From assembly GCA_964234715.1 (NCBI GenBank), contig OZ174275.1: a stretch of DNA of 64,000 nt; one strand, given 5' to 3'. Positions 1 to 64,000 of the stretch are shown here, piece after piece. This DNA is from Podarcis melisellensis. Its lineage: Eukaryota. Positions within the stretch are counted from its first letter, which is position 1. Each line of letters starts with the position of its first letter. The notes beneath the pieces were generated by a model, which did not search any database, was not told the DNA's origin, and was given only the letters and a program-made list of their open reading frames with translations. The translations under genes were made by a program, and so were the position numbers.

Positions 1-103
1 GTGCCAGTTAGCTACTAGGCTATTTTCAAAGTGCTGATTTTGGTGTTTAAAGCCTTATACAACTTGGGACCAAGGTGCCTGAAAGATGGTTTCACTCCTT
101 ATA
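1..103 (+). mobile_element. L2-clade LINE ORF2 C-terminal fragment, duplicate of 16224-16326
   Basis: Translates to an L2-like AIFKVLILVFKALYNLGP motif; 102/103 identical to 16224-16326. Confidence 0.8.
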
Positions 104-330
104 CAGTGGTACCTCGGGTTAAGTACTTAATTCGTTTTGGAGGTCTGTTCTTAACCTGAAAACTGTTCCTAACCTGAAGCACCACTTTAGCTAATGGGGC
201 CTCCTGCTGCTGCCACGCCGCCGGAGCATGATTTTTGTTCTCATCCTGAAGCAAAGTTCTTAACCCGAGGTACCATTTCTGGGTTAGCGGCGTCTGTAAC
301 CTGAAGCGTCTTTAACCTGAGGTACCACTA
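104..330 (+). mobile_element. Tc1/mariner (pogo/Tigger-type) MITE, family copy 1 (chimeric)
   Basis: Left TIR CAGTGGTACCTCGGGTTA after TA at 102-103; right end AACCTGAGGTACCACTA (last base mutated); internal TAACCTGAAG modules; related copies at 16327, 33335, 35988, 47682. Confidence 0.92.
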
Positions 331-2369
331 CACATGTTTGTTTTTGACGTGTAAGTGGCAATATGTGTATGAAAATATGAGACACCACTTAGAGGTGAAT
401 GTTCTTATGAACATAGTATTATGCTGACCCATACCATAGGCTACAAGATTGCTACATTCCTTCATAAAATCTGTACAAGTGGCATATTTAAAGGGTTAGC
501 CGGTGACTCTGCTCCTCTTTAACTAACTCTTTCTCTATTTCCCACCTCCCTTCTCTTTATTTTAGGAATAGTGAAGTGATCTGGATTGAACTTCATGAAG
601 TATGGTTCTAAGGGATAGCTGGCTTTGCGCTCACTGGGCATGGCAGAGCACAAGAAGGTGCTTGGTTGTGCTTGCTCTCTTATTATTACACACATCTGAT
701 TTGGAAGGCAGGAAATCGCATCCATTTGTCTGGAAAACAGGTAGGGATGTGCATATTCTTCCTTACTGTGACTGTGATTCTGTGTGAGTTTAGGCCAGTG
801 GTCCCCAAACATTTACCTCCATGGTCCACTGGAAAATTGTTGCGGGTGTTGGAGGTCCACTTAATGATTTTACCTATCTGTTGTAGCAATTATAATGTAC
901 TGTATGTTTTTTTTAAATATCAAACATCTTAATTTTAGCTCCTGGTTAACTTTGGTGCTACTCCTTTCCTCCGCTTTCAAGTACCTCTTCCTCTTGTCAC
1001 TTCCAATTTGTCCTCTTCACCTTCCAGGTGACAATGCTCCTGCTGTTCTTCACAGGTGTGCAGCAGAGCACCTGAATGAAGCTTGTGGATCATGATTTGG
1101 GAATCCCTAACTTAGATACATTGAGCCAAACTGCCTTTTCAGAATATCAGGTGGTTCAAGCTCTTCAGAACATAGATGAAGTTGACTCCTCTGAGTATAA
1201 ATCTTTCTTCATGTAAAAACAAATTAGTAAGTGTGGGGCTAGATGCCATCTTCTTGATAGACTAGCTTTCCACATGCATTTTTTTTTAAAAAAAAATTGG
1301 CATGGGAGTATGAAGATACCCCTACACATTTTCCCCACCTGTATTCTGGTATAATTCCAGGGGGCCGTACTGCACATTTTACTTGAAGCTGTAGAGGAAA
1401 AAAGATGAATAGTTTCAAAGATGCATAAGATAAAAATAAAAAAACTTTCAAATTTAACCTGCTAGGTGGGCCTACAGTAGTTAAGGACTACTATGTACAA
1501 CTTGAAGGAAGACCAGAGGAGAGAGGTTTGGACAAATTTAAATTCATGCATTTCTTTGGCAGAGTGACCGATTTTTGCACATGAACAGAGCAGGAATTAG
1601 TCTACATCTGCAAGTTGTACAAGGGGAAGTGGTCATTCCCTGAAGCAATCAGCCCATAATTTGAGTTTTAGTAGTTAATCAAGCATAGCTCTTCAAAGTC
1701 ATTCTGGGTTTATGCCAAGACAAAGTGGTGGTTTCTTTCTCCCTCCACCCCACAAGTTTGGGTTTCTGTAGGTTCAAATGCCTTGTTATATCTGGAGTGC
1801 CACATGTTCACCATCCCTGGGACTTCATTCAAAAAATTTCAAGGGACTGGAGGCAAGGGGAACAAATATATCCAACAAAATCTTAAAGAGATGTAAGACT
1901 GACCACTATTCTTTTTTACTGTAGTATCTTAACTTGATGTCCCAAATTATATCACACCTAAAAGATGCCTTAAAGATAAATATGTGTAACAGACTATGCA
2001 TCTCATTCTTTTTTCATTCAAAAAAGGCATAACGTATATTTCACTAACCTTGCCTGTCTTGTCCAACAAGTAGCAAATGCAAAAGCAGTCTTATTGGGAT
2101 TTCTCAAGGCCACCTTTCTTTGCTTACCTCTGACAGTTTAAACAATAAGTTCATCACTTGTTGGTTTAGAAGAAGAAGAAAACTTTGCCTGAGCCTTCCC
2201 CAAGGGTATGTTTATATATAATTATGTCTTCTCTGAGTATGACATAATCAGATACAGCTCAATAACACAAGAATAAAATACCACTAAAATCATAAAAATA
2301 TGATAGAACAATCACAACAAATAGTAGCAGTTCCTACATAACACCCTCCCCAAAAAACTTGACTAGCTT

Positions 2370-2600
2370 AAGTGAAATTCCAACAAGCATGTTTTAATCC
2401 AGAGTCCAAACCTTTGCAGATTTGGAGCACTGGTTGCCTCGAGTGGGGGAGAATTCCACACTGCAAATTACATAGGATTCCTGACCCCATGTCCCTACCT
2501 GGGGGGGGGGGCAACCCAGAGAGTGAGAAAGATCCCTCTTCTGACCGCAGAGCCCAGGTCAGCTGATATGGGGAAAGTGTTCTGTCAAATACCAGGGTTC
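2370..2600 (-). mobile_element. Degenerate L2-like LINE 3' fragment
   Basis: GGGAGAATTCCACA is the reverse complement of the LWNSLP-type motif seen in other L2 fragments here; boundaries approximate. Confidence 0.45.
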
Positions 2601-2706
2601 AAGACAATGAGGTCAATACCAACACCATAAATTTGTCCTGGTGGCATAGAAACAGCCAGTGCAGGCTCCACAAACTAGACGTTACATGACTGTGTAGACA
2701 CACAGG

Positions 2707-2927
2707 CAGTGGCGGAGCTGCACCAGGGGGGCAGGGGGTGGAGAGCAGGCGAGGGCGGGGCTGGCGTGCGTCTTGGGGGCATTGCGCATGTCCTGGGGCA
2801 TGACATGCTGCTTGCAGGGGAGTGGCACCCAGCACGGGCGGGGGGGAGCAGCCACGATGGCACCGCACCGGGATCGCACTGCCAGGGGCGGTGCACTCCC
2901 CCCCGCACTCCTCTTCCTCCGCCAGTG
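2707..2927. mobile_element. Non-autonomous hAT element (Tip100-like termini), GC-rich
   Basis: TIRs CAGTGGCGGAG / CTCCGCCAGTG (1 mismatch) flanked by perfect 8-bp TSD CACACAGG at 2699-2706 and 2928-2935. Confidence 0.88.
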
Positions 2928-5900
2928 CACACAGGTCAATTTTCTAAAGGCTGCATATTCTGCACCAGTTGCAGTTTCCAGAACATCTTCAAGGGAAGCC
3001 CATCACAGAGTTCATTTTGGCAGCATCATAGCTGAAAGTCCAAACCATCACCTTTTTATGTTGAGAAGAGTGGTCAGTTCCACCTAATCAGGTTTACTCC
3101 GTGTATTTTTATTGCACAGAAAGGAGAATGCATGGGGCCAAAGTTTAACTATCTTGTGGGCCAATTGATTCAATTCTAATATATACATATAGCAATATGC
3201 AGTAGAAAATAGGAATCATCTGCCTGTTTTCCTTAATGTCACTTTCAGTCATGTGAATGAGACAATTATTAACATGATTGTTATTATTTGGCTCCTGATT
3301 TCCATGCTCGGTTTTGAATTGGTAGTTTCCTTTTCCCTGTGGAAAATGCAAAGATTCAGGCTCTGCAGCTGCTTTCTTGGACTCAGGCTGTAATGAGCAC
3401 ACTGGAATGCAACAAGCAATAAGTAAGCATGCTTAGGTTTGTAGCCTTGACTTTATATCACAGTTAAACAGAAGCATTGTAAGCACATTGTGATAAATTT
3501 TAAAACTTGGAAGATGTTGAAATTAGATTACATAAGAAATCACCTAATGCAATTTGGAGCATTCTAAAAATAGATATTATTGTCACTTATATTCACTTAG
3601 TGAAAATTTTAAGAAAGAAAAATAGCTGTGTTACATATTTTTCTCAGAGCATAGCACATTCAGCAGAGATATGGAGTGCTGATCTCATGAAGTAGCTTGG
3701 GGGGGAATGTTTCAAGATATAATTTCAGAGTAAGTGAAGTTTCTCATGTTCATTGTTACATTTCTATTGTGAACTGAAAGTGTTTAGAGATGTGCATTGT
3801 TGTTCATAAGAAAGTGAACACCCTCTTTGGGTGCTTCTCCTGGAAATATTTTGACCTTTGCAGGTATGCCTTCATTGATTATATGAAATACCTCAGAAGT
3901 TTTAAAGATTCTTAAAATGCCATTGAAAATGAGCTAATCTCTATTTCTGTTGGTGGTATTTGTGATCAAAACACTTGTGAGGAACATACCGGTTTCTGAT
4001 TTCTAAATAGAAGAAGTATTGGGGTAAACATGGAAAAGTATGTTAAGGGAAACAAAACAGAATATAGCATTTGGTTCCTTTTCCTCACTGATAATTGAAT
4101 TATAGATAATAAGGACAGACATTATTTTGCAGGTCTTTAATGGATATGGTTGCATGCAACAAATGTTATTGTACTGGACATAATTATTTTGTAAGTACTA
4201 TCCTTATTTTAGGATAAATTAACAGAAGCTTGCTTGGAGGATTTTCCTATGCTTTGAATATTTATTTACACAAAATGCTCAACAAAGAGTGACATGGGTT
4301 TTTTTAAATTGTTATTTTGTTATTGTTATTTTTTATTGTGTATTAAATTTGTATACCACACTTCACAACATAAAAACACAAAATAAAACACAAAATACAT
4401 AATAAACACACCCACCCAATATGTTTCTCAGAAATCGCCAATAAAGTTTGAGAGTACTAAATGCTTTTATTTTGGGGAGATAATGGTTTGCATTTTTCTG
4501 CAAGGATCCCAGCTAGATATAGTTTAGAAGCAGGGAAAGGGTGAAAGCAGGGTAAGGGTGAGGAATCTAGCTAAGGAAAAGAAATATTTTTCCCGAAGCC
4601 ATTCATAAAAAGAGTGGTGTGGATCAGCATATGAGGACCACAGAGCTTCCTGATGAACATGGGATCTGACACACAGAGTAATCTCATTCAGGACAGGCCC
4701 GGTTGAGGGACAATACATGGCAAAGGGCAGAGGCAGTGAACTGCCATGAAACACCACAATAGGATTTTTTCGCTGGGGGATCACAAGAGATCTCTGAGCC
4801 AGTCAGTGTCCACTGCAGGAAAGGTAGTGGTTCTATCCTAGAAACTATAAATTTAGACTTAATCCAATTACAGGAGAACATGTTTGCTGGAGGCTGCGCC
4901 TTAATTTCTGTGAAAGAAGGACATCTACTTGCAGTAGATGTAGCACATATTCCAGGGACTGATTAGACTTGCAGTTACATGATCCATTATGCATATCAGT
5001 TATTGTGAGAAATTACCTTATGCAGCAGCCACTCTGGGGATGATCTTCGGTGTGAACCACTGGGGCTTTCCTTAGATAAATGATACTGGGGTTAAGCTTC
5101 CTCTGAATAATGCTGGAGCTGTCTCTGATTACAAGCGCTTCACCATGTTGCTTAGAGCGATGCCAAAATAAATACTTTGGGAAGGATTCACCTAATGAGC
5201 CCCGCCAGTGGAAGTCCTGTCAAAGAGCAGGCAGTAATAACAACAATACAAATAAGAATAGGAAAAACAACAATACCAGCAAAATTTTTATTTTCTGGAG
5301 CTTTTAAAACCTGATTTAGTCTATACTGTTGCAACTTTCATTGCAATTTTTAAATAGTTTTTACATCCATTGCTTATGTGGCTTTATTAGTCAGATTTTC
5401 CCACTTTTTTGTCAACATTAAAATCCATCATTTCCAAAAGTTGAAAAAAATCAATTTAATATTAGAAATCTCACAGAAGTGTTATTTTTCTTGCTGATCA
5501 TTAAATAAATGCATTAATTTATGGTGAGTGAGCCTTGTTTATCCATTTTTGTGTGGCTATGACTTGCCTTCCTCATTTAATTCTAATATAGGTAGCCAAA
5601 TTAAACCAAATATTTACTTACTCCGTTTTTCCACCAAAGCTGATGTGAGAAATGCTCTCCCAGCATTTAGCATAATGTTTTACTGCAGTGACTATGGGAT
5701 CGTGTGGTTATATCGTTTTGGTAAAAAAAAAAGTTATATCAATTAATAAAAGTAGCATTGTCAATGTTTATAGTTTTCTTTTATGTTACATGCCTTTGTT
5801 CCTTCTAGTATGATCACATCTGCCACATCTTGAAACTGCTGTCCTCTCCCTTCTATCTGTGACCCAACATTTGGTGTTAATTATGTCTTATAATTCATAC

Positions 5901-5994
5901 AGTTTCCAAAGGGCAAAACACCATCTGGTCATGGTCTTAAAAGAAAAACAACATCAACAACAAGTTTTGGTCATCCGAAATGTATTGCATTCAT

Positions 5995-6105
5995 CAGGGA
6001 TAGGGTAACACGTGGTGTTGTTGGACCCCAAATCTCACCAACCCCAGCCACCATGGGTTGTAGTCTGGCAAAATCTGAAAGGCCACGGGTTCCTCACCCA
6101 CTCCT
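5995..6105. mobile_element. Degenerate copy of the ~135-bp palindromic hAT MITE
   Basis: CAGGGATAGGG...CATCTG-like segment...GGCCAC...GGTTCC similar to the 54033-54168 element; heavily decayed. Confidence 0.55.
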
Positions 6106-6795
6106 GCCATACCTCTAAAGTCACCAGCTAACAGAAATTCTGTACCCACCCTATTACCTAGCTCTTAACATGTTCTTACCCACTGGAAACTGGTCCATTA
6201 GGGCAAATGGAGGCAATGTCCCACCAACTTCAGTCTGTACTTAGTCCTCACCTGGCTGCTGCCTTCCATTCAGCTACTCACAGTGTGAGCTTTGTCAGTC
6301 ATTGGTCCTGTCTCCACCTACTGGTGGTCTTCCAGCCTTCTGCATTAGCCACCATGGCTCTTAACGGTACATCTTTGCACTTCTTAATATATTCTTCACT
6401 GTGAGGTTTTATGAGGTTGTTTTAAAAAAACCCTCTGAGATATTTATTTTACTGTGTGTGTGTGTTTAATATTTCCACAGTTATAGATATTCAGAGCACA
6501 GCACCTGACAGACATTCATTAATGGCTTAATATCTTAATATGTCCAGATTGATTGCAACTGAACAGATCCATATACACATTCCCCCCACCCCACAATTCA
6601 AAATACCCCTGCTTAGCATTTTAAACAAAATTATAGATAGCAACAGTGATGGGTGATTTTAGTAGGGCTAATTTTCCTCAGCATCCCTCTGTGTGCCACT
6701 GCAGTGCGATTCAACCAAAGTTAAGCTTTGTGACTTTAATAGAACTGATTTGTAAGAATGCCCTGAAATCTCTCCCACTGAATTCAATGGGATGC

Positions 6796-6796
<1 letters not shown>

Positions 6797-6843
<47 letters not shown>
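6797..6843. repeat. (GAAA)n microsatellite
   Basis: About 11 perfect GAAA units; explains the KKERKKER ORF tail. Confidence 0.98.
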
Positions 6844-6844
<1 letters not shown>

Positions 6845-7794
6845 GATTCACTTTCACTGGATTATAATGTATGATTATTACATTCAAATGTACATTTTTT
6901 TTCTTTTTTAAAAAGCATAATTAAAAGTGTTTCACTTTATCACAGTTTGGAATATGTATACTGGGCAGAAACTCGCAGGCTTTGCTGAAGCAGAGTTTCC
7001 TTTTATGCCCTGTGTCTTGGAAGGCTGGTCATGAAAAATCACTTTTCAAATTAGAACTTAATAAAAAACTTTCCTGCTCCGAACAGTAAGCCCTACTCCC
7101 TATGCGATTAGTGGTTTCATTTCTTTCTCAGCAGTTGGGTAATGATTATAGCTCCAGATGCTGCGGGAGCGATAAAGAGATTGATTAATTTCACTTGAAA
7201 GGGCATATGTTCAAAGAGAATCCAATCGGAACACCACGAAAAGGGTGCTGACATCCTTGCAGCAAGAAAGCTTAACACAACTTGCTCCCCGACTGTTTTT
7301 CGGGAAAAGGATCCGCACACAAATATTATTCATCAAGTCAACATATGAAACGTTTAGCTTTTGCCTACTCAACAATGAGAGAGGTTTCATTTCTGGATGG
7401 TAGTTTTTTCGTGAGTTTATGCTGAATCATTCTAAAACACACACACACAACACAACACAACACAATAGAGGTTCTGCTGTACTGGAAACTGCCAGCGAAA
7501 CTAGAGTGAGTGCCTTCAGAGCTGACCTAAGCATTGAAGTATATTTGTTGAATGATTTATATGGATAACCCAAGGCTAATTGCTCAATAATATTGCTGTG
7601 TCTGAAGATCAGTTGAAATGCCTGTGAATCAGCATTCTTGTAAGGATGATGTTTTGGAGGGAGGGAGGCAGCCCAGCATCAGCCTGTGCTACAGTTTAGT
7701 TGTGTCAGCTTGTACCATTGAACCAGGCAGAGTAAAGCCTAGCTTTTCTCCAGTACCTTCTCCCACAAATTCTAGTTTTAACAGTACAATAAAT

Positions 7795-8145
7795 CAGATG
7801 GGGGACCCCTTAGGCCTGGGCCACCCAAATATGGTCCTTCAAACAGCTGTCTGGCCCTTGGAAACCTCCTTCGTTGGTCCTGCTTTGCAACCCAGCTTTT
7901 TTGAATGACTAGAATGTGTCCTTGAATTCTGATATTGCTTGCTTATCTGGGTGGAGAACAGAGGGGGGGGGCATGTGAGGGTGAATAAAAAAATAGGCTA
8001 CTGGACAAAGATAAAAACAACAACAACATTTGTCACTCTGTTCACTTTTGCCTCTGGTCCTTCCCACCACCACTGCCAAATGGTCCTTGGAATATTGCCC
8101 AGGAGGAATGTGGCCCTTGAAGTAAAAAAAGGTTCACTACCCCTG
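7795..8145 (+). mobile_element. ~350-bp non-autonomous hAT-like element
   Basis: Ends AATGTGGCCC...AAAAGGTT...CCCCTG; internal blocks (GTCCTTGAATTCT, TTTGCCTCTGG...CCCACCAC) shared with 53405-53735. Confidence 0.65.
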
Positions 8146-8569
8146 AAGTAGGAAGTAGGAAGGAACGTGCTGGACTGTTCACACAGCAACTAAGCTTTGT
8201 GTGTATGGGTTAAAAGAGAAATCCTTAGCTATGTGGTCTGGAATGGTAAGCCCCACCTCTAAATGCTTAGAATTTGTCCCCATGCCCAGTAATTTTACTC
8301 AATATCCTGCCAACTTCTGTGGGCAACAAACGGGTTCTGTGAAAGGGGCCAGGGATACTCACCTCAGCTTTAGTTATTGCAGATTCTTCCACAACCCACT
8401 TTTGCTTTTTTCGGTATTTTTTTTAAAATTTCTGGTTTAAAAAAGAAACCCTTGCAAATCATTCAATGGCCTATTACTTTTTGTATTTAAGTATATATTT
8501 ACTGCGCTTTCATAAACAAGCGGTATACAACATATTAAAAAAAACCCCTACTATGACATCAATAAAGAC

Positions 8570-8890
8570 TGATTGCTTTAAAAAAAAAACCATCCCAAAG
8601 GCCTGCCTGAATGGCACAGATTTTTAAAGGTATCTGAAAGGAGGCAGAAAGTAAATCCTGAAGGACTTCTGTTGGCAAGGAGCCCCACAGGGCAGGGCCT
8701 GCCACACCAAAAGCTTGGTTCTTGGTGAAGGCCAGCTGCAATTCAACATCATGGGGGAATCACTGAAAGTGCCCCGTAAGGACATGTCAGTTATCAAGGA
8801 TAGATGATAAGCAATCAGGCTAATGTACTTTGGGCCCAAGTTGTTTAGAATTAAGCACAGGAACCTTGAACCTAACCAGGTAGCAAATTG
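8570..8890 (-). mobile_element. L2-like LINE 3' fragment
   Basis: Minus-strand ORFs give LNNLGPKY and AFGVAGPALWGSLP, typical of L2 ORF2 C-terminus. Confidence 0.7.
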
Positions 8891-10691
8891 GGAGCTTACC
8901 AGTAGACCCCTCTCTGTCTTTGGACTGCCTTTGCTCTTTGCCTTCATCTGTGCCCTTCTGCCTCACCACAATAACACACAGTCTTAGATTATCATCTCAA
9001 ATAGTATGTTTTCATATTTCCTTTTTAGATTTTATTAGTCATATTTTTGCATAATGAGAAAAAAATTGATTAGTTTCAGCAAGCTAAGGCATCTAGATAG
9101 CAGTGGCTGGTGATAATCTTGCCGTTAAACTGCATCTTCCCACGATAGCTTATCATATATTACTATTAATCTAATCTATATTTTGCCTGACAATTTCATT
9201 TATATGGAATACATTATGGAACTATAATCCTCACATAAGTTTCCAAAATCCATTATTATTTTCCCCAAGTTTAGCCTAGTCAAGAAACATTCTCAACTTT
9301 CCTCAGTGTGAAGTTAATGTCAGGCAACATTAAATTCCAGACCAGTAACAAGGTTAAAGTCCATTCTCTTTTGATCCTTCAGAAATGGTTCTATGTGTCA
9401 TTTTATATGCCTTCTTAATAGGGCAAATCATTTTTGCTTCTAGTCCCTTGGAAGCCCTGAGACATCACTGTCTTTAGTTATGACATTTTATGCGTATGGA
9501 AGATTCCATAATTAAATTAGTAATGTGCATTAATTATACATTTCTTTCCATAGTAGTTGGCTCTATTAGAAAATGGCAGAATACCATCAGAAAATTTAAA
9601 AATATATAGAGGTAATTAAAATCTTTAAAAACTATTCTAACCAGCTTTCCATCTGTTAAGCTTTACTGGGGTGTGTGGTATTACACAGAAATTGGTAAGC
9701 AATGCATTTTAGGTGTTTTTTTCCTGTGTATAATTTCTGAACTCATGACGAAATGCATGTTGTTATTTGTACCATTTCCAAATCCAAGCAGCTCATGTTC
9801 TTGACACCGTCCAGTCAATTTTCAAACTGTTCTGTTCCAACTCCATTGATATGATTTGAGGCCTGAGCGGCAGGGCTACTGTGGTTCATAGATAAGATGT
9901 GGGGTTTTTTCTGGATCTTTGTATTCTCCACAGTCGCTTAGCAGCAGCTGATGGAGCACAAATTGATTTTCAGTGGGACTGATTAAGGTTTATTTTTTAT
10001 CAATTAACTGTCTTGCTTTTAACTAATTAATCTGTCAAGGTATATAATATATTATTCTAAAGGGGACATTTTGGGAATGTTAAATATAAGATGCTCTTAA
10101 TTAAATAACAAAAGAAAATTATTCAGGCTGCAATTTTCACCAGGTTACTGTATAATTTGCCCTACCAAAGGCAACAAAGGTTGGATTGCGCTTAAAATTG
10201 GGGGCACCTTGTTGGCTTGAGAGCATACATGTAATAGGCACCTTACTGGTTTGAATCCATCTTACGTCTATTTCCTAACTCAAGGGTCAGATACGCAGTA
10301 TTTTGCACCACATTTTTACAAACAACATTTGGGTTTAATCTTATAACAAATGTATTATTAAAGTCCACAATAGGGAAAAGACACTATCACTGTTTTCAAC
10401 CCTACTTGGGAAAGTGAAACAGTGCTTCTACACGGTTGGGAAAGGACCTATGCAATCATGAAACAAGCCCTGGTGGGGCTTTAGACTTCTTTTTCTAGAA
10501 CAAGGATAGGGAACCTTTTTCAGCCTTAGGGCTGCATTTCCTCATGAATAACTTTCCAGTGGGAGGTAGGGGGAGTCTTTTCCCTTGGGTATTTCTGTGT
10601 TTCTCCTTTTGATGTACAGAGCAAGGCCACCTCCAGCCTTCCCTGTCCTTCCTGTAGAGAGAAACATGCCACACTGGTTATTTCTATTCTA

Positions 10692-10942
10692 CAGCCGTAC
10701 CTTGGTTCTCAAACACTTTGTGACTCAAACGTTTTGGCTCTCAAATGCCACAAACCTGGAAGTGAGTGTTCCGGTTTGCAAACTTTTTTTGGAAGCTGAA
10801 TGTCCGACGTGACTTCCATGGCTTCCAATTGAGTGCAGGAAGCTCCTGCAGCCAATCGGAAGCTGTGCCTTGGTTTCTGAACGTTTTTGGAAGTTGAACA
10901 GACTTCTGGAACAGATTACGTTCAAGAACCAAGGTATGACTG
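10692..10942. mobile_element. Tigger/pogo-like MITE (second family)
   Basis: TIRs CAGCCGTACCTTGGTTCTCAAAC / GTTCAAGAACCAAGGTATGACTG with TA on both sides (10690-10691, 10943-10944). Confidence 0.88.
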
Positions 10943-10944
10943 TA

Positions 10945-11042
10945 CTAACTCCCATCATCCCTGAGCTCTGGTCTTGCTAGCTAGGGGTGATGGGAGTTGT
11001 AATTCAACAACATCTGGGGACCCACAGGTTGAGAAAGTCTGG
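10945..11042. mobile_element. Right part of the palindromic hAT MITE
   Basis: ACTCCCATCATCCCTG...GATGGGAGTTGTA...AACATCTGG...CAGGTTG matches the 54033 family; left arm absent. Confidence 0.8.
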
Positions 11043-13735
11043 CTTTGAGGCTTCTAGCTCTAACCAACAAACACGTATGGTATCTCTCTCTTCAAATGTC
11101 TTCAGTATTCCTGGACTAGCCTACGGTGCTTTGGTGTCCTTGAAATACGAACATATGTCCCTGCACTCTCAGTGCTTAATTCTACCTCCCCTCCTTTGAA
11201 CAATCATTAACATCTCCCTGCTTATCCCTGGGAGTTGAATTGTTCTGAACAGCATGCTCCTGATCGCCTGCTGGCTCTTTAGAAGCTTGACTCTCCACCT
11301 TTTTATTTTAAGGGCAAGCAGTCTAGTTCCATCTGGCTCAAGTGGAGCCCATTCCTTTTGTACAGACCCAGCGCCTAACCACATCCCACTGTGTCTTAAC
11401 AAAGTCAAACCCTTCTCCCGACACTACTATATCATTCAGACTACACAGCTGAGTCTTTCTAGTTGGCATTGTGCAGGGAACCTGTCTAGGTGGCCCTGTG
11501 CATGGAAACTGTAGCATTTCAGAGAAAGTCATGTTGAAGATCTTAGCTTTCAACATCCTACTTAGCTGGCTCTCCAGGACCTTCTGCAAGCTGCACACCC
11601 ACCACACACCTAGCTATCAAAGTCGCTAATGATTGAATCACCCACTACAAGGATCTTCCCTTTCCTCAGGAGGAGTATTCTAGGTGCAAAGGGATAACTG
11701 TTCATCTCCCAAGTAGTGGGCCCCTTCTAAGGGATTATTTCTGTCTTTCTTTGTCTTCTGTCTGTCTACCTCCCTCTAGACCCTCATACTTCATGGCAAG
11801 AGGGGAACTATCATCCTTGTATTGGAATGCAGTTATCACACCCCCAGAGGTCTTGTCTGCCAGCCTCTCTGCCTCTCTCAGCCACCTTGACCATGAGGGA
11901 ATGACCCAAGAGCTCATTGCACTGAATACAAATTTACAATTTCTGTCCAGTAGGCAGAGAGTCATACTTGTGACAGTCTTGGCAGTATACTAGAAAAATC
12001 CCACACCCTGCTGTCTTTCAACCTGCAACAGAAAAAGAAAATGCTTCATGTAGATTAGCAGGATGAATGAAGGTACAAAACAAAAATTTTAGACATGGCA
12101 GCTGGAGAAACCCTTGGCATCTAAATGTAGGCCATAAAAGTAGGAAAAACAACAACCTTTGGTTCAGCCAAGACACAATAGGAGATTAAAACTGCATGAG
12201 TGTGAACAATTGAGCAAAGCAGGAAGAATGTAGCCAGAGAGGTAATGATATTGGACTGTAGGCGAAAGAGAGAGGTTGGGCAGAAAGGGGGACATGGTGA
12301 TGGGAGAGAAGAGGGGGGGAAAAATATGAGGAGCTTGCTTTAATATACCCCTATGGTTCCCAGCTAGTCAAATTATGTCAGCATCTTCAGGATTACTTCT
12401 GTTCTTTCCACATTTACCACTGCTGTATTGCAGGTCTGCATAACTAATCAGCCAGCAATCATATTTCAACCCACTATCCATGAAATGAGTCTCACCAGAA
12501 ATTTAGGCTTCCTCCCATTTTAATGTCTGCCTGGGACTAGTGAAATGGGGGTTATCTGTCAGACGATGATATATGGAGTGTAATCCAACATAATGCTGTT
12601 ATGATTGCTCCATCAGCACAAGCATTTCTGCTCGCCAGACAGAATGATAGTCCCTGTCTCCTCACCCTGCATGCTACTCTGGGGGTTCTTCAGAACCCCC
12701 CCCCCAGCTGATTTGGAAGGGGCGGGACACACACCAGGGGAGGAGATGAGAGAAATCCCATTGCACTAGTGGGGCTCATTGTGTTTGCTCCCTCCAATGC
12801 AACTATTTAGTACCCTAAATAGTTGGTGCCCTATGTTTGGCCTGCTGGCTCTCAAGCGGGGCCTAGTTTTTGCCCTCCTAGAAAGTTATGTGAAATCAGA
12901 ATACAATTTAGGAAGTTTAGCAATGAAGGTGTACTAGGGTAGCTCCAGTACTTAACATTTTCACCTCTTTAGTGTGTATTGATGGGCGTTTGACTGCTGA
13001 CCTTTACTAGAATACCTTCTGAAAATGCACAGACGGTGGATGAATGATATTTGAGGATAACAAGCCTATGACACTGGAATAAATTGGGCTTTTGAGGAAG
13101 ATAAGGGATTAAAGCTGTCCCCTGCAAATGGATCTTTCTGAAAAACAGCATCTGTACGTACTTCTTAAAGTCTCAAGGGATGGTGTTGCCACACCTGTAC
13201 ATGAATTTTGCACTATTACCATAAATAATAAAAGCTAATCTTGGGATTTTTCTACTTTTAATGTCATCTCCATCAGCATTTATCCTCATACTTGCTGTGG
13301 AAACAGCAAAAGGATGTATGTACCGCAAATTAAAAAGTTGCCAGGTGAATATCTTCACCTTTGCTGATATTCTCATTAGTTTGTCCTTGATTGATTCTGG
13401 GAGGGGTAGACCAGCTTTTGGAGCCCTCACAATGATTTAATCATTACAGCACACAAGGTCCCAAATCAGATTTGAGGTACATTTATAAGTGTGCGGGGGG
13501 GGGGGGGACTAGTGAACAGCTGCAGCGCATATGAGGTGGCTGATAACTGATAGCACCCAACTGGCCTGTTACTAATGGGATTCCCTCTAGGCCTTCTCTG
13601 AAAGATCATAGGAATGAAAGTAAAAGCACTATTTCATCTGCAAAATATCTGGGGCTTTATTCACAGATACCTGTATGCACACAGGTGCTATATGCTTACA
13701 GTGCCATGTGCAAGATGAAGATTCACCGAGGCTTT

Positions 13736-13905
13736 TTCTTCTTCTTCTTCTTCTTCCTAAACCATGGTTTTGCATATAAGAATATATGCAATACACCTCT
13801 GTGTGTGTGTGTGTATCTGTATCTGCAAACATATGCAGATATATACTACAATATAAGAATGTATATATATGAATATATGCAAACATATGCAAATATATAC
13901 TACAA
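13736..13905. repeat. (CTT)n, (TG)n and an imperfect 28-bp direct repeat
   Basis: CTT run at ~13736-13756, TG run at ~13800-13814, TGCAAACATATGCA(G/A)ATATATACTACAA at ~13824 and ~13878. Confidence 0.85.
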
Positions 13906-14683
13906 AATGAAAACGTTGCTGTATCATAGCAATAATTAAATACTCATAGACACTAGAAAACAATCCCCTTTTCCTTTTCATCTTTTATGAAAACAATAAT
14001 ACTAAATCATTTTCTTTGTACTTGTGTTACACATTATTTGTGCACGTGTATATGTATGTATCAGGAGAAGCTCTTCAATGTCCCATGCTTTGAGCTGCAT
14101 AACTTAAGCCTCTTGGTAGAAAATAAAATAAAAGGACTGCTCTCAAGATCTACTGACTTCTTTCCCTTTGGGGAACTGTGTAACTACAGCTTCTCAGGGA
14201 AGAGCCTTCCAGATCTGGCATGGTTCCCCTCATCCAGATTGCCTCCTCCTAGGCAGAGGAAGGATTATTAAAAAATGCTTCTTTTTCCAGTTGACCTTTG
14301 CCTTCACAACAAGGTTGTTGGAACTCCACTGTGTCCTGTACTGCTTTTTTTTTTGAAAGTCCTAAATCTTAGCTTGTTCTCTGGTCAGCTGAACTAAGTG
14401 ACTGCACTCTCTATTTAGAACTAGTAACAGAATAATTAAATAAAAGCACTTTTAACTTAAGCGACAGTTTCAGTATTAACACCAGTGACCCATGGTTAAC
14501 TATGTGAGCCTCAGCAGAACATTCTAATTGAAACATAATAAGTCAATTTCATCTGCCACTATGTAATAGCATGGAGAAACTTGTTTTGTGGTTGTTTTTT
14601 TTAACCCTGGCTGGAAAGAAGCATTTCAGTTTAAAGTGTTGTAAATTTAAACAGGAAACCAAGTAGAGAAAAGCAGGACTCCA

Positions 14684-14702
14684 CATCGCCATCTGGTGGC
14701 AC
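14684..14702 (-). promoter_or_regulatory. CTCF core motif
   Basis: Minus strand reads GTGCCACCAGATGGCGATG, a close match to the CTCF core CCACCAG(A/G)(T/G)GGCG, with the CpG retained in unique sequence. Confidence 0.7.
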
Positions 14703-14899
14703 AAGGTTATATCGCATATACAACACATATAAATCGCTTTTTCTTTACCAGTCTAGCTGAGTCCCCTGTCTTTTCACCATTCCTGATTCATGCAAAATGG
14801 CTCACAGTGTCCCATGGGCTAAATAAATCTCATGTCCTTATCGATGAGCTGTCACATGAACATAAAAAATCGTCAACAGGATTTTTTCTTTAGTGTGCA

Positions 14900-14992
14900 A
14901 CAGCTCACGCCTAACCGTGTCTACTCAGAAGTAAGTCCTATTGAATTAAGTGGGGACCTACCCCCTAATAAATGGGGTTAGGATTGCAGCTC
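14900..14992. mobile_element. Short ancient palindromic repeat (related copies at ~23565-23648, 37070-37155, 40092-40172)
   Basis: Shared pattern CTACTCAGAAGTAAGTCC-ATTGA-...-TGGGAC...TAGGATTGCAGC; class uncertain, MITE-like. Confidence 0.65.
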
Positions 14993-15679
14993 TTAGAAAC
15001 TTGGGAAGAGAATGTTTTCCCCCTCTTGGTGTATGTTGCTAAATTCTTGATGCTGATCATTTGTGCAGTTTCATACACTGACATCTTATACAAAAAATGT
15101 AGATGGAGGAAATCATTTGATGCTCTGCTTGCTTTAACATTTCTATGCATTTCAAAGTGTGGTGTGTATCTGACCCAATTCTCTCTTCAAATTCGTGGGG
15201 GGGTTATGTGGAAAATATTACTTTAATTAATTACTTGTTTTGATCTGGTTTTTTTTTTTACTCTGATGGCTGAAATTTCATGTACAATTTCATCCACTTC
15301 TAATAATACAAGAAACACCCTTCCATTGCTTCCCTGGAGATGCTATTGATGTCCTCTCCTTTAAGGCATACATTACAAATTAAATGTGAGAACCTGCAGC
15401 TAAAAGAAATTGCTCTAAGGCACTGATTTGCCGGGATGAAAAATCAATAACAGTTTCATTAAGGAAAAGAAGGATGGGAAGTTTAGACATGCTTTTCTTT
15501 TTCCTTTTTATGAAAAAAAGAAAAGAAAGGGGACAATCACAGATCATTTTGCTCTGTTGTATCCTAAGAAATTAGTTACACCACACAGCACTGATTGGGA
15601 GGATTTTCAAGCCTGTACGACTGTCCTGAAACAGCCATCCAAAGTAGAAAAGGCAGATTAAGAAATCTTGCTATGTAGA

Positions 15680-16700
15680 AGAACATGGGGTGAGGTGCTC
15701 TCAATTGCTGATGATATCCAGTTCTGCTTTCCTGTAACATCTGAATCAGGAGAGGCTGTGCAAGCTCTGGACTGGTGCCTGAATTCAGCAGTGAGCTGGA
15801 TGGGGGACAATAAACTGACTCTGAATCTTGGCAAAATGGTGGGATTGTGGGTGGTTCCCTAGTCCAGGTAATTGGTCAATTTCCTGCTTTGGAAGGGGGT
15901 CATCCTTCCCTTGAAAGAGCAGGTTCATAATCCAGGGCTTCTCCTGGATCCATCTTTATCACTAGAGACCCAGATGACCTCAGTGGCTAGGAGAGCCTTC
16001 TGCCAGCTACAGGTGGGAAGACAGCTACCACCATATCTGCACCAGGGTAGCTGGACCGCTGTCATCCATGCTTTGGTAACATCCATCTGTATTTGGGTGT
16101 GCTGCATTTTGGGTTGCCCTTGAGGTTGGTGCAGAAGCTGTAGCTGGTGCAAAATGCGGCAGCTGGACTGCTCACTGGGGCAGGATATTGCCAATGCATC
16201 ACCTCACTCTTGAAAGATTTGCAGTGCCAGTTAGCTACTAGGCTATTTTCAAAGTGCTGATTTTGGTGTTTAAAGCCTTATACAACTTGGGACCAAGGTG
16301 CCTGAAAGACGGTTTCACTCCTTATACAGTGGTACCTCGGGTTAAGTACTTAATTCATTCCGGAGGTCTGTTCTTAACCTGAAACTGTTCCTAACCTGAA
16401 GCACTACTTTAGTTAATGGGGCCTCCTGCTGCTGCCGTGCCGCCGGAGCACGATTTCTGTTCTCATCCTGAAGCAAAGTTCTTAACCTGAAGCACTATTT
16501 CTGGATTAGCGGGGTCTGTAACCTGAAGCGTATGTAACCCGAGGTACCACTGTATACCCAACCAACCTCCACACTCTGTAGGTGAAGGCCTTCTGCAGCT
16601 ATCAACGTATCAAGTAGCTAGTTCCACACAGTGTAGGAATTGGGCCTTTAATGTTGTAGCAACTTTGGGATTCCCCTCCCCTTGAATATTAGCTGTCATC
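15680..16700 (+). mobile_element. L2-clade LINE ORF2 fragment (RT end and C-terminus), interrupted by a MITE
   Basis: ADDIQ (YADDTQ-like), VIHALVTS, LVQNAAAGLLTG, ITSLLKDL, FKVLILVFKAL motifs with stops and frameshifts. Confidence 0.88.
16327..16552 (+). mobile_element. pogo/Tigger-type MITE copy 2
   Basis: TA-CAGTGGTACCTCGGGTTA...TAACCCGAGGTACCACTG-TA; the L2 host continues on both sides. Confidence 0.95.
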
Positions 16701-19700
16701 TTGGTTGTCTTTTAAGTTAGGACATTTCCTAGTCTCTATCGGTATTATAATAGTTTTTAAGATGGATTTTATTGTTTTATCACATGTCGTTTGCCTCCTG
16801 GGCTCCTCGGGGTGTGTGTGTGTGGGGGGGGTAAGTTTGAGGCAGCTTAAATCTATTTTCATATATAATAGGTTTACACAATCTGTAGCCTCCATGCTAT
16901 ATGTGAGCCACCAAGCATGTCTTTTGGCTTGGTAACAGTCTTTCTTGTTGGCTTGCCTGGGATTGTATAAATAAAATGAAAGCAACTAGAAAACCAGACT
17001 ACATAGTTTATGGACTCCATAAAAATGTGGGGGGACCACCTGTTGTGCAAATATATCACATTTTGAGTCTTTTGACCAGGCCTTTTGTGTGTGTGCCATG
17101 AATGTTTAATGTTCATTTTCCTCTATGCTGGGATGAGGGAGGTTAGGATGAGGGCAGGTGGAAGTGCCACGGGTGGAATCCCTGTTGGCAGCAGTCACTG
17201 GAAGACTCCAAGCATAGTGCTCTGGAGCTAAGGAGGGGCTGCGTAGTCTAGGATCTGTTGGATCTCAAGCTGGATCCGCTGCTGTTGTGTGATGGCATTG
17301 GACTTGTTTGAGGCCCTGCTACTCTGTAAAGCCTTGACAGGCAACAGCCAGGGTTTGGGATGCCCCCAAGTTGGCGGAGAAGAAGGAACGTGTCTCATTG
17401 TTTGCAAGATTATAAAGTGCCTGTAAACCGCAAAATCCACTTATTGCTTGATAACAGTTCCACATGTCCTTGCTGTATGCAAGGTGTTTTGTCTTTTTGA
17501 GGCATTAGACTTAGCCAGCCCTGCAGCTGCCAGAGCATTTCAGAGTTCTGTAGCTGAGATTTATCTGTGCACATTTGGGTTGTAAAATGTCTCGTATCGT
17601 ATGCGGTGAACAAAACAGAGAACACTATCATGTACGGCATATTAATCCCAGGTCCTGTTCAGATGTCACAAAAGCAGATGGCATGGGATAACCAGTGCTA
17701 TTTAAAGGTCTTTTGTAGCAGGCCAGACTTAATGCTTTCCTTCTCCTCCCTAAGGGCTTCTATACCTCCTGCTGACATCAGTATCAATCATGGAAAGATG
17801 GGAGTAATGAAAATGGAACTCTGGCAATCGCTCGATGCCATAAAGGTAGAAAGGTAAAGGCATCATGAGCGGGTCAATGCCACTGGCTTTACCAAAACAG
17901 GCAAAGAAAACAAATGTACTCTAGACTCCAGCCCAAATTGCAGTGATCATGGCAGTGCAATAATATCCAAAAGCATTGATGTTTCCACTTCTGCTGCTGA
18001 TTAGAAATATTATTTAGGTTTTATAATCAAGTTTATATTTGCCTGCTGCCATTTAAAAATTCTTCCCGACTTGCCCTTCTCAACTACTTAACTGAAAAAC
18101 CAGCCACACCAGGTCCCTCTATTTCCAGGGAAATCAAAGGGAGAAAGTGAACGGCCACTCCACTGGCCAAACTGTTAGCAACTTTTGGCTCCTCCTCTCC
18201 TTTGGCTGTGTTCCATCCCAGCTGGTCCTTAGAAGAAGTTTGTTACTATAAGAAGTAGCACCTGAGGTTGTTTTCTCTCTCTACCTTCTGTGAAAATGGA
18301 TGCTGGACAAGATAAAACTTTGCTCTGCTTGAGGAGTGATCTTCTTGGGTCCTTACTGATCTACTAAAGTGAGACCTCTACTAGTAGAAAACAGTGAACT
18401 TGAAGAAAAAGTTAAGAATTTAATATGTACGTGTTCAAATAGTCCCTTTAAAACACGGTCTCAGTTTTATTGAGTCAGATCAATCTTCTGTTTGGGAGTC
18501 ATTCTCCAGCCTTCTTAGGAAGCTCCTGCATTTTCGTAAATTTGTGGGCACTCATTAATTGCATTCAGATCCTTAAAAGCCTTTTGCTATTCATGTAAAA
18601 GCTGAATTGCCGTCACAGCAGAAATAGGGAACCTCCCATTGTCTATTGGTGCCTCAAATAGAAAGCTGAAATGTTGGCATCAAAGGACAGATGCTAGACT
18701 ACCTTCTGCAATTGAGCTGTAAGATCAAGAACATTGCCAACTTGGAATGTGGAGAACAAGAAAGAGAATGCCTTTCACATGTGCAGCATCTGCCATTATA
18801 TAGGTAGCATTTAATGGTAATCAGAATTTCCTTTGCCAGAATAAGGTTTGTTGTATACCACGTCCATTCATCCACTGCACGCAGATATTGGTTACAATCT
18901 GAAATTGTCTTAAAGCGCAGAATATAAACTCACAATTTGTGTATATTTAGAGAATGTATGTCTTTCAGTTTTACATCTATCCTATACTTTTTGATGCCAT
19001 TTTAGCTTTGTATTATTATGCCTTGGTGATAATAACACATTGAGACAAATGCTGTCAATGCATATGGCAGTTATAGGCCTGTTTAGTGTTCCCATTATAC
19101 ACTCCCATTCTGGAAAATGTAATGACCAACCCATTAAAATGTACTTAGGACTGATTATTTTGGTCAGCAGCAAGATTTATTTGCAAAAGCCTGCATGGCT
19201 TTCTCTCTGGCTTTTTAATTTTAGCATAAAAACTGAAAGGAGAGCACAAGTGAGCATGAGAATGAGCCTATTTCATAGCTGTATTGTTTGAGTCTTTTCA
19301 GGGCTGCTTGGTTTTTAGGATTATGCTGTGGAATGGACAATTTACTTGGGTATCCAAATACATATCTACCCAGGAGAATAACCTTCCTGTTAAGACACAG
19401 TATTTTTACAGGTTTTAATCCCTCAACCTTTCTGTGATGGCTGTGTTTCAGCTTTGTGGCTGTTCAGATTTATAGATCAGGAGTAGAAAACAACATCTTA
19501 CACAGCCAGTTTCACAATGAAGCAAAGGCAACTTTTGACTTGTTATTCTTGAATAGCATACTAATTCATGCTACATGGAAAAATGATTTAGAGACTTAGG
19601 ACACTTTTTAAAATGGTTTGTGATGTGGCCTGCCGATAGAGTGGAAAAATTACAATTCTATTGCTAAACTGGTTTACCTCTTTCAATCCAAAGCAGTTTT

Positions 19701-20751
19701 ACTGAGATACTTTTTGTATTGTGTGGTGCCTTCCTTGTTCATATAATCAGCATTTTATTTGTCTTTATGTGATAACTCTAAGGCATTCACTTACTTACAC
19801 TATTGAGAATCTAAGTTGCTATATGTTTTCATCTGTACAAACAATCATGGATCCAGATATAGAAAGTTGGGAAGAGCAGTATAATGGCAGTATGATGATA
19901 TATCATGCTTAATGGTTTAGTAGCTTAACTTTATCTATGGAAGCCTTGAATGTATTGGTTTGCTGTTGATCCTGGACTAGATTGCCGACGGATGTTGATG
20001 TTAGTGCAAAAGACATTCATATCAGGTCTTCACGGTGGGATAGGAAAGAGAATGCTACGTCTTATAAATGTGTTTTCCAGTAGGCAGGGAGGGAACACAA
20101 CACAGTGTTTAGTCTATTCATACTTGCTCACATGTGTTCACATCCAGTTGTGTTCCTGTGTGATCCATGATGGTTTAGATTTGCATGACGATTCAGAACA
20201 TTGTGTAGAGTGCAAGGTTGACAGGTTTTGCAAGGTGAGTGGGAAGAATACAGATCAGACTTGACTGAAAGATACAGTGCAGACTTGGGGTGTAGAGTGA
20301 AAAACTGAGAAGTGAAGCTGCAATTGGTGGAGACAGCAATTTGCCACACAAAGGGAGTCTGGGTGGAAAGAGGGCCTGTAGAAAAATCACAATAAGTATA
20401 AAATGTGCTGTGGACTGCTGAATGGAAAGAAAAATGGATACACAAGGGCATTTTGGAAGTTTGAAGCTTTATGGGCATTGAAGACTAAAAGCATGATAGG
20501 AGAAAAATTTGCATCATGATTTTAACTGATAATCTCTAAATTTGGCTATGATCGATTCCTCACGATTGTGGGTGTTTTGTTTTCTAAATTGTACTGGTGT
20601 ATTGTATGGTATAATCATGAGTTATATCCTACCTAACAATGTGAGGTCAGATCTTAGAATAATCAGCAAAATAGATTTTATTTACCTGTTCTAAGTTTTC
20701 CTTTATACAATCCTTCAATCATATTCACATGGCAATTTACAAAAAGAATGA

Positions 20752-20890
20752 NNNNNNNNNNNNNNNNNNNNNNNNNNNNNNNNNNNNNNNNNNNNNNNNN
20801 NNNNNNNNNNNNNNNNNNNNNNNNNNNNNNNNNNNNNNNNNNNNNNNNNNNNNNNNNNNNNNNNNNNNNNNNNNNNNNNNNNNNNNNNNN
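20752..20890. other. Assembly gap (139 N)
   Basis: Run of N. Confidence 1.
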
Positions 20891-22949
20891 ACAAAACTCC
20901 CAACAAAACACTAAAATACAATAACCTATTAAACATTAGAAGCTTCCCTAAACAGGGCTGCCTTTAGATGTCATAAAAGAAACAAGCAAAATCCCCAACT
21001 GGGAGAGTAGAAATGATGCCAGTTAACCCTCAGGAAAGGTTTCCTTGCATAACATAGCTAGGTATTGGTGTAAACACAAACTGTATTTTTATATATGGAT
21101 GTGATTTTAAACCAATCGTGCACAGATGCTGTGCAAGTCTTTTACAAAAATTGTTCAAGACCATGGCAAGTGATCAAGAGACAAATCCTCAAAACTGACT
21201 TAGCCCCTGTCTTAGCAGAGTTGTACACAAAGCTTTGGTTAATGTATACTCTGCGTACTGAGCTAATTATACAGTACAGCAGTTAGTCAACTTAGTTTTT
21301 CATGGGTTGTAGATTTGTTCTGGGTTTTTTTTTAAAGTCAATTAGCTGAAGAGATCTTTGTGGTTCTTCTTCAACTTACACTTTGTTGTATAAGATATTT
21401 TTAATAGGGCCAAACAGCTGTTCAGTGCTTAAGTTTCAAGTCCCTGGGAGACCTTTTCCTGACTAATGGGCTCTGTCCACCTTTCCTAGTCTTAGAATAC
21501 CAATTAGCGTACAGAGTGAGACAGATCTCATTTCAGCGCAGTCTGTTCTTTGAATTGAAATGCTCACATCATATCAATTATTGAAGATACAGGATATGTG
21601 TAACTGGAGCCACAGGTAATGGCTATGGGCTCGTCTGTTTAGAGTGTGGAAACGTCCAGTATGCCTCAAGCTGTTGCTGCACATTTAAGGACCATCTAAC
21701 ATCAACGTGGGAGTCTCCCATAACTGCCATTCATTTCACTAGAATTCCTCCAGGGATACTTTGGGCACAGCAGTTAGCAGTCTCCAGTTGAAATTTAAAC
21801 CAGATGCTTTAGACTTCCAGAGATGGTGAATTTTGCACTGGTATATGGTGTATAAGCAAGAAACCAGCGCATGAAAGCTTCCATTGAAAAACCCAAGGGG
21901 AAATATATGCAGTGTTCATGTGACCTAGTTTTTAATTTAATCAACTAGCCAATTCACTCCCTGAAGAATCCTCAAAGTAGTGACCAACATTCATTTCAAA
22001 ACAATTCATAAAAGAAGAGGCAGCATGAATTAGAATACCAGTACAAGAGGAAATCAGCCTGAAGTCATCAGTTGGTGGAATTGTGTGCTCCATTTTAAGT
22101 GGGAGAAGCACCCCTGGTCAACACTGCCACCATTTGAGAATGTAGGAGCAAGGCCAAGTGTAGGAGCACCCCTGACCTGTAAACTTGACCCTTGAAAGGG
22201 AATGCAGTCCTGTCCCAAACAGGTAAAGTTTCTATCAGCATGCATACTGGCCAAGAGAACTGTGTCATCCAGATTGAGTTTGGATTGCTAGCCCACATTT
22301 GGTCCATTACCATTCTCAGACAGCAGTTCATAACTTTCCCTAAATAGCGTTGGGAAAGAGAACCAGTGTTGCATAACATACGCATGCTGATGACAGCAAA
22401 ACACCATCTCTCAATCTGATAGCTTCCTACAGGTGCATGCAAATGTTAAGCAGCATGTAATAAGGGTGAGGTGCAATCCTGTGCAACACTAAAGGCTGAA
22501 GCCTCAACCGTAAATCACCCAGGACCACATTCCGTAATTGCCTATCAGGAAGAATAGAAAACTCTGCTAAATAAGTACCCCTTATCCTCAAGCCTAGAAA
22601 TGTGTTAACACAGATTTGTCAGTCTTTAGTTTGCCTCAGTAGCTAATAGCAAAGCCAAAGGGTTGTCACTGAGTACATTAATTCACTCTGATTTGGAATA
22701 AAAGTGGGAGAGACTTGGGAGTTTTGATGGGCATTTCTTTTGTGTGCATGTGCATTTGCATTCATATATTCCTTCTTAGTGAGCCATTTACAAGAGATGC
22801 GATGCTGTCGACTTATTTATGATCACTCTTCAGGAGTACTTAATGTAACAAGGGCAACATATCAAAACACTGCTCAAGGGTTTGTGGGGATTTGTTCTCG
22901 TCTGGTGTCATTCTTCTGCTTCCATATGGTATTCTTCTCCTGAAACCCA

Positions 22950-23360
22950 GGAGAGCTGCTCCCGAGCATTGCATACAATGCCAAGCTATATGGACCAGTG
23001 ATCTGACTTGGTAGAAGGCAGCATCCTGTGTTGAATCTGAAGAACCCCAAGGACTCCAAATCACACAGAGAAGCTCCATGAGCAGAAAAGACTCCTCACG
23101 GTAGAAGTATATCCAAACACAGGGAAGCTGTGGGGAAGCACTGGGCAGCTGAGTTTCCTTGAAAAAGTGAGAGGACTCAAGAGGATGAAGGTCAGTTGGA
23201 TGATATGCCCATCTAGCACTTGTAGCACATAGTTTATGCTTGGTTCTTGCTGCTAAGCCAGCAGCTAACCATTCTCACTTGCAGTGGACAGCAGCCTATT
23301 TGAGACTGTAAAAATGTTGCCTGACCAGCTGATGCTGCCTCACAAGTCCTGTAGACTAAA
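22950..23360 (+). mobile_element. Possible decayed LTR remnant
   Basis: Purine-rich composition and loose resemblance to 37320-37959 and 49250-49860; termini not resolved. Confidence 0.25.
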
Positions 23361-23736
23361 TGGAACTCTTTATCACCACATACCAAAGCAAAAATTTAAG
23401 AAAAGAAATATCCTTTCTAAAGACCAACGTAATTGTTTTATTTTTCTGTGTCTCTGCCCCCCCCCAAAGTCTTACAAGATTGTTCCAGGGTATAGTCTTC
23501 TGTGTTCCATTGTGTTCAGTGTGGCTTATTCCTGGATAAGTGTTTTTAAGTTGGCAGTCCTATGACAGAATCCCATGCATACTTACTTGGAAAGAAGTAC
23601 AAGTAAATTCAAGAGGCTTCCGCTCAGGGAATATGGAATTGCAGACTTAATCCCAGCTTCAAGGCTTCAGAAACACAACAGTATACTTCCTAGCATTTGC
23701 AACTCTCTGTACTCTTCAGAATTTATTCCTTTAAGA

Positions 23737-23866
23737 CAGGGATGGGGAACTTGTGGACCTCCAGATATTGTTGGGGTACAAATCCCTTCATCCCTGAACA
23801 ATGGCCATGCTGGCTGGACCTGCTAGAAGTTGTTCCAGTCTAGCAACATCTGTTCCCCATTCTTGC
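23737..23866. mobile_element. Palindromic hAT MITE copy
   Basis: CAGGGATGGGGAACTTGTGG...CTCCAGAT...CAACATCTG TTCCCCATT; the SINE is inserted at its right terminus. Confidence 0.8.
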
Positions 23867-23868
23867 CT

Positions 23869-24226
23869 TAAAGGTAAAGGTAAAGGGACCCCTGACCATT
23901 AGGTCCAGTTGTGACCGACTCTGGGGTTGTGGCACTCATCTCGCTTTATTGGCCGAGGGAGCCGGCGTACAGCTTCCGGGTCATGTGGCCAGCAGGACTA
24001 AGCCACTTCTGGCAAACCAGAGCAGCACACGGAAACGTCGTTTACCTTCCCGCCGGAGCGGTACCTATTTATCTACTTGCACTTTGACGTGCTTTCGAAC
24101 TGCTAGGTTGGCAGGAGCAGGGACCGAGCAATGGGAGCTCACCCCATCACGGGGATTCGAACCACTGACCTTCTGATCGGCAAGTCCTAGGCTCTGTGGT
24201 TTAACCCACAGCACCACCCGCATCCC
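23869..24226 (-). mobile_element. Sauria SINE (Squam1/POM type), full length
   Basis: Minus strand: tRNA-like head with B-box GGTTCGAATCC, BovB-like 3' region and (ACCTTT)n tail; imperfect TSD CATTC(T/C)TGCCT on both sides. Confidence 0.93.
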
Positions 24227-26544
24227 TCTCATTCCTGCCTGAAGGCACATTAATTCATTTGTACTTTGGGGTCACCACCTTTTGGTCATTTGGAGATTTC
24301 TCCATAAATTCTTCATAAGACCAAAAGTTTGGAGTGTTCTGTGCTGGCTTTTTTCCAGACAATTTCAGAATCGTGAATGAAGTGAATTTTTCAGCCCACA
24401 GAAAGGAATATGTGCACCCCCACACCCTTCAGGAGCACCTGTAGGCACAGCTTAATTAGTGATTGAATTATTTCAGCTGTCCTATGTCTATAGCTTGTTT
24501 ATCATGCAGTGGTGCACAGTGCTCAGCCTAGTCCTTGGAATAGCATGCTAGCATCAAGGATTTGTCCAACTGAGAAAGAATACAGAAATGTAATCCCCCC
24601 AACCCCTCTTTATATAGTATTTATTCTGGCTTCACAAGGTTTCACTTCTGTGCCATTATTACTATGATTTGCCTGCACAGAAATGTAGAAAGTACAAAAG
24701 CATGAAAGCTCAACAATCAGACATACATTTCCCCATAGCAGTCCCATTGGCTGATTGTTGCTGGAAGGCTCATGTAAACCTTCTGTCGGATTTATGTTTT
24801 TCAGTAGAATTTCTGCTTCTAACAACATGATCTCAGGTTACGTAGTTCTGAAGATACCCAGCCTTTCTGTGTGTTGTGCTTTCACTGTGAAGTGGCCTTT
24901 CTCCACCTTCCACACCACAATTTCCAAGATTTGGAGAAATGCCAAATACAGAAGCCATCTCTTGGCAAATCTGTTGCCTGCAGTTTCCAGGCATATGCTG
25001 GAGCTGAGTATTCCAGTTGCAGCTGTAAATATGTTTTACAGACCAGGTGTTCCAAAAGGCACATTAGATTTGTCGTCTTTTGGGGATGGGGCTTCTGAGA
25101 AGCAGCTGGGGAGGGGATCAAATAAGTGCAGTGAACTACGATGCCTCAAAGTGACCTCTTCGTTTCCCAAGTAACTCTGACTGCGTTCTCAAGTGAAGCT
25201 TTCTGGTCATGAATATTGAATGTGCTGAAAAGTCTAAGGCTAATATAACTTAAACTGTCTAAGCTTATTTTCAGCGCTTTCGGGCTCAAGAAATCACTTT
25301 GTTAGGACTTGCTAATTATTGCTTTTAAGTCCCTTGGGGTGATATCCAATGTCATGAAAATGAATGTCCCCTTGTGTGACAGGACTTCCTCTCCTTTTCC
25401 TTCCTTCAGCTGCCCTCCATCTGCTCTGCAGGATCCCGAAATCTCTGGAGACAATTTGGAATTGCACTTTGGCCAGAGAAGAAGGGGGACCCTCAAACAG
25501 CTTCTATCCTGTTGGTGTTGGGTATCACCCTTGAGCTTTTTTGCACAGTGTTTCCTGGTGTACTCATCAGTGACAGAGTTACGTTAAAGATGTGCTTGTT
25601 TTTTTAATATTGATATCTCAATTATTGATATTAATTAATAAATTGGCAAGGAGGGCCGTATCACGTAATTTCTGTCCTGGGTAACATGTGCAGTTGGGTA
25701 GCTTTTGGATGAAATGTCTGGATCACAAAGTGCTCTTTAGCAAGCCTTTGATGTATGATGCTGCACTGCTGCGAGTAATTCATGTTTATAATCAAAGAAT
25801 AGCCCAAGGACTCAGTTCCATGTAGGTGATACTTCCTAGGGATTTTTTTTCCTCCTTCAGAATAAGACTCTCATAGGGCTTACTTATTACCCTCTGATGC
25901 TAAATAGCCATGGGGAGGAAATGGTTGTGAGAAACATCATGTTCCTTTTCAGCAATTCATTTAGTACTGTGAAAGAAGTAATTTCAGTTGCTGGTTGTAA
26001 AGAAATAACTGAAGATGTTAGCTCATGGTAGTGAGTTATTGACCTGTGTGAGAATAGTATGAAGAGCACACCATTTTTCTGATACGGGTCAAGATAATTT
26101 ACTGGGGTGAAAAACAGGAAATCAGATTTACCTATTGGGGTGAAAACAAAGAAGTAAAATTTACTTTGTTTAGCATATAACTTTCATGGTCATCCAGTGA
26201 CATACGGAAGACCTGGGAAAAAACAAGAATTATTTCTAAACATGTGCACATGTATATTATGCTTATTCCTGGTTTCCTTACACTCTTATAAAAGAAGAGG
26301 ATTCACTGTCCTTTACACCTCTTTCAAGATGCCAGTAAAGTAACTGTCAATGTCCCTTCTTGTTCTTTCACCTTCTTTGGATTTTTGTAATACTAATTTT
26401 CTGGCCAAGCCTACAGAGTAGTCTATTAATCTTAGTAACTCTAGGCAATGCCCATGTCATTTCAAGAGGAAAAGTGAAATACAAGATTTGGTTGGGCATA
26501 TGCTGCATGTGGAGGGAACCACTTACTTCTGTGAATTCATTATA

Positions 26545-26675
26545 GCAGGTGTTCTCAAATTGTGGTCCACAGACCACCAGTGGTTCATGGGGTTCATTCA
26601 GGGGGGCTGAATTGTAGAAATTGTAGAGTTGGAAGGGACCCCAAGGTTCATCTAGTCCAACCCCCAGCAATGCCC
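26545..26675. mobile_element. hAT left-end fragment followed by a minus-strand CR1-type tail
   Basis: CAGGTGTTCTCAAATTGTGGTCC (similar at ~48343), then GTAGAGTTGGAAGGGACC...CATCTAGTCCAACCCC. Confidence 0.6.
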
Positions 26676-26894
26676 AGCACATTACAATTGCTACAACAGG
26701 CAGAAAATTCATTAAGTTGTATACCAGTGCTCTCAGCAATGGTTTCTTGCCCAGTCACCAAAAGTAAGAATAGACCACAAAGTCACCCAGTCCAACCTTC
26801 TGTATAATTTCTTTGCTGTTAACAACTGGGAATAGCTGTGAAGGAGTTCCTTTTAATCACAATAGTAAGTGCCCAAATTAATATTCTGTTGTGT

Positions 26895-27369
26895 CAGACT
26901 GTATCTGGAGTATTGTGTCCAGTTCTGGGTTCCACATTTTAAGAAAGGAAAGTATCCAGAGGAGGGTGGCCAGAATGGTGAGGAGTATGAAAACCAAGGC
27001 CTGGGAGAAATGCTTGAAAGAGCTGGGCATGTTTAGCTTGAAGAACAGAAGATTAAGGGGAGGTGTGGTAGCCATCTTTATAGATCTGAACAGATTTATT
27101 CTCTTGCTGCAGAGGGGAAGACAAGAACCAATGGGTGTAAATTGCAGGGAAGTAGTTTTCAGCCAAACGTAGTAGTGGTGAGTGTTGTCCAGTAATAGAA
27201 CAGGGCACCTTGGGAGGTGATAGGCTTTCCTGCATTGGAGGCAATTCTGCAGAGACTAAATCAACATCCATCAGGGATGCCATAGCTGCACCCTGTATTG
27301 CAGATTCTGCACTGAGCAGGGGGTGAGCTAGTTGAAATCCAAGTTCCCTTGCTGTTCTATGATTCCGTG
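26895..27369 (+). mobile_element. CR1 LINE 3' fragment
   Basis: LEYCVQFW and QRRVARMV...LKELGMFSLKNRRLRG motifs; ends in a TTCTATGATTCC-type tail. Confidence 0.9.
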
Positions 27370-27875
27370 AAAGAAAAGGAAAATGTGTACACTAAGTGTA
27401 TCCTCAAATGTAGCATTTGCTGATTCTGGTGCTTGGAAAAGATACTGAAACCAGAATGCATACACAGCCAGAGCCGCAAATGAGGCAGGTATATGTACCT
27501 CAGCAGAAGATGCTGTCCTTATTTTATCAAATAATTCCCAGGTGAATGCTCAAATTGTGTCTGGCTTAGAATCTGTGTTGTCAGTGACTAGGCTCGCACG
27601 ACTTTCTGCCAATTAAGTTGCAATATAATTAAAGTACAAATTAAGTTTAGATGCCCCATCTGTCCTTCATTCTGTGTTACATCCAATCTTAAAACTATAC
27701 TGAGGTTGTATGTATGTTTTTCATGCATAATTTTGTTTTATTAGATTCCTTAAACAGCTATTTCTTTAAAAGACCAAGGTGTCTTGCAGAAGATTATAGT
27801 ATACAAAATTGAAACAAAATGATACAAAGCAGTATTAACAATATTTCCCAGATGGATGGGACATAGATAATAAAT

Positions 27876-27877
<2 letters not shown>

Positions 27878-27919
<42 letters not shown>
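27878..27919. repeat. (AAT)n microsatellite
   Basis: About 14 AAT units. Confidence 0.98.
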
Positions 27920-27920
<1 letters not shown>

Positions 27921-28334
27921 TCACCTCACCCCAGCAAACAAACAAACAACAAAACAAAACAGGGACGATCAGTTTAAAAAGCCACAAAAGCAAACATTGC
28001 TTCAAATCCCTAAAACGTCTTGATCTGGCATCAAAAAGATGACAAAGTCAGTGCCAGGTGGCATCAGGTGGGCATAAGAATAAGAACAAAAATAATCAGA
28101 GATATTAAAATTTAGGAAGGAACTGCTATTGGGAACTAATATATAGTTAAAATGTTAGAATCCAAAAGCTCATTCTGTAGTAGCCTTAGTTAAAGGAAGT
28201 CATATAGCCTTAGAGCCAGAGAAATGTTGGTGGAAGAAGGGTGGTAAAAATTATTTCCCCTCTAGAAGCCCCCAAGCTTCCTTCTATGGCCAGGCACACT
28301 TTGAAGGTGGGATTGCACTTTAAGGAAAAGAAGC

Positions 28335-28418
28335 TTCTTCCTTCTCCCCTCCATCCACAGTAGAGGTAGAGGGTGTTTCTTCCTTCTCCCCTCCATCCAC
28401 AGTAGAGGTAGAGGGTGT
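28335..28418. repeat. Perfect 42-bp tandem duplication
   Basis: TTCTTCCTTCTCCCCTCCATCCACAGTAGAGGTAGAGGGTGT x2. Confidence 0.97.
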
Positions 28419-30030
28419 TTGTTTCTTTTTTGGAGGGGTAGGGGGACAGTCAGGGGTGGGATGGTGAGAGAAGATGACATTCCACCAACCCCCTTGTGCT
28501 GGCGCTTCTCCGCATCCAAGCCATAGATGTCTATAACGCTTTACTAGTTCTTTAAATATTAGACCAAAAGTCAAAGACAGAATCATTTAAAGGTACTGAT
28601 TTATTTGTCAAGGATTTTCCTTCTTTGAGTAGTTGCTCCCTTTGATATTTGTGTCACTGATGCCATAGCTCTACAAGGTAATGTATTCTGTATCTGCAGA
28701 GATATCCTGGCCACAGAAACCTTCATTTAGGTAGAAACAAGCAAGATATTTTTTTTTGTGTGTGTGTGTGTGTGTGTTTCATCCTTCTGCCCCTTTATTT
28801 ATTTATTTTAAAAAACCTCACTAACTTTTACACTGTTCACACCACACTGTCCCTACTGGAAAACATACGTGCAGTTTTATGGTTCAGTTCATGATCCCAA
28901 TTCTCACTACATTTTATTTCCTATTTTTTGCTTCTCGTAAGTGTTTTTTCTCCAGTGTTTGAGTACTTCAGTTTGGCAGTAGGTCATGGAAAATAATCTT
29001 CCTTTTTGAAAAGCTACTGAGCAGGGGATGTATAACTTCTGTGGGTCTGTGTAGTGCGGAGCACAATACTGTGAATTGTCCTGTTCCATGAATGCAAGCA
29101 AGCCATCTCTGTTAAGTGAAAGGGTTGGATCCAACAGCAGTTCCCAATGGTGAAAGTGTCTGTGTGGAGGGATGATATTTTTTTGCTGAGTTCACCTTCT
29201 TCCTGCAAGCCTCCAGCACCACTTCTCATAATGTTCTGGAGCACCCCCACCCACCCACTATCTCCGGTGCAGGTTATCAGAGAGACATTTATCCCATGTG
29301 CAGAAGCCAGTTTTTCTAAACACAAGAGGATGGATATAAAAATGCTCATTCACATGAAGGGGGTGTTTTTGCACATTGAAGGGCTGTTTACACCTGCACT
29401 AGAAAGCTGTGTGAGACAAGTGAACCCCAATCCAAATATGTTCTTTTAGTTGCACAAGCAGTTGTGCAAGGTCTTTCAGAAGCTTGAGTTACTGACATGT
29501 CAAGGATCCTCTTTTGGACCAATTCTGCTGCGCTTTTACTCCTCCCCCACTCATTTTCTCTTTTTTTCCTAAGTGTCAAGCTATGAAAAAGCATTTCCTT
29601 TATGCTATCTAGCATTCACATGTATTTTTAATTTTTTTGCACGTTGATCAGGAGCCAGTTTGACCTAAACAGCCCAACGGTCCTGCTGAATTATTATAGC
29701 AAAAAAATTGTTGGGTGATACATGGTTTGGTCATGTACAATAATTTTTGGAATCCATTCAACTGTTGGCTCGTACAACAATAAAGCCAATGGATCAATAG
29801 TTCTTATAAAGTGATTAGCTTCAGTGAATAAGAACCTGGAGAAAATACTGAGTTAAAGGTTAAACCGTAAATAAGTTGGGAAATGCCACCTGAAGAGTCT
29901 AGGCATACAAATATCCTGTTATTTTTACATCTGTGTATTGTGTATTGCATATTTTAAATGACTGCTTGCTTCCAACAGATTTTCCTTTAGTTAAAGCAAA
30001 ATATAGATGTGTTTATGAATGAACTATACT

Positions 30031-30165
30031 GGAAAGGGCTGTAGCTCAGCAGCAAAGCACATTCTCTCCATACAGAAGGCCCCAAGTTATTATTTTTATT
30101 GTTGTTTTCTATCCTCTGTGTCTTCACGTAGTGTTGGGAAGAACTCCTGACGTGCTGCCAGTCAA
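30031..30165 (+). mobile_element. Degenerate tRNA-derived SINE (same family as 31484-31680)
   Basis: GGGCTGTAGCTCAG...CAGAAGGCCCCA head and TGCTGCCAGTCAATG body. Confidence 0.6.
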
Positions 30166-30559
30166 TGGTGGTTGTTTTCTTTCTAATAAAAGATTTTATT
30201 GATTTTTCAACAAAATATGAACAGAGCATTAAGTTTCTTCCAGTTTCATCCCCCTGTTTCTGGAACAGAAGTTGAACCTGCCAGATTTTGCCATAAGCCC
30301 ACTTGCAACGTTGGTAGTTGCCAGTCATCACAGTGTTCCTTTGGATATTTTATAAATATTTTGATAAAACCATCTACATCATACATGTTGTTCAAGGCAG
30401 GCACCCTCTTTGTCAGTTTCTCAGATAAGCCAATTGCCCATACATTCTGTTACTATTGTGTGATGTGTTTAACCTGGTCGGTAGCTAATAGGCAGATTGT
30501 GAAATCTTCCAACATGGTGTAATATATGTATGGTGTCCCACAAAGCATCGTAATAACTG

Positions 30560-30660
30560 GGTTATGAAGCTTCTGAAGCAGGCACAAGGGTAGCACATGA
30601 CAGTAGTCTAACTGTGAGGTTATAGATATATTGATCACCATGTCAAAGCTATTCCTGTCC
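30560..30660 (-). mobile_element. L2 ORF2 fragment
   Basis: ITSQLDYCH resembles L2 ITSRLDYCN. Confidence 0.5.
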
Positions 30661-31483
30661 AGGAATAGTTATAGTTCATATTGGATAATGGGATAAACAT
30701 GGGAGGAAGTGTAGTTATAGACAGAGGCTTCAGGCAAAGAGGTCCCACTGTGCCTGGCAATTCCTTCTTGGGATACCACAGAACTCACTTCTACCTGCCT
30801 CCATGGCTTTAAGGAGACTGCTTTTTTACCAGAAAAAAAGAAAGAAAAATGAGCCAGAGTGTTCCAGCAAATCCAGTCTCAATTCCTCAAGCCCAGTAGC
30901 GTAGCCTGTGATCCAGCATTTCCCCAATAGCAGTATTGGAGATTTCTCTGGCTCCAAGCCTCTGCCGGCCCTGACAGTATCTTTTGTAGGTTTTTAAAGA
31001 GATGGCGTTCTGGCATACCTTTCTTGTGCAGGCCACCCCTAACACTGATTATCTGGATCTTCTTTCAGTAAGGAAATAGCTGTGGTTGTATTTAAACAAC
31101 AGACCCTTTTGGGTGGGTGGTGTATATGTCTCCTGAAGCAATCGTGCTCTGCTTTTTTCTGCTTTTTTCACAGAAGTTTTCCATGTGATTCTGACTGTAT
31201 AGTGTAGAGTTAAAGCTGGGAAATAAGTGAAAGGAAAAACCCCTCTTGACTTTGGCTTAGTGAATCTTAATTACATGGAATATCCCCTTGTGACCTGGCA
31301 TTTTCAGAGCCAAAGGCTTATTTCAGTGAGATCTATTAGGCTGAAGAGCATTTTCCCAAAGGAGATGGCAGAATCTCTGATATTTGATATATTTAAAAGT
31401 ACACTTGGGAGATAGCTAGAAAAACCTTAACTGCAGCTGGGGCCAATTTGTGTGTTGTCAAAGGCATGGGCTCAAGGGACCAT

Positions 31484-31680
31484 TAGGAACATGTAAAGGT
31501 GCCCTAGACCTAATCAGACCTTTGGCACATCTATATTGGCATTGTCTGTATTGACTGGCAGTTGGCTCTCCAGGGTTTCTGACAGGAACCTTTCCCAGCT
31601 GTACCTGGAAATGTCAGGGATTGAACCTGGACCTTTTGCATGCACAGCATGTGCTCTACCACAGAGCTATGGCCTTTCCC
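31484..31680 (-). mobile_element. ~200-bp tRNA-derived squamate SINE (probably Squam2-like)
   Basis: Minus strand GGCCATAGCTCTGTGGTAGAGCA...GGTTCAATCCC (A and B boxes) with an ATGTTCCTA tail; decayed copies at ~50295-50460 and ~56870-56937. Family name from memory. Confidence 0.8.
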
Positions 31681-33334
31681 TGCCTGGCTTGCATGAATTT
31701 CCAGCAGGAAATGAGGTCTGCCAATGTGATTGTGGTCAAACATTTACTTATTCTTGGAGCACACTGATTATTAACATTCATTCCCATCTGGCTTTCAGCC
31801 TCAGTTTTGCCTTGGAGAGTCAATGGATGTTGGGAGTGCAAATCTGCTACTTCTCCTGCATTCACTTCAACTGGGTCAGTTCAACTACTCAGCGAGTCAC
31901 CTCCACAAGGTTTCTTTTAGTTGTGACTTGTACATTCTGGTCTTCTTCATGGAGCCTGTGATTCCAGTAGATGATTTCTTTCTGCCTTTGGAAATTGGCT
32001 GGAACTAAGACAATAAATAAGTAACACAGATTAATTAAATCAACTTTCACTCTTCTTTGGTACTAAGTTATTATACACGAAATTGTCCAGATCTGATAAA
32101 TCTGACAGGTGTAATCAGTGGTTGTTTAAAGGCATTCAGTACCATTTCCCATTTCTGTGTAATGAGCTCTTTTGAGTAAGAGCCACCTTCATCAGATGCG
32201 ACTGGCGACATGGGTTCTGGCCATAAATATATTCATGCCACAGTAAACCAGTTAATTGCTAAGAACACCGTGTTCTCATACGATTTTTTTTTTTGGTCAC
32301 TATAAGTTTCATTCTTTTGTCTTGGACCAAAATCTTTGTTTCCAAGGCCATTACTATACTCTAAGAGCTCTATTAAGTCCCTAGGCAATAATGCTGTGAT
32401 GTCTGTATAATTACGCTATCATACATTTAATAAACTACAGATTGCTCATTTTCTGAACACATAAAGTGCAAATTGCAAAATGCATTTGTCCTTCCCTATG
32501 CTGAACACTTACAAGTACATGGTCTTATTCCGCTCCACCTTCAAAATTTAAAAGAGAGGATATATCTAGTTCATGTTTATGCTGTAGTTTGATTAAAGTT
32601 GGAATTGTTTGTTTTTGTGTGTGTGCAGCATTTTTGAGATGTGGGGGGATGTTCTTTTGGCTATTGTTGAGTCTTCAAATCATAGTGCCAGATTCTTCCA
32701 CAATGGAATGACTGAAACAGAAAAATTGAAATGATAGCAATTGTAAATGTTTAAATATTTTGTGGTATTTCAAAGAGATACAGAGGTTTGTCCCATTCTT
32801 TAGCACCACAAGTGAACCAGAAGCGCACCTCATATCAACAAGGAGTTCGGACTTCCGTGTATAGTGGGCCTAACTCTGTTGAATCCCCTCCCATCAGAAA
32901 TCAGGCTGCTGAGTTTCAGGTATAGAAGTTTTTATTTCAGTAGGCCTTTGCATTTTGAACATTGCTCTAATGTTTCTATTTTCTGATGTTTTAGCATATG
33001 TTTTGAACCTTGCACATTGTGTGGTTTTGTTGCTTCCCTTCTGTAAGTCATTTTGAGACATAGTGAAAAGTGGGGTGTGTGAATTCCTTAAATGAATGGA
33101 TAAATTCAAAACGTCTCATTTTCAATTTCTCATAAGTAAAATAATCAGGTAGTAATATATGTCATTCTAATGTTCCACACAAGTGCTGTCCTGGAGATGG
33201 AGAGGGTAGAGAATCAGACCTAAGAACAGGCATTTATCTGGATGCTCAAAAGGTCACTGGCAAATCTCATCTGGTAAAGCAACCAGCTATGCTTTCAACA
33301 TTTAATTTTCCCCAATATCATCAAAAAACAAATA

Positions 33335-33576
33335 CAGTGGTACCTTGGGTTACATACGCTTCAGGTTACATACGCTTCAGGTTACAGACTCTGCTAACCC
33401 AGAAATAGTGCTTCAGGTTAAGAACATTGCTTCAGGATGAGAACAGAAATTGTGCTACGGCGGCATGGCGGCATCAGGAGGCCCCATTAGCTAAAGTGGC
33501 ACCTCAGGTTAAGAACAGTTTCAGGTTAAGTACGGACCTCCGGAACGAATTAAGTACTTAACCCGAGGTACCACTG
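33335..33576 (-). mobile_element. pogo/Tigger-type MITE copy 3
   Basis: Both TIRs intact with TA TSD; opposite orientation to copies 1 and 2; extra 16-bp GGTTACATACGCTTCA module. Confidence 0.95.
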
Positions 33577-35987
33577 TATAGATCCATACTTTTTTTTTGT
33601 GGGTGGGGGAAGCAGTATGTTGAGATGCAATGCATTGTTGACAACTTTGTTATCTAGTCAGCAGACCACTTGGCCTGTGGCACATTAAGAAGCTTCTAGT
33701 ACATACTCCCTTTTCTTCCCTTTGTCTCCTTCTCCTTCCTCAATAAACAATCAGAGAAGTGTGAAGGCAAATTTCCAGGCAGTCCTCGGTATAATTCTTC
33801 TGTGCTGCTTTGCAATCTACTTTCGAATGTGGTGGGATAATAAATCCACAGTGTGTGTGCAAGCCCCTGGGTGAGCATATAACCCGCAAGAAGTAGTTTT
33901 CTGTTGTAAACCGATTACCTCTAAGCAGGCAAGAAAAGGAGGGTTAGTTATTCCCACAACTCCTAGCCATAATGAGGTTGAAGGATGAGCTGTGGGATAC
34001 ATAATTTGCCGTGTTGTAATACTTTCAAAACTTGTTTGGGCCTGTAAGATAGTTCACTTGATATTTAGGATTGAAATAAAATCAACCAGGTGCCAGATCA
34101 ATGCTTTTGGGCTGCGGCATATACCCATGGCAGTGTCGGGGGCATTTCCCAGCCAAAGGAATGCACACACAGTTAACTCTTTATTGTCAAAACTGACACA
34201 GTAGTTTCTATGGCTCTGAATACTCACCCAGGCTAGCATCTAGGCAACTATTCTCAGGTCTGCACTCTATGGAAGAGTTGCAGCAACAGGGGGGCCACAC
34301 TCCCCTCCATCAGTTTATGTACCCCCCCCCCACATGGGCTGTTTGCACACAGCTCCCTCTACCCATCTTTCTTCAATCTCCTCCTGCAGTGGTGTGGAAG
34401 CATATAACCCTTCACTTGCCTGGCCTGTCTCTTTCTCATCTTTTGACCCTGTTCTGTGCTCCTACCTCCAGCTCTGAAGCTTCCCTTGCCTCTCACTCTT
34501 GCCTCCTGGCTGGTACCATTCCCTACAAATCACTGACCCCCTCTCTTGATTCAGACTCTAGCCTCCCTTCCCCCTGGTGCACACTAATCAGCATCTTGCC
34601 AGCCCCTGACATGAGGCATCCAACTAACACATTCCATAAGTGCAAAGATTTGTGCTTGTGCAAAAAAATCACTGCTCTGCCCTCCACGATTCCTAAACCT
34701 GTTCTAGAGGTTATCCCAACCTTCTGGAGCAGATTTGGGGAGGGTATGGGGGTGCACAGGAAGAGAAGAGGGGGAAATGTTCTGTTGCACGAGTACAAAT
34801 CCTTGTGCTGGCATGATGTGTTAATTAGATACTACCCACAATCTCCGCTGTGTATAGAGTCGCTTCATACGTGCAGTTAACTCAGGCAAATTCAGGTATA
34901 TGTACAGTACTTGGCAAAAAAGTGCTCTGCAATAGGAAGCCTACTGCAACAGTTCCTGCAAAGGCATCTAGGAATCTTTTGTTTTCCTTGTTTCTCCTTC
35001 CCTCTAACTAGCATCCCACCCTCCAATTTTAGGATTCACATCCCCCCCCCCCAAGTGCTGGAAGGTCCAGCAGTTGCCCATAGAATATGGTGGTGGTTAG
35101 GTCAGCCTTTAGGCATCCCTGCAGGGCTTCCCCCCAGCTTGCCAAGTGGTAGCCACTGCCTGTCATGGCCCCACCAGCTCCTGAGCCGTCTCCCGGTCCA
35201 CCAGTTCACCTAGCTCTTGCTTGCTGGCCTCAGGAAGCCACAGTGACTGAGGGAGGAATAGGTGGAGGCATGGCCTCTGTGTAAACAAACAGTTGGTGCC
35301 CTCAGGATAGACAGGGAAGTGAGAGTGAACCAAAAGACTCCTTATAGCCCAGGGTCCCCTCCCCAAGCACAGGGCATTCATAAGCGGAGTGTACTTTGAT
35401 GAATTTTCAAGCATACTGTGATTTTTACTATTTGTGTTTTTCGCTTTATTCGCTGAATTTAGAACCTACTCCCCACGTAAAAGCTGATTCTGCTGCACTC
35501 TGTGGATGTTAATATAGGAAAAGAAATCCAACTAAAATAAGAAAATGAAGCCTGTCAGCTATTTACAGCTGGGTAGTTACTGAATTTTTCTAATAATGAT
35601 GCAGGCTCTTCGTAAAACTGCTTTTGTTTCTGTTTTAACTAACTGAGTAAATTAACTCCCAGGCACTCATTTTGACTCAGAACACCATGTGCCCATGGAT
35701 CTCCTCAGTGTGGAGGCTTCCTCATATGTTTCAAATGGAGACGGGAGCTCTACTGTTTGGTTATGTGATTACAGGCATTTCATAGCTCCGGTAAAAATTG
35801 TATGTCCCATGCCAAATGCTCTGGGCAAGTTTCTTGACCTTTTCATTCACTTAAAAAGTTCTCCAGCATTTTGAAATTATTTATACCCTCTTTAGGCTCT
35901 TCAGCTGGGTTTAATTCTTGCCGAGCAAATGTTGCAATTGCAGCTAACACAATTCATTCAATTATTTGATTGTATCAATATGCAATA

Positions 35988-36229
35988 CAGTGGTACCTTG
36001 GGTTACATACGCTTCAGGTTACATACGCTTCAGCTTACAGACTCCGCTAACCCAGAAATAGTGCTTCAGGTTAAGAACTTTGCTTCAGGATAAGAACAGA
36101 AATCGTACTCTGGCGCTGTGGCGGCAGCAGGAGGCCCTATTAGCTAAAGTGGTGCTTCAGGTTAAGAACGGTTTCAGGTTAAGAACAGACCTCCGGAATG
36201 AATTAAGTACTTAACCTGAGGTACCACTG
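35988..36229 (-). mobile_element. pogo/Tigger-type MITE copy 4
   Basis: Both TIRs intact with TA TSD; 242 bp, same subtype as copy 3. Confidence 0.95.
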
Positions 36230-37319
36230 TATACTTGTACGCTTCCTTCTCTGCAAGGAGTGTTTCATCTTATTATTCTACTGTCTCCAGAAAGACTTTT
36301 TTTGGGGGGGTGAGTAAATAGAGAGAATAATGGTTTTAAATTTGCTCTTTCTTTTGGCACATGACCAGTGGTTGTATTGATGGAGTCAATGATTAAAAAT
36401 ACAGTTATAATGAACACAGCTATTTTTTTTTTGCTTTGTTTTATTTCAGTATGAAAGAGCAGAAAAATAATAATATAAACCCAAACAAGTTTTGAAAATA
36501 TAACAGCAGTGTACATTTCTGAAAATACAGAAATGATTTTTTAGAAGTACATTTATCATGGTATTTCTTTTAATTTGCACTCCTGCTGTACTACAAATGT
36601 AATAACCATCAAAATGAAAAATGCAACAGATTGATAATACCATTGAGTTTTAATTAAAGCACTGAATTGAAAAAGGCCCAGATGGATAACAGGATAATGT
36701 AGTTATAACCCTGTTATGAAAAATGCTGGGCTGCCAGTTATAGCATCTTATAAATAAAATGTATGCCAAAATAACATAGTTTTTTTTAGAAGACTACCCA
36801 AAAATTAATCATTTAAGTCTGCAAAACAGATGGTTTCTCTGTTTTATTTGGTTTGTCTGAAAGGCACAGATCTCTTTAAATCAGTAAATGTTCCATTCCT
36901 CCCAATTGCCCAGATCCCTCTCCAGCTACTCCATCCAGTTCTGTCACTACTGGTTCACAGTTGTAAAATCTCTGAAACATTAAACTCTGAAAGGTCAGTA
37001 GGTGTTTGTATCTGACTATTTAGCATACTGAAATACTAATGGAGTTTAAAACAGAAAGCAAGTACTGCAACCATACGTCTTGTCTACTTAGAGGTATGCC
37101 CAATTGATTTCAGTGGGATCTACTCTCCAGTGGGTGTGCATAGCATTGCAGCCTGAATATCTCATGATGGCTATAAAACCTGTGTCTCCATCGCAGGTGG
37201 CATTGTGCCCTGTTCAACTATTGCTATCTGTGACATTGCTGTCACTAACTATATTAAAGGAAGTCACCATCCACATCTGAAAACCACTCAGCGATGAAAG
37301 CCATATGCCACTGCTATGT

Positions 37320-37959
37320 TGTGTGCGTTTTGACAGCTCCATAGGTTGTGCCCGTCATTTTAAATGAAACTCAGTAAGCTACACTTAGTATAAAAGTCCA
37401 GAGCTGACCACTACACCTGGGCATAAGACCTCATGAACTCAGGTTCCTGGCTCTGCAGTTGATCCAGGGGTCAAGGCACCTGAAGGTCATTCTCACACAA
37501 ACACAGTCCCAAAGAGCTCTCTAGAACACCTGAGCTGTGTTTCAACTAACGGGGGCAGTTGAGCAAACACAGCACCTCGGCTCTGCTTTCCCTTGCCTGC
37601 TGATTGCGGCATCTGGGCTTGATGAGGCATGTGACTCTCACCTGCTCCAAGCCAACTCCAGCTGAGGAATCACACATCTCCTCCTAGAGCTAACGAGTCC
37701 CACCTGGCCAGCTGTGGACTCTTGCTTCCCAGAGTGTCACTCCCTTACACCTCAGAGCCCTTTGTGTTTGAGGAGACAGGGGCTTCTCTGGCTATGGTGA
37801 TGGGTCCTGCTGTTCTGGTTCCTGTGCACTGACCATCATCCTCTGTTGTCCCGTGAGTATTTTCTACATCAACTTCTACTCAGTGCCCAGCCTGCCTTTT
37901 TGTCCCAGTCATGGCTGCACCCCTCTTCCTCCTCCCCACTGTCCTGCCAGTTCATGACA
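37320..37959 (-). mobile_element. Probable solo LTR (Gypsy-like)
   Basis: Minus strand starts TGTCATGAACTGG followed by a purine-rich tract; the other end and TSD are not resolved. Confidence 0.4.
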
Positions 37960-40900
37960 CATATAATCTTGCCAGTCTTGTTTAAATGGTAATGAGCTTC
38001 TTTGAAACCCTAGTTTGAATTTTGAAGATTCCCTATGCCCTGCCTAGTCTAACTTTCTGTGTTCCTCATGCACTGGGAATGTCATGAATGGGAAGCTATT
38101 ATTTTACCAGCAAGGGGTCAACATGGAACATGGTTATTCAAAGTCATTTGCCTTCCAAGGCATGAGGTTAGGATGATGAAGATTGAATTGTAGTTTATAA
38201 ATGTGGAGCATTTCCTGGAGCATGTCTTATTTTTCCAAGTTTTACTTTAAGATAGAAGTTTAAATTTCATTGTAAAAAAACAGAAAAAGGTGAAGACTGA
38301 TAATTTCAGAACTGAAGGGTGCACATTCCTGATGAAATACAGTTTGAAAAGAAATGTCTAATAATGCATTTGAAAAGAAATTATTAAATCAGGAAGGAAA
38401 CTTGCAGAAACTCCTATTTGAACTTAGTAAGAGTATATTTGAGAAAGGGCTTCCACAAATTGCATGACAATTGATATGAACACTTGCAAAAACTGGTGAT
38501 CAAGAATTGTGACCTAAAATTGTTAGCTAGCTGCTTGTAAATTCATTAACTTGTATTTTGCAACACTGGCACTTATTTGTATTGAATGCTTTTATAATCA
38601 CCACATTATTATTGGCTGAAATATACAACAACTATAAAAATTCATAGAATGAGAGACACACCATTATCAAGACTTTTATTTAGGTATAGCGGCTAATGGA
38701 GTGTGCAGAATAATAGAACAGGCTTTCATTTGCTAGTAGGCATCAAATTTATTGCTTACGTTGTTTCAAATTTGAACATGGATAACTTCACATCTTTATA
38801 ACTGCATAAACAAATTATTCCAATTGTGCCAGGAAGTTTGCAAGTACCTGTCTGTGTGGCAAAGCTTAAGCAATTTTTTATAGCTTATTCCAGAGATTTC
38901 TGATTTAAAAAAAATAACAATCTTCGAAGCTAGTAGAAATACTCGTTCTTTTCTATAGCTCACATTGAGTAATGCGCAGCAGCACATCTGGCCTTGCTAC
39001 CAATTTTTCTTTCAGCAGGAACCCTGTTCAAAAATTAAGTAGCAGCGTGAATGTGGGGGCCTGCCCTTCTAGATGCCAATGTGTGCTCTGACTGTACCCT
39101 CTGGCCAATGTCTTGTCAGTCTCAGTCTGAAGATGCCATACGTACTCACATAGGGATCTCTGTAGGGGTGAGAATGCCTAGCCAGCTTATCCTTGCCAGC
39201 TCATTCATGCATTTAGTACCCTCAAAAAGCCACTAGTACCAGCCTTCTAAAGGACATACATATGATATATGTTTCCAAACTCCCACCTAGCAGCTCCAGA
39301 ACAATTCCATCTTCATGTGCCAGGTATGACTCTGCAGGTACAGTAATGTTACATGGATGTTTCCTGCAGGCAGCACACAGTATGGGTGACGTGCATCTAT
39401 ACTATGCAGGTGTTTAAAGATGTGAGTGTGTGAACCATACTTTGATAGGGAGAACATAACTGAAATGCTAATGAATCTGTGGCAATTGTGTCTGCAGTGT
39501 AGAGCTGGCATCGCAGAGACTGTTTTTTTTGGGGGGGGGCATGCATTTGCAATAACAATCGATGTAGTCCTAAAATTGTGCTCTTACGTGAAGAGGCCCT
39601 CAAGTTAACTTCGTAAGACACACTCCTGGAGTTAGACGGGAAGCTCTAGAAACGGCTCGTAGCAGTTTTGAGAACCATTAGAAGGAAAATTTTAGACGTT
39701 GGAAGGAAATATTTCAGGCACTTTATTCTTCCTGCATACAGATTAGTACAAATGAGATGGGCTGGTGTTGGATGGAGTTGTCCAAGTAAATTATAGCCTC
39801 CCTGCAAAAGGGAGAGGATTATCTAGCTGCTATATTTTACATGCTGATTCCTATTTCAGTCCCTTTCTGTGTGTGCTTTAAAAGGACAGCTTAATCCTGA
39901 TTAATCATTTTGAATACTCTTTTTTTTATAAAAAAAATAGTCTATCTAGTTAAATATTTGGAATAGCCCAAATATTCTTGTCTGCAGTTTGACTTCAGCT
40001 GACTAATTTTCTCCATCATAGCATGGGGAAGGCATCAATTTTATATTGTCCACAGTATAAATCAATGTTAGTGTGTAGCATGCTGTGGTAAGGCTGAGAT
40101 CCCCTACTGGGATTGAGCCCCAGTAAACTCAATGGGACTTACTGCTGAATAGGCATGTAGAGGATTACATTGCTAACTTCAGTTGAAACATGGAGCCACC
40201 AACTTGAGAATAATTACACTATATTTTAAGTTGTGACTTTACATGGATTTTGGACAATGTTTGCTTTTTTAAAAAATGTATTGGGCTGTGTATTCAATGA
40301 AGTTGTCCTTTCCACTCAAGGGCTTCTATTTGGATTATGCGACTTCCCTTTCCCATCCTCCTCTTATGCGCCCTCCAAATCTGTTCTGTTGTTGGGGGGT
40401 GGGGCACACCCTTGCACGAATGTAATCAGTTGGATGCAATCAGTTGATCCCTCTGTGGCTGTTACTATTGAACTGCAGCCAAGAAAGTGTTGCTAGCAAT
40501 ACATTAATTTTACAGAACTTTTAAAAAGAAAGCAAACTTTGCTCAAGTTACAGTTTCAACTGACTTTGCTCAGTTAACACAAACCCATCATTCCATTGCA
40601 GTGCTGTAAACAAGGAGTGATACACTTTGTAAAAAATTGATGCAGGTCTAGGTGCCTGACCATCCTGGCTGAACACTACCTACAGTCCCTGTATTGTGAC
40701 TTGCCAGGTGCTTGATAACCCTCTTGAGAACCATCTATGGAATACTTTTTCCAGGGAGACCCATTAGATGCCAACTTTGTCATTGTTTTGATACCATACG
40801 AAAACGTTTTTTCATTTTGGGAAGCACTTAGGGAGCATCACTGATTAGTTGTTAGTACTCTACTCCGATTATGTTTTTAATATGTTTTTTATATACTGCA

Positions 40901-43384
40901 TCACTGCATTTTATCCTTGTGAATCACTTTAGGACTTTCCGCTCTGTGATGGGATTCATAAATTGATAAACTGAAAAGCTGCCAAAAACAGTGGGTTTGA
41001 CTTTGTCTCTCTCCCCTGTCCCACAGCTTTGAGCCTTGGGGGCGGTTTTGATTTTGATCTGTTAATGTGGGGGGTGGCCACACTCCTTCTGTCAGCTGTC
41101 AGGTTCCCTTGATCACAGCGTGTGTCTGGACAAAAGCAAGAACAAATTAAAATCATTACATTTCTAGCATGCATGGCCATATACACACCTGCAGAATACA
41201 CACCTAGCATTCAGGGGTCTCTCTTCTACACCTGTTAAATTTCTTGGCCCACCCTGGATCTGCGTTTGAAATATTCCAGAATTGGTCCCATACCGCACCA
41301 CAGTTGTTCCTATTGACCTCAAGGGATCCCAACAGCAATACATACCTGCAGTTGTTTGTAGGTACCAAGTTATGGGTGAGTTGGGAAAGGTTTAGAGAAC
41401 TGAGGTCTGTGGAACCGCAGAAGAGAACAGATATAGCATAGTGTTTAAGAGTAAGAGCTGCAAGTCTGCATTTTGAATCTCAGCTTAGCCATGATCTCAT
41501 TCATTAAGGTCCTGAGGAAAGTCAGTATTTATAAGCGACATATTGTAATATGACCATTTGTGATGGGTGAGCTCCTTTGGCTCATGTTGGATTGGCTCCA
41601 AAATAAGCTCATACTTTTACCCCCAAATCTCCAAATCTCTCTTTCTTTTCTACCTACCGTCTTACTTTACTAGGGTGCTCTGATGGAATCATCAGTACTC
41701 GCAAACTGTAGGGAGCAGAAGGAAATCTGTCTCCTTAAGCACTCTGACACCATACATAACTGGTCAGTCCTCAAATTCCAGTGTCTGTATTCCTTGCAAA
41801 AGCTACATTTCCCAGGAGTTATGAGCAGCCTAGTACACTAATATATGGTGCACTAGATATGGGAAGGGGGGGGAGAGAGATCTTCATCTCCTCTCTTTGT
41901 TGTTTTCCCAGGCAACCAGAGCATGAATGATAGGTAGAATTGAATGGAACTGAGGGTGTTGTTTGGCCAGTGAGATGGGTATTGCAACTCTGGCTCAGAT
42001 TAAAATTCTACCCCGGGAAGAATTTGAGGGCTGAAATATTCACTTTGTAGTGGAGGAGAATGTTTCAGGTTCTTGAAACTTAACTCATTCCAAGCCTGGA
42101 AGTACGAGTTTGATGGCATCACTTGTGAGACTAATGACACTGGTTTACTTTCCAGGATTACTATACGTGAAGTGCCGTGAGCATCTGTGGGAGGTGAAAT
42201 TATAAATAGTAGCATTATGGAATTAACTCTCTCTAAAAAATTCAGTCAACTTTCTTAAGTTCAGGAATGCACAAATGCAGAAATGTTTGACTTTTTCTAA
42301 AAGCAGCATATTGAAAATAGTGGAAAATGAGAGATGTTTTATGTCTGGCATGTTTTGATCACTACCTAATGTGGTGAATACTTTGCATTGGCATCCCATC
42401 TGTATCAAACAGTTGTAAATAATGACCCATCTGCTTGAAAATGGTGATTTCGTTAGCACATTCATGAATTCATTGCTTTGCATAATTATGTTTATTAAAG
42501 AAATGCACCTGAGTTTCCATTTTTAAACTGTTTTTCTGAACTGCAACATTTCAGTGAGTCTATGTTAATAGGAATGGTTTGCAGAAAACACATACACACC
42601 AAAGTCCTGTTTAGGCTGTGTGTGCTGCTTTTTGTTTTCCTTAGCTTGAGTCATTTTTCAAAATAATATTTGGGAATGACAGTGGCTGTATAGAATCATG
42701 AAGACCTAATTGTATTTCCATATCATGTAAATGATTAAAAAAACAAATCACACACGATTTATTTTAAAGGCAACCTTTTTCTTGAGTTGAAATCAAAGGC
42801 TGAAAAGTCCACCTCTTGGGAATGTCACATCTTGAGAGTTGGGCAAAATAAATGTCAGGGATGATTAACTTAAAATCATCATTTCTTTGCAGTTTAATTT
42901 AGTAGTTGTTCACAAACCTCTATTAAATATGACTGAACAGTCAGATGTATAGGGGGAGAAAACACTAGCACAGGATCAGAGAGAGAGAGAAGCAATCTAT
43001 ACAACTCAGTAGTTTTATGGCAAGCCATAAATCATCACTAAGGCCCTCTCCCTCCTCCTGTATATGTGTATCTTTCACGTCTCGGGTTTGTTCATTTCCC
43101 TCTCATTTATCTTATCTGCTTGTGTCTTTTTTTGTCTGTTTCTTTTAAAAAAAGAAGTCTAGAAAAATTGCGACTTCTTAGCATTCCTTCCTACTGTCCC
43201 TCATGCCCATAAACAGCTTAGTTTGATTTGACATTTAGTGCTGTGTTTCTGGTTGGGTCAAAAGGAAAGTCCTGTTAGAAATGGGCTCCCCCACCCTTCT
43301 TCTCCCTTTCACCCCCCCCAGTGGCCCCCAAACTCTCTCCAGCAGTCTGTAGGTCACTGCTGAATGGGGTGGGCTCTGGCATGG

Positions 43385-43822
43385 AGCAATCCCAAGTATA
43401 CGAAGCCTGCGCAATTTATGCCAGCTTAATTTCCAACATCATAAATTAGCCCTGTTCCAAACTCCTTTCAGGAGCAGGGTTCCTGCTAGCTTAGCCAGCC
43501 TAAGCGCAGCAGAGGGAAAACAAGCTGTTAAAACAGCAATTGGTTTACCCTTTTTGCTGGTGTGAGTTCTGCCAGGTTGCTGCCTGCCCCTTCCGCTCCC
43601 CTAGAACACCCATTTTTCAGAGCTTACGCCAGCGTAAGATCCAGTGGACTCAGCTCAGCTGGCTAAATCCAGGCTAAGCCCAGGGGAGGGAGTTACACTG
43701 GCATTTCTCTGGCTGAGCTGGGATGTGGGGGTTTTTTTGTTTTTTTCAAGCAGCCTGCTGAGCCAGAGAGCTGCTGGGTCTTAATTTGCTCATCCCAGTG
43801 GACCTCGGATTTGGATTGCTTC
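43385..43822. mobile_element. Decayed DNA-transposon-like element
   Basis: Terminal inverted AGCAATCC / GGATTGCT and internal repeated TTA(C/T)GCCAGC motifs. Confidence 0.45.
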
Positions 43823-45900
43823 CTCAGACTGCAAGGTGTAAGGAAAGATCAATAGTTGCTTCTGAGAGCAATTTTTAAAATATTATGTAAAGAAATCTGT
43901 TTGCTGGAGGCGATTTTGACTCCCGTCATGGGGAATAACTAAGGGAATAGTTGCTATATTTCCATCTGAAAAACCCCCAGAGCTTTTCTGTTATATTGGG
44001 GTGGAGAACTCCAGGCCCAGGAGCCAAACCTGCAGTCTTCTCTACCTGGCCTCAGAACCCTCACGCAGTGAGGGCCCAGATGTTCTTCAGATTGTAGCTT
44101 GGCTTCTGTTTAAATCCGTGCATGAAAAGCAGCTTGCCCTGCACCCTTCGGCCCATGAATCCACACCCCACACCTCAGCTTTTGCATAGAAAATTACAGT
44201 AATTGCCTCAACTGTCTCATGAATCCTAGCAGGGTCCAAGAATTAAGCAAATGTTACCTACTGCCTTTCTTGCTCTGCTTGCCGTTGCACAGTTTTGCAT
44301 CATCTAAAACTCATTTAGTTGATTGATATAGCAATAAAAATACATTTACTAGCAGCCAAGATAAAAAGCTTTGCTAAACAGTCTTTGTCAAATACGAATC
44401 TTCTTCACATGATTTCATCTCCCCCCCTTTTTTTAAAGGAAAAAAAAGACAAGGGCTCAGTAGGGAGGAAAAAAACAGGATACCTGACAACCTTACAGCA
44501 GATGAGAGATTGTTTTCAGCATGGGAATATCAATTCATAGAATTTAAAGCGATAACATTTTGTATGATAAGGGCTGGAAAACAAACCAAAACCAGCAGGT
44601 AGTAACCATAAATGTTTCAAAATGATTCAACAGCAATGCATAATAGGGCCAGCGCAAGACATGTCGATGTTTGAGCCAAGGGGAGTCACCACTCTCCCTC
44701 TTCTCCGCCATGGCTCCCCCTTCTCGCTCCCTGTTTACTTCTAAATGTTTTCCTCCTGTTAACTTGGAGGGATTGTGCCACCCTCTCTTTGCCCTGTCCC
44801 CTCTACCTTGCTCTGAGGATGCAAAGGTGGGCTTTCCTCAGAGCAAGACATTCTGGGAGAGGAGGCTTAGGAGAGTGCTATTTGGCCACAAAGGTAACTT
44901 TTTATTATTTAGAAAAAAAATTGCACCTTGCCCATGGTGCTTAACACTGAGTAATGGCTTGTGTGGGAAGCCATGTATTGGCCAAGGGCTCTGATTGGTG
45001 GCAGCAGCAATGCACTTGCTGCTGAACGGTGTCTCAGCACAAATAGATAGCACCAGTCTATAGCTGTACGAAATCTATAGATTCCATAGATCTGTGGGCC
45101 AGACCGTTCCATTTTGGGTGAGTGAAAACGGCACATTTCCCCTGTGGATGGAAGCAGCCCCACTGCGTGCCTGTAACTACAATTGGCACCCGAGGGTCTG
45201 CTGGGAGGGCAGTGACTGGCAGTGCAGTGAGGAACCCTTCTTACTCCTCAGGGCCCCAGCCAATGCCCAACCTGACTGACTGCTGGCACCTGATAATGGA
45301 GACCTGATAGATGCAGTTTTCTTCCCTGAGTGCGCAGCTGCTGTAATGCACATTAGTTTGGGGCGTGTTGGAGGGAGGGGTGTGACATTCTGTGATACTG
45401 AGCCACAGAACATACCGTTGGATGGTACTGCAGGTTATGTTGCTCTCTGTCATATTTGAGCATTTTATACAAACTCTTGCAAGACATCCTTAGGAAGTCA
45501 ATTTTAAGTATCTCAGTGTCTTATCACAATGGAAGAAGACCTCTAGCACCCGAATGAACTCATTAAAGGGCAGATCCTGCTGTGCACCATCCAGCCACAG
45601 CTTTGTGCTTAATTCAAAACAGTAACCTGTGTGGGAAGAGGCTTTGTGTGTGAAAGGGGCAGTTGCGTCTGTTTCAAAAGTATATCAGTGTGGTGTTGCA
45701 TTGCGTAGGCAAAGGAAAAGTGAAATAGCAATTGTGAAATCTCCTCCCTTCCCTTGAAGAAAATGATACGGTTGAAATCTACTCAGCTTCGATGATACCC
45801 TGTCATCTGTGAGACACAGTAAGAGGACAGTGATTTGAAGGGAAAAGGTGGTGCAAATCAGTGATCTCTCCACCCACCCTGCAAGAAAATATCTTTAATA

Positions 45901-47230
45901 CAGTGGTGCCCCGCTAGACGAATGCCTCGCAAGACGAAAAACCCGCAAGACGAAAGGGTTTTTCGGTTTTTGCGACACTTCGCTAGACGATTTTCCCTAT
46001 GGGCTTGCATCGCAAGACGAAAGCCCATAGGGAAATCTCGGGGACCTTTTTTTAAATGCTGGCGGTGGGGAGGAAAGCCTTCCCCCCCCTCCGGACTTCA
46101 GAAGAGGTCCAGGAAGGCCGGCGGGGGCGAAAGGCTTTGCTCCCCACCGCCAGCATTTTAAAAGCGGTCCGGGATAGCAGGGAAGCGCTTCCCGCTATCC
46201 CGGACGGCTTTTGAAGGCAGGCAGGGGGGGCAAAGACTTTTGCCCCCCCTGCCTGCCTAACCGGGGGCTTTTAAATCGCCCCGGGACTGTCCGGGGCGAT
46301 TTAAAAGCCCCCGGACGGCTTTTGAAGCCTCCCCCCCGCCCGGCTTCGGGGCATCATCCCGATGCCGGGCGGTGGGGCAGGAACGCCTCCCCCAGCCGCC
46401 CGGCTTTGGAACGATGTCCCGAAGCCGGGCGGCCGGGCGGGAAAGCCTCCCCCCCCGCCCGGCTTCGGGGCATCATCCCGATGCCGGGCGGTGGGGCAGG
46501 AACGCCTCCCCCAGCCGCCCGGCTTCGGGGCATCGTCCCGATGCCGGGCGGTGGGGCAGGAAAGCCTCCCCCAGCCGCCCGGCATCGGAACGATGTCCCG
46601 AAGCCGGGCGGCCGGGCGGGAAAGCCTCCCCCCCCGCCCGGCTTCGGGGCATCGTCCCGATGCCGGGCGGTGGGGCAGGAACGCCTCCCCCAGCCGCCCG
46701 GCATCGGAACGATGTCCCGAAGCCGGGCGGCCGGGCGGGAAAGCCTCCCCCCCCGCCCGGCTTCGGGGCATCGTCCCGATGCCGGGCGGTGGGGCAGGAA
46801 CGCCTCCCCCAGCCGCCCGGCATCGGGGCATCGTCCCTATGCCGGGCGGTGGGGCAGGAACGCCTCCCCCAGCCGCCCGGCATCGGGGCATCGTCCCGAT
46901 GCCGGGCGGTGGGGCAGGAAAGCCTCCCCCAGCCGCCCGGCATCGGAACGATGTCCCGAAGCCGGGCGGCCGGGCGGGAAAGCCTTTGTCCCCCCTGCCT
47001 GCCTTCCCAGGGGCTTTTAAATCGCCCCGGACAGCGGAGAAGTCCTCCGCTGTCCCGGGCGATTTTAAAATGCCGCCCGCCAGAAGAGGTCGGGGGAAGG
47101 CTTTTTCCATAGGAACGCATTAATTGATTTTCAATGCATTCCTATGGAAAACCGTGCATCGCAAGACGAAAAACTCGCAAGACGAAGAGACTTGCGGAAC
47201 GAATTAATTTCGTCTTGCGAGGCACCACTG
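45901..47230. mobile_element. Intact non-autonomous Tigger/pogo-like DNA transposon, 1330 bp, with hairpin-rich interior
   Basis: TA(45899-45900)-CAGTGGTGCCCCGCTAGACGAA ... TTCGTCTTGCGAGGCACCACTG-TA(47231-47232); multiple subterminal CGC(A/T)AGACGA repeats; no transposase ORF. Confidence 0.93.
46327..46985. repeat. GC-rich minisatellite of 11 ~59-60-bp palindromic units
   Basis: Unit order A B A A B A B A A A B; A core GGGGCATCGTCCCGAT, B core GGAACGATGTCCCGAA. Confidence 0.95.
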
Positions 47231-47554
47231 TAATCAGAACACCAGTGGGTTTCAGTTGGTGGCTGAGCTTGAAGGAGTATACTCTTTATCACTTTCCCTG
47301 TAACTTAGGTAACTTGAGAGCTGAATCTCCTGCCCACATTTAATTTAGTAAAGCCAAAATGTCTTTTGCTTATTCCGTTTGATAAAGGGCCTTGCTCATG
47401 GTAAGACCTTGTCACATCCCTGGCATGGTAAATACCATCTTTTACCACATGGGGGAGTATTGGCAAGAAATACGCATCACATGAGACTGGCAAAGTAGAA
47501 TAGTCTTGTGATTAATCTGACCATTAACTGGTTTTAAAATAGCAGCCCACAGGC

Positions 47555-47680
47555 AATTTCAGCCCTTGGATTTTATGGTGGTGGTGGTGGGAATCTTACC
47601 TGTTCCTAATTCTGGCCTGAACCCCGATTGATTTGGGTCTAGATTTGGTTCATAATGCCTTGCAGTTCTTAACACCATAT
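47555..47680 (-). mobile_element. L2-like LINE RT fragment
   Basis: LDPNQSGFRP is the conserved LINE RT N-terminal motif. Confidence 0.65.
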
Positions 47681-47681
47681 A

Positions 47682-47886
47682 CAGTGGTACCTCAGGATAA
47701 GAACTTAATTCGTTATGGTGGTCCGTTCTTAACCTGAAACTGTTCTTAACCTGAGGTACCACTTTAGCTAATGGGGCCTCCCGCTGCCACTACACGATTT
47801 CTGTTCTCATTCTGAAGCAAAGTTCTTAACCCGAGGTACTATTTCTGGGTTAGCGGAGTCTGTAACCTGAAGGGTCTGTAACCCGA
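47682..47886 (+). mobile_element. pogo/Tigger-type MITE copy 5, right TIR truncated
   Basis: Left TIR after TA; ends GTAACCCGA, lacking GGTACCACTG-TA. Confidence 0.9.
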
Positions 47887-49249
47887 TTTTAGTGATTTTA
47901 GTTACACTTTTGTGGTTCGTTTTGTTACGATTCCATTTCTTACTTATTAGTACAGGGCTACAAGAAGGTGGTGTCAAAATCCAAAACAACCTAATGCTAA
48001 AATTCATTAGAAATTGTTTGTGCGTTAACCTTAAATGTATTTTAAGTGATGAACAATTCCACACACAAATTTAAACTAGCTTATACAACTCTGAACATGT
48101 CTTAGGGCTATAACGTTGGGATGTGGGTCAATACTTTCTTCTCATTCCTTCTCTGGCTGGGTTTTGTTCTGCATCAATAATATCTTTGCCCCTTTGACAT
48201 TGAGGAAAACATGACACTTTTTTCGGTCATACTCTGCTGCCTCATAGGCGTTTTCCTACAGATTTACATCTCCAAACTTGGGTATTCAGTCATGGGAGTA
48301 AAAATATGTGTTGAGTACAATTCTGCTTTGCTATAATCTAGCACAGGGGTTCCCAAAGCGACCACCAGAGGTCTGTGAGCTTCATTCATGTGGTCAGCAT
48401 GGGTGACATTTCTGTGTGCTAACTTAACAGCCAGTGAGGTTTTCTGTTATGCAGAGAAAGATATATCAGGCTAATACTCATAACAGGACTGGTAGACTTC
48501 ATTTTTAATTTTGTATTTCTGAACAGAATAGTTGGATGTGTTTTATTATATTTAATTATTTGAAGGGGAAAGACATTTTAATGCTGTTGCTTGGGGATTC
48601 TAAATGCATTAGCAAAGGACTGGCTCTAATTAATTCCACAGTCTATGATAATTATCAAGTAAAGCAGCCTCATAAAAGCATACAATTACATTGAAGCAAA
48701 TGCATATTTGATCATTAATTAGTAAACCATCAAAAGCAACGCTGCAGATGTTTGTCGTTTTGTATAACAGAATTAAATCTGGTCACAGTAATCATGGTAT
48801 ACCTAAATGGGTATCTTGGCAGCAGCAATAATTTTGAAGCCTTTATGTGGTCGATTTCCTGCAGTGTATGTTTATGGTAATGTGTTTACATATGTCTGAG
48901 CATGTTGAAGTGTTAATCTGCTGCTGGGGTGGCTATCCTCCAGAAGCTCCTACTTCCATCAGCCCCTGCCCCCATAGCCAGGATGATGATCAAAAGAGCC
49001 ATAGGTCATCCATCCCTGATCTGTTACAAGCCTAGGTGTACTTGGTTAAAATCACCAACTCTACACCACACACAGAAGTGCTGTCTCTCTCACACTCTTG
49101 CACACACACACACATGGGCTGTCCCAGATGCTGTACTGTATATCCCATGATACTTGGTTTTAATGATGTTTATGCTAGGTACAAGTATCCTGTGTACAGT
49201 ACCCCGTGCAGTATTATTTAACACCATTCCCCCTATTTCTGAAGTTCAG

Positions 49250-49860
49250 ATGTGAGTGATGAGCCTTCTGTAGTCAAAACTGCTCACAGCATTCATGCAC
49301 GAGATGTAGATGTCAGCAGGCCTGAGGGGATTCCAGGGTTTTGAGAAGTGAGATACCACTGCTGAAGGAGGGATGGATGCCTCTGACACCCTACTGAGGA
49401 CTGAGCACACTCAGTAGCCACAGACTGTTGCATCTCTGTAGGGTGCAGAGAAACATGGCATCACCTGGAAGTGGTCAGAGAGAAAAGGAAGGCATGGCTG
49501 CAGCTGCCCAAGAGATGTCAGCTTGTGGCGGATCAGCTGGCAGGAAAAGTTAGCTGGGAAAGAAGGCAAGGGTAGATGAGAGGTCCAGAGGAGACCAGTA
49601 GGTAAGCAGGTAAATCTGTGCGTCTTTTCCGCTGTTGTTCTTGGCTCCAATTCTCTCCTTCTGCTTCCTTGTCCAAGAGGATGCAGAAGAGATACAGAGA
49701 TATAAAAAGGATGGAGAGAAACATTCTCATTTTCTGGAGAGGTAATTTCCCGGTTCGAACTGGGAAGGTATTGTTAAACACCTCCAGGGGCAAAAGGAAA
49801 AACTGCCCGTAGAGAGGAAGAGAGAAATCCAAGAGAAATCCAGCATTGGACATCAGTATG
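49250..49860 (+). mobile_element. Possible decayed LTR
   Basis: Purine-rich block with a TATAAAA box at ~49701, resembling the other LTR-like remnants; termini unresolved. Confidence 0.3.
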
Positions 49861-51638
49861 TTAAATGCCCCTCTCCACTACCAAAAAAATAAAGGATAGC
49901 AGCAAATAATGCAAATTCGAAACCAAAAGCAGTGCATTGGCCCCATGGTTCAAATTAGAAGGGGATGTGATTTTAAGCCAGACATGCTAGAGCTCAGGTA
50001 GACCTTGGTGCTTGAGTGAGACTTGTCTGTAACAGGAAGTTCCTTTATATGTCTTTCCGTCCAGGAGGAGCCCATGGTCAACCTTGGATGGTTGCACCCA
50101 AGCCTGTGTGAAAGGTTCTTTTTTGAGACACAGCAGTTCATTTATTAAGAGACTGTATATGCCTCCTTTTGTTTCTAAACAAAATGCCAAGGTGGTTCAC
50201 AATCAACAGCCAGAAGTGAAGGGAAAATGTTCCCCACATGAAGACATCCACACAACCTGGAACCTTGGATTGCACAGGCTTCCCATGGATGCCTTCTTGT
50301 CTATGTAGAAGGTTCAATCGCTGACATGTCCAGTTAAAAAGAATTAGCAGGTGATGGGAAATACTTCAGATGGAAACCCCAGAAAGTTGTTGCCAGGCGG
50401 AGTAGATCATATTATATTAGACAGATATTCCGACATAGCTTAAGGCAGCTTCCTGTTTGTAGCTATGATTAGGGTAAATAACATCATTGGTAAAGTAATT
50501 AATTGCATGCTGTCAGCATTTATGGAGCAAGCAAGTAGTAGTGGATAAAAGCTTTGTCTGGAGTCTTCATTTGCAAGGATATGAAATATTTGACATGCTA
50601 GAGGGAGGGTGAAGTTCATCCCGTGGTGCCTTTTATGCCAGATCTACTGAAAGACAGTGAAGATATTAAGTGTTTTGAAAGTTCAAGATAATTTTCATGC
50701 CAAGTACAATAGGAGTTCAACTCTATTTTAGTCAATGAATGCATATCTACTGTTATAAGAACCTTGCGACTCTATCTCTGCCATTATTATTATTCAAATA
50801 TTTCACTAGATTGCTCTCATGGTTGGGTCTCTTTATTCCACCTGCAATCATATAGTTGCAGCTATAGCTTGTTCTGTGTTTAATCCTCAGTATTTTCCAC
50901 CCAGATAATTGCTTCTTTCGGTTTAATCCCCTTTTCCTCCTTTCTTTTCTTCCATAAACCTGGCTGTGCTCTTGTTTGCAAGACACAGGTCACTTATGTA
51001 TGCCATTCTTTTCTCTCCCCCCCCCCCGAGCTGTCAGCCAGTTATGCCAGGGAGGAGCTAATTCTGCCCTCTCTCCATGTGATGGGAGGTAATGGTATAA
51101 ACAGACCTGGTGATTAGGCAGTGGCTTTTGAGTATATTGAAAGTGCAGAAGATTGTTGGTTATTTAATTTAGTACTATTATATTTTTACTCCTAAGGAGC
51201 AGCACGTGTGTGGGATTTTCTACCTCAGGTGCCAAAATGAATTGGCTGGGTTGGGTTATTACGCACCTTCACTCTGGCAAGTTGGCTATTCTGCCTTAGG
51301 CTGCAAAATGCCTTCAGCATAAAAGTTAAGCCTGTTTAATTCCACATCAATTTCTGTGGGAAAGTGAAGCACAAGCCTAACTCTGTCCCTTTGAAGCCGC
51401 TGTGATCTGAAATTCTTTTTACTAGGTCAATTATATTCAAAATGCACATGCCATTTGCCTGACAGGGAGAAGTATTCATAATTTACCACATTATCACAAG
51501 TCCTATTATGTCATGGTAATAGCACCTAGTTAGAATGCTTTCCTTGAACCCCCTCACTCACAGAAACAAAGGAGAGGGGGTTGTGGGGGATCCTGCCCCA
51601 GTTAGGTTCCTCAGTTGCATGGAAAAGCTCTGTGCATG

Positions 51639-51760
51639 TAGGGTTGCCATACGTCCGGGAATTCCTGGGCATGTCCTCTTTTGGGGTTCCTACATGCCTA
51701 TCCGGGGGCGGGTGTGTGTGTGTGTTATATTTGAAAGCAAATGTTCTGGATTTTGGGTGG
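51639..51760 (+). mobile_element. hAT-like terminus fragment
   Basis: TAGGGTTGCCATACGTCCGGGA...TGTCCTCTTTT, a typical hAT end with subterminal repeats. Confidence 0.6.
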
Positions 51761-53404
51761 TTGTTTTTTTTTAAAAAAAATGTGTGCATGGGCAGTTCTG
51801 GTTCAGGCTCTGGCTTTGGTGTGCTAGGCTCTGGTGCCCTGGGCACGATGGTGGCAGAAGGGCTATCGGGCAATTGCCCTAAAAATGCTCTACATCTTTT
51901 TGTGTCTGGAATTTTGCCACCCTAAGTACATCTAAACATGAATGGCATTCAGGTGTGTCCTTCACACACCCACACACCAAACCATTCCAGCAGTTGCATT
52001 GGCACTGGGCGCCAAGCTTGGCCCTCTCACACTTTGGATAGATGCCTGAGGCTCCCCCTGCTTTCCTGAGTGTACCTTCCTTAGAGAATCATGAATCCAT
52101 GTTTTGAAATGTAATCGAAGTTTTTAACTTGAGTCACTGGGTCTTCTAATATCAGAACTTGTTGGCGCCATGTTGTTATACTATAGCCTGATGTATTATG
52201 TACTGTACTGATATGGGCTCTGCATGTGCAGTCAGGATTGTATATGAGAAGGATAAGAGACTGTAGGCTTCTTTATATACATATGGGCCTCTTTATATAC
52301 ATTAAAATAGTAGCCTGTGTAATTGTAGGGAATGGATGGAAGTTGATTTGGCTTTGTTTAGTCTTTCCAGAGGAAACTCTTTCCCCCTGGTAATTGCTGT
52401 GAGGAGGCTATAAACTCTTATCTTGGAAAAATGAATATGAATGATTGTAAACAACTTACTTTTTTAAAAGAAAGAAAGTGTTCCTTGGTTTATTGCCCCT
52501 GTAGTATTTTTCCGTTTTAAGTTACTGTACAAGAAAAGTTATTTTTGTTAGCTGGTGCATGTTCTGCATATAGCAACAATAGCCCTCAGGCAACTGAAAG
52601 CAAAATGCTTACATGTGTTTGTCGCAGACCAAGCCCAACTGTATTTTCAGCTTTATTTGTGTTAATGAGAAATAACTCCATTAACACCGGTGAAGTAAGT
52701 GATAGCAAGGTAAGCGAAAGCAGAATTTTCTTGTCAAATTTTCTTGTCAAAATAGACAGGGACAGGTGTGTATGTCAGGGGAGAGGGATTGTAATGTATG
52801 AATCTTACAGAATGCATTTTTTGTTGTTCTTCAGCCAGGAAGCGTTTATGTAAAAATGCTCTGTAGCGCTGCCAAACTAATTCAGTTGCTTGGAGTTTGT
52901 ATTCCCCAAAGAAGTGCAACACAGAGGGCCCTACAGGAAATGACACCTGTCCACTATCCTTCTAAGGGCAAGAGGCATAAATCCTGATCAGACGAAATGC
53001 TTACCTTAAACCTTGTTTGATTGACACGTACTGACTTGTCATATCAATCCAAGTGTTAAGACACTTGTCATTTTTGTCAGGTCGAGCTGCATTACATATG
53101 CTGGCCTTACTGCTTTGAGGAACGGAGCCACCTGAATAAGCAAGGCACTGAATGCATATTAGAAAACGTACCTGGCATTTTGTCTTACAAGGACAGCAGA
53201 TTCCAGAGTCTTTAAAAGAAAAGGGAATGGGCTTCCTGGCAGGTCTAGAGTAGCTCTCCGCTTTCTGAACGACGATTGTTTTCAGAAGAAAGGATTACTC
53301 ATATTGCATTAAAACTATAAATAGTGTTGAAAGGGATACCAAGAGTTATGTAGCCCAACTCCCTGCAATGCAGGGGGTACAGGCTGTTTGTATTACCTAT
53401 AGAG

Positions 53405-53735
53405 CAGGTGCAGTGGAACCTCAGAGCTGAAGGCAAAATGCAGCCCTTCAGGTCCACACCCCAGTCCCAGTCCATACCCCACCAGCCCTGTTTTGCACCC
53501 TCCATGGATGTTTTTGCCTGGTTCAAATATGTCCTTGCATTCTAAAATGCTTCTTGCTTGCCTTGATGGAGGATAGAGAGGGCTGTGCATGGAAACTAGC
53601 CTACAGTATAAAGGTAGAATTAGTTATCATCTTTTTTTCTGCCGCCCTTTGCTTCTGGCTGCACCCACCACTTCCATATGTCTCAAGAAAGTAGCCCCCA
53701 GGAAATGTGGCCCTGGCACTGGGGGGAAAAGTGCA
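53405..53735 (+). mobile_element. ~350-bp hAT-like element (family of 7795-8145)
   Basis: Shared internal blocks and AATGTGGCCC near the right end; partial copies at ~44000-44060 and ~54900-55147. Confidence 0.65.
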
Positions 53736-54032
53736 TAGGTTTCTGGTATGGCTTATCCTAAACATTAGATTATCAGATTACCCAACTGGATGGGCACCCA
53801 CGTACAGCGCACCTTTCTACATTGGTATGGATAACTGTGTTGCTAGAATCAGCCATGCATAAGGCAGGCTCACCTTCTCTCAGGAAATGGCTCAGAAACC
53901 TTTGGTGGGCAGTCTTCTATTTTCTGACAAAGCCTGGTGCTAGCCAGCTGGAAAGAGGCCTGCTAGCTCAACTCTTTCCAACCCTTGATTCTCAAAGTTG
54001 AGGAAATCGTTGATAGCTGAAGTTGTCTAAAG

Positions 54033-54168
54033 CAGGCACCCCCAAACTCGGCCCTCCAGATGTTTGGGGACTACAACTCCCATCATCCCTAGCTAACAGG
54101 ACCAGTGGTCAGGGATGATGGGAATTGTAGTCCCAAAACATCTGGAGGGCCGAGTTTGGGGGTGCCTG
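54033..54168. mobile_element. Near-perfect palindromic hAT (Charlie-like) MITE
   Basis: ~55-bp inverted arms beginning CAGGCACCCCCAAACTCGGCCCTCCAGATGTTT; TSD GTCTAAAG / GTCTAAGG. Confidence 0.93.
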
Positions 54169-56948
54169 GTCTAAGGGATAAAAACCAGCATGCTGTGGTG
54201 CTGTGCTTGCCTAACCACCTTTCCCTTTTACTATTGCTGCTTGCTTTCAGCCTTGTCTACAGGTTTTGTGATGTCTGGGAAGTTGCTGCATCTGCCTCAG
54301 CAGTTGGATTCCATCCAAATACAAGTCAGGGTGGGGAATCTGTGCCCCTAAGACTAATTTCACGCAGCCATAATTTCATGTGGTTTGCAGAGATGGTATA
54401 GAGCAGAGAGAAAGATGCAGTGGGGTAGCACAGAGAAAGGAGGGGATGAGGTGTGTGTGGAGAGAGAGAAGGAATACAGTTCAATAATGTTGAAAACTCC
54501 ACCCACTATCAGCTCTGGCTCCACTCACCTTATGGTTGCTGTCACTTACACTTCACAGGGAAAAGTATCCTCATCTCTGAATTAAAGCAGTGTCCTGTAA
54601 CTGGCAAATGTCATAAAGACCATGGAGTCTTCTTCATTTGCCCCAAGAACCCCTAAATGAGCTTTGGTAATCCAGTGGATAAAGCATTCATGGGATAAAA
54701 AGCAAGGTTGTCCCTGGGCATGCCTCCTCCTGGTTCCCGCCTAAGAAGACCTTTACCTTGGCTACGCAGAAGAGAGGAGTGTTTCATTATTGAGAGGAGA
54801 TATAGTGTTGGCCTTGGGTAGGTTTTCAGTAATCCTACAAGAGACTTGCATATCTTCCTCATTGCATTGGGATCCTTGCCCCTACCTAATATTTGGGAAG
54901 TCCATGGTGCTGGCAGGGGAAACTTGAAGCTGGCTCCAGCAGTCCTAAGCCAGCCAAGATTGCTGCAGACATCAGTCTGGGCTTCACTGGAAGTGTTGAG
55001 GCAGAGGGAAGGCAGTGTGTGTGTGAGAGAGAGAGGGGGGGATAGGAGATACTTGTTTGTATCCATGATTGTGCATGGGCATGTCTGACTATGACCACCA
55101 ACCACCACTACATGTGGCCCTGAGAGCCAAAAGGGTTGCTCATCCTAGCTGAAAACAATAACCCTTTCTGCAAGTGAAAAACTAGTGAAATTTACACTGG
55201 CCTTATTAGGAAGCAGTGTTGGGTCAAGAGCTGGTGTAATGGAAAGAAAAGAATGCACAAACTGAGCAGACCAACTACAGTATGAACAAGTCTGGAGGGT
55301 GAGAAAATCAAGAGAGAAAACCAGAAAGAATTATTCATGACTGTAGGAAATAGTTATTAGGGGAGAGTAGAAGGTACTTTAACAGAGTCCTTGCTGCCCA
55401 TGGTGTTCATTCATTAATTTTGTTCCACGTGTTTTGTGGCCAAAACGGTTTTCAAAGCAGTACAAATCCCTGCAAAATATGTTCACAAGAAACGATAGTG
55501 GGATGAGTATGTTTATCACCGGCAAGAGCACTGCTGTCCTTCTGTGTTCAGCACTCTCTGGAGAAAAGAAAACAAGCACCCTGCCCCTGAGGGCCAGCCT
55601 GAGGCATTTTGCTGCCTGAAGCAAAGGCAAGTTGGTCTCTCCCCCACCTTCTGTTTTTTGTATGGAAGTTGGCTGGAATGGAAGTTAAACCACACTTCAA
55701 TACCGGCAGTAGGTTGGCATGCTGCAGCACACTTGAGGGCAGAAGACTAGAGAGTGCAGTACAAGCCCTGTGGCACTCACAGCTCTATCATGGGCTCAGC
55801 AGAAACACCCTGGGGGTTGGTTTCCACTGCCCCCTTCCCACACCTGATTGTCTGAGGCAGGCTCCTCACTCTGCCTAAGGATAGGGCCATTCCTGTTGTC
55901 TGCATCCAAACAAGGCTGAACATGGCCACTTTCTAACAATTGATGGCATAATTATTCAGACACCCTCTGTCTTTACATGAGCTCCTGGTTCAAATCCAAT
56001 GTCTTCTATTCCTAAGTGTGCTTTGAGCTCCTGTAAAAAGGACTGCATGCACCAGACAATCACTCATTTCTCTCCATCCACGGGCAACTTCCATTATGTA
56101 CTTTCATATAAAATTTGATAAATGAAAAGATTGAATAGGTAATCATTAATGCCGTGCACTTGCATAGATAAGGATTAAAGTAAGAAAGCATGAAGTCATT
56201 CATTTTGAGCTGCCAAGATTATTTTTATGGGTTTGAATTAGAATCAGGATATTTAGAGTAAGAAGACCCTATCCTGCGGTGATTATTGAGAGAAATTTAT
56301 ACAGGGTGGCAGCAATTTATCTTTGGAAAACCACAAGGGAATAAAGTTAGGTGCACATTTAACATTTTGATCTGTAAATTATCTGTGTGGTCCTGAGCAT
56401 CTTTCCCCAGAAGTAAGCATCATGGATTTGAAAGATTCTTACATTTTAGCATGCTTAAGATTATAACTTCGTAATGCTTTCACATTATTTATGCAGTAGT
56501 AAATATATTTTAAATGATGTTTGGAAAAGTGAGTCTTTACAGAAGCAAAATAATAAGAGTGGCTTGTGTGTCTAGTCTGTCGGTCCGTGTGTGAGCCAGA
56601 GCAGAATCATGCAAAAGTGGATTAGGACACAAAGATTTCTTATTGGATCTCTCAGTGTTTTTGGTGGTAACTCCAGATTTGATCAGAGCTATGACTTTGG
56701 GACAGGGTTGTTTAGATCTCTCTCCTAATACGTTATTTCCCTCTAGTCTAAATTGCCCCTGAAGCTGTTAGTAGGGCTAGCAGCAGTTTAGGGCAAGTTG
56801 AAGTGGGAAAAGGTATTAAACAAAGGGATTGCTGTAAATTCAAGTAAACTTCCAAGCCACAAGTGAGAAGAGTACAGATTACTGAGTTGCTTGACCCAAC
56901 AGTTTGACTTGGTTTAAGGCAGCTCCCTTTGTTCCTGGGTCCCTAGCA

Positions 56949-57064
56949 TAGGCATCCCCAAACTTTGGCCCTCCAGATGTTTTGAATTACAATTCCCATC
57001 ATCCCTGACCACTGGTCCTGTTGTAGGCTAAAACATCTGGAGGGCCGCAGGTTGGGGATGTCTG
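56949..57064. mobile_element. Palindromic hAT MITE copy with internal deletion
   Basis: Same family as 54033; imperfect TSD CCCTAGCA / CATTAGCA. Confidence 0.85.
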
Positions 57065-57112
57065 CATTAGCATATTAGAGAAGGGCTCTAGTTGAGCCTA
57101 ATCCATGACATA

Positions 57113-57423
57113 TAATCATAGAATGGTAGAGTTGGAAGGGACCCTGAAGGTCATCTGGTCCAAATCCCCACAGTGAAGGAATCTCCATGACAAATGACCA
57201 CCAACCTCTGCTTAAAAACCTCCAATGAAGGAGAGTCCACCATCTCCCATGGAAGTTCATTCCACTGTTGAACAGATCTTACAGTCAGAAAGTTCTTCCT
57301 GATGTTTAGTCTGAGTCTCCTTCTTTGGCACTTGAAGCCATTGGTTGGGGTCCTACCCTCCAGAGCAGAAGAAAAAAGCTTGCGCCATCTTCCATGTGAC
57401 AGCCCTTTAGATATTGGAAGATA
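57113..57423 (-). mobile_element. CR1 LINE 3' end
   Basis: NGFK...RLNIRKNFLTVRSVQQWNELP...SPSLEVFKQRL plus 3'UTR ending ATTCTATGATT. Confidence 0.93.
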
Positions 57424-59929
57424 GGAGGAACATCTAGTCACGTGATCCACCCTATCTCCATTCTGATGCATGTCAGTTTGAGATTTACTCTCTTCTCCCC
57501 CTGTGAGCACTAAGCATTAAATGTAAGATAAACTGGTGTTTGGGCATCTATCACACTGTTACGCTATATGCATTTAGCAGATTGAAGTGCATTATGTCCT
57601 GTGGCATGAACCTGAAAATGATTGTGTTTAAACCGATGCCAGCTTCTGACAAGGATGCCGTGCTTTCTAAAAATCTCTTTGAAATAACATCTGAAAAGTT
57701 GCCCGTGTTCCTTGAAGTGTAGTTAATAGCCATTACATTTTCTTGACAGTACTGTTCAAGATAATGTGGGAGCTCTATTATTCAGAGCTAGTTATCTATC
57801 ATTTACCAGTTTAAAAAAAAACACACCCCAAAAGCCCAACAACAGAAAATGATAAATGAACATATTCCCCAAATGGTATTTGAAAACATTTGATTTGATT
57901 TGTTGGTGACGTGGAAGAACAAAGATGCAATGGAAAGATTACTGCTGCTGATGTTCAATTCACAACTGCCTACAGATTTATGCATGTTCCTTTCTTATCA
58001 AAGGAATGCTGTTGAAATGCAGGTGTGGTTTGTGTTGCTTTCAGAGGCAGCCATGACAATTCTGCAAGGTTTAGGTTTGCTTAGAAATGGATATGTGGAA
58101 TTAGTGCTCATATTAAGCTATTCAATAAAACCACATGGGTCTGCAGTAGTAAGCTCTTTCCGATTGAAATTTTATGCAAATACCTGTATTTGTAGTGTGC
58201 GAGAGATGAAGGAAACCACCTTTGAATATTTTTGTTCAGCTTGTGTAAAATGATAGCTCTGTGCAGAAAATGCATCTGCGGCTTTGTGGTGCCAAAGGAA
58301 GCAGATGAATGGCTCTGGGGACAAAAGTATGTGCATTAGGGGAAAGAAGAAGAAGAAGGTGATGATGATGCATTGTAAACACATGCAGAAGTTATCTTCA
58401 TAGTTTTGTCTTTAGGAAGGCATCATCTAAGACGATAAAATGAGAAACAACCAGAGACCATCTCCAACAGAGGACTGCACAAGCACAGTAAATTCCTGGT
58501 GTCCTCTGTTTCCCCTCAAACATGATAGCATCTGGGGTGATCTGTATGGTATTCACCTGTGCAGAATAGAAGGTCTGCACTTGGGTTGGTATATACAGGA
58601 CTCCCATTAAACACTTCTGTCACTTATCAAAACCACATCCCTGTTGTCCAGGGTTTGTGAATTGGCTCCCACGCTGCTAGGTGATTGCATGTGTGTTTGA
58701 GAAAGTGGGGCATTTTTATAATTATTCAATAAACTGAGGTGATAGGTCATGGAACAGTAAGGAAGGAGAGGAAAGGTGGAGGGATCTCTCTCTCTCTATA
58801 TATATTGATCATCCATCTATCGCACAATAGAGTTAAAACTTACGTAGCAGTTTTCCTCCATAGAGCTCAGAGTGGCTCCTCCAGCATTTCCAAGGAGTGT
58901 TTTCCAGTGGAGACTGGTCTTGCTTACAACCAGTCCAGGGGTTGGCCCTGGCCATCTGTCAAGTGTTGCCCTTATGCGTAGCATCAGAAAGGAGGACAGG
59001 GACAAAAACTAGAAATGGTTCTCCTTGTCTACCATTGGCTCTGGCTCCAGTTACTGTTGATCTCCCTGCCTTCTGCTTTACCAGTCCCAGTGCACACCAG
59101 CCGCCACCAGGTCCTATTCAGGCAACTACCAGAACTAAACCAGCCTAGCCTCTCAACTGTAGGGTGAATCTGGGCATTCACCAACTAAATGTGATTAAAA
59201 TGTGCTGATAACCTTAATCTTTTTTTGGCAACTCTATGAATGGGAAAGCAAATTTCTGAAGCAGGGATTCTCCTACTGGAACCCTACTTAGGTGGCGGGG
59301 CTATGCAAACAAGACAAAGGTGATGCGCCCAAGCTCATGGAACCTGGCTGTGCTCCCCTCTCTCTCTTAAATGATTTGCTTTGCATGTAAGCCATGAACA
59401 CCCAAACAGGGCTGAGCTCTTTATCATGTGTTTTCTGAACCAATCTAATTGCCACTGGCAACACAGAATATCCTTCAACTTCTTTTGACAGTTAAATAAG
59501 CTCATCAGTTGAATGGGTGGCAGGGATTTAACAAGTCTCCTGGCTCTAGTAATTCTGTGCATCCCTTGTCTTCAGGATCATTGTACTTACTTGTCAAATG
59601 CCAAGAAAGGTCTGGAAACTCTTGTAGCAGCCAGCCTTGAGAATTGTTATAATTATTACATATTTATTCACACCCCACTAAATAATTTATACCCTGACAG
59701 GGGCTCAAGGTGGCTTACAGATAAAATAAGAACATGGAAACGGGAGTTCCAATGTCTTTTTGTGTCTCTTGTAGGTCTGCACCAGTCTGTTGATGCAAAG
59801 TGTGTTCTAGGATTAAAAGTAGCACTAGTGCATCAATGCATTTTCCAGTTGTAGTTACTCATTTTTGTTTATCACATCTATATGCCATGTTTTGCCTCAG
59901 CTAGAGGTGGTGTACCTTGTTCTTCCCTC

Positions 59930-60065
59930 TCAATTTCATCCTTGCCACAGCCCTGTGAGGTAGGTTAGGTTAAGAGACTAGCCATAGGTGAGCTCTACAA
60001 GCGGGCTTCATGGCTGGGTGGGGATTCTCGCAGCGCAAGGTTGTCCCCTGTTTATACCACTAACC
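59930..60065 (-). mobile_element. MIR/Ther1-related CORE SINE (Squam3-like), decayed
   Basis: CCCTGTGAGGTAGGTTAGG and GCTTCATGGCTG match the reverse complement of the CORE-SINE body; a similar head remnant lies at ~41430-41500. Confidence 0.65.
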
Positions 60066-60339
60066 TTAGAATTGAAAACAGTGCCTCTCTCTTAATTCAG
60101 AATGACTCTTCTACATTTTTTGACCCTTTTTAGTACCACGGATGTCAGCTGGGATTTTTTGTTTTATGTCAGTGTTCTTTTCAAAAAATTCAACTGTAAA
60201 AATTCAATAGAATGTGCAAATAAATCAAAGGAGAATTTTTTTTTAAAAAGCATAACTGTAACTTCAGTGTTTGAAGTTAATACAGATGCTAACTTCCTGC
60301 TGTGGTTTGAGAGAGAGTTTCTCCTACAAGTTGCAGAGA

Positions 60340-60575
60340 TCTCAGAAGCCACAGTAACTTGGAGCAGTACTTTTAGTGTGGCTGCCTCTGTTCTGTGGAA
60401 CAGCATTACGACAGGCACCCACTATCAGCTCTTTCCGGGGGGCAAACCTGAAGACGTTTTTGTTTCAACAGGCTTTCTCAGCTGGATAAATGTGCCTTTG
60501 TCACAAATGCCTAGTTTTCGTCTTGTATCAAATGCATTTGCTGTTTTTGTGTGTGTGTTTTTAAACTGTTTTTAA
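60340..60575 (+). mobile_element. L2-like 3' fragment
   Basis: FSVAASVLWNS motif followed by a T-rich tail. Confidence 0.55.
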
Positions 60576-61090
60576 TCGCCTGGTGTGTAAATGAGTGAAC
60601 TGACCTCTTGGTTCTTCAACTGAAAGTGCAGACAAGTCAATAGTGAGTCTTTTCCCCTTTTGTTCAAATGCTGTACTGCGCAAACCCAAGAGAAAGGCAT
60701 GTCTGCTCCTGGAAGAGAACTGTCAGTTAACATTCTGCCCACCACAGTAGCTGCTGCTCTTGTGCTCTTAGAGATTTACAGCCACAAATTTATGACTGAG
60801 CCTGAAGTCTCAGCTCCCTAGTTTTTCTTTTTCTTTTTCCTTTCCCCCCTGCCTTCCCTCATTTCTCAACTTCTCTTTGCCCTTTACACACACACAGAGA
60901 ATTCTTGGCTGAAGGAGAAAACATACCATCCCCCAAAAGAAGAAAGACATTTTAGCAGTAGAACTTTGAATTTGTCCCTTTCTTGCCTTCACCCCACCCA
61001 GAGTGAAAACAGGAATTGTATGCTGACTTAGTCATGTTCATTAATTTCAGTTTGTCTTCTCTGAGTAAACCTTCACCACCCAAGTTCTTT

Positions 61091-61239
61091 GGATAGATAG
61101 CTCAGTTGGTTAGAGCGAGGTACTGATAATGCCAAGGTTGCAGGTTTGATCCCTGTAAGGGACAGCTGCATATTTCTGCATCGCAGGGGGGTTGGACTAG
61201 ATGATCCTCGGGATCCCTTCCAACTCTGCAATTCTATGA
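61091..61239 (+). mobile_element. tRNA-Ile-derived SINE with CR1 3' tail
   Basis: TAGCTCAGTTGGTTAGAGCG...CTGATAATGCCAAGGTTGCAGGTTTGATCCC head, then GGTTGGACTAGATGATC...CCCTTCCAACTCT...ATTCTATGA. Confidence 0.88.
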
Positions 61240-61319
61240 ACTTGATTTCTCATCATTTGGTGCTGACTGTTGAATGAGCTTTTCTGTAAAGTATTGCGTG
61301 TGCTGATATGCTGATATTA

Positions 61320-61691
61320 CCGTATTTGTCGCTCTATAAGACGCACTTTCCCCCTCCTAAAAAGTAAGGGGAAATGTGTGTGAGTCTTATGGAGTGAATG
61401 CAGGCTGGAGGCTCTGCTCAGGACTCCCTGCGCTGCGATCCCGCTTGCTGCCCTGGTTTCTGGCTTAGCTGCGTGCAGCCTCTTCCAGGCAGGGGGAGCC
61501 TTCATCCCGCTGCCCGCGAGAGGCTGAGCGCGGCTGTCCCATAAGCCAGAACAGCAAGAGGCTATATCAGAAGCCAGATCCCTCTTGCTGTTCTGGCTTC
61601 TGGGATTCAGAATATTTTTTTTCTTGTTTTCCTCCTGCAAAAACTTGGTGCGTCTTATAGTCTGATGCGTCTTATAGAGCAAAAAATATGG
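61320..61691. mobile_element. Non-autonomous Tc1/mariner (Tc2-like) element
   Basis: TA-CCGTATTTGTCGCTCTATAAGACGCA ... TGCGTCTTATAGAGCAAAAAATATGG-TA, with internal repeats of TGCGTCTTAT. Confidence 0.88.
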
Positions 61692-63899
61692 TAGATTTCT
61701 CTGAGTTGGCTCCCATGCAAACCACCACTTGATTCTGCAGTCATCAGTAAAGCTTGAGTTGACTGAAACTCTGCAATACCCTGAGACTTTGAGTGAAATG
61801 TGCTACAGTGCTAGCATATTTAACTGGAGGAAGCACAAGCCCACTATCATTTATTCAGGAGAATCCCCAGTGGTTCCCACCAAAGATAGATCTCAGAGTG
61901 ACTGCAGAACAGAGGATTCCCCCTCAGGGACAAATGAGTCACATTAATGCATTCCTAATTAATCCTCTGGAATCAGTGTCGTATCTGATGGTCATATCTG
62001 ATGCAGGTAACAGCTCTTATTCTGCTATTGATTTATGTCTTAGAAGGAACAGATTCCCTTCAGCAAGCATACCTTTGCCTTAATTGAAGTAATTACTCTT
62101 GTTTGCATTTTCTGAGAAATACAAACCAGTTTCTTTCAGCAAGAACCTAGTTCCCTTTGCAAACACACAGATTAGTAGAACACTTTGTGACCATGCTGCA
62201 CCTCTGTGGTGGGGAATTCAATTGCTCTAACCTATGACAACTAGTACCTGTGCTCTTTGTTATTTACATCGCTTGTGTTTTCATTTGGGCCCCTGCGAAA
62301 GTTCTTTACAAATTCAAGCTGCTGCTTGGTGATAAACCCTAACCTTGCATCTCCATCGTCTGCAATTGTTGGGGGGGGGTATGGGTAGGAATCTTGCCCA
62401 TGTTCTCCCTTGTCAACATGCGCTGACCCTGTGGATCACTATGGGAGCCATCTCTTTTTCTTCAGTTCTAGCTAGCATTCCTCCTTGCCTCACATTCCCA
62501 TTTAACAGATAAATGCATCAATTTCCTTTTGCTGTTCATTACTTGCTTCTCCAGGACTGGATTCAAAGGTGACTTTTGTGAGTAGAAGAGCACTACCACT
62601 TGTTAAAGGCAACCTGGTTGATTTCTCTCTCCACTACAGCCCACCCGCATCCCATCTAATGCTGTTCTGGAGGGTCCACTTACCATCAGAAGAAGCTTCT
62701 GGGGACACAGTGGGCTATATAGCAGGTGACGGAACCAAAAAAGTTCTACTGCAGAAGCAAAGGTTGACTTGCTCTTCTGTGACTCTTTGCTGAGACTACC
62801 AGTTCAGGAGCTTCTGGCAAGACATAACCAGACATATTAATTGGGAACATGTAGAGGGAAATGTTGTTCTGGGCCATTTATTGCCGCCTATGTTTAAAGT
62901 TTCTAAAAAAAATTACCCAAATGACCAGATCTTTCCCAGCTTGACTCTTCAGATTATTCTGTAAATCTTTTTAACCTCCCAAAGTGTCAGGTACCATGTG
63001 AATAAAATAGTAGAGTGTGATTGCCTCAAAGTCATATGGGTTGTTGCCATCACCAATCCACATATAATACAAATCCATCCACGCCATTCAAAATAATGTT
63101 AAAGTCAAATTCCTGTTGTCCAACTTAAAGAATGCATTTCAGGAGATAAATATGCAAGATTCCTATATGAAGCGTTCTCCCTACTCCCCACCCCACCCCC
63201 CAAAACGCTGCTACCATTGAAGGCATGCATCTGGGGTTGGGGCTGGGGACTGCCCCATCTGAAATAACTGAAATAATAATTGTGCTGTTCTTTGATTGTC
63301 TAAATGCATACTTCTATAGGAAATCAATTTATCATTGTGGAAGCAGGAAAAAATATTTTAATCTTGCTGAATAGTGCATTTCCCATCTTGAAAAAAAACC
63401 TTCCCATAACATTTTTTTGGGTTAAAGATTACATCAATAGCACATGGAATCAACTGGCAGGTAACAGGTTTTTAAATGTCACAGCCGCAACATGACCCAG
63501 ATTAGGCTTGCCTGAACTCATTAGAATCAATGTGTTTGAAGCACGGCAAAATCGGTATAGGATTTTGACTTCTGAATTTATTCCAAATGTTTGTAAATGG
63601 TGTCATAAAACAACTCTCCTGACTTCAACCAACTCTTTCACTATAAAGGATCTGAAACAGACATCTTAAAAGAACTCTATATATTACTCAGCAAGTCTCT
63701 TGTTAGCCACTCAGATACAAGGGCTGGTTAGTATATTGAATAGCTGGCATATCAGTCTGGAGTTGCATAGCTTGGTGCCCTCTATCACTGTCAACCTATG
63801 AACCTCAGATGAAGGACATTTAATAAACAAGGAGTGTAACAGTACTGGGTACTTGATAGTGGAGAGTGAATTGGCTTTGTAAATTACCTGGTGTGAGGT

Positions 63900-64000
63900 T
63901 CTGGAAGACACCAGTGTCATGTTACAGAGAACCAGGCAGAGGGCCTTCTCTGTAGGGCCGCCCTCCCTGTGGAATGCCCTCCCTTTAGGGGAAGGAGATA
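63900..64000 (+). mobile_element. L2-like 3' fragment running off the window end
   Basis: RQRAFSVGPPSLWNALP motif. Confidence 0.75.

What the first reader, a model, noticed from the sequence alone, without database searches (positions are those of the whole stretch)
1..16552. Chimeric MITE marks a probable duplication junction at 16,223-bp offset
Seen: bases 1-103 match 16224-16326 at 102/103, and both carry a MITE at the identical TA. The left halves of the two MITEs share a variant (CTGTTCCTAACC) absent from copies 3-5 (CTGTTCTTAACC). The right half of copy 1 has the other subtype's diagnostics (AACCCGAGGTAC, GTCT, as in copy 5), whereas copy 2 has AACCTGAAGCAC, GTAT (as in copies 3 and 4). 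After copy 2 the L2 host resumes; after copy 1 unrelated sequence follows. Inference: non-allelic recombination between two MITEs created a hybrid copy, so ~16 kb, including the CTCF site and candidate enhancers, may be tandemly duplicated upstream of the window.
Basis: partly seen in the sequence, partly recalled or inferred. Interest (0 to 1): 0.72.

Follow-up and report, generated by a model that had tools for sequence, protein, structure and literature searches.

The report
MITE-bounded duplication junction, upstream half unseen
A small jumping-gene relic at the very start of the window has, on its left, a near-perfect copy of the DNA that sits left of a sister relic 16.2 kb downstream. 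This is the ordinary signature of a repeat-mediated duplication, but the second copy lies outside the window and could not be checked.

Summary
Bases 1-103 equal 16224-16326 at 102/103, and both stretches run into a roughly 226-nt TA-flanked MITE at the same TA. A decayed LINE remnant resumes after copy 2, while unrelated DNA follows copy 1.

The 'hybrid in the middle' reading does not hold. Copies 1 and 2 are 132/133 identical up to base 133 and differ at 19 sites in 134-325. The best change point is at base 133 (permutation p 0.006; non-CpG sites 0/128 vs 11/185, p 0.0035). The left and right MITE halves are equally diverged. Copy 1's body is no closer to copy 2 (91.7%) than unrelated copies 3 and 4 are (91.7%, 91.2%). 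Copy 4 shows the reciprocal subtype mosaic with no flank duplication, so the mosaic is family-wide.

The join therefore lies in the first 30 nt of the MITE or at its tip. My best reading is a recent direct duplication, probably tandem with a 16,223-bp period, made by MITE-MITE recombination or template switching, a known kind of event.

The predicted upstream copy is outside the window. The scan has noted other unchecked kb-scale tandem duplications in this genome, but not this one.

The parts
1..103 (+). Recent copy of the left flank of MITE copy 2. It is a piece of a decayed LINE ORF2 3' remnant and includes the same in-frame TAG. It is cut by the window edge.
   Evidence: 102/103 identical to 16224-16326. 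No third copy in the window.
104..133 (+). Exchange interval. This is the 5' TIR tract in which copies 1 and 2 (and 4) are identical. The join between 'copy-2 flank' and 'another MITE's body' lies here or at the MITE tip.
   Evidence: 30/30 identical. The maximum-likelihood change point of c1/c2 divergence is at base 133, permutation p 0.006.
104..330 (+). MITE copy 1, full length, 227 nt. The 5' TIR is perfect. The 3' TIR (311-330) has 3 mismatches and ends CCACTA followed by CACATG, so there is no clean TA.
   Evidence: Body 91.7% identical to copy 2, the same as for unrelated copies.
331..16326 (+). Unit Y (15,996 bp), the DNA between the two MITEs. Under the tandem-duplication reading a second copy of it lies directly upstream of the window. 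It holds no MITE or solo TIR of this family.
   Evidence: TIR scan has no hit between 331 and 16326. Self-blast shows no other offset-16223 match. Duplication of this unit is inferred, not shown.
15690..16326 (+). Left part of the decayed LINE-like ORF2 3' remnant that hosts copy 2. It is readable only across three frames with several stops.
   Evidence: Translations. No Pfam family for three pieces, so the 'L2' label is unverified.
16327..16552 (+). MITE copy 2, full length, 226 nt, with TA on both sides. This is the parental insertion into the LINE remnant.
16553..16800 (+). TA plus the right part of the same LINE remnant, which continues after copy 2. It is absent after copy 1.
33335..33576 (-). 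MITE copy 4, used as a comparator. It is the reciprocal subtype mosaic: copy-5 states on the left, copy-2/3 states on the right.
35988..36229 (-). MITE copy 3, used as a comparator. It has the same subtype states as copy 2 in both halves.
47682..47886 (+). MITE copy 5, used as a comparator. It is 3'-truncated, has an internal 11-nt gap, and is the most diverged copy.

Best explanation
Copy 1 is an old, independent member of a TA-flanked, Tigger-like MITE family. Its original left flank has been replaced by a recent copy (about 1% diverged) of the left flank of copy 2. Copy 2 is the next family member downstream, 16,223 bp away and in the same orientation. The join lies within the first 30 nt of the MITE (104-133), where the two elements are identical.

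The most likely cause is a TE-mediated rearrangement. Unequal homologous exchange, or microhomology-mediated template switching, between an upstream MITE ('R1') and copy 2 would produce a direct tandem duplication: R1 - Y - copy 1 - Y - copy 2. Here Y is 331-16326 and copy 1 is R1's body carrying at most 30 nt of copy 2.

Shown: the flank identity, the position of the join, the equal orientation, the full-length junction element, and the greater age of the MITE bodies compared with the flank copy.

Inferred: that homology continues for the whole 16 kb upstream, that a third MITE sits at its far end, and the molecular pathway.
For: (1) Bases 1-133 match 16224-16356 at 132/133 (95% CI of divergence 0.02-4.1%). 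Bases 134-325 differ at 19/192 (CI 6.1-15.0%).

(2) CpG decay does not explain the jump. Non-CpG sites differ at 0/128 against 11/185, p 0.0035.

(3) Copy 1's body is 91.7% identical to copy 2. Copy 2 against copies 3 and 4 gives 91.7% and 91.2%. Each of copies 1-4 carries 4-6 private changes. The MITE bodies are therefore independent old insertions, and only the flank plus TIR is young.

(4) Copy 1 reconstructs a full-length element and is in direct orientation with copy 2. [quoted passage not shown]

(5) The DNA after copy 1 is contiguous with the DNA that ends at copy 2's left flank, with no other family member between them. 'End of Y - repeat - start of Y' is the junction of a head-to-tail duplication.

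(6) The host is a decayed LINE remnant with stops and frameshifts, and the window holds no other DNA-level copy. So 99% identity means a DNA-level duplicate and not two members of a repeat family.

(7) Length-biased sampling (inference). A window edge cuts a 16.2-kb upstream copy with chance about 0.25, but cuts a 0.3-1 kb patch with chance 0.004-0.015.

(8) There is no N run at or near the junction. The only N run is 20752-20890.
Against: The upstream copy of Y has not been seen. Only 133 nt of shared sequence is visible, so the whole size estimate rests on geometry and on the sampling argument.

No read evidence exists for the junction.

A 30-nt identical tract is short for classical NAHR, so a replication or repair template switch may be the real pathway.

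The two derived bases shared only by copies 1 and 2 (169 C, 211 T) are not explained by a join at or before base 133. They would have to be subfamily traits or parallel changes (211 is a CpG transition).

Copy 1 lacks a clean TA on its right side, which needs a 2-nt loss or two substitutions.
Confidence: 0.5

Rival explanations
1. Assembly artefact. Two haplotypes of one 16-kb stretch were laid head to tail (false heterotype duplication), or two contigs were joined through the shared MITE end. The hybrid junction would then not exist in the animal.
For: One mismatch in 133 nt is in the range of allelic difference. The switch falls in a 46-nt exact tract (88-133), which is where an overlap or graph join could happen. 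The assembly has at least one N run 4 kb further on. VGP-grade assemblies still hold 0.3-2.3% false duplication, mostly on the same scaffold (PMC9516828).
Against: False duplications are most often separated by a gap, and there is none in 1-16552. A join on 30-46 nt is unlikely for long-read assemblers. The technology of this assembly is unknown to me.
Confidence: 0.2
2. Short local patch. Only a short piece of copy 2's left flank (hundreds of bases) was copied next to a resident MITE. This could happen by ectopic break repair or gene conversion that started in the MITE homology and ran into the flank, or by a small composite that moved. No 16-kb duplication would exist.
For: Only 103 nt of flank is visible. 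The nearest same-orientation family member is the natural repair template. Composite MITE-plus-host units have been noted elsewhere in this genome by first readers (unchecked).
Against: A window edge would cut such a short patch only with chance 0.004-0.015, against 0.25 for a 16-kb copy (inference). No second MITE or TIR lies upstream of copy 2 within 16 kb that could bound a small composite donor.
Confidence: 0.12
3. Transposase-made tandem duplication. This would be alternative transposition using ends of two nearby elements, as shown for maize Ac/Ds. The join would be exactly at the MITE tip, and no third MITE would sit at the far end.
For: The join can be placed at the MITE tip as well as inside 104-133. 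The MITE keeps a perfect 20-nt 5' TIR. A related, reportedly young element with similar ends lies in the same window. PMC3744419 shows that this route gives tandem direct duplications with an element at the junction.
Against: Both MITEs are old (4-5 private changes each, about 8% apart). Copy 1's 3' TIR has 3 mismatches and no clean TA. The invariant TA target gives no diagnostic footprint. No transposase source was examined.
Confidence: 0.08
4. The crossover lay in the middle of the MITE, so copy 1's left half descends from copy 2 and its right half from another subtype.
For: Two derived bases are shared only by copies 1 and 2 in the left half (169, 211). Four copy-5-type states sit in the right half. 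In 134-235 the c1-c2 pair is the closest of all pairs (91.1% against 83-89%).
Against: There are 10 differences in the 132-nt left half against 1 in the 103-nt flank (p 0.025). Left and right halves are equally diverged (p 0.81). The best change point is at base 133. Copy 4 is the reciprocal mosaic, and 48 of 78 site pairs fail the four-gamete test. The 'diagnostic' motif is one of several TIR-like internal repeats, so parallel change is easy.
Confidence: 0.07
5. Two independent MITE insertions at the same TA of two members of a repeat family, so no local duplication event at the MITE.
For: All five copies sit after ATA, which suggests a weak target preference.
Against: The host is a decayed, frameshifted LINE remnant with no other DNA-level copy in the window, yet the two flanks are 99% alike and share the in-frame stop. 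The host does not continue after copy 1.
Confidence: 0.03

Closest known systems
Transposable-element-mediated rearrangements (Alu/Alu-mediated duplications and deletions with a chimeric Alu; PMC9675761, PMC6071635)
   Same: A full-length repeat sits at the junction. The partner repeats are in direct orientation and only about 90% alike. A short identical tract (30 nt or less here; median 17 bp in humans) marks the switch point.
   Different: The repeat is a cut-and-paste MITE in a lizard, not a SINE. Only one junction is visible, and the duplicated segment itself has not been seen.
Tandem direct duplications by alternative (reversed-ends) transposition of maize Ac/Ds (PMC3744419)
   Same: A DNA-transposon copy sits between two head-to-tail segments, and the join is compatible with the exact element tip.
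   Different: No 8-bp-type footprint is available because the TA target is invariant. The elements here are old and partly decayed. Nothing shows transposase action.
False heterotype duplications in vertebrate assemblies (PMC9516828)
   Same: Two adjacent, nearly identical copies on one scaffold, with divergence in the allelic range.
   Different: No gap lies between the copies. Depth and k-mer tests could not be run.
Composite / Pack-type MITE units that carry host DNA
   Same: A MITE is physically linked to a copied piece of host DNA.
   Different: No second element end bounds the copied flank within reach. The MITE body next to the copied flank is not a copy of the donor's MITE.

Membership tests
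Homology-driven TE-mediated tandem duplication (TEMR-HR / NAHR type) | The junction repeat reconstructs one full-length element | tested here: met
   Copy 1 is 227 nt and copy 2 is 226 nt. Both have TIR matches at both ends.
Homology-driven TE-mediated tandem duplication (TEMR-HR / NAHR type) | Partner repeats in direct orientation | tested here: met
   Copies 1 and 2 are both on the + strand.
Homology-driven TE-mediated tandem duplication (TEMR-HR / NAHR type) | Identical tract (microhomology) at the switch point | tested here: met
   Bases 104-133 are 30/30 identical, and the change point is at 133.
Homology-driven TE-mediated tandem duplication (TEMR-HR / NAHR type) | The segment between the repeats is present twice, head to tail | not testable with these tools
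Ten ORFs of 4-15 kb are not in the protein collection. The findings index takes no negative coordinates.
Homology-driven TE-mediated tandem duplication (TEMR-HR / NAHR type) | A third repeat copy at the proximal end (the NAHR prediction, PMC3744419) | not testable with these tools
   It would lie about 16.2 kb upstream of base 104.
   10/132 differences against 1/103 (p 0.025). Left and right halves do not differ (p 0.81).
   Copy 4 is the reciprocal mosaic. 48 of 78 informative site pairs fail the four-gamete test.
Tc1/mariner-pogo (Tigger-like) MITE | Terminal inverted repeats | tested here: met
   The 20-nt TIR is found at both ends of copies 1-4 with 0-3 mismatches; 13 hits against 0 expected. 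DNA fold z-scores are -2.7 and -3.3.
Tc1/mariner-pogo (Tigger-like) MITE | TA target-site duplication | tested here: met
   Copies 2 and 3 have TA on both sides. Copy 1 has TA on the left only. TA is the Tigger TSD (PMC9219625).
Tc1/mariner-pogo (Tigger-like) MITE | Ends shared with an autonomous pogo/Tigger element that encodes the transposase | not tested
   I found only a resemblance of ends (CAGTGGTRCCTCG and TTAATTCGTTCCG) to the non-coding element at 45901-47230.
L2 LINE (host of copy 2) | Recognisable L2-clade ORF2 or 3' end | tested here: inconclusive
   The three-frame translation reads like the tail of a LINE ORF2 by eye. Pfam finds no family in three pieces. No repeat library is on hand.
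False (assembly) duplication | A gap between the copies | tested here: not met
   There is no N in 1-16552. The only N run is 20752-20890.
False (assembly) duplication | Haploid-level read depth and haplotype-specific k-mers | not testable with these tools
   No runs were obtained.

The most novel reading that the evidence does not exclude
The duplication is real and was made by transposase, not by recombination. Alternative transposition using the ends of two Tigger-like MITEs would have produced a 16-kb tandem duplication in a vertebrate germ line. That would be a natural counterpart of the maize Ac/Ds reversed-ends events, and would be recognisable by the lack of a third MITE at the far end.
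Probability: 0.08. Interest if true: 0.55.

Novelty: new member of a known kind. Interest (0 to 1): 0.24.

Why it matters
If the 16-kb duplication is real, it is a clean, datable example of a DNA-transposon relic seeding a segmental duplication in a lizard. Whatever regulatory DNA lies in 331-16326 would then be present twice. This kind of event is well known from Alu and L1 in primates and from Ac/Ds in maize, so it adds a case and not a principle.

The practical lesson for the scan concerns evidence. A shared or 'foreign' diagnostic base inside a MITE is weak evidence for a local hybrid when the family is mosaic throughout. The profile of divergence against the flank is the better test.

Tried and rejected
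Look-ups by place and by the words MITE, duplication and CTCF gave nothing on the upstream DNA.
3. I tried to reach the upstream DNA through the look-up of encoding contigs. Ten ATG-started ORFs from 4-15 kb were first screened by exact look-up, and none is in the collection. No ORF of 130 aa or more in the window looks like a real gene. I dropped this route.
4. A Pfam scan of three pieces of the host remnant found no family, so the L2 label stays unverified.
5. CpG hypermutability as the cause of the flank/MITE divergence contrast is rejected (non-CpG 0/128 vs 11/185).
6. A composite flank-plus-MITE repeat family is rejected, because the MITE bodies are no closer to each other than to unrelated copies.
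7. A strict CTCF core pattern has no match in the window.
8. A paper search for a named lizard family of this MITE found nothing usable.
Full report
**What is there.** The window opens with 103 nt that recur at 16224-16326 with a single difference, T87 against C at a CpG. In both places the stretch ends ...CCTTATA and runs straight into a MITE that starts CAGTGGTACCTCGGGTTAAG. A blastn self-comparison gives one colinear match, 1-329 = 16224-16551, at 93.9% on the + strand with offset 16223. Nothing else in the window has that offset.

A scan for the 20-nt terminal repeat sets the element limits (13 hits, 0 expected from shuffles):
- copy 1: 104-330 (+)
- copy 2: 16327-16552 (+)
- copy 4: 33335-33576 (-)
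- copy 3: 35988-36229 (-)
- copy 5: 47682 to about 47886 (+, 3'-truncated)

No end of this family lies between 331 and 16326. Copies 2 and 3 have TA on both sides. Copy 1 has TA on the left but ends CCACTA followed by CACATG on the right, which needs a 2-nt loss or two substitutions. The ends resemble those of the non-coding Tigger/pogo-like element at 45901-47230 (noted earlier by the scan). TA is the Tigger target duplication (PMC9219625).

**The host.** Around copy 2 the sequence from about 15690 to about 16800 reads, across three frames and several stops, like the tail of a LINE ORF2. It continues on the far side of copy 2, so copy 2 is an ordinary insertion into an old LINE remnant. Pfam finds no family in three pieces of it, and no repeat library is on hand, so the label 'L2' is unverified. 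What matters here is that the remnant is decayed and that the window holds no other DNA-level copy of it apart from bases 1-103. Bases 1-103 even share its in-frame TAG. A 99% match is therefore a DNA-level duplicate of this particular remnant, not a second member of a repeat family.

**Where the homology ends.** The divergence profile places it elsewhere.
- Copies 1 and 2 are 132/133 identical up to base 133 and then differ at 19 of about 192 positions. The first differences are at 134, 137, 138 and 159.
- The maximum-likelihood change point is at base 133 (permutation p 0.006). The confidence intervals of the two rates do not overlap: 0.02-4.1% against 6.1-15.0%.
- CpG decay does not explain this. 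At non-CpG sites the counts are 0/128 against 11/185 (p 0.0035).
- The left MITE half (10/132) is as diverged as the right half (p 0.81) and more diverged than the flank (1/103, p 0.025).
- Over the whole body, copy 1 is 91.7% identical to copy 2. Copy 2 is 91.7% and 91.2% identical to the unrelated copies 3 and 4. Copies 1-4 carry 4-6 private changes each.

The two MITE bodies are therefore old, independent family members, and only the flank plus the first 30 nt is young. The join lies inside 104-133 or exactly at the MITE tip.

**The 'chimeric' pattern.** Among 13 informative sites, copy 1 groups with copies 2 and 3 at 146, 178 and 180, and with copy 5 at 266, 269, 271 and 310. Copy 4 does the reverse, although it has no duplicated flank. 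In all, 48 of 78 site pairs fail the four-gamete test. The variable motifs are internal copies of the TIR-like unit, which recurs several times per element, so parallel change or conversion within and between elements is easy. The mosaic is a trait of the family, not a mark of a local crossover.

Two derived bases are shared only by copies 1 and 2 (169 C, 211 T).

**Best explanation.** The visible arrangement is: end of Y, then a full-length repeat, then the start of Y, followed 16 kb later by the same end of Y and a same-orientation repeat. This is what the distal junction of a direct tandem duplication looks like.

It meets the criteria used for homology-driven TE-mediated rearrangements in human genomes (PMC9675761):
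- a chimeric element that rebuilds a full TE;
- a short identical tract at the breakpoint (median 17 bp there, 30 nt or less here);
- partners in direct orientation (91% of such deletions and duplications there);
- partners only about 80-90% alike.

Because the identical tract is short, a replication or repair template switch is as likely as classical unequal crossing-over.

A sampling argument favours a long upstream copy over a short one. A window edge cuts a 16.2-kb copy with chance about 0.25, but cuts a 0.3-1 kb patch with chance 0.004-0.015. The window does not start at the end of its piece, because another note lies 22.6 Mb before it on the same piece. I put 0.5 on a real, recombination- or template-switch-made duplication of roughly the full 16.2 kb.

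**Rivals.**
- *Assembly false duplication or mis-join (0.2).* One mismatch in 133 nt is in the allelic range, and the switch falls in a 46-nt exact tract. However, false duplications usually have a gap between the copies (PMC9516828), and there is no N in 1-16552.
- *Short copied patch from ectopic repair (0.12).* This fits what is visible but is disfavoured by the sampling argument.
- *Transposase-made duplication by alternative transposition (0.08).* It would give the same junction but no third element at the far end (PMC3744419). The age and decay of both elements speak against it.
- *Independent insertion at the same TA (0.03).*

**What could not be done.** The findings index does not reach upstream. 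Ten ORFs of the window are not in the protein collection, so no public contig could be fetched around them. The N run at 20752-20890 was left as it is.

**Verdict.** The kind of event is well known, and interest is low to moderate. First readers of this scan have noted other kb-scale tandem duplications elsewhere in this genome (unchecked), but not this one.

Noticed in passing
window 20752-20890: A run of 139 N, the only one in the window, about 4.2 kb after copy 2. It shows that the assembly, or the masking, is not seamless near the finding.
   Followed up: no
window 33331-33580 and 35984-36233: MITE copies 4 and 3 lie 2,653 bp apart, both on the minus strand. Both carry an extra copy of the 16-nt GCGTATGTAACCTGAA-type unit before the 3' TIR that copies 1, 2 and 5 lack. 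They are 90-92% alike, so they form a subfamily and are not a recent duplicate.
   Followed up: partly
window 259-278 (within copy 1): Copy 1 keeps an internal TIR-like motif (18/20 to the terminal repeat) that matches the 5' TIR better than its own 3' terminal repeat does (17/20). In the DNA fold the 5' end pairs with this internal motif. Copies 2-4 have the derived CCTGAAGCAC state there.
   Followed up: partly
window 45901-45925 and 47205-47230: The ends of the hairpin-filled Tigger/pogo-like element begin TA-CAGTGGTGCC, and one end carries TTAATTCGTTCCG. These are the same opening and sub-terminal motif as the 226-nt MITE, so the two families probably answer to related transposases.
   Followed up: partly
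window 47682-47886: MITE copy 5 lacks the 3' terminal repeat and has an 11-nt internal gap. It is the most diverged copy (14 private changes), yet it keeps the TIR-like ancestral state at both variable motifs.
   Followed up: no
window 8624-8947 (-): By eye, the 107-aa ORF here reads like the same kind of LINE ORF2 tail (…NNLGPKYIS…) as the host of copy 2, but blastn and tblastx do not detect it. If this is right, ordinary members of that LINE family in this window are far more diverged than the 99% pair.
   Followed up: no
whole window: The strict CTCF core pattern CCASYAGRKGGCRS has no match on either strand (0.06 expected). I did not examine it further.
   Followed up: partly

What the first reader, a model, noticed from the sequence alone, without database searches (positions are those of the whole stretch)
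45901..47230. Young Tigger/pogo-like element whose cargo is a chain of hairpins
Seen: between intact TIRs almost every segment is a local inverted repeat. Examples are TTTCCCTATGGG/CCCATAGGGAAA (~45992-46034), AAATGCTGGCGGTGGGG/CCCCACCGCCAGCATTT (~46054-46158), TCCGGGATAGC/GCTATCCCGGA (~46168-46204), AGGCAGGCAGGGGGG/CCCCCCTGCCTGCCT (~46216-46258), TTTAAATCGCCCCGG/CCGGGGCGATTTAAA (~46270-46305) and a further one at ~47018-47070. CpGs are almost undecayed against a CpG-poor background. Inference: a recent non-autonomous insertion that grew by repeated foldback/template-switch synthesis during gap repair, and that delivers a portable CpG-island-like, cruciform-prone domain into a putative regulatory landscape.
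Basis: partly seen in the sequence, partly recalled or inferred. Interest (0 to 1): 0.75.

Follow-up and report, generated by a model that had tools for sequence, protein, structure and literature searches.

The report
Young hairpin-filled Tigger-like lizard transposon
This is a real, recently inserted, non-coding "cut-and-paste" jumping gene of a many-copy lizard family. Its interior is a string of GC-rich hairpin-forming modules plus an 11-copy 60-base repeat. It is an unusual-looking but essentially ordinary relative of known repeat-carrying miniature transposons.

Summary
Window 45901-47230 is a 1330-bp element with 22-bp terminal inverted repeats (20/22) and a TA duplication. It holds 15 perfect local hairpins, against 7 in the other 62.7 kb and 0.035 in shuffles. 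CpG obs/exp is 0.93 against 0.20.

Single contigs from three other lizard samples cross the site exactly without the element and with one TA. The insertion is therefore lineage-specific and young. Its ends, hairpin modules and repeat unit are all multicopy in four runs, and the same module junctions occur in another species. The hairpin chain was therefore inherited from a family and did not grow at this locus.

The termini match published autonomous Tigger TIRs, but no autonomous partner could be tested.

Marks of inverted duplication, hairpin-tip inversion and tandem amplification are visible. A link to gap repair is not testable here. Nothing supports a regulatory role.

The closest known kind is the tandem-repeat-bearing Tc1/mariner MITE (Xenopus miDNA4, Xstir, clam DTC84).

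First readers of this scan noted similar hairpin/minisatellite Tigger-like elements at five or more other places in this genome (unchecked).

Interest is modest.

The parts
45899..45900 (.). Left TA target-site duplication
   Evidence: Empty-site contigs keep only one TA (table 8).
45901..45922 (+). Left terminal inverted repeat, CAGTGGTGCCCCGCTAGACGAA
   Evidence: It matches the right TIR at 20 of 22 positions. No majority difference from family contigs was listed for these positions (table 3).
45907..46022 (+). Left subterminal region with five copies of the 11-bp motif CGCAAGACGAA (at 45912, 45928, 45944, 45981 and 46011). These include a 16-bp x3 tandem at 45907-45954. They are putative transposase-binding sites.
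   Evidence: The motif occurs 8 times in the element and never elsewhere in the window at <=1 mismatch.
45992..46035 (.). Hairpin H1: 15-bp perfect stem, with one CGCAAGACGA motif in its 14-nt loop
46042..46170 (.). Hairpin H2: 58-nt arms, 86% complementary. Its interior (46061-46129) is 77% similar to the array unit.
   Evidence: (I4).
46167..46205 (.). Hairpin H3: 12-bp outer stem plus the inner palindrome GGGAAGCGCTTCCC
46199..46327 (+). Block of hairpins H4 (46215-46258, 20-bp stem) and H5 (46261-46314, 24-bp stem). It is bounded by an 18-bp direct repeat, CCCGGACGGCTTTTGAAG, at 46199-46216 and 46310-46327.
46327..46981 (+). Minisatellite of 11 units of 58-60 bp, each a near-palindrome. 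The order is P Q P R Q P Q P R R Q. The 19-bp core of Q units is the reverse complement of the P/R core (17/19).
46985..47030 (+). Direct repeat (91% over 46 bp) of 46239-46284 (3' arm of H4 plus 5' arm of H5). The two copies bracket the array.
47010..47068 (.). Hairpin H5': the same outer stem as H5, but with an extra 11-bp inner hairpin at 47029-47055
47104..47152 (.). Hairpin H1' (TTTTCCATAGGAA...TTCCTATGGAAAA), the counterpart of H1
47155..47208 (+). Right subterminal region: two CGCAAGACGAA motifs (47160, 47176) and the core that reads TTAATTCGTTCCG on the minus strand
47209..47230 (-). Right terminal inverted repeat, CAGTGGTGCCTCGCAAGACGAA on the minus strand
47231..47232 (.). Right TA target-site duplication

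Best explanation
A 1330-bp non-autonomous cut-and-paste DNA transposon of the Tc1/mariner-pogo group with Tigger-type ends. It belongs to a many-copy family of lacertid-type lizards. It inserted at a TA in unique, non-coding DNA after the window's lineage split from three sampled relatives.

Inferred: a Tigger-type transposase supplied in trans moves it. That transposase would recognise the 22-bp TIRs and the eight subterminal CGCAAGACGAA motifs.

The interior is not a one-off cargo. It is the family's own modular body: GC-rich palindromic modules separated by short conserved linkers. One H2-like module has been amplified into an 11-unit 60-bp minisatellite.

Inferred from sequence marks: the modules arose in ancestral copies by inverted duplication (snap-back or template-switch synthesis). 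The hairpin tip then inverted between the stem arms, and tandem amplification and unequal exchange followed. Copies differ by loss and reshuffling of modules.

At this locus the element simply adds 1.3 kb of CpG-island-like, cruciform-prone DNA rich in Sp1 core motifs. No function is shown.
For: Transposon identity:
- TA|CAGTGG...CCACTG|TA with 20/22 TIRs.
- The first 15 bases equal the TIR of an autonomous Tigger (CAGTGGTGCCTCGCATAAAGAAC, 571-aa transposase, TA/TA) listed in the supplement of PMC9219625.
- A TACAGTGGTACCTCGG MITE is called Tigger-like in PMC4678618.

Recent insertion:
- Single contigs in X4 (record 9), X5 (record 16) and X8 (record 23) run 45200-45898 and continue directly at 47231.
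- The flanks of those contigs differ from the window by about 1.6-2% (table 8).
- CpG obs/exp is 0.93 against 0.20.
- Stems of 15, 20 and 24 bp are perfect.

Family membership:
- Summed contig depth is about 1e6 at the ends, 1e5 over the hairpins and 1e4-8e4 over the array, against 10-64 in the flanks, in all four runs (table 2).
- Contigs from another species cover 46091-46229 (H2-H3-H4 junctions, 7 mismatches), 47030-47125 (2 mismatches) and 47119-47217 (0 mismatches) (table 8).

Modular change between copies:
- One joint, 46215->46251, removes H4.
- Several joints run backwards between modules (tables 5 and 5c).

Marks of inverted duplication, inversion and amplification:
- The Q-unit core is the reverse complement of the P/R core at 17/19, against 12/19 read directly.
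- H2 is 77% similar to the array unit.
- An 18-bp direct repeat flanks H4+H5, and a 46-bp direct repeat (91%) flanks the array.

Non-coding: no Pfam match for its ORFs and no Rfam family above half its threshold.
Against: - No autonomous partner with this TIR was found or testable. The Tigger assignment therefore rests on TIR resemblance and the TA duplication alone.
- Depth summed over Logan contigs is not a copy number.
- No full-length second copy could be read, so how fixed the interior is remains known only from short contigs.
- None of the four runs is the window's own individual. All four differ from the window at 45246, 45654 and 45658. The array length and the interior order of this particular copy are therefore not independently verified.
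- The mechanism that built the hairpins is inferred from end products only.
Confidence: 0.75

Rival explanations
1. One reading: this particular copy grew its hairpins by repeated foldback synthesis during double-strand gap repair after excision events.
For: The palindromes are near-perfect with short asymmetric spacers. The cores are inverted in four units. Direct repeats lie at block borders. Template switching during gap filling is documented for TIR elements (PMC8277862).
Against: The same modules and junctions occur at high depth and in another species, so they predate this insertion. Nothing separates gap repair from replication-fork template switching or slippage.
Confidence: 0.15
2. 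Pack-TIR type capture: the GC-rich interior is host DNA, such as a CpG-island promoter or a GC-rich satellite, picked up between Tigger ends.
For: GC is 67% and CpG obs/exp is 0.93. There are 27 GGGCGG/CCGCCC motifs, against 8 in the rest of the window. Multicopy Pack-TIRs tend to carry GC-rich DNA (PMC8277862). Array depth is 10-100 times lower than end depth, so the array is carried by a minority subfamily.
Against: There is no exon-like or protein-like content. The interior is built from palindromes related to each other and to the ends: H1 and H1' contain the terminal motif, and H2 resembles the array unit. No single-copy parent could be sought.
Confidence: 0.07
3. The interior, or the array length, is an assembly artefact.
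For: GC-rich palindromic arrays are hard to sequence and assemble. No contig spans the interior.
Against: Short-read contigs from four independent runs contain the hairpin and array words. The boundaries are exact, with TA duplication and matching empty sites.
Confidence: 0.05
4. The hairpins are a functional RNA cluster (miRNA or hairpin small-RNA precursors) carried by the transposon.
For: Many stems are of pre-miRNA size. Rfam gives weak generic matches to dozens of unrelated miRNA families.
Against: All matches are below half of the gathering scores and scatter over unrelated families. No RNA holder was found among the indexed runs. The stems are perfect DNA palindromes on both strands, as replication products would be.
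Confidence: 0.05

Closest known systems
miDNA4, a Tc1/mariner MITE of Xenopus tropicalis with an internal satellite motif (Scalvenzi and Pollet, as summarised in PMC12628747 and PMC9659126)
   Same: It is a vertebrate, TA-inserting, non-autonomous Tc1/mariner-group element. Its interior holds a tandem repeat present as one or several copies. Short direct repeats flank the repeat and are proposed to drive changes during replication or repair.
   Different: Here the repeat unit is itself a GC-rich palindrome with inverted-core variants. The rest of the interior is a chain of further palindromes. The ends are Tigger-type. No satellite arrays free of TIRs were looked for.
DTC84 / pearl-type tandem-repeat-containing MITEs of bivalves (PMC3879986)
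   Same: The build is modular: flanking 'cassette' sequences enclose an ordered array of repeat variants. Each repeat has a palindrome, proposed as the hotspot for length change. Every copy differs.
   Different: DTC84 has an AA target duplication, a microsatellite tail and up to five AT-richer repeats. It is not of the Tc1/mariner-pogo group.
Autonomous Tigger (pogo superfamily) elements surveyed in PMC9219625
   Same: TA duplication and TIRs of 17-26 bp in squamates. TIRs start CAGTGGTnCCTCG, and one insect Tigger shares the first 15 bases.
   Different: The element has no transposase gene. No lacertid autonomous element with this exact TIR was examined.
Foldback-type elements with repeat-built arms (Tetris of Drosophila virilis, PMC4079207; FB4 in PMC8277862)
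   Same: The body is repeat-rich and prone to secondary structure and rearranges often. Tandem repeats are carried by a DNA transposon.
   Different: In foldback elements the long TIRs themselves are made of the repeats. Here the TIRs are short, and the palindromes are local and internal.

Membership tests
Tc1/mariner-pogo group cut-and-paste transposon | TA target-site duplication | tested here: met
   TA lies on both sides. Empty sites in three samples keep a single TA.
Tc1/mariner-pogo group cut-and-paste transposon | Terminal inverted repeats starting CAG | tested here: met
   22-bp TIRs, 20/22, unique in the window.
Tigger (pogo superfamily) | TIR sequence of the kind found on autonomous Tiggers | tested here: met
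   The first 15 bases are identical to the Colletes gigas Tigger TIR. There is also a close match to the Mesobuthus TIR, both listed in the supplement of PMC9219625. This is a resemblance only.
Tigger (pogo superfamily) | Mobilised by a DDE_1 / CENP-B-type transposase whose element carries the same TIRs | not testable with these tools
   The window has no transposase relic: 118 ORFs of 80 aa or more gave no Pfam hits. An intact Tigger in this genome is reported only by scan note s1-498196, and its TIR is unknown.
MITE / non-autonomous element family | No coding capacity | tested here: met
   The only ORFs are open frames through the GC-rich array. They have no Pfam hit and no protein relatives.
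MITE / non-autonomous element family | Many copies with the same ends | tested here: met
   Contig depth at the ends is about 1e6, against 10-64 in the flanks, in four runs. A 99-nt contig identical to 47119-47217 occurs in another species at depth about 15,000, against 18. Depth is not an exact copy number.
Tandem-repeat-containing MITE | Internal tandem array whose copy number varies between family members | tested here: inconclusive
   The array of 11 units is shown. Variation between copies could not be read from 85-140-nt contigs. Scan notes list similar elements of 1626-2176 bp (unchecked).
Any Rfam RNA family | Score at or above the family's gathering threshold | tested here: not met
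   The best match is 48 bits against a threshold of 100 (mir-8515). There are 111 weak matches spread over unrelated hairpin families.

The most novel reading that the evidence does not exclude
Lacertid lizards carry a still-active Tigger-derived lineage that elaborates itself by adding, inverting, shuffling and tandemly amplifying GC-rich palindromic modules. This would make it a 'hairpin-accreting' transposon. By transposing it would scatter unmethylated-looking CpG islands, cruciform-prone and rich in Sp1 core motifs, that can seed minisatellites and alter chromatin or replication at new sites. The compaction of extruded hairpins might be what lets a 1.3-2 kb non-autonomous element keep transposing efficiently.
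Probability: 0.15. Interest if true: 0.6.

Novelty: new variant of a known kind. Interest (0 to 1): 0.35.

Why it matters
It gives a clean, datable case of recent DNA-transposon movement in a lizard lineage, with an exact empty site in three relatives. It also shows a transposon family whose body is almost entirely local palindromes, one of them caught in the act of becoming a minisatellite. If the family proves polymorphic and active, it could be used to study how palindromes and minisatellites arise and spread in vertebrate genomes, and whether mobile CpG-rich arrays change local methylation or gene regulation. As it stands it is one more member of the known association between MITEs and tandem repeats.

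Tried and rejected
- Looked for other copies or an autonomous partner by scanning for the TIR pattern in metagenome, viral and prokaryote-genome collections. There were 0 hits in each.
- Searched the 269-aa open frame through the array against the protein collection, hoping to reach other lizard contigs. Nothing was found.
- Scanned 10 ORFs and then 118 ORFs of the whole window against Pfam for a transposase relic or a neighbouring gene. There were no hits.
- Ran Rfam at gathering and at permissive thresholds. Only a tRNA-like hit far away at 61098 and generic sub-threshold hairpin matches came back.
- Searched papers for the TIR letters and for lacertid TE descriptions. This family was not described in the held library.
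- Canonical G-quadruplex motifs: none on either strand.
- The X1 run neither bridges nor enters the element in the pieces shown. One contig ends 30 unshown letters after 45898 and the next starts at 47231. I left it as ambiguous and did not call heterozygosity.
- The many joints 47232->47676-47680 are cross-matches between this element's end and the neighbouring MITE's similar end. They are not deletions.
- Expression could not be tested.

Full report
**What is there**

Window 45901-47230 is a sharply bounded 1330-bp island. Its GC is 66.7% and its CpG obs/exp is 0.93. The surrounding DNA has 41.5% GC and CpG obs/exp 0.20. It begins CAGTGGTGCCCCGCTAGACGAA and ends with the reverse complement of CAGTGGTGCCTCGCAAGACGAA. 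These two ends match at 20 of 22 positions and are the only two matches in the window. TA flanks both sides.

A count of perfect hairpins (stem >=10 bp, loop 3-20 nt) gives:
- 15 in the element;
- 7 in the other 62,670 bp;
- a mean of 0.035 in shuffled versions of the element.

Single-strand DNA folding z-scores against dinucleotide shuffles are -23.5 (left arm), -12.2 (right arm) and -21.8 (array).

**Anatomy**

- Both ends carry an 11-bp motif, CGCAAGACGAA. There are five copies in the left 120 bp, two direct copies near the right end, and one inverted copy within the right TIR. The motif occurs nowhere else in the window. I infer these are transposase-binding sites.
- The left arm holds five hairpins, H1 to H5.
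- An 18-bp direct repeat, CCCGGACGGCTTTTGAAG, brackets H4+H5.
- The centre, 46327-46981, is a tandem array of 11 units of 58-60 bp. Each unit is itself a near-palindrome, so the array folds at unit centres and at unit junctions alike.
- The units come in three forms, in the order P Q P R Q P Q P R R Q. This order explains the 119- and 179-bp higher-order periods.
- The 19-bp core of Q units matches the P/R core at 17/19 when reverse-complemented, but at only 12/19 directly. The outer parts of the units stay in direct orientation. The hairpin tip has therefore been inverted between its stem arms.
- H2 in the left arm is 77% similar over 73 bp to the array unit. The minisatellite is thus an amplified version of one of the hairpin modules.
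- A 46-bp direct repeat (91%) of the H4/H5 border brackets the array.
- The right arm carries H5', which has the same outer stem as H5 plus an extra inner hairpin, and H1', the counterpart of H1.

**It is a true, recent transposon insertion**

Logan contigs of four public runs were laid on 45200-47930.
- In X4 (organism A), X5 (organism B) and X8 (organism E), a single contig runs 45200-45898 and continues directly at 47231. The element and one TA are exactly absent.
- The flanks of these contigs differ from the window by about 1.6-2%.
- All four runs share differences from the window at 45246, 45654 and 45658. None is therefore the window's own animal, and the insertion belongs to the window's lineage.
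- Elements of this group usually leave footprints on excision (established knowledge). A clean single TA in three lineages therefore means the site was never occupied there.
- X1 neither bridges nor enters the element in the pieces shown, and I leave it open.
- The undecayed CpGs and the perfect 15-, 20- and 24-bp stems agree with a young age.

**It is one copy of a family, and the hairpins belong to the family**

- Summed contig depth is 10-64 in the flanks. It is about 1e6 over the ends, about 1e5 over the hairpin arm and 1e4-8e4 over the array, in all four runs (table 2). This sum is not a copy number, but the contrast spans orders of magnitude.
- In organism B, one contig covers 46091-46229 across the H2-H3-H4 junctions with 7 mismatches. 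Others cover 47030-47125 (2 mismatches) and 47119-47217 (0 mismatches), at depths hundreds of times the flank depth (table 8).
- The module order therefore predates this insertion and is shared between species.
- Other contigs show a form lacking H4 (joint 46215->46251) and forms with modules joined in another order (tables 5, 5c). Copies therefore differ by whole modules.
- First readers of this scan noted elements of similar design at several other places in this genome: s1-508159, s1-511020, s1-515027, s1-508278 and s1-489294. These notes are unchecked and I could not read those sequences.

**Which superfamily**

- TA duplication and CAG-initial short TIRs place the element in the Tc1/mariner-pogo group.
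- The supplement of a Tigger survey lists autonomous, transposase-encoding Tiggers with TIRs CAGTGGTGCCTCGCATAAAGAAC and CAGTGGTACCTCGGTTCACGAAC. It also reports squamate Tiggers with 17-26-bp TIRs and TA duplications (PMC9219625).
- A Rhodnius MITE with TACAGTGGTACCTCGG is labelled Tigger-like (PMC4678618).
- This is resemblance, not proof. The window holds no transposase relic, and no other lizard DNA could be reached.

**How it most likely works**

- Shown: the element was inserted by cut-and-paste into a TA.
- Inferred: a Tigger-type transposase acting in trans binds the TIRs and the repeated CGCAAGACGAA motifs.
- The interior shows the end products of three processes:
  1. inverted duplication with short spacers (the palindromes);
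  2. inversion of a hairpin tip (Q against P/R units);
  3. tandem amplification with unequal exchange (the P(R)nQ super-units).
- Short direct repeats lie at block borders, as expected for microhomology-guided template switching. That process is documented for TIR elements (PMC8277862) and has been proposed for repeat-bearing MITEs (PMC12628747; PMC3879986).
- The sequence cannot say whether these events took place at replication forks or during repair of excision gaps.
- They happened in ancestral copies, not at this site.

**What is not supported**

- The 'regulatory landscape' has no support. No ORF of the window has a Pfam match.
- No Rfam family is matched.
- No RNA holder was indexed.
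- By composition the element does qualify as a CpG island. It carries 27 Sp1-core motifs (GGGCGG/CCGCCC), against 8 in the rest of the window. Methylation state and protein binding are unknown.

**Comparison and novelty**

- Non-autonomous elements with internal tandem repeats are a known kind. Examples are Xenopus miDNA4 (Tc1/mariner), Xstir and bivalve DTC84/pearl, the last with a palindrome in each repeat.
- This element differs in three ways. Nearly the whole body is local GC-rich palindromes. The repeat unit is a palindrome with inverted-core variants. The ends are Tigger-type.
- I rate it a new variant of a known kind. Repbase and Dfam could not be consulted, so it may already be catalogued there.
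- Interest is modest: a well-documented young insertion and a curious architecture, but no new principle.

Noticed in passing
window 47679-47886; also 101-330 and 16324-16551: A second, far more abundant MITE family lies here, with contig depth about 2e7 against about 60 in the flanks. Its terminal plan is the same as the studied element's right end: CAGTGGTnCCTCG + motif + TTAATTCGTT..G + two inverted copies of the motif. The motif differs, however: GGTTAAGAAC instead of CGCAAGACGAA. The TIR-internal and subterminal copies have changed together, as expected for sister families with diverged transposase-binding sites. The copy at 47681 lacks its right terminus.
   Followed up: partly
window 1-384 vs 16224-16551: Direct repeats at a 16,222-16,223-bp offset (98% over 161 bp, 91% over 170 bp) include one of the MITEs above.
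   Followed up: no
window 33331-33580 vs 35984-36233: A 250-bp direct repeat pair, 92% identical and 2.65 kb apart. Its nature was not examined.
   Followed up: no
window 61098-61156: A tRNA-like match (Rfam RF00005, 38 bits, model positions 8-63). It is probably the head of a tRNA-derived SINE rather than a tRNA gene.
   Followed up: no
window 45200-45898 and 47231-47709: All four best public runs share differences from the window at 45246, 45654, 45658 and 47342. The window's animal or taxon is therefore not among the runs laid. The closest run differs by about 1.1% in unique flanks.
   Followed up: partly
window 46006-46022 and 47155-47171: This copy has GCATCGCAAGACGAA at both places, where most family contigs read GCTTCGCAAGACGAA (places 46009 and 47158). 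The same change at two homologous sites suggests a subfamily marker or conversion between the two arms.
   Followed up: no
window 20752-20890: A run of 139 N (assembly gap or masked). It was left untouched.
   Followed up: no

Follow-up and report, generated by a model that had tools for sequence, protein, structure and literature searches.

Two-state variant-repeat codes are classical in human minisatellites such as MS32 (D1S8), where they are read by MVR mapping, and minute hairpin-bounded inversions of chloroplast DNA were reportedly described by Kelchner and Wendel in 1996. At single hairpins, both the inversion of loops, those of 7-8 nt included, and the repair of stems have been traced to template switching (Loytynoja & Goldman 2017, PMC5453318; Monttinen & Loytynoja 2022, PMC8794818). 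Among minisatellites, MSY1 combines variant repeats with the capacity to form hairpins (PMC2599865), and CEB1 and CEB25 are known to form G-quadruplexes (PMC3486850). Closest to the locus described here are MITEs with short internal tandem arrays from bivalves and insects, in which a palindrome in each repeat is thought to drive changes in copy number (PMC3879986), and such tandem-repeat MITEs have been reviewed as a route by which a transposon gives rise to a satellite (PMC9659126, PMC6947457).

Our analysis of one window, the whole 64-kb stretch of lizard DNA under study, places a hairpin minisatellite whose core occurs in two orientations inside an element of this general design. A limited literature search returned no description of a minisatellite whose two states are the two orientations of a single hairpin core. 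We put at roughly 0.72 the probability that the array is a non-coding internal minisatellite of a young, non-autonomous, TA-inserting transposon, in which the core was flipped by a template switch or exchange and the resulting dimer then spread. Most likely, the array is no working device but has arisen as a by-product of the miscopying of hairpins.

Anatomy of the array and orientation of its cores

The single large tandem array of the 64-kb window lies at 46325-46985 according to TRF, which assigns it a period of 60, 11.1 copies and 85% matches, and which also gives periods of 119 (90% matches) and 179 (89%). Delimited by TRF, stem motif and palindrome scan together, the minisatellite spans 46327-46985 on the plus strand. 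Anchoring on CCGCCCGGC resolves it into 11 units, which start at 46336, 46396, 46455, 46515, 46575, 46634, 46694, 46753, 46813, 46873 and 46933 and fall into two types, A of 60 bp and B of 59 bp. Their sequence along the array is A B A A B A B A A A B, which can be parsed as (A B)(A A B)(A B)(A A A B). Each unit consists of a C-rich arm (CCCCCAGCCGCCCGGC.TCGGG), a core loop, the G-rich complement of that arm and a spacer loop; the two arms alternate along the array as inverted repeats, and the loop between them is by turns that of a core (7-9 nt) and that of a spacer (12-13 nt). Of the stem motif CCGCCCGGCWTCGG there are 22 copies, divided equally between the two strands (11 each), where 0.01 would be expected. 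With tandem units inside the 10-100 bp range and with discrete types, namely two core types plus hybrids, the array has the make-up of a minisatellite. An initial annotation had described 11 tandem hairpin units of about 60 bp in the order ABAABABAAAB; TRF and the CCGCCCGGC anchoring bear out both number and order, and every core forms a DNA hairpin, with a folding energy of -21 to -27 kcal/mol. The spacer is a hairpin too, at -27 kcal/mol as DNA, with a stability equal to or greater than that of the core.

The two unit types are related by orientation. The same annotation had related the B core to the A core by reverse complementation, with 2 mismatches, and this is what we find: B differs from the reverse complement of A at 2 of 27 positions and from A read directly at 7 of 27, and at six of the seven strand-informative positions it carries the reverse-complement base (P ~2.2e-7 under random substitution). 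Its further observation that the spacer co-varies with the preceding core holds throughout, in that TGGGGCAGG follows all seven A cores and CCGGGCGGG all four B cores, a core-spacer link of 11/11. The hybrid left arms that it noted in some units are present in three, units 2, 9 and 10. Unit 2 combines a left T with a B loop; units 9 and 10 combine a left A with an A loop and form a perfect 15-bp stem in which an A-T pair replaces the T.T of the A units.

The change of orientation is confined to the core, that is, to about 21-27 bp between the 9-bp arms CCGCCCGGC and GCCGGGCGG, and the part that flips comprises one mismatched pair, the inner stem and the loop. When both strands were searched with 3 mismatches allowed, all 11 spacers were found on the plus strand, and the two spacer types, aligned in direct orientation, show 4-5 differences in about 30 letters and are never inverted with respect to each other. 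The pattern is that of a hairpin-bounded inversion, with a core flipped between 9-bp inverted arms and the sequence outside unflipped.

Because B is the complement of A, neighbouring A and B units pair over their full length, which A-A neighbours are unable to do. As DNA, the 120-nt AB dimer folds into a single hairpin that has the spacer loop at its centre (-65.5 kcal/mol, z -11), and as RNA a BABA stretch pairs over about 115 bp to form a hairpin (-224.8 kcal/mol, z -17). That long joint hairpin involves two BA dimers, units 5-6 and units 7-8 (46564-46801, plus strand), which are identical at 119 of 119 positions; the latest step in the history of the array was therefore a tandem duplication of the BA dimer. 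Palindromes made of A and B together, with arms of about 55 bp or more, should raise the proneness of the array to hairpin-driven rearrangement. Of the two structural potentials that the initial annotation had ascribed to the array, the one for cruciforms and hairpins is high, as judged from both the DNA and the RNA folds, and the one for G-quadruplexes did not hold up. No canonical four-tract motif is present on either strand, whether loops of 1-7 or of 1-12 are allowed, and G4Hunter scores attain an absolute value of 1.5 in only 3 of 635 scoring windows (maximum 1.20, minimum -1.64). We accordingly reject the reading of the array as a G-quadruplex minisatellite; duplex hairpins would, moreover, compete with any G4 in the array.

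The carrier transposon, its age and its abundance

The array forms the interior of a 1330-bp non-coding element (45901-47230) that has 22-bp inverted ends and a TA on either side. The left terminal inverted repeat, CAGTGGTGCCCCGCTAGACGAA (45901-45922, plus strand), and the right one, CAGTGGTGCCTCGCAAGACGAA (47209-47230, minus strand), match at 20 of 22 positions in the pattern CAGTGGTGCC.CGC.AGACGAA; at position 45915, nearly all other copies of the family carry an A in the reads. The two copies of the TA target-site duplication stand directly 5' of the left end (45899-45900) and directly 3' of the right end (47231-47232), as read against contigs of the empty site. Subterminal 16-bp repeats with CGCAAGACGAA occupy 45907-45954 on the plus strand (TRF period 16, 3 copies), and more of them lie at 46011, 47160 and 47176. 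This motif occurs seven times in the window, always within the element, against 0.16 expected, and we regard the repeats as candidates for transposase binding sites, which they probably are.

A palindrome scan reveals that the interior of the element is, throughout, a chain of GC-rich palindromes and hairpin modules. To the left of the array these are a hairpin of 18 pairs with a loop of 4 (45992-46035), a hairpin of 20 pairs (46160-46212), module 4 with 20 perfect pairs (46215-46258, in the stretch 46216-46284) and module 5 with 24 perfect pairs (46261-46314); to its right follow hairpins of 23 pairs (47015-47069) and 19 pairs (47103-47151). The arm motif of module 5 is found at 46266 and 47012 on the plus strand and at 46291 on the minus strand. 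By local alignment with 46216-46284, a second, direct copy of module 4 together with the left arm of module 5 lies at 46965-47030 on the plus strand; the last B spacer of the array merges into it, and the array-bearing segment is thereby enclosed between direct repeats of about 66 bp. The left part of the element also holds a nested palindrome (46042-46170; inverted repeat I4, 86% complementary). Its two arms, of 58 nt apiece, agree at 50 of 58 positions, and inside either one lies a small hairpin, the two internal loops being opposed and mutual reverse complements. This module is an unamplified version of the relation between A and B.

A TA duplication relative to the empty site, terminal inverted repeats of about 20 bp, a lack of coding capacity and a multitude of copies make the element MITE-like, and the head-to-tail array between its ends gives it the structure of a tandem-repeat MITE. 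Judged by its sequence, the carrier appears to be a non-autonomous TA-inserting DNA transposon of the Tc1/mariner-pogo kind, with a putative assignment to pogo/Tigger that is made from the ends alone. Within the 64-kb window there is no transposase, and the sequence of the element ends has two matches only. In the literature, the string of the terminal repeat matched nothing but unrelated primers. Exact-pattern scans with the terminal repeat and with the core hairpin gave 0 matches in all metagenome contigs and prokaryote genome contigs searched, and for these collections a bacterial REP-like element was rejected on these counts.

The window contains further repeats. Short TA-flanked MITEs of about 85-250 bp with the ends TACAGTGGTACCTC lie at 16325-16554, 33333-33578, 35986-36231 and 47680-47766, with a lone end at 102; their terminal motif is of the same class as that of the 1330-bp element, and their interiors are different. 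The pairs 102/16325 and 33333/35986 stand at fixed offsets and may mark segmental duplications. There is also a 42-bp tandem repeat at 28335-28427 (2.2 copies, 96% matches), and a run of 139 N at 20752-20890 represents an assembly gap or a masked stretch.

The age of the insertion was read from three public DNA runs, X1, X4 and X8, two of them sampled from the closest organism and the third from a second organism; in the flanks, all three diverge from the window by about 1.2-1.8%. Contigs of all three join 45898 to 47231, skipping 1332 bases with two letters shared, and these genomes therefore have an empty site with a single TA. It follows that the element arrived by a cut-and-paste insertion younger than the split from those genomes. 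One X1 contig ends 30 letters past the empty-site joint, and contig data of this kind cannot show heterozygosity. CpG content is a further sign of youth: its observed/expected ratio is 0.88 in the array, 0.93 in the element and 0.96 in the element outside the array, compared with 0.22-0.24 for the window as a whole and for the flanks. As an observation in its own right, the absence of the element from close relatives points to recent or ongoing activity of DNA transposons in an amniote, which is uncommon.

Youth is also indicated by thousands of contigs that are at least 99% alike to parts of the element. The family is abundant: the summed word depth reaches 1.2-5 million on the element ends, against 56-64 on the single-copy flanks, which places the ends in tens of thousands of copies. 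On the bins of the array the summed word depth is 9,000-88,000 in X1, from the closest organism, and this corresponds roughly to a few thousand 60-bp units genome-wide, by a rough conversion in which contigs can fit several places; in the second organism the array sequence is several-fold scarcer. Contigs of relatives skip the array, joining 46114 to 46989 or 46274 to 47021, and the depth on the array is far below that on the ends, so that array-less forms of the family probably exist. The join from 46274 to 47021, seen in a related organism, looks as if the segment between the direct repeats of about 66 bp were missing. In many contigs of all three DNA runs, 47228-47234 is joined to 47674-47680, that is, the right end of the family to the neighbouring TACAGTGGTACC MITE; these joins likely reflect abutting TA insertions elsewhere in the genome or the similarity of the ends.

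Origin of the two orientations and alternative readings

The anatomy described above leads us to propose a sequence of events that starts at the 9-bp arms CCGCCCGGC and GCCGGGCGG: a template switch between the two during replication or repair, or else intramolecular exchange between them, would have left the core inverted. The A/B pair would then have spread through tandem duplication of 119-bp dimers, and slippage or unequal exchange in a 60-bp register, between the shared arms, could account for the A-A neighbours and for the hybrids, which would also be compatible with the correction of stems by template switching (PMC8794818). An inversion delimited by the 9-bp stem arms would be expected to leave all spacers co-oriented, as they are. 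Against a pure flip in place, the perfect link between the B core and the variant spacer needs an extra coincidence.

That coincidence is dispensed with if A and B instead go back to an ancestral palindromic module of about 119 bp, in which each made up one arm and which was later tandemly duplicated. On this view, which we hold to be possible but on balance doubtful, an inverted duplication by fold-back priming around the A-to-B spacer would have created both orientations with no flip in place, and the 60-bp period would arise only since each arm is itself a hairpin. Besides accounting for the 11/11 core-spacer link, such a history would fit an array that opens with an A-type left arm and closes with a B unit, in which each B-to-A spacer is a fusion of the array's right and left borders, in which the TRF period of 119 fits better (90%) than that of 60 (85%), and whose freshest duplication has dimers as its unit. 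The element, furthermore, holds at 46042-46170 an unamplified module of the same design, with arms matching at 50/58 and opposed loops. It fits less well that the spacer types are never inverted and, read in the same orientation, agree apart from 4-5 differences over about 30 letters, that in the unit alignment the outer parts of the arms are slightly more alike direct than inverted, and that the centre of the palindrome is imperfect, with a bulged G and one mismatch. For the distal arm sequences, the direct and the inverted comparison come out one or two events apart, too few to separate the two histories. Weighing these points, we place the flip in place somewhat ahead of the nested-palindrome origin; both belong to the same class of template-switch error and share the same later history.

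The initial annotation had proposed an AB dimer formed by loop inversion and then expanded. The opposite orientation of the cores, and the restriction of the flip to the core, agree with the first part of this proposal, although an inversion in place is not the sole origin that fits; the expansion is well accounted for by tandem duplication of dimers, two of which are identical at 119/119 positions. A bolder version of the flip in place, in which flipping of the core is a recurrent and ongoing germ-line process in this lizard MITE family and the array is a self-propagating fragile site or dsRNA source that has spread to hundreds of loci, strikes us as improbable; if true, it would make the family a natural reporter of template switching in the vertebrate germ line.

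Turning to what the array might do, we rejected a coding role. All six frames of the array are open because the unit is without stop triplets, and its 269-codon open frame gave no match at E <= 0.001 in a word-based protein search and no Pfam family. The evidence on RNA is weak and comes from one RNA-seq run of the second organism, which is without the insertion at this locus and has fewer arrays. In that run, the array is covered by 0-2.6 reads, against hundreds on the family ends; 96% of the reads at the locus continue into unlike sequence, the ends being mostly parts of longer unrelated transcripts, and no transcription starts are seen at the locus.

These data bear on the idea that the array gives rise to hairpin RNA, by way of read-through transcripts that fold and are diced to small RNAs, which would silence the family or regulate genes. 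The hairpin of about 115 bp that BABA forms as RNA (-224.8 kcal/mol, z -17) and the presence of family ends among the RNA-seq reads of the related species speak for it. The near-empty array (0-2.6 reads against hundreds on the ends) and the 96% of reads that run into unlike sequence speak against it, as do the lack of any Rfam family in 40-53 kb and the stems of single cores, which at 15-18 bp are too short for miRNA precursors. Taken together, we judge this role very unlikely.

We attach equally little probability to the array being a mobile regulatory block resembling a CpG island, with the function of a promoter, an insulator or a methylation boundary. CpG islands are delimited in sequence by a length of >=200 bp, a GC content of >=50% and an observed/expected ratio of >=0.6. 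The array, with 659 bp, a GC content of 0.77 and a ratio of 0.88, lies within these bounds and carries 26 GC-box cores (15 GGGCGG and 11 CCGCCC) in its 659 bp. A very recent insertion is, however, equally expected to be rich in CpG, and the non-array part of the element reaches 0.96; the insertion is missing from the closest genomes, which argues against a conserved role at the locus, and the RNA-seq run of the second organism shows no transcription starts. Nothing, then, points to a host function of the array, a view that is argued from absence of evidence and from one RNA-seq run of a related species.

Least probable of all is that the length and order of the array are an artefact of assembly, a collapsed or expanded repeat: exact 119-bp duplicates are indeed the kind of sequence that assemblers mishandle, but a 659-bp array is far below the length of long reads, its units carry ordered diagnostic variants, its borders are clean and unique, the ends of the element are intact, and independent runs contain array-like contigs.

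Significance and comparison with known systems

The locus offers a clean vertebrate example of a transposon that seeds and spreads tandem repeats, and it illustrates that mutation of hairpin-forming units can change their orientation and not just their copy number. The closest available genomes lack the insertion, and for that reason the family can be called recently mobile; since it is both abundant and recently mobile, its hundreds of arrays could serve as replicate experiments on template switching, slippage and palindrome instability in the vertebrate germ line. For annotation, arrays of this kind are better masked as transposon cargo than recorded as CpG islands, genes or G-quadruplex sites.

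Like MS32/D1S8 and MSY1, the array is built of a few discrete unit types that spell out an internal code, and in all of them the hairpin potential of the unit is linked to mutation processes. In MS32/D1S8 and MSY1, the types differ by point substitutions; here they differ by orientation. Those two minisatellites are, moreover, defined by allelic variability at a single locus, whereas the present array, compared with them by its unit types alone, is dispersed by a transposon. In contrast to CEB1 and CEB25, the array has no run of four tracts of three or more G and, as a whole, falls short of a G4Hunter score of >=1.5.

The single hairpins altered by template switching resemble our array in that a loop and an adjacent mismatched pair are inverted between short inverted repeats, with the orientation outside them kept, and the hybrid units that have exchanged a T.T mismatch for a perfect A-T pair resemble the stem correction seen at such hairpins. 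The published cases are, however, single hairpins compared between species; here both states lie side by side and the flipped state has been amplified, with no phylogeny that fixes the direction of the change.

With the vertebrate MITEs derived from Tigger/pogo and Tc1/mariner (PMC9219625), the carrier shares the TA duplication, ends of about 20 bp that start with CAG, a non-coding interior and a very high copy number. It differs from Tigger/pogo (PMC9219625) in that no transposase with matching ends was found here, the assignment to that group being made from the ends alone.

The nearest parallels are DTC84 of the clam Donax trunculus and the pearl-related elements of oysters (PMC3879986), which, like the element described here, are short and non-autonomous, with inverted ends and a target duplication, and which likewise enclose a central short tandem array with a palindrome in each repeat and ordered repeat variants. 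Unlike these, our element resides in a lizard and duplicates TA in place of AA; its unit of 60 bp, with 77% GC, is almost wholly palindromic, and the rest of its interior consists of hairpins as well. DTC84 as described does not have the two orientations of one part of the unit that are found here. By these comparisons the element is a tandem-repeat-containing MITE, a kind already known, and the flip of the core is the trait that sets it apart.
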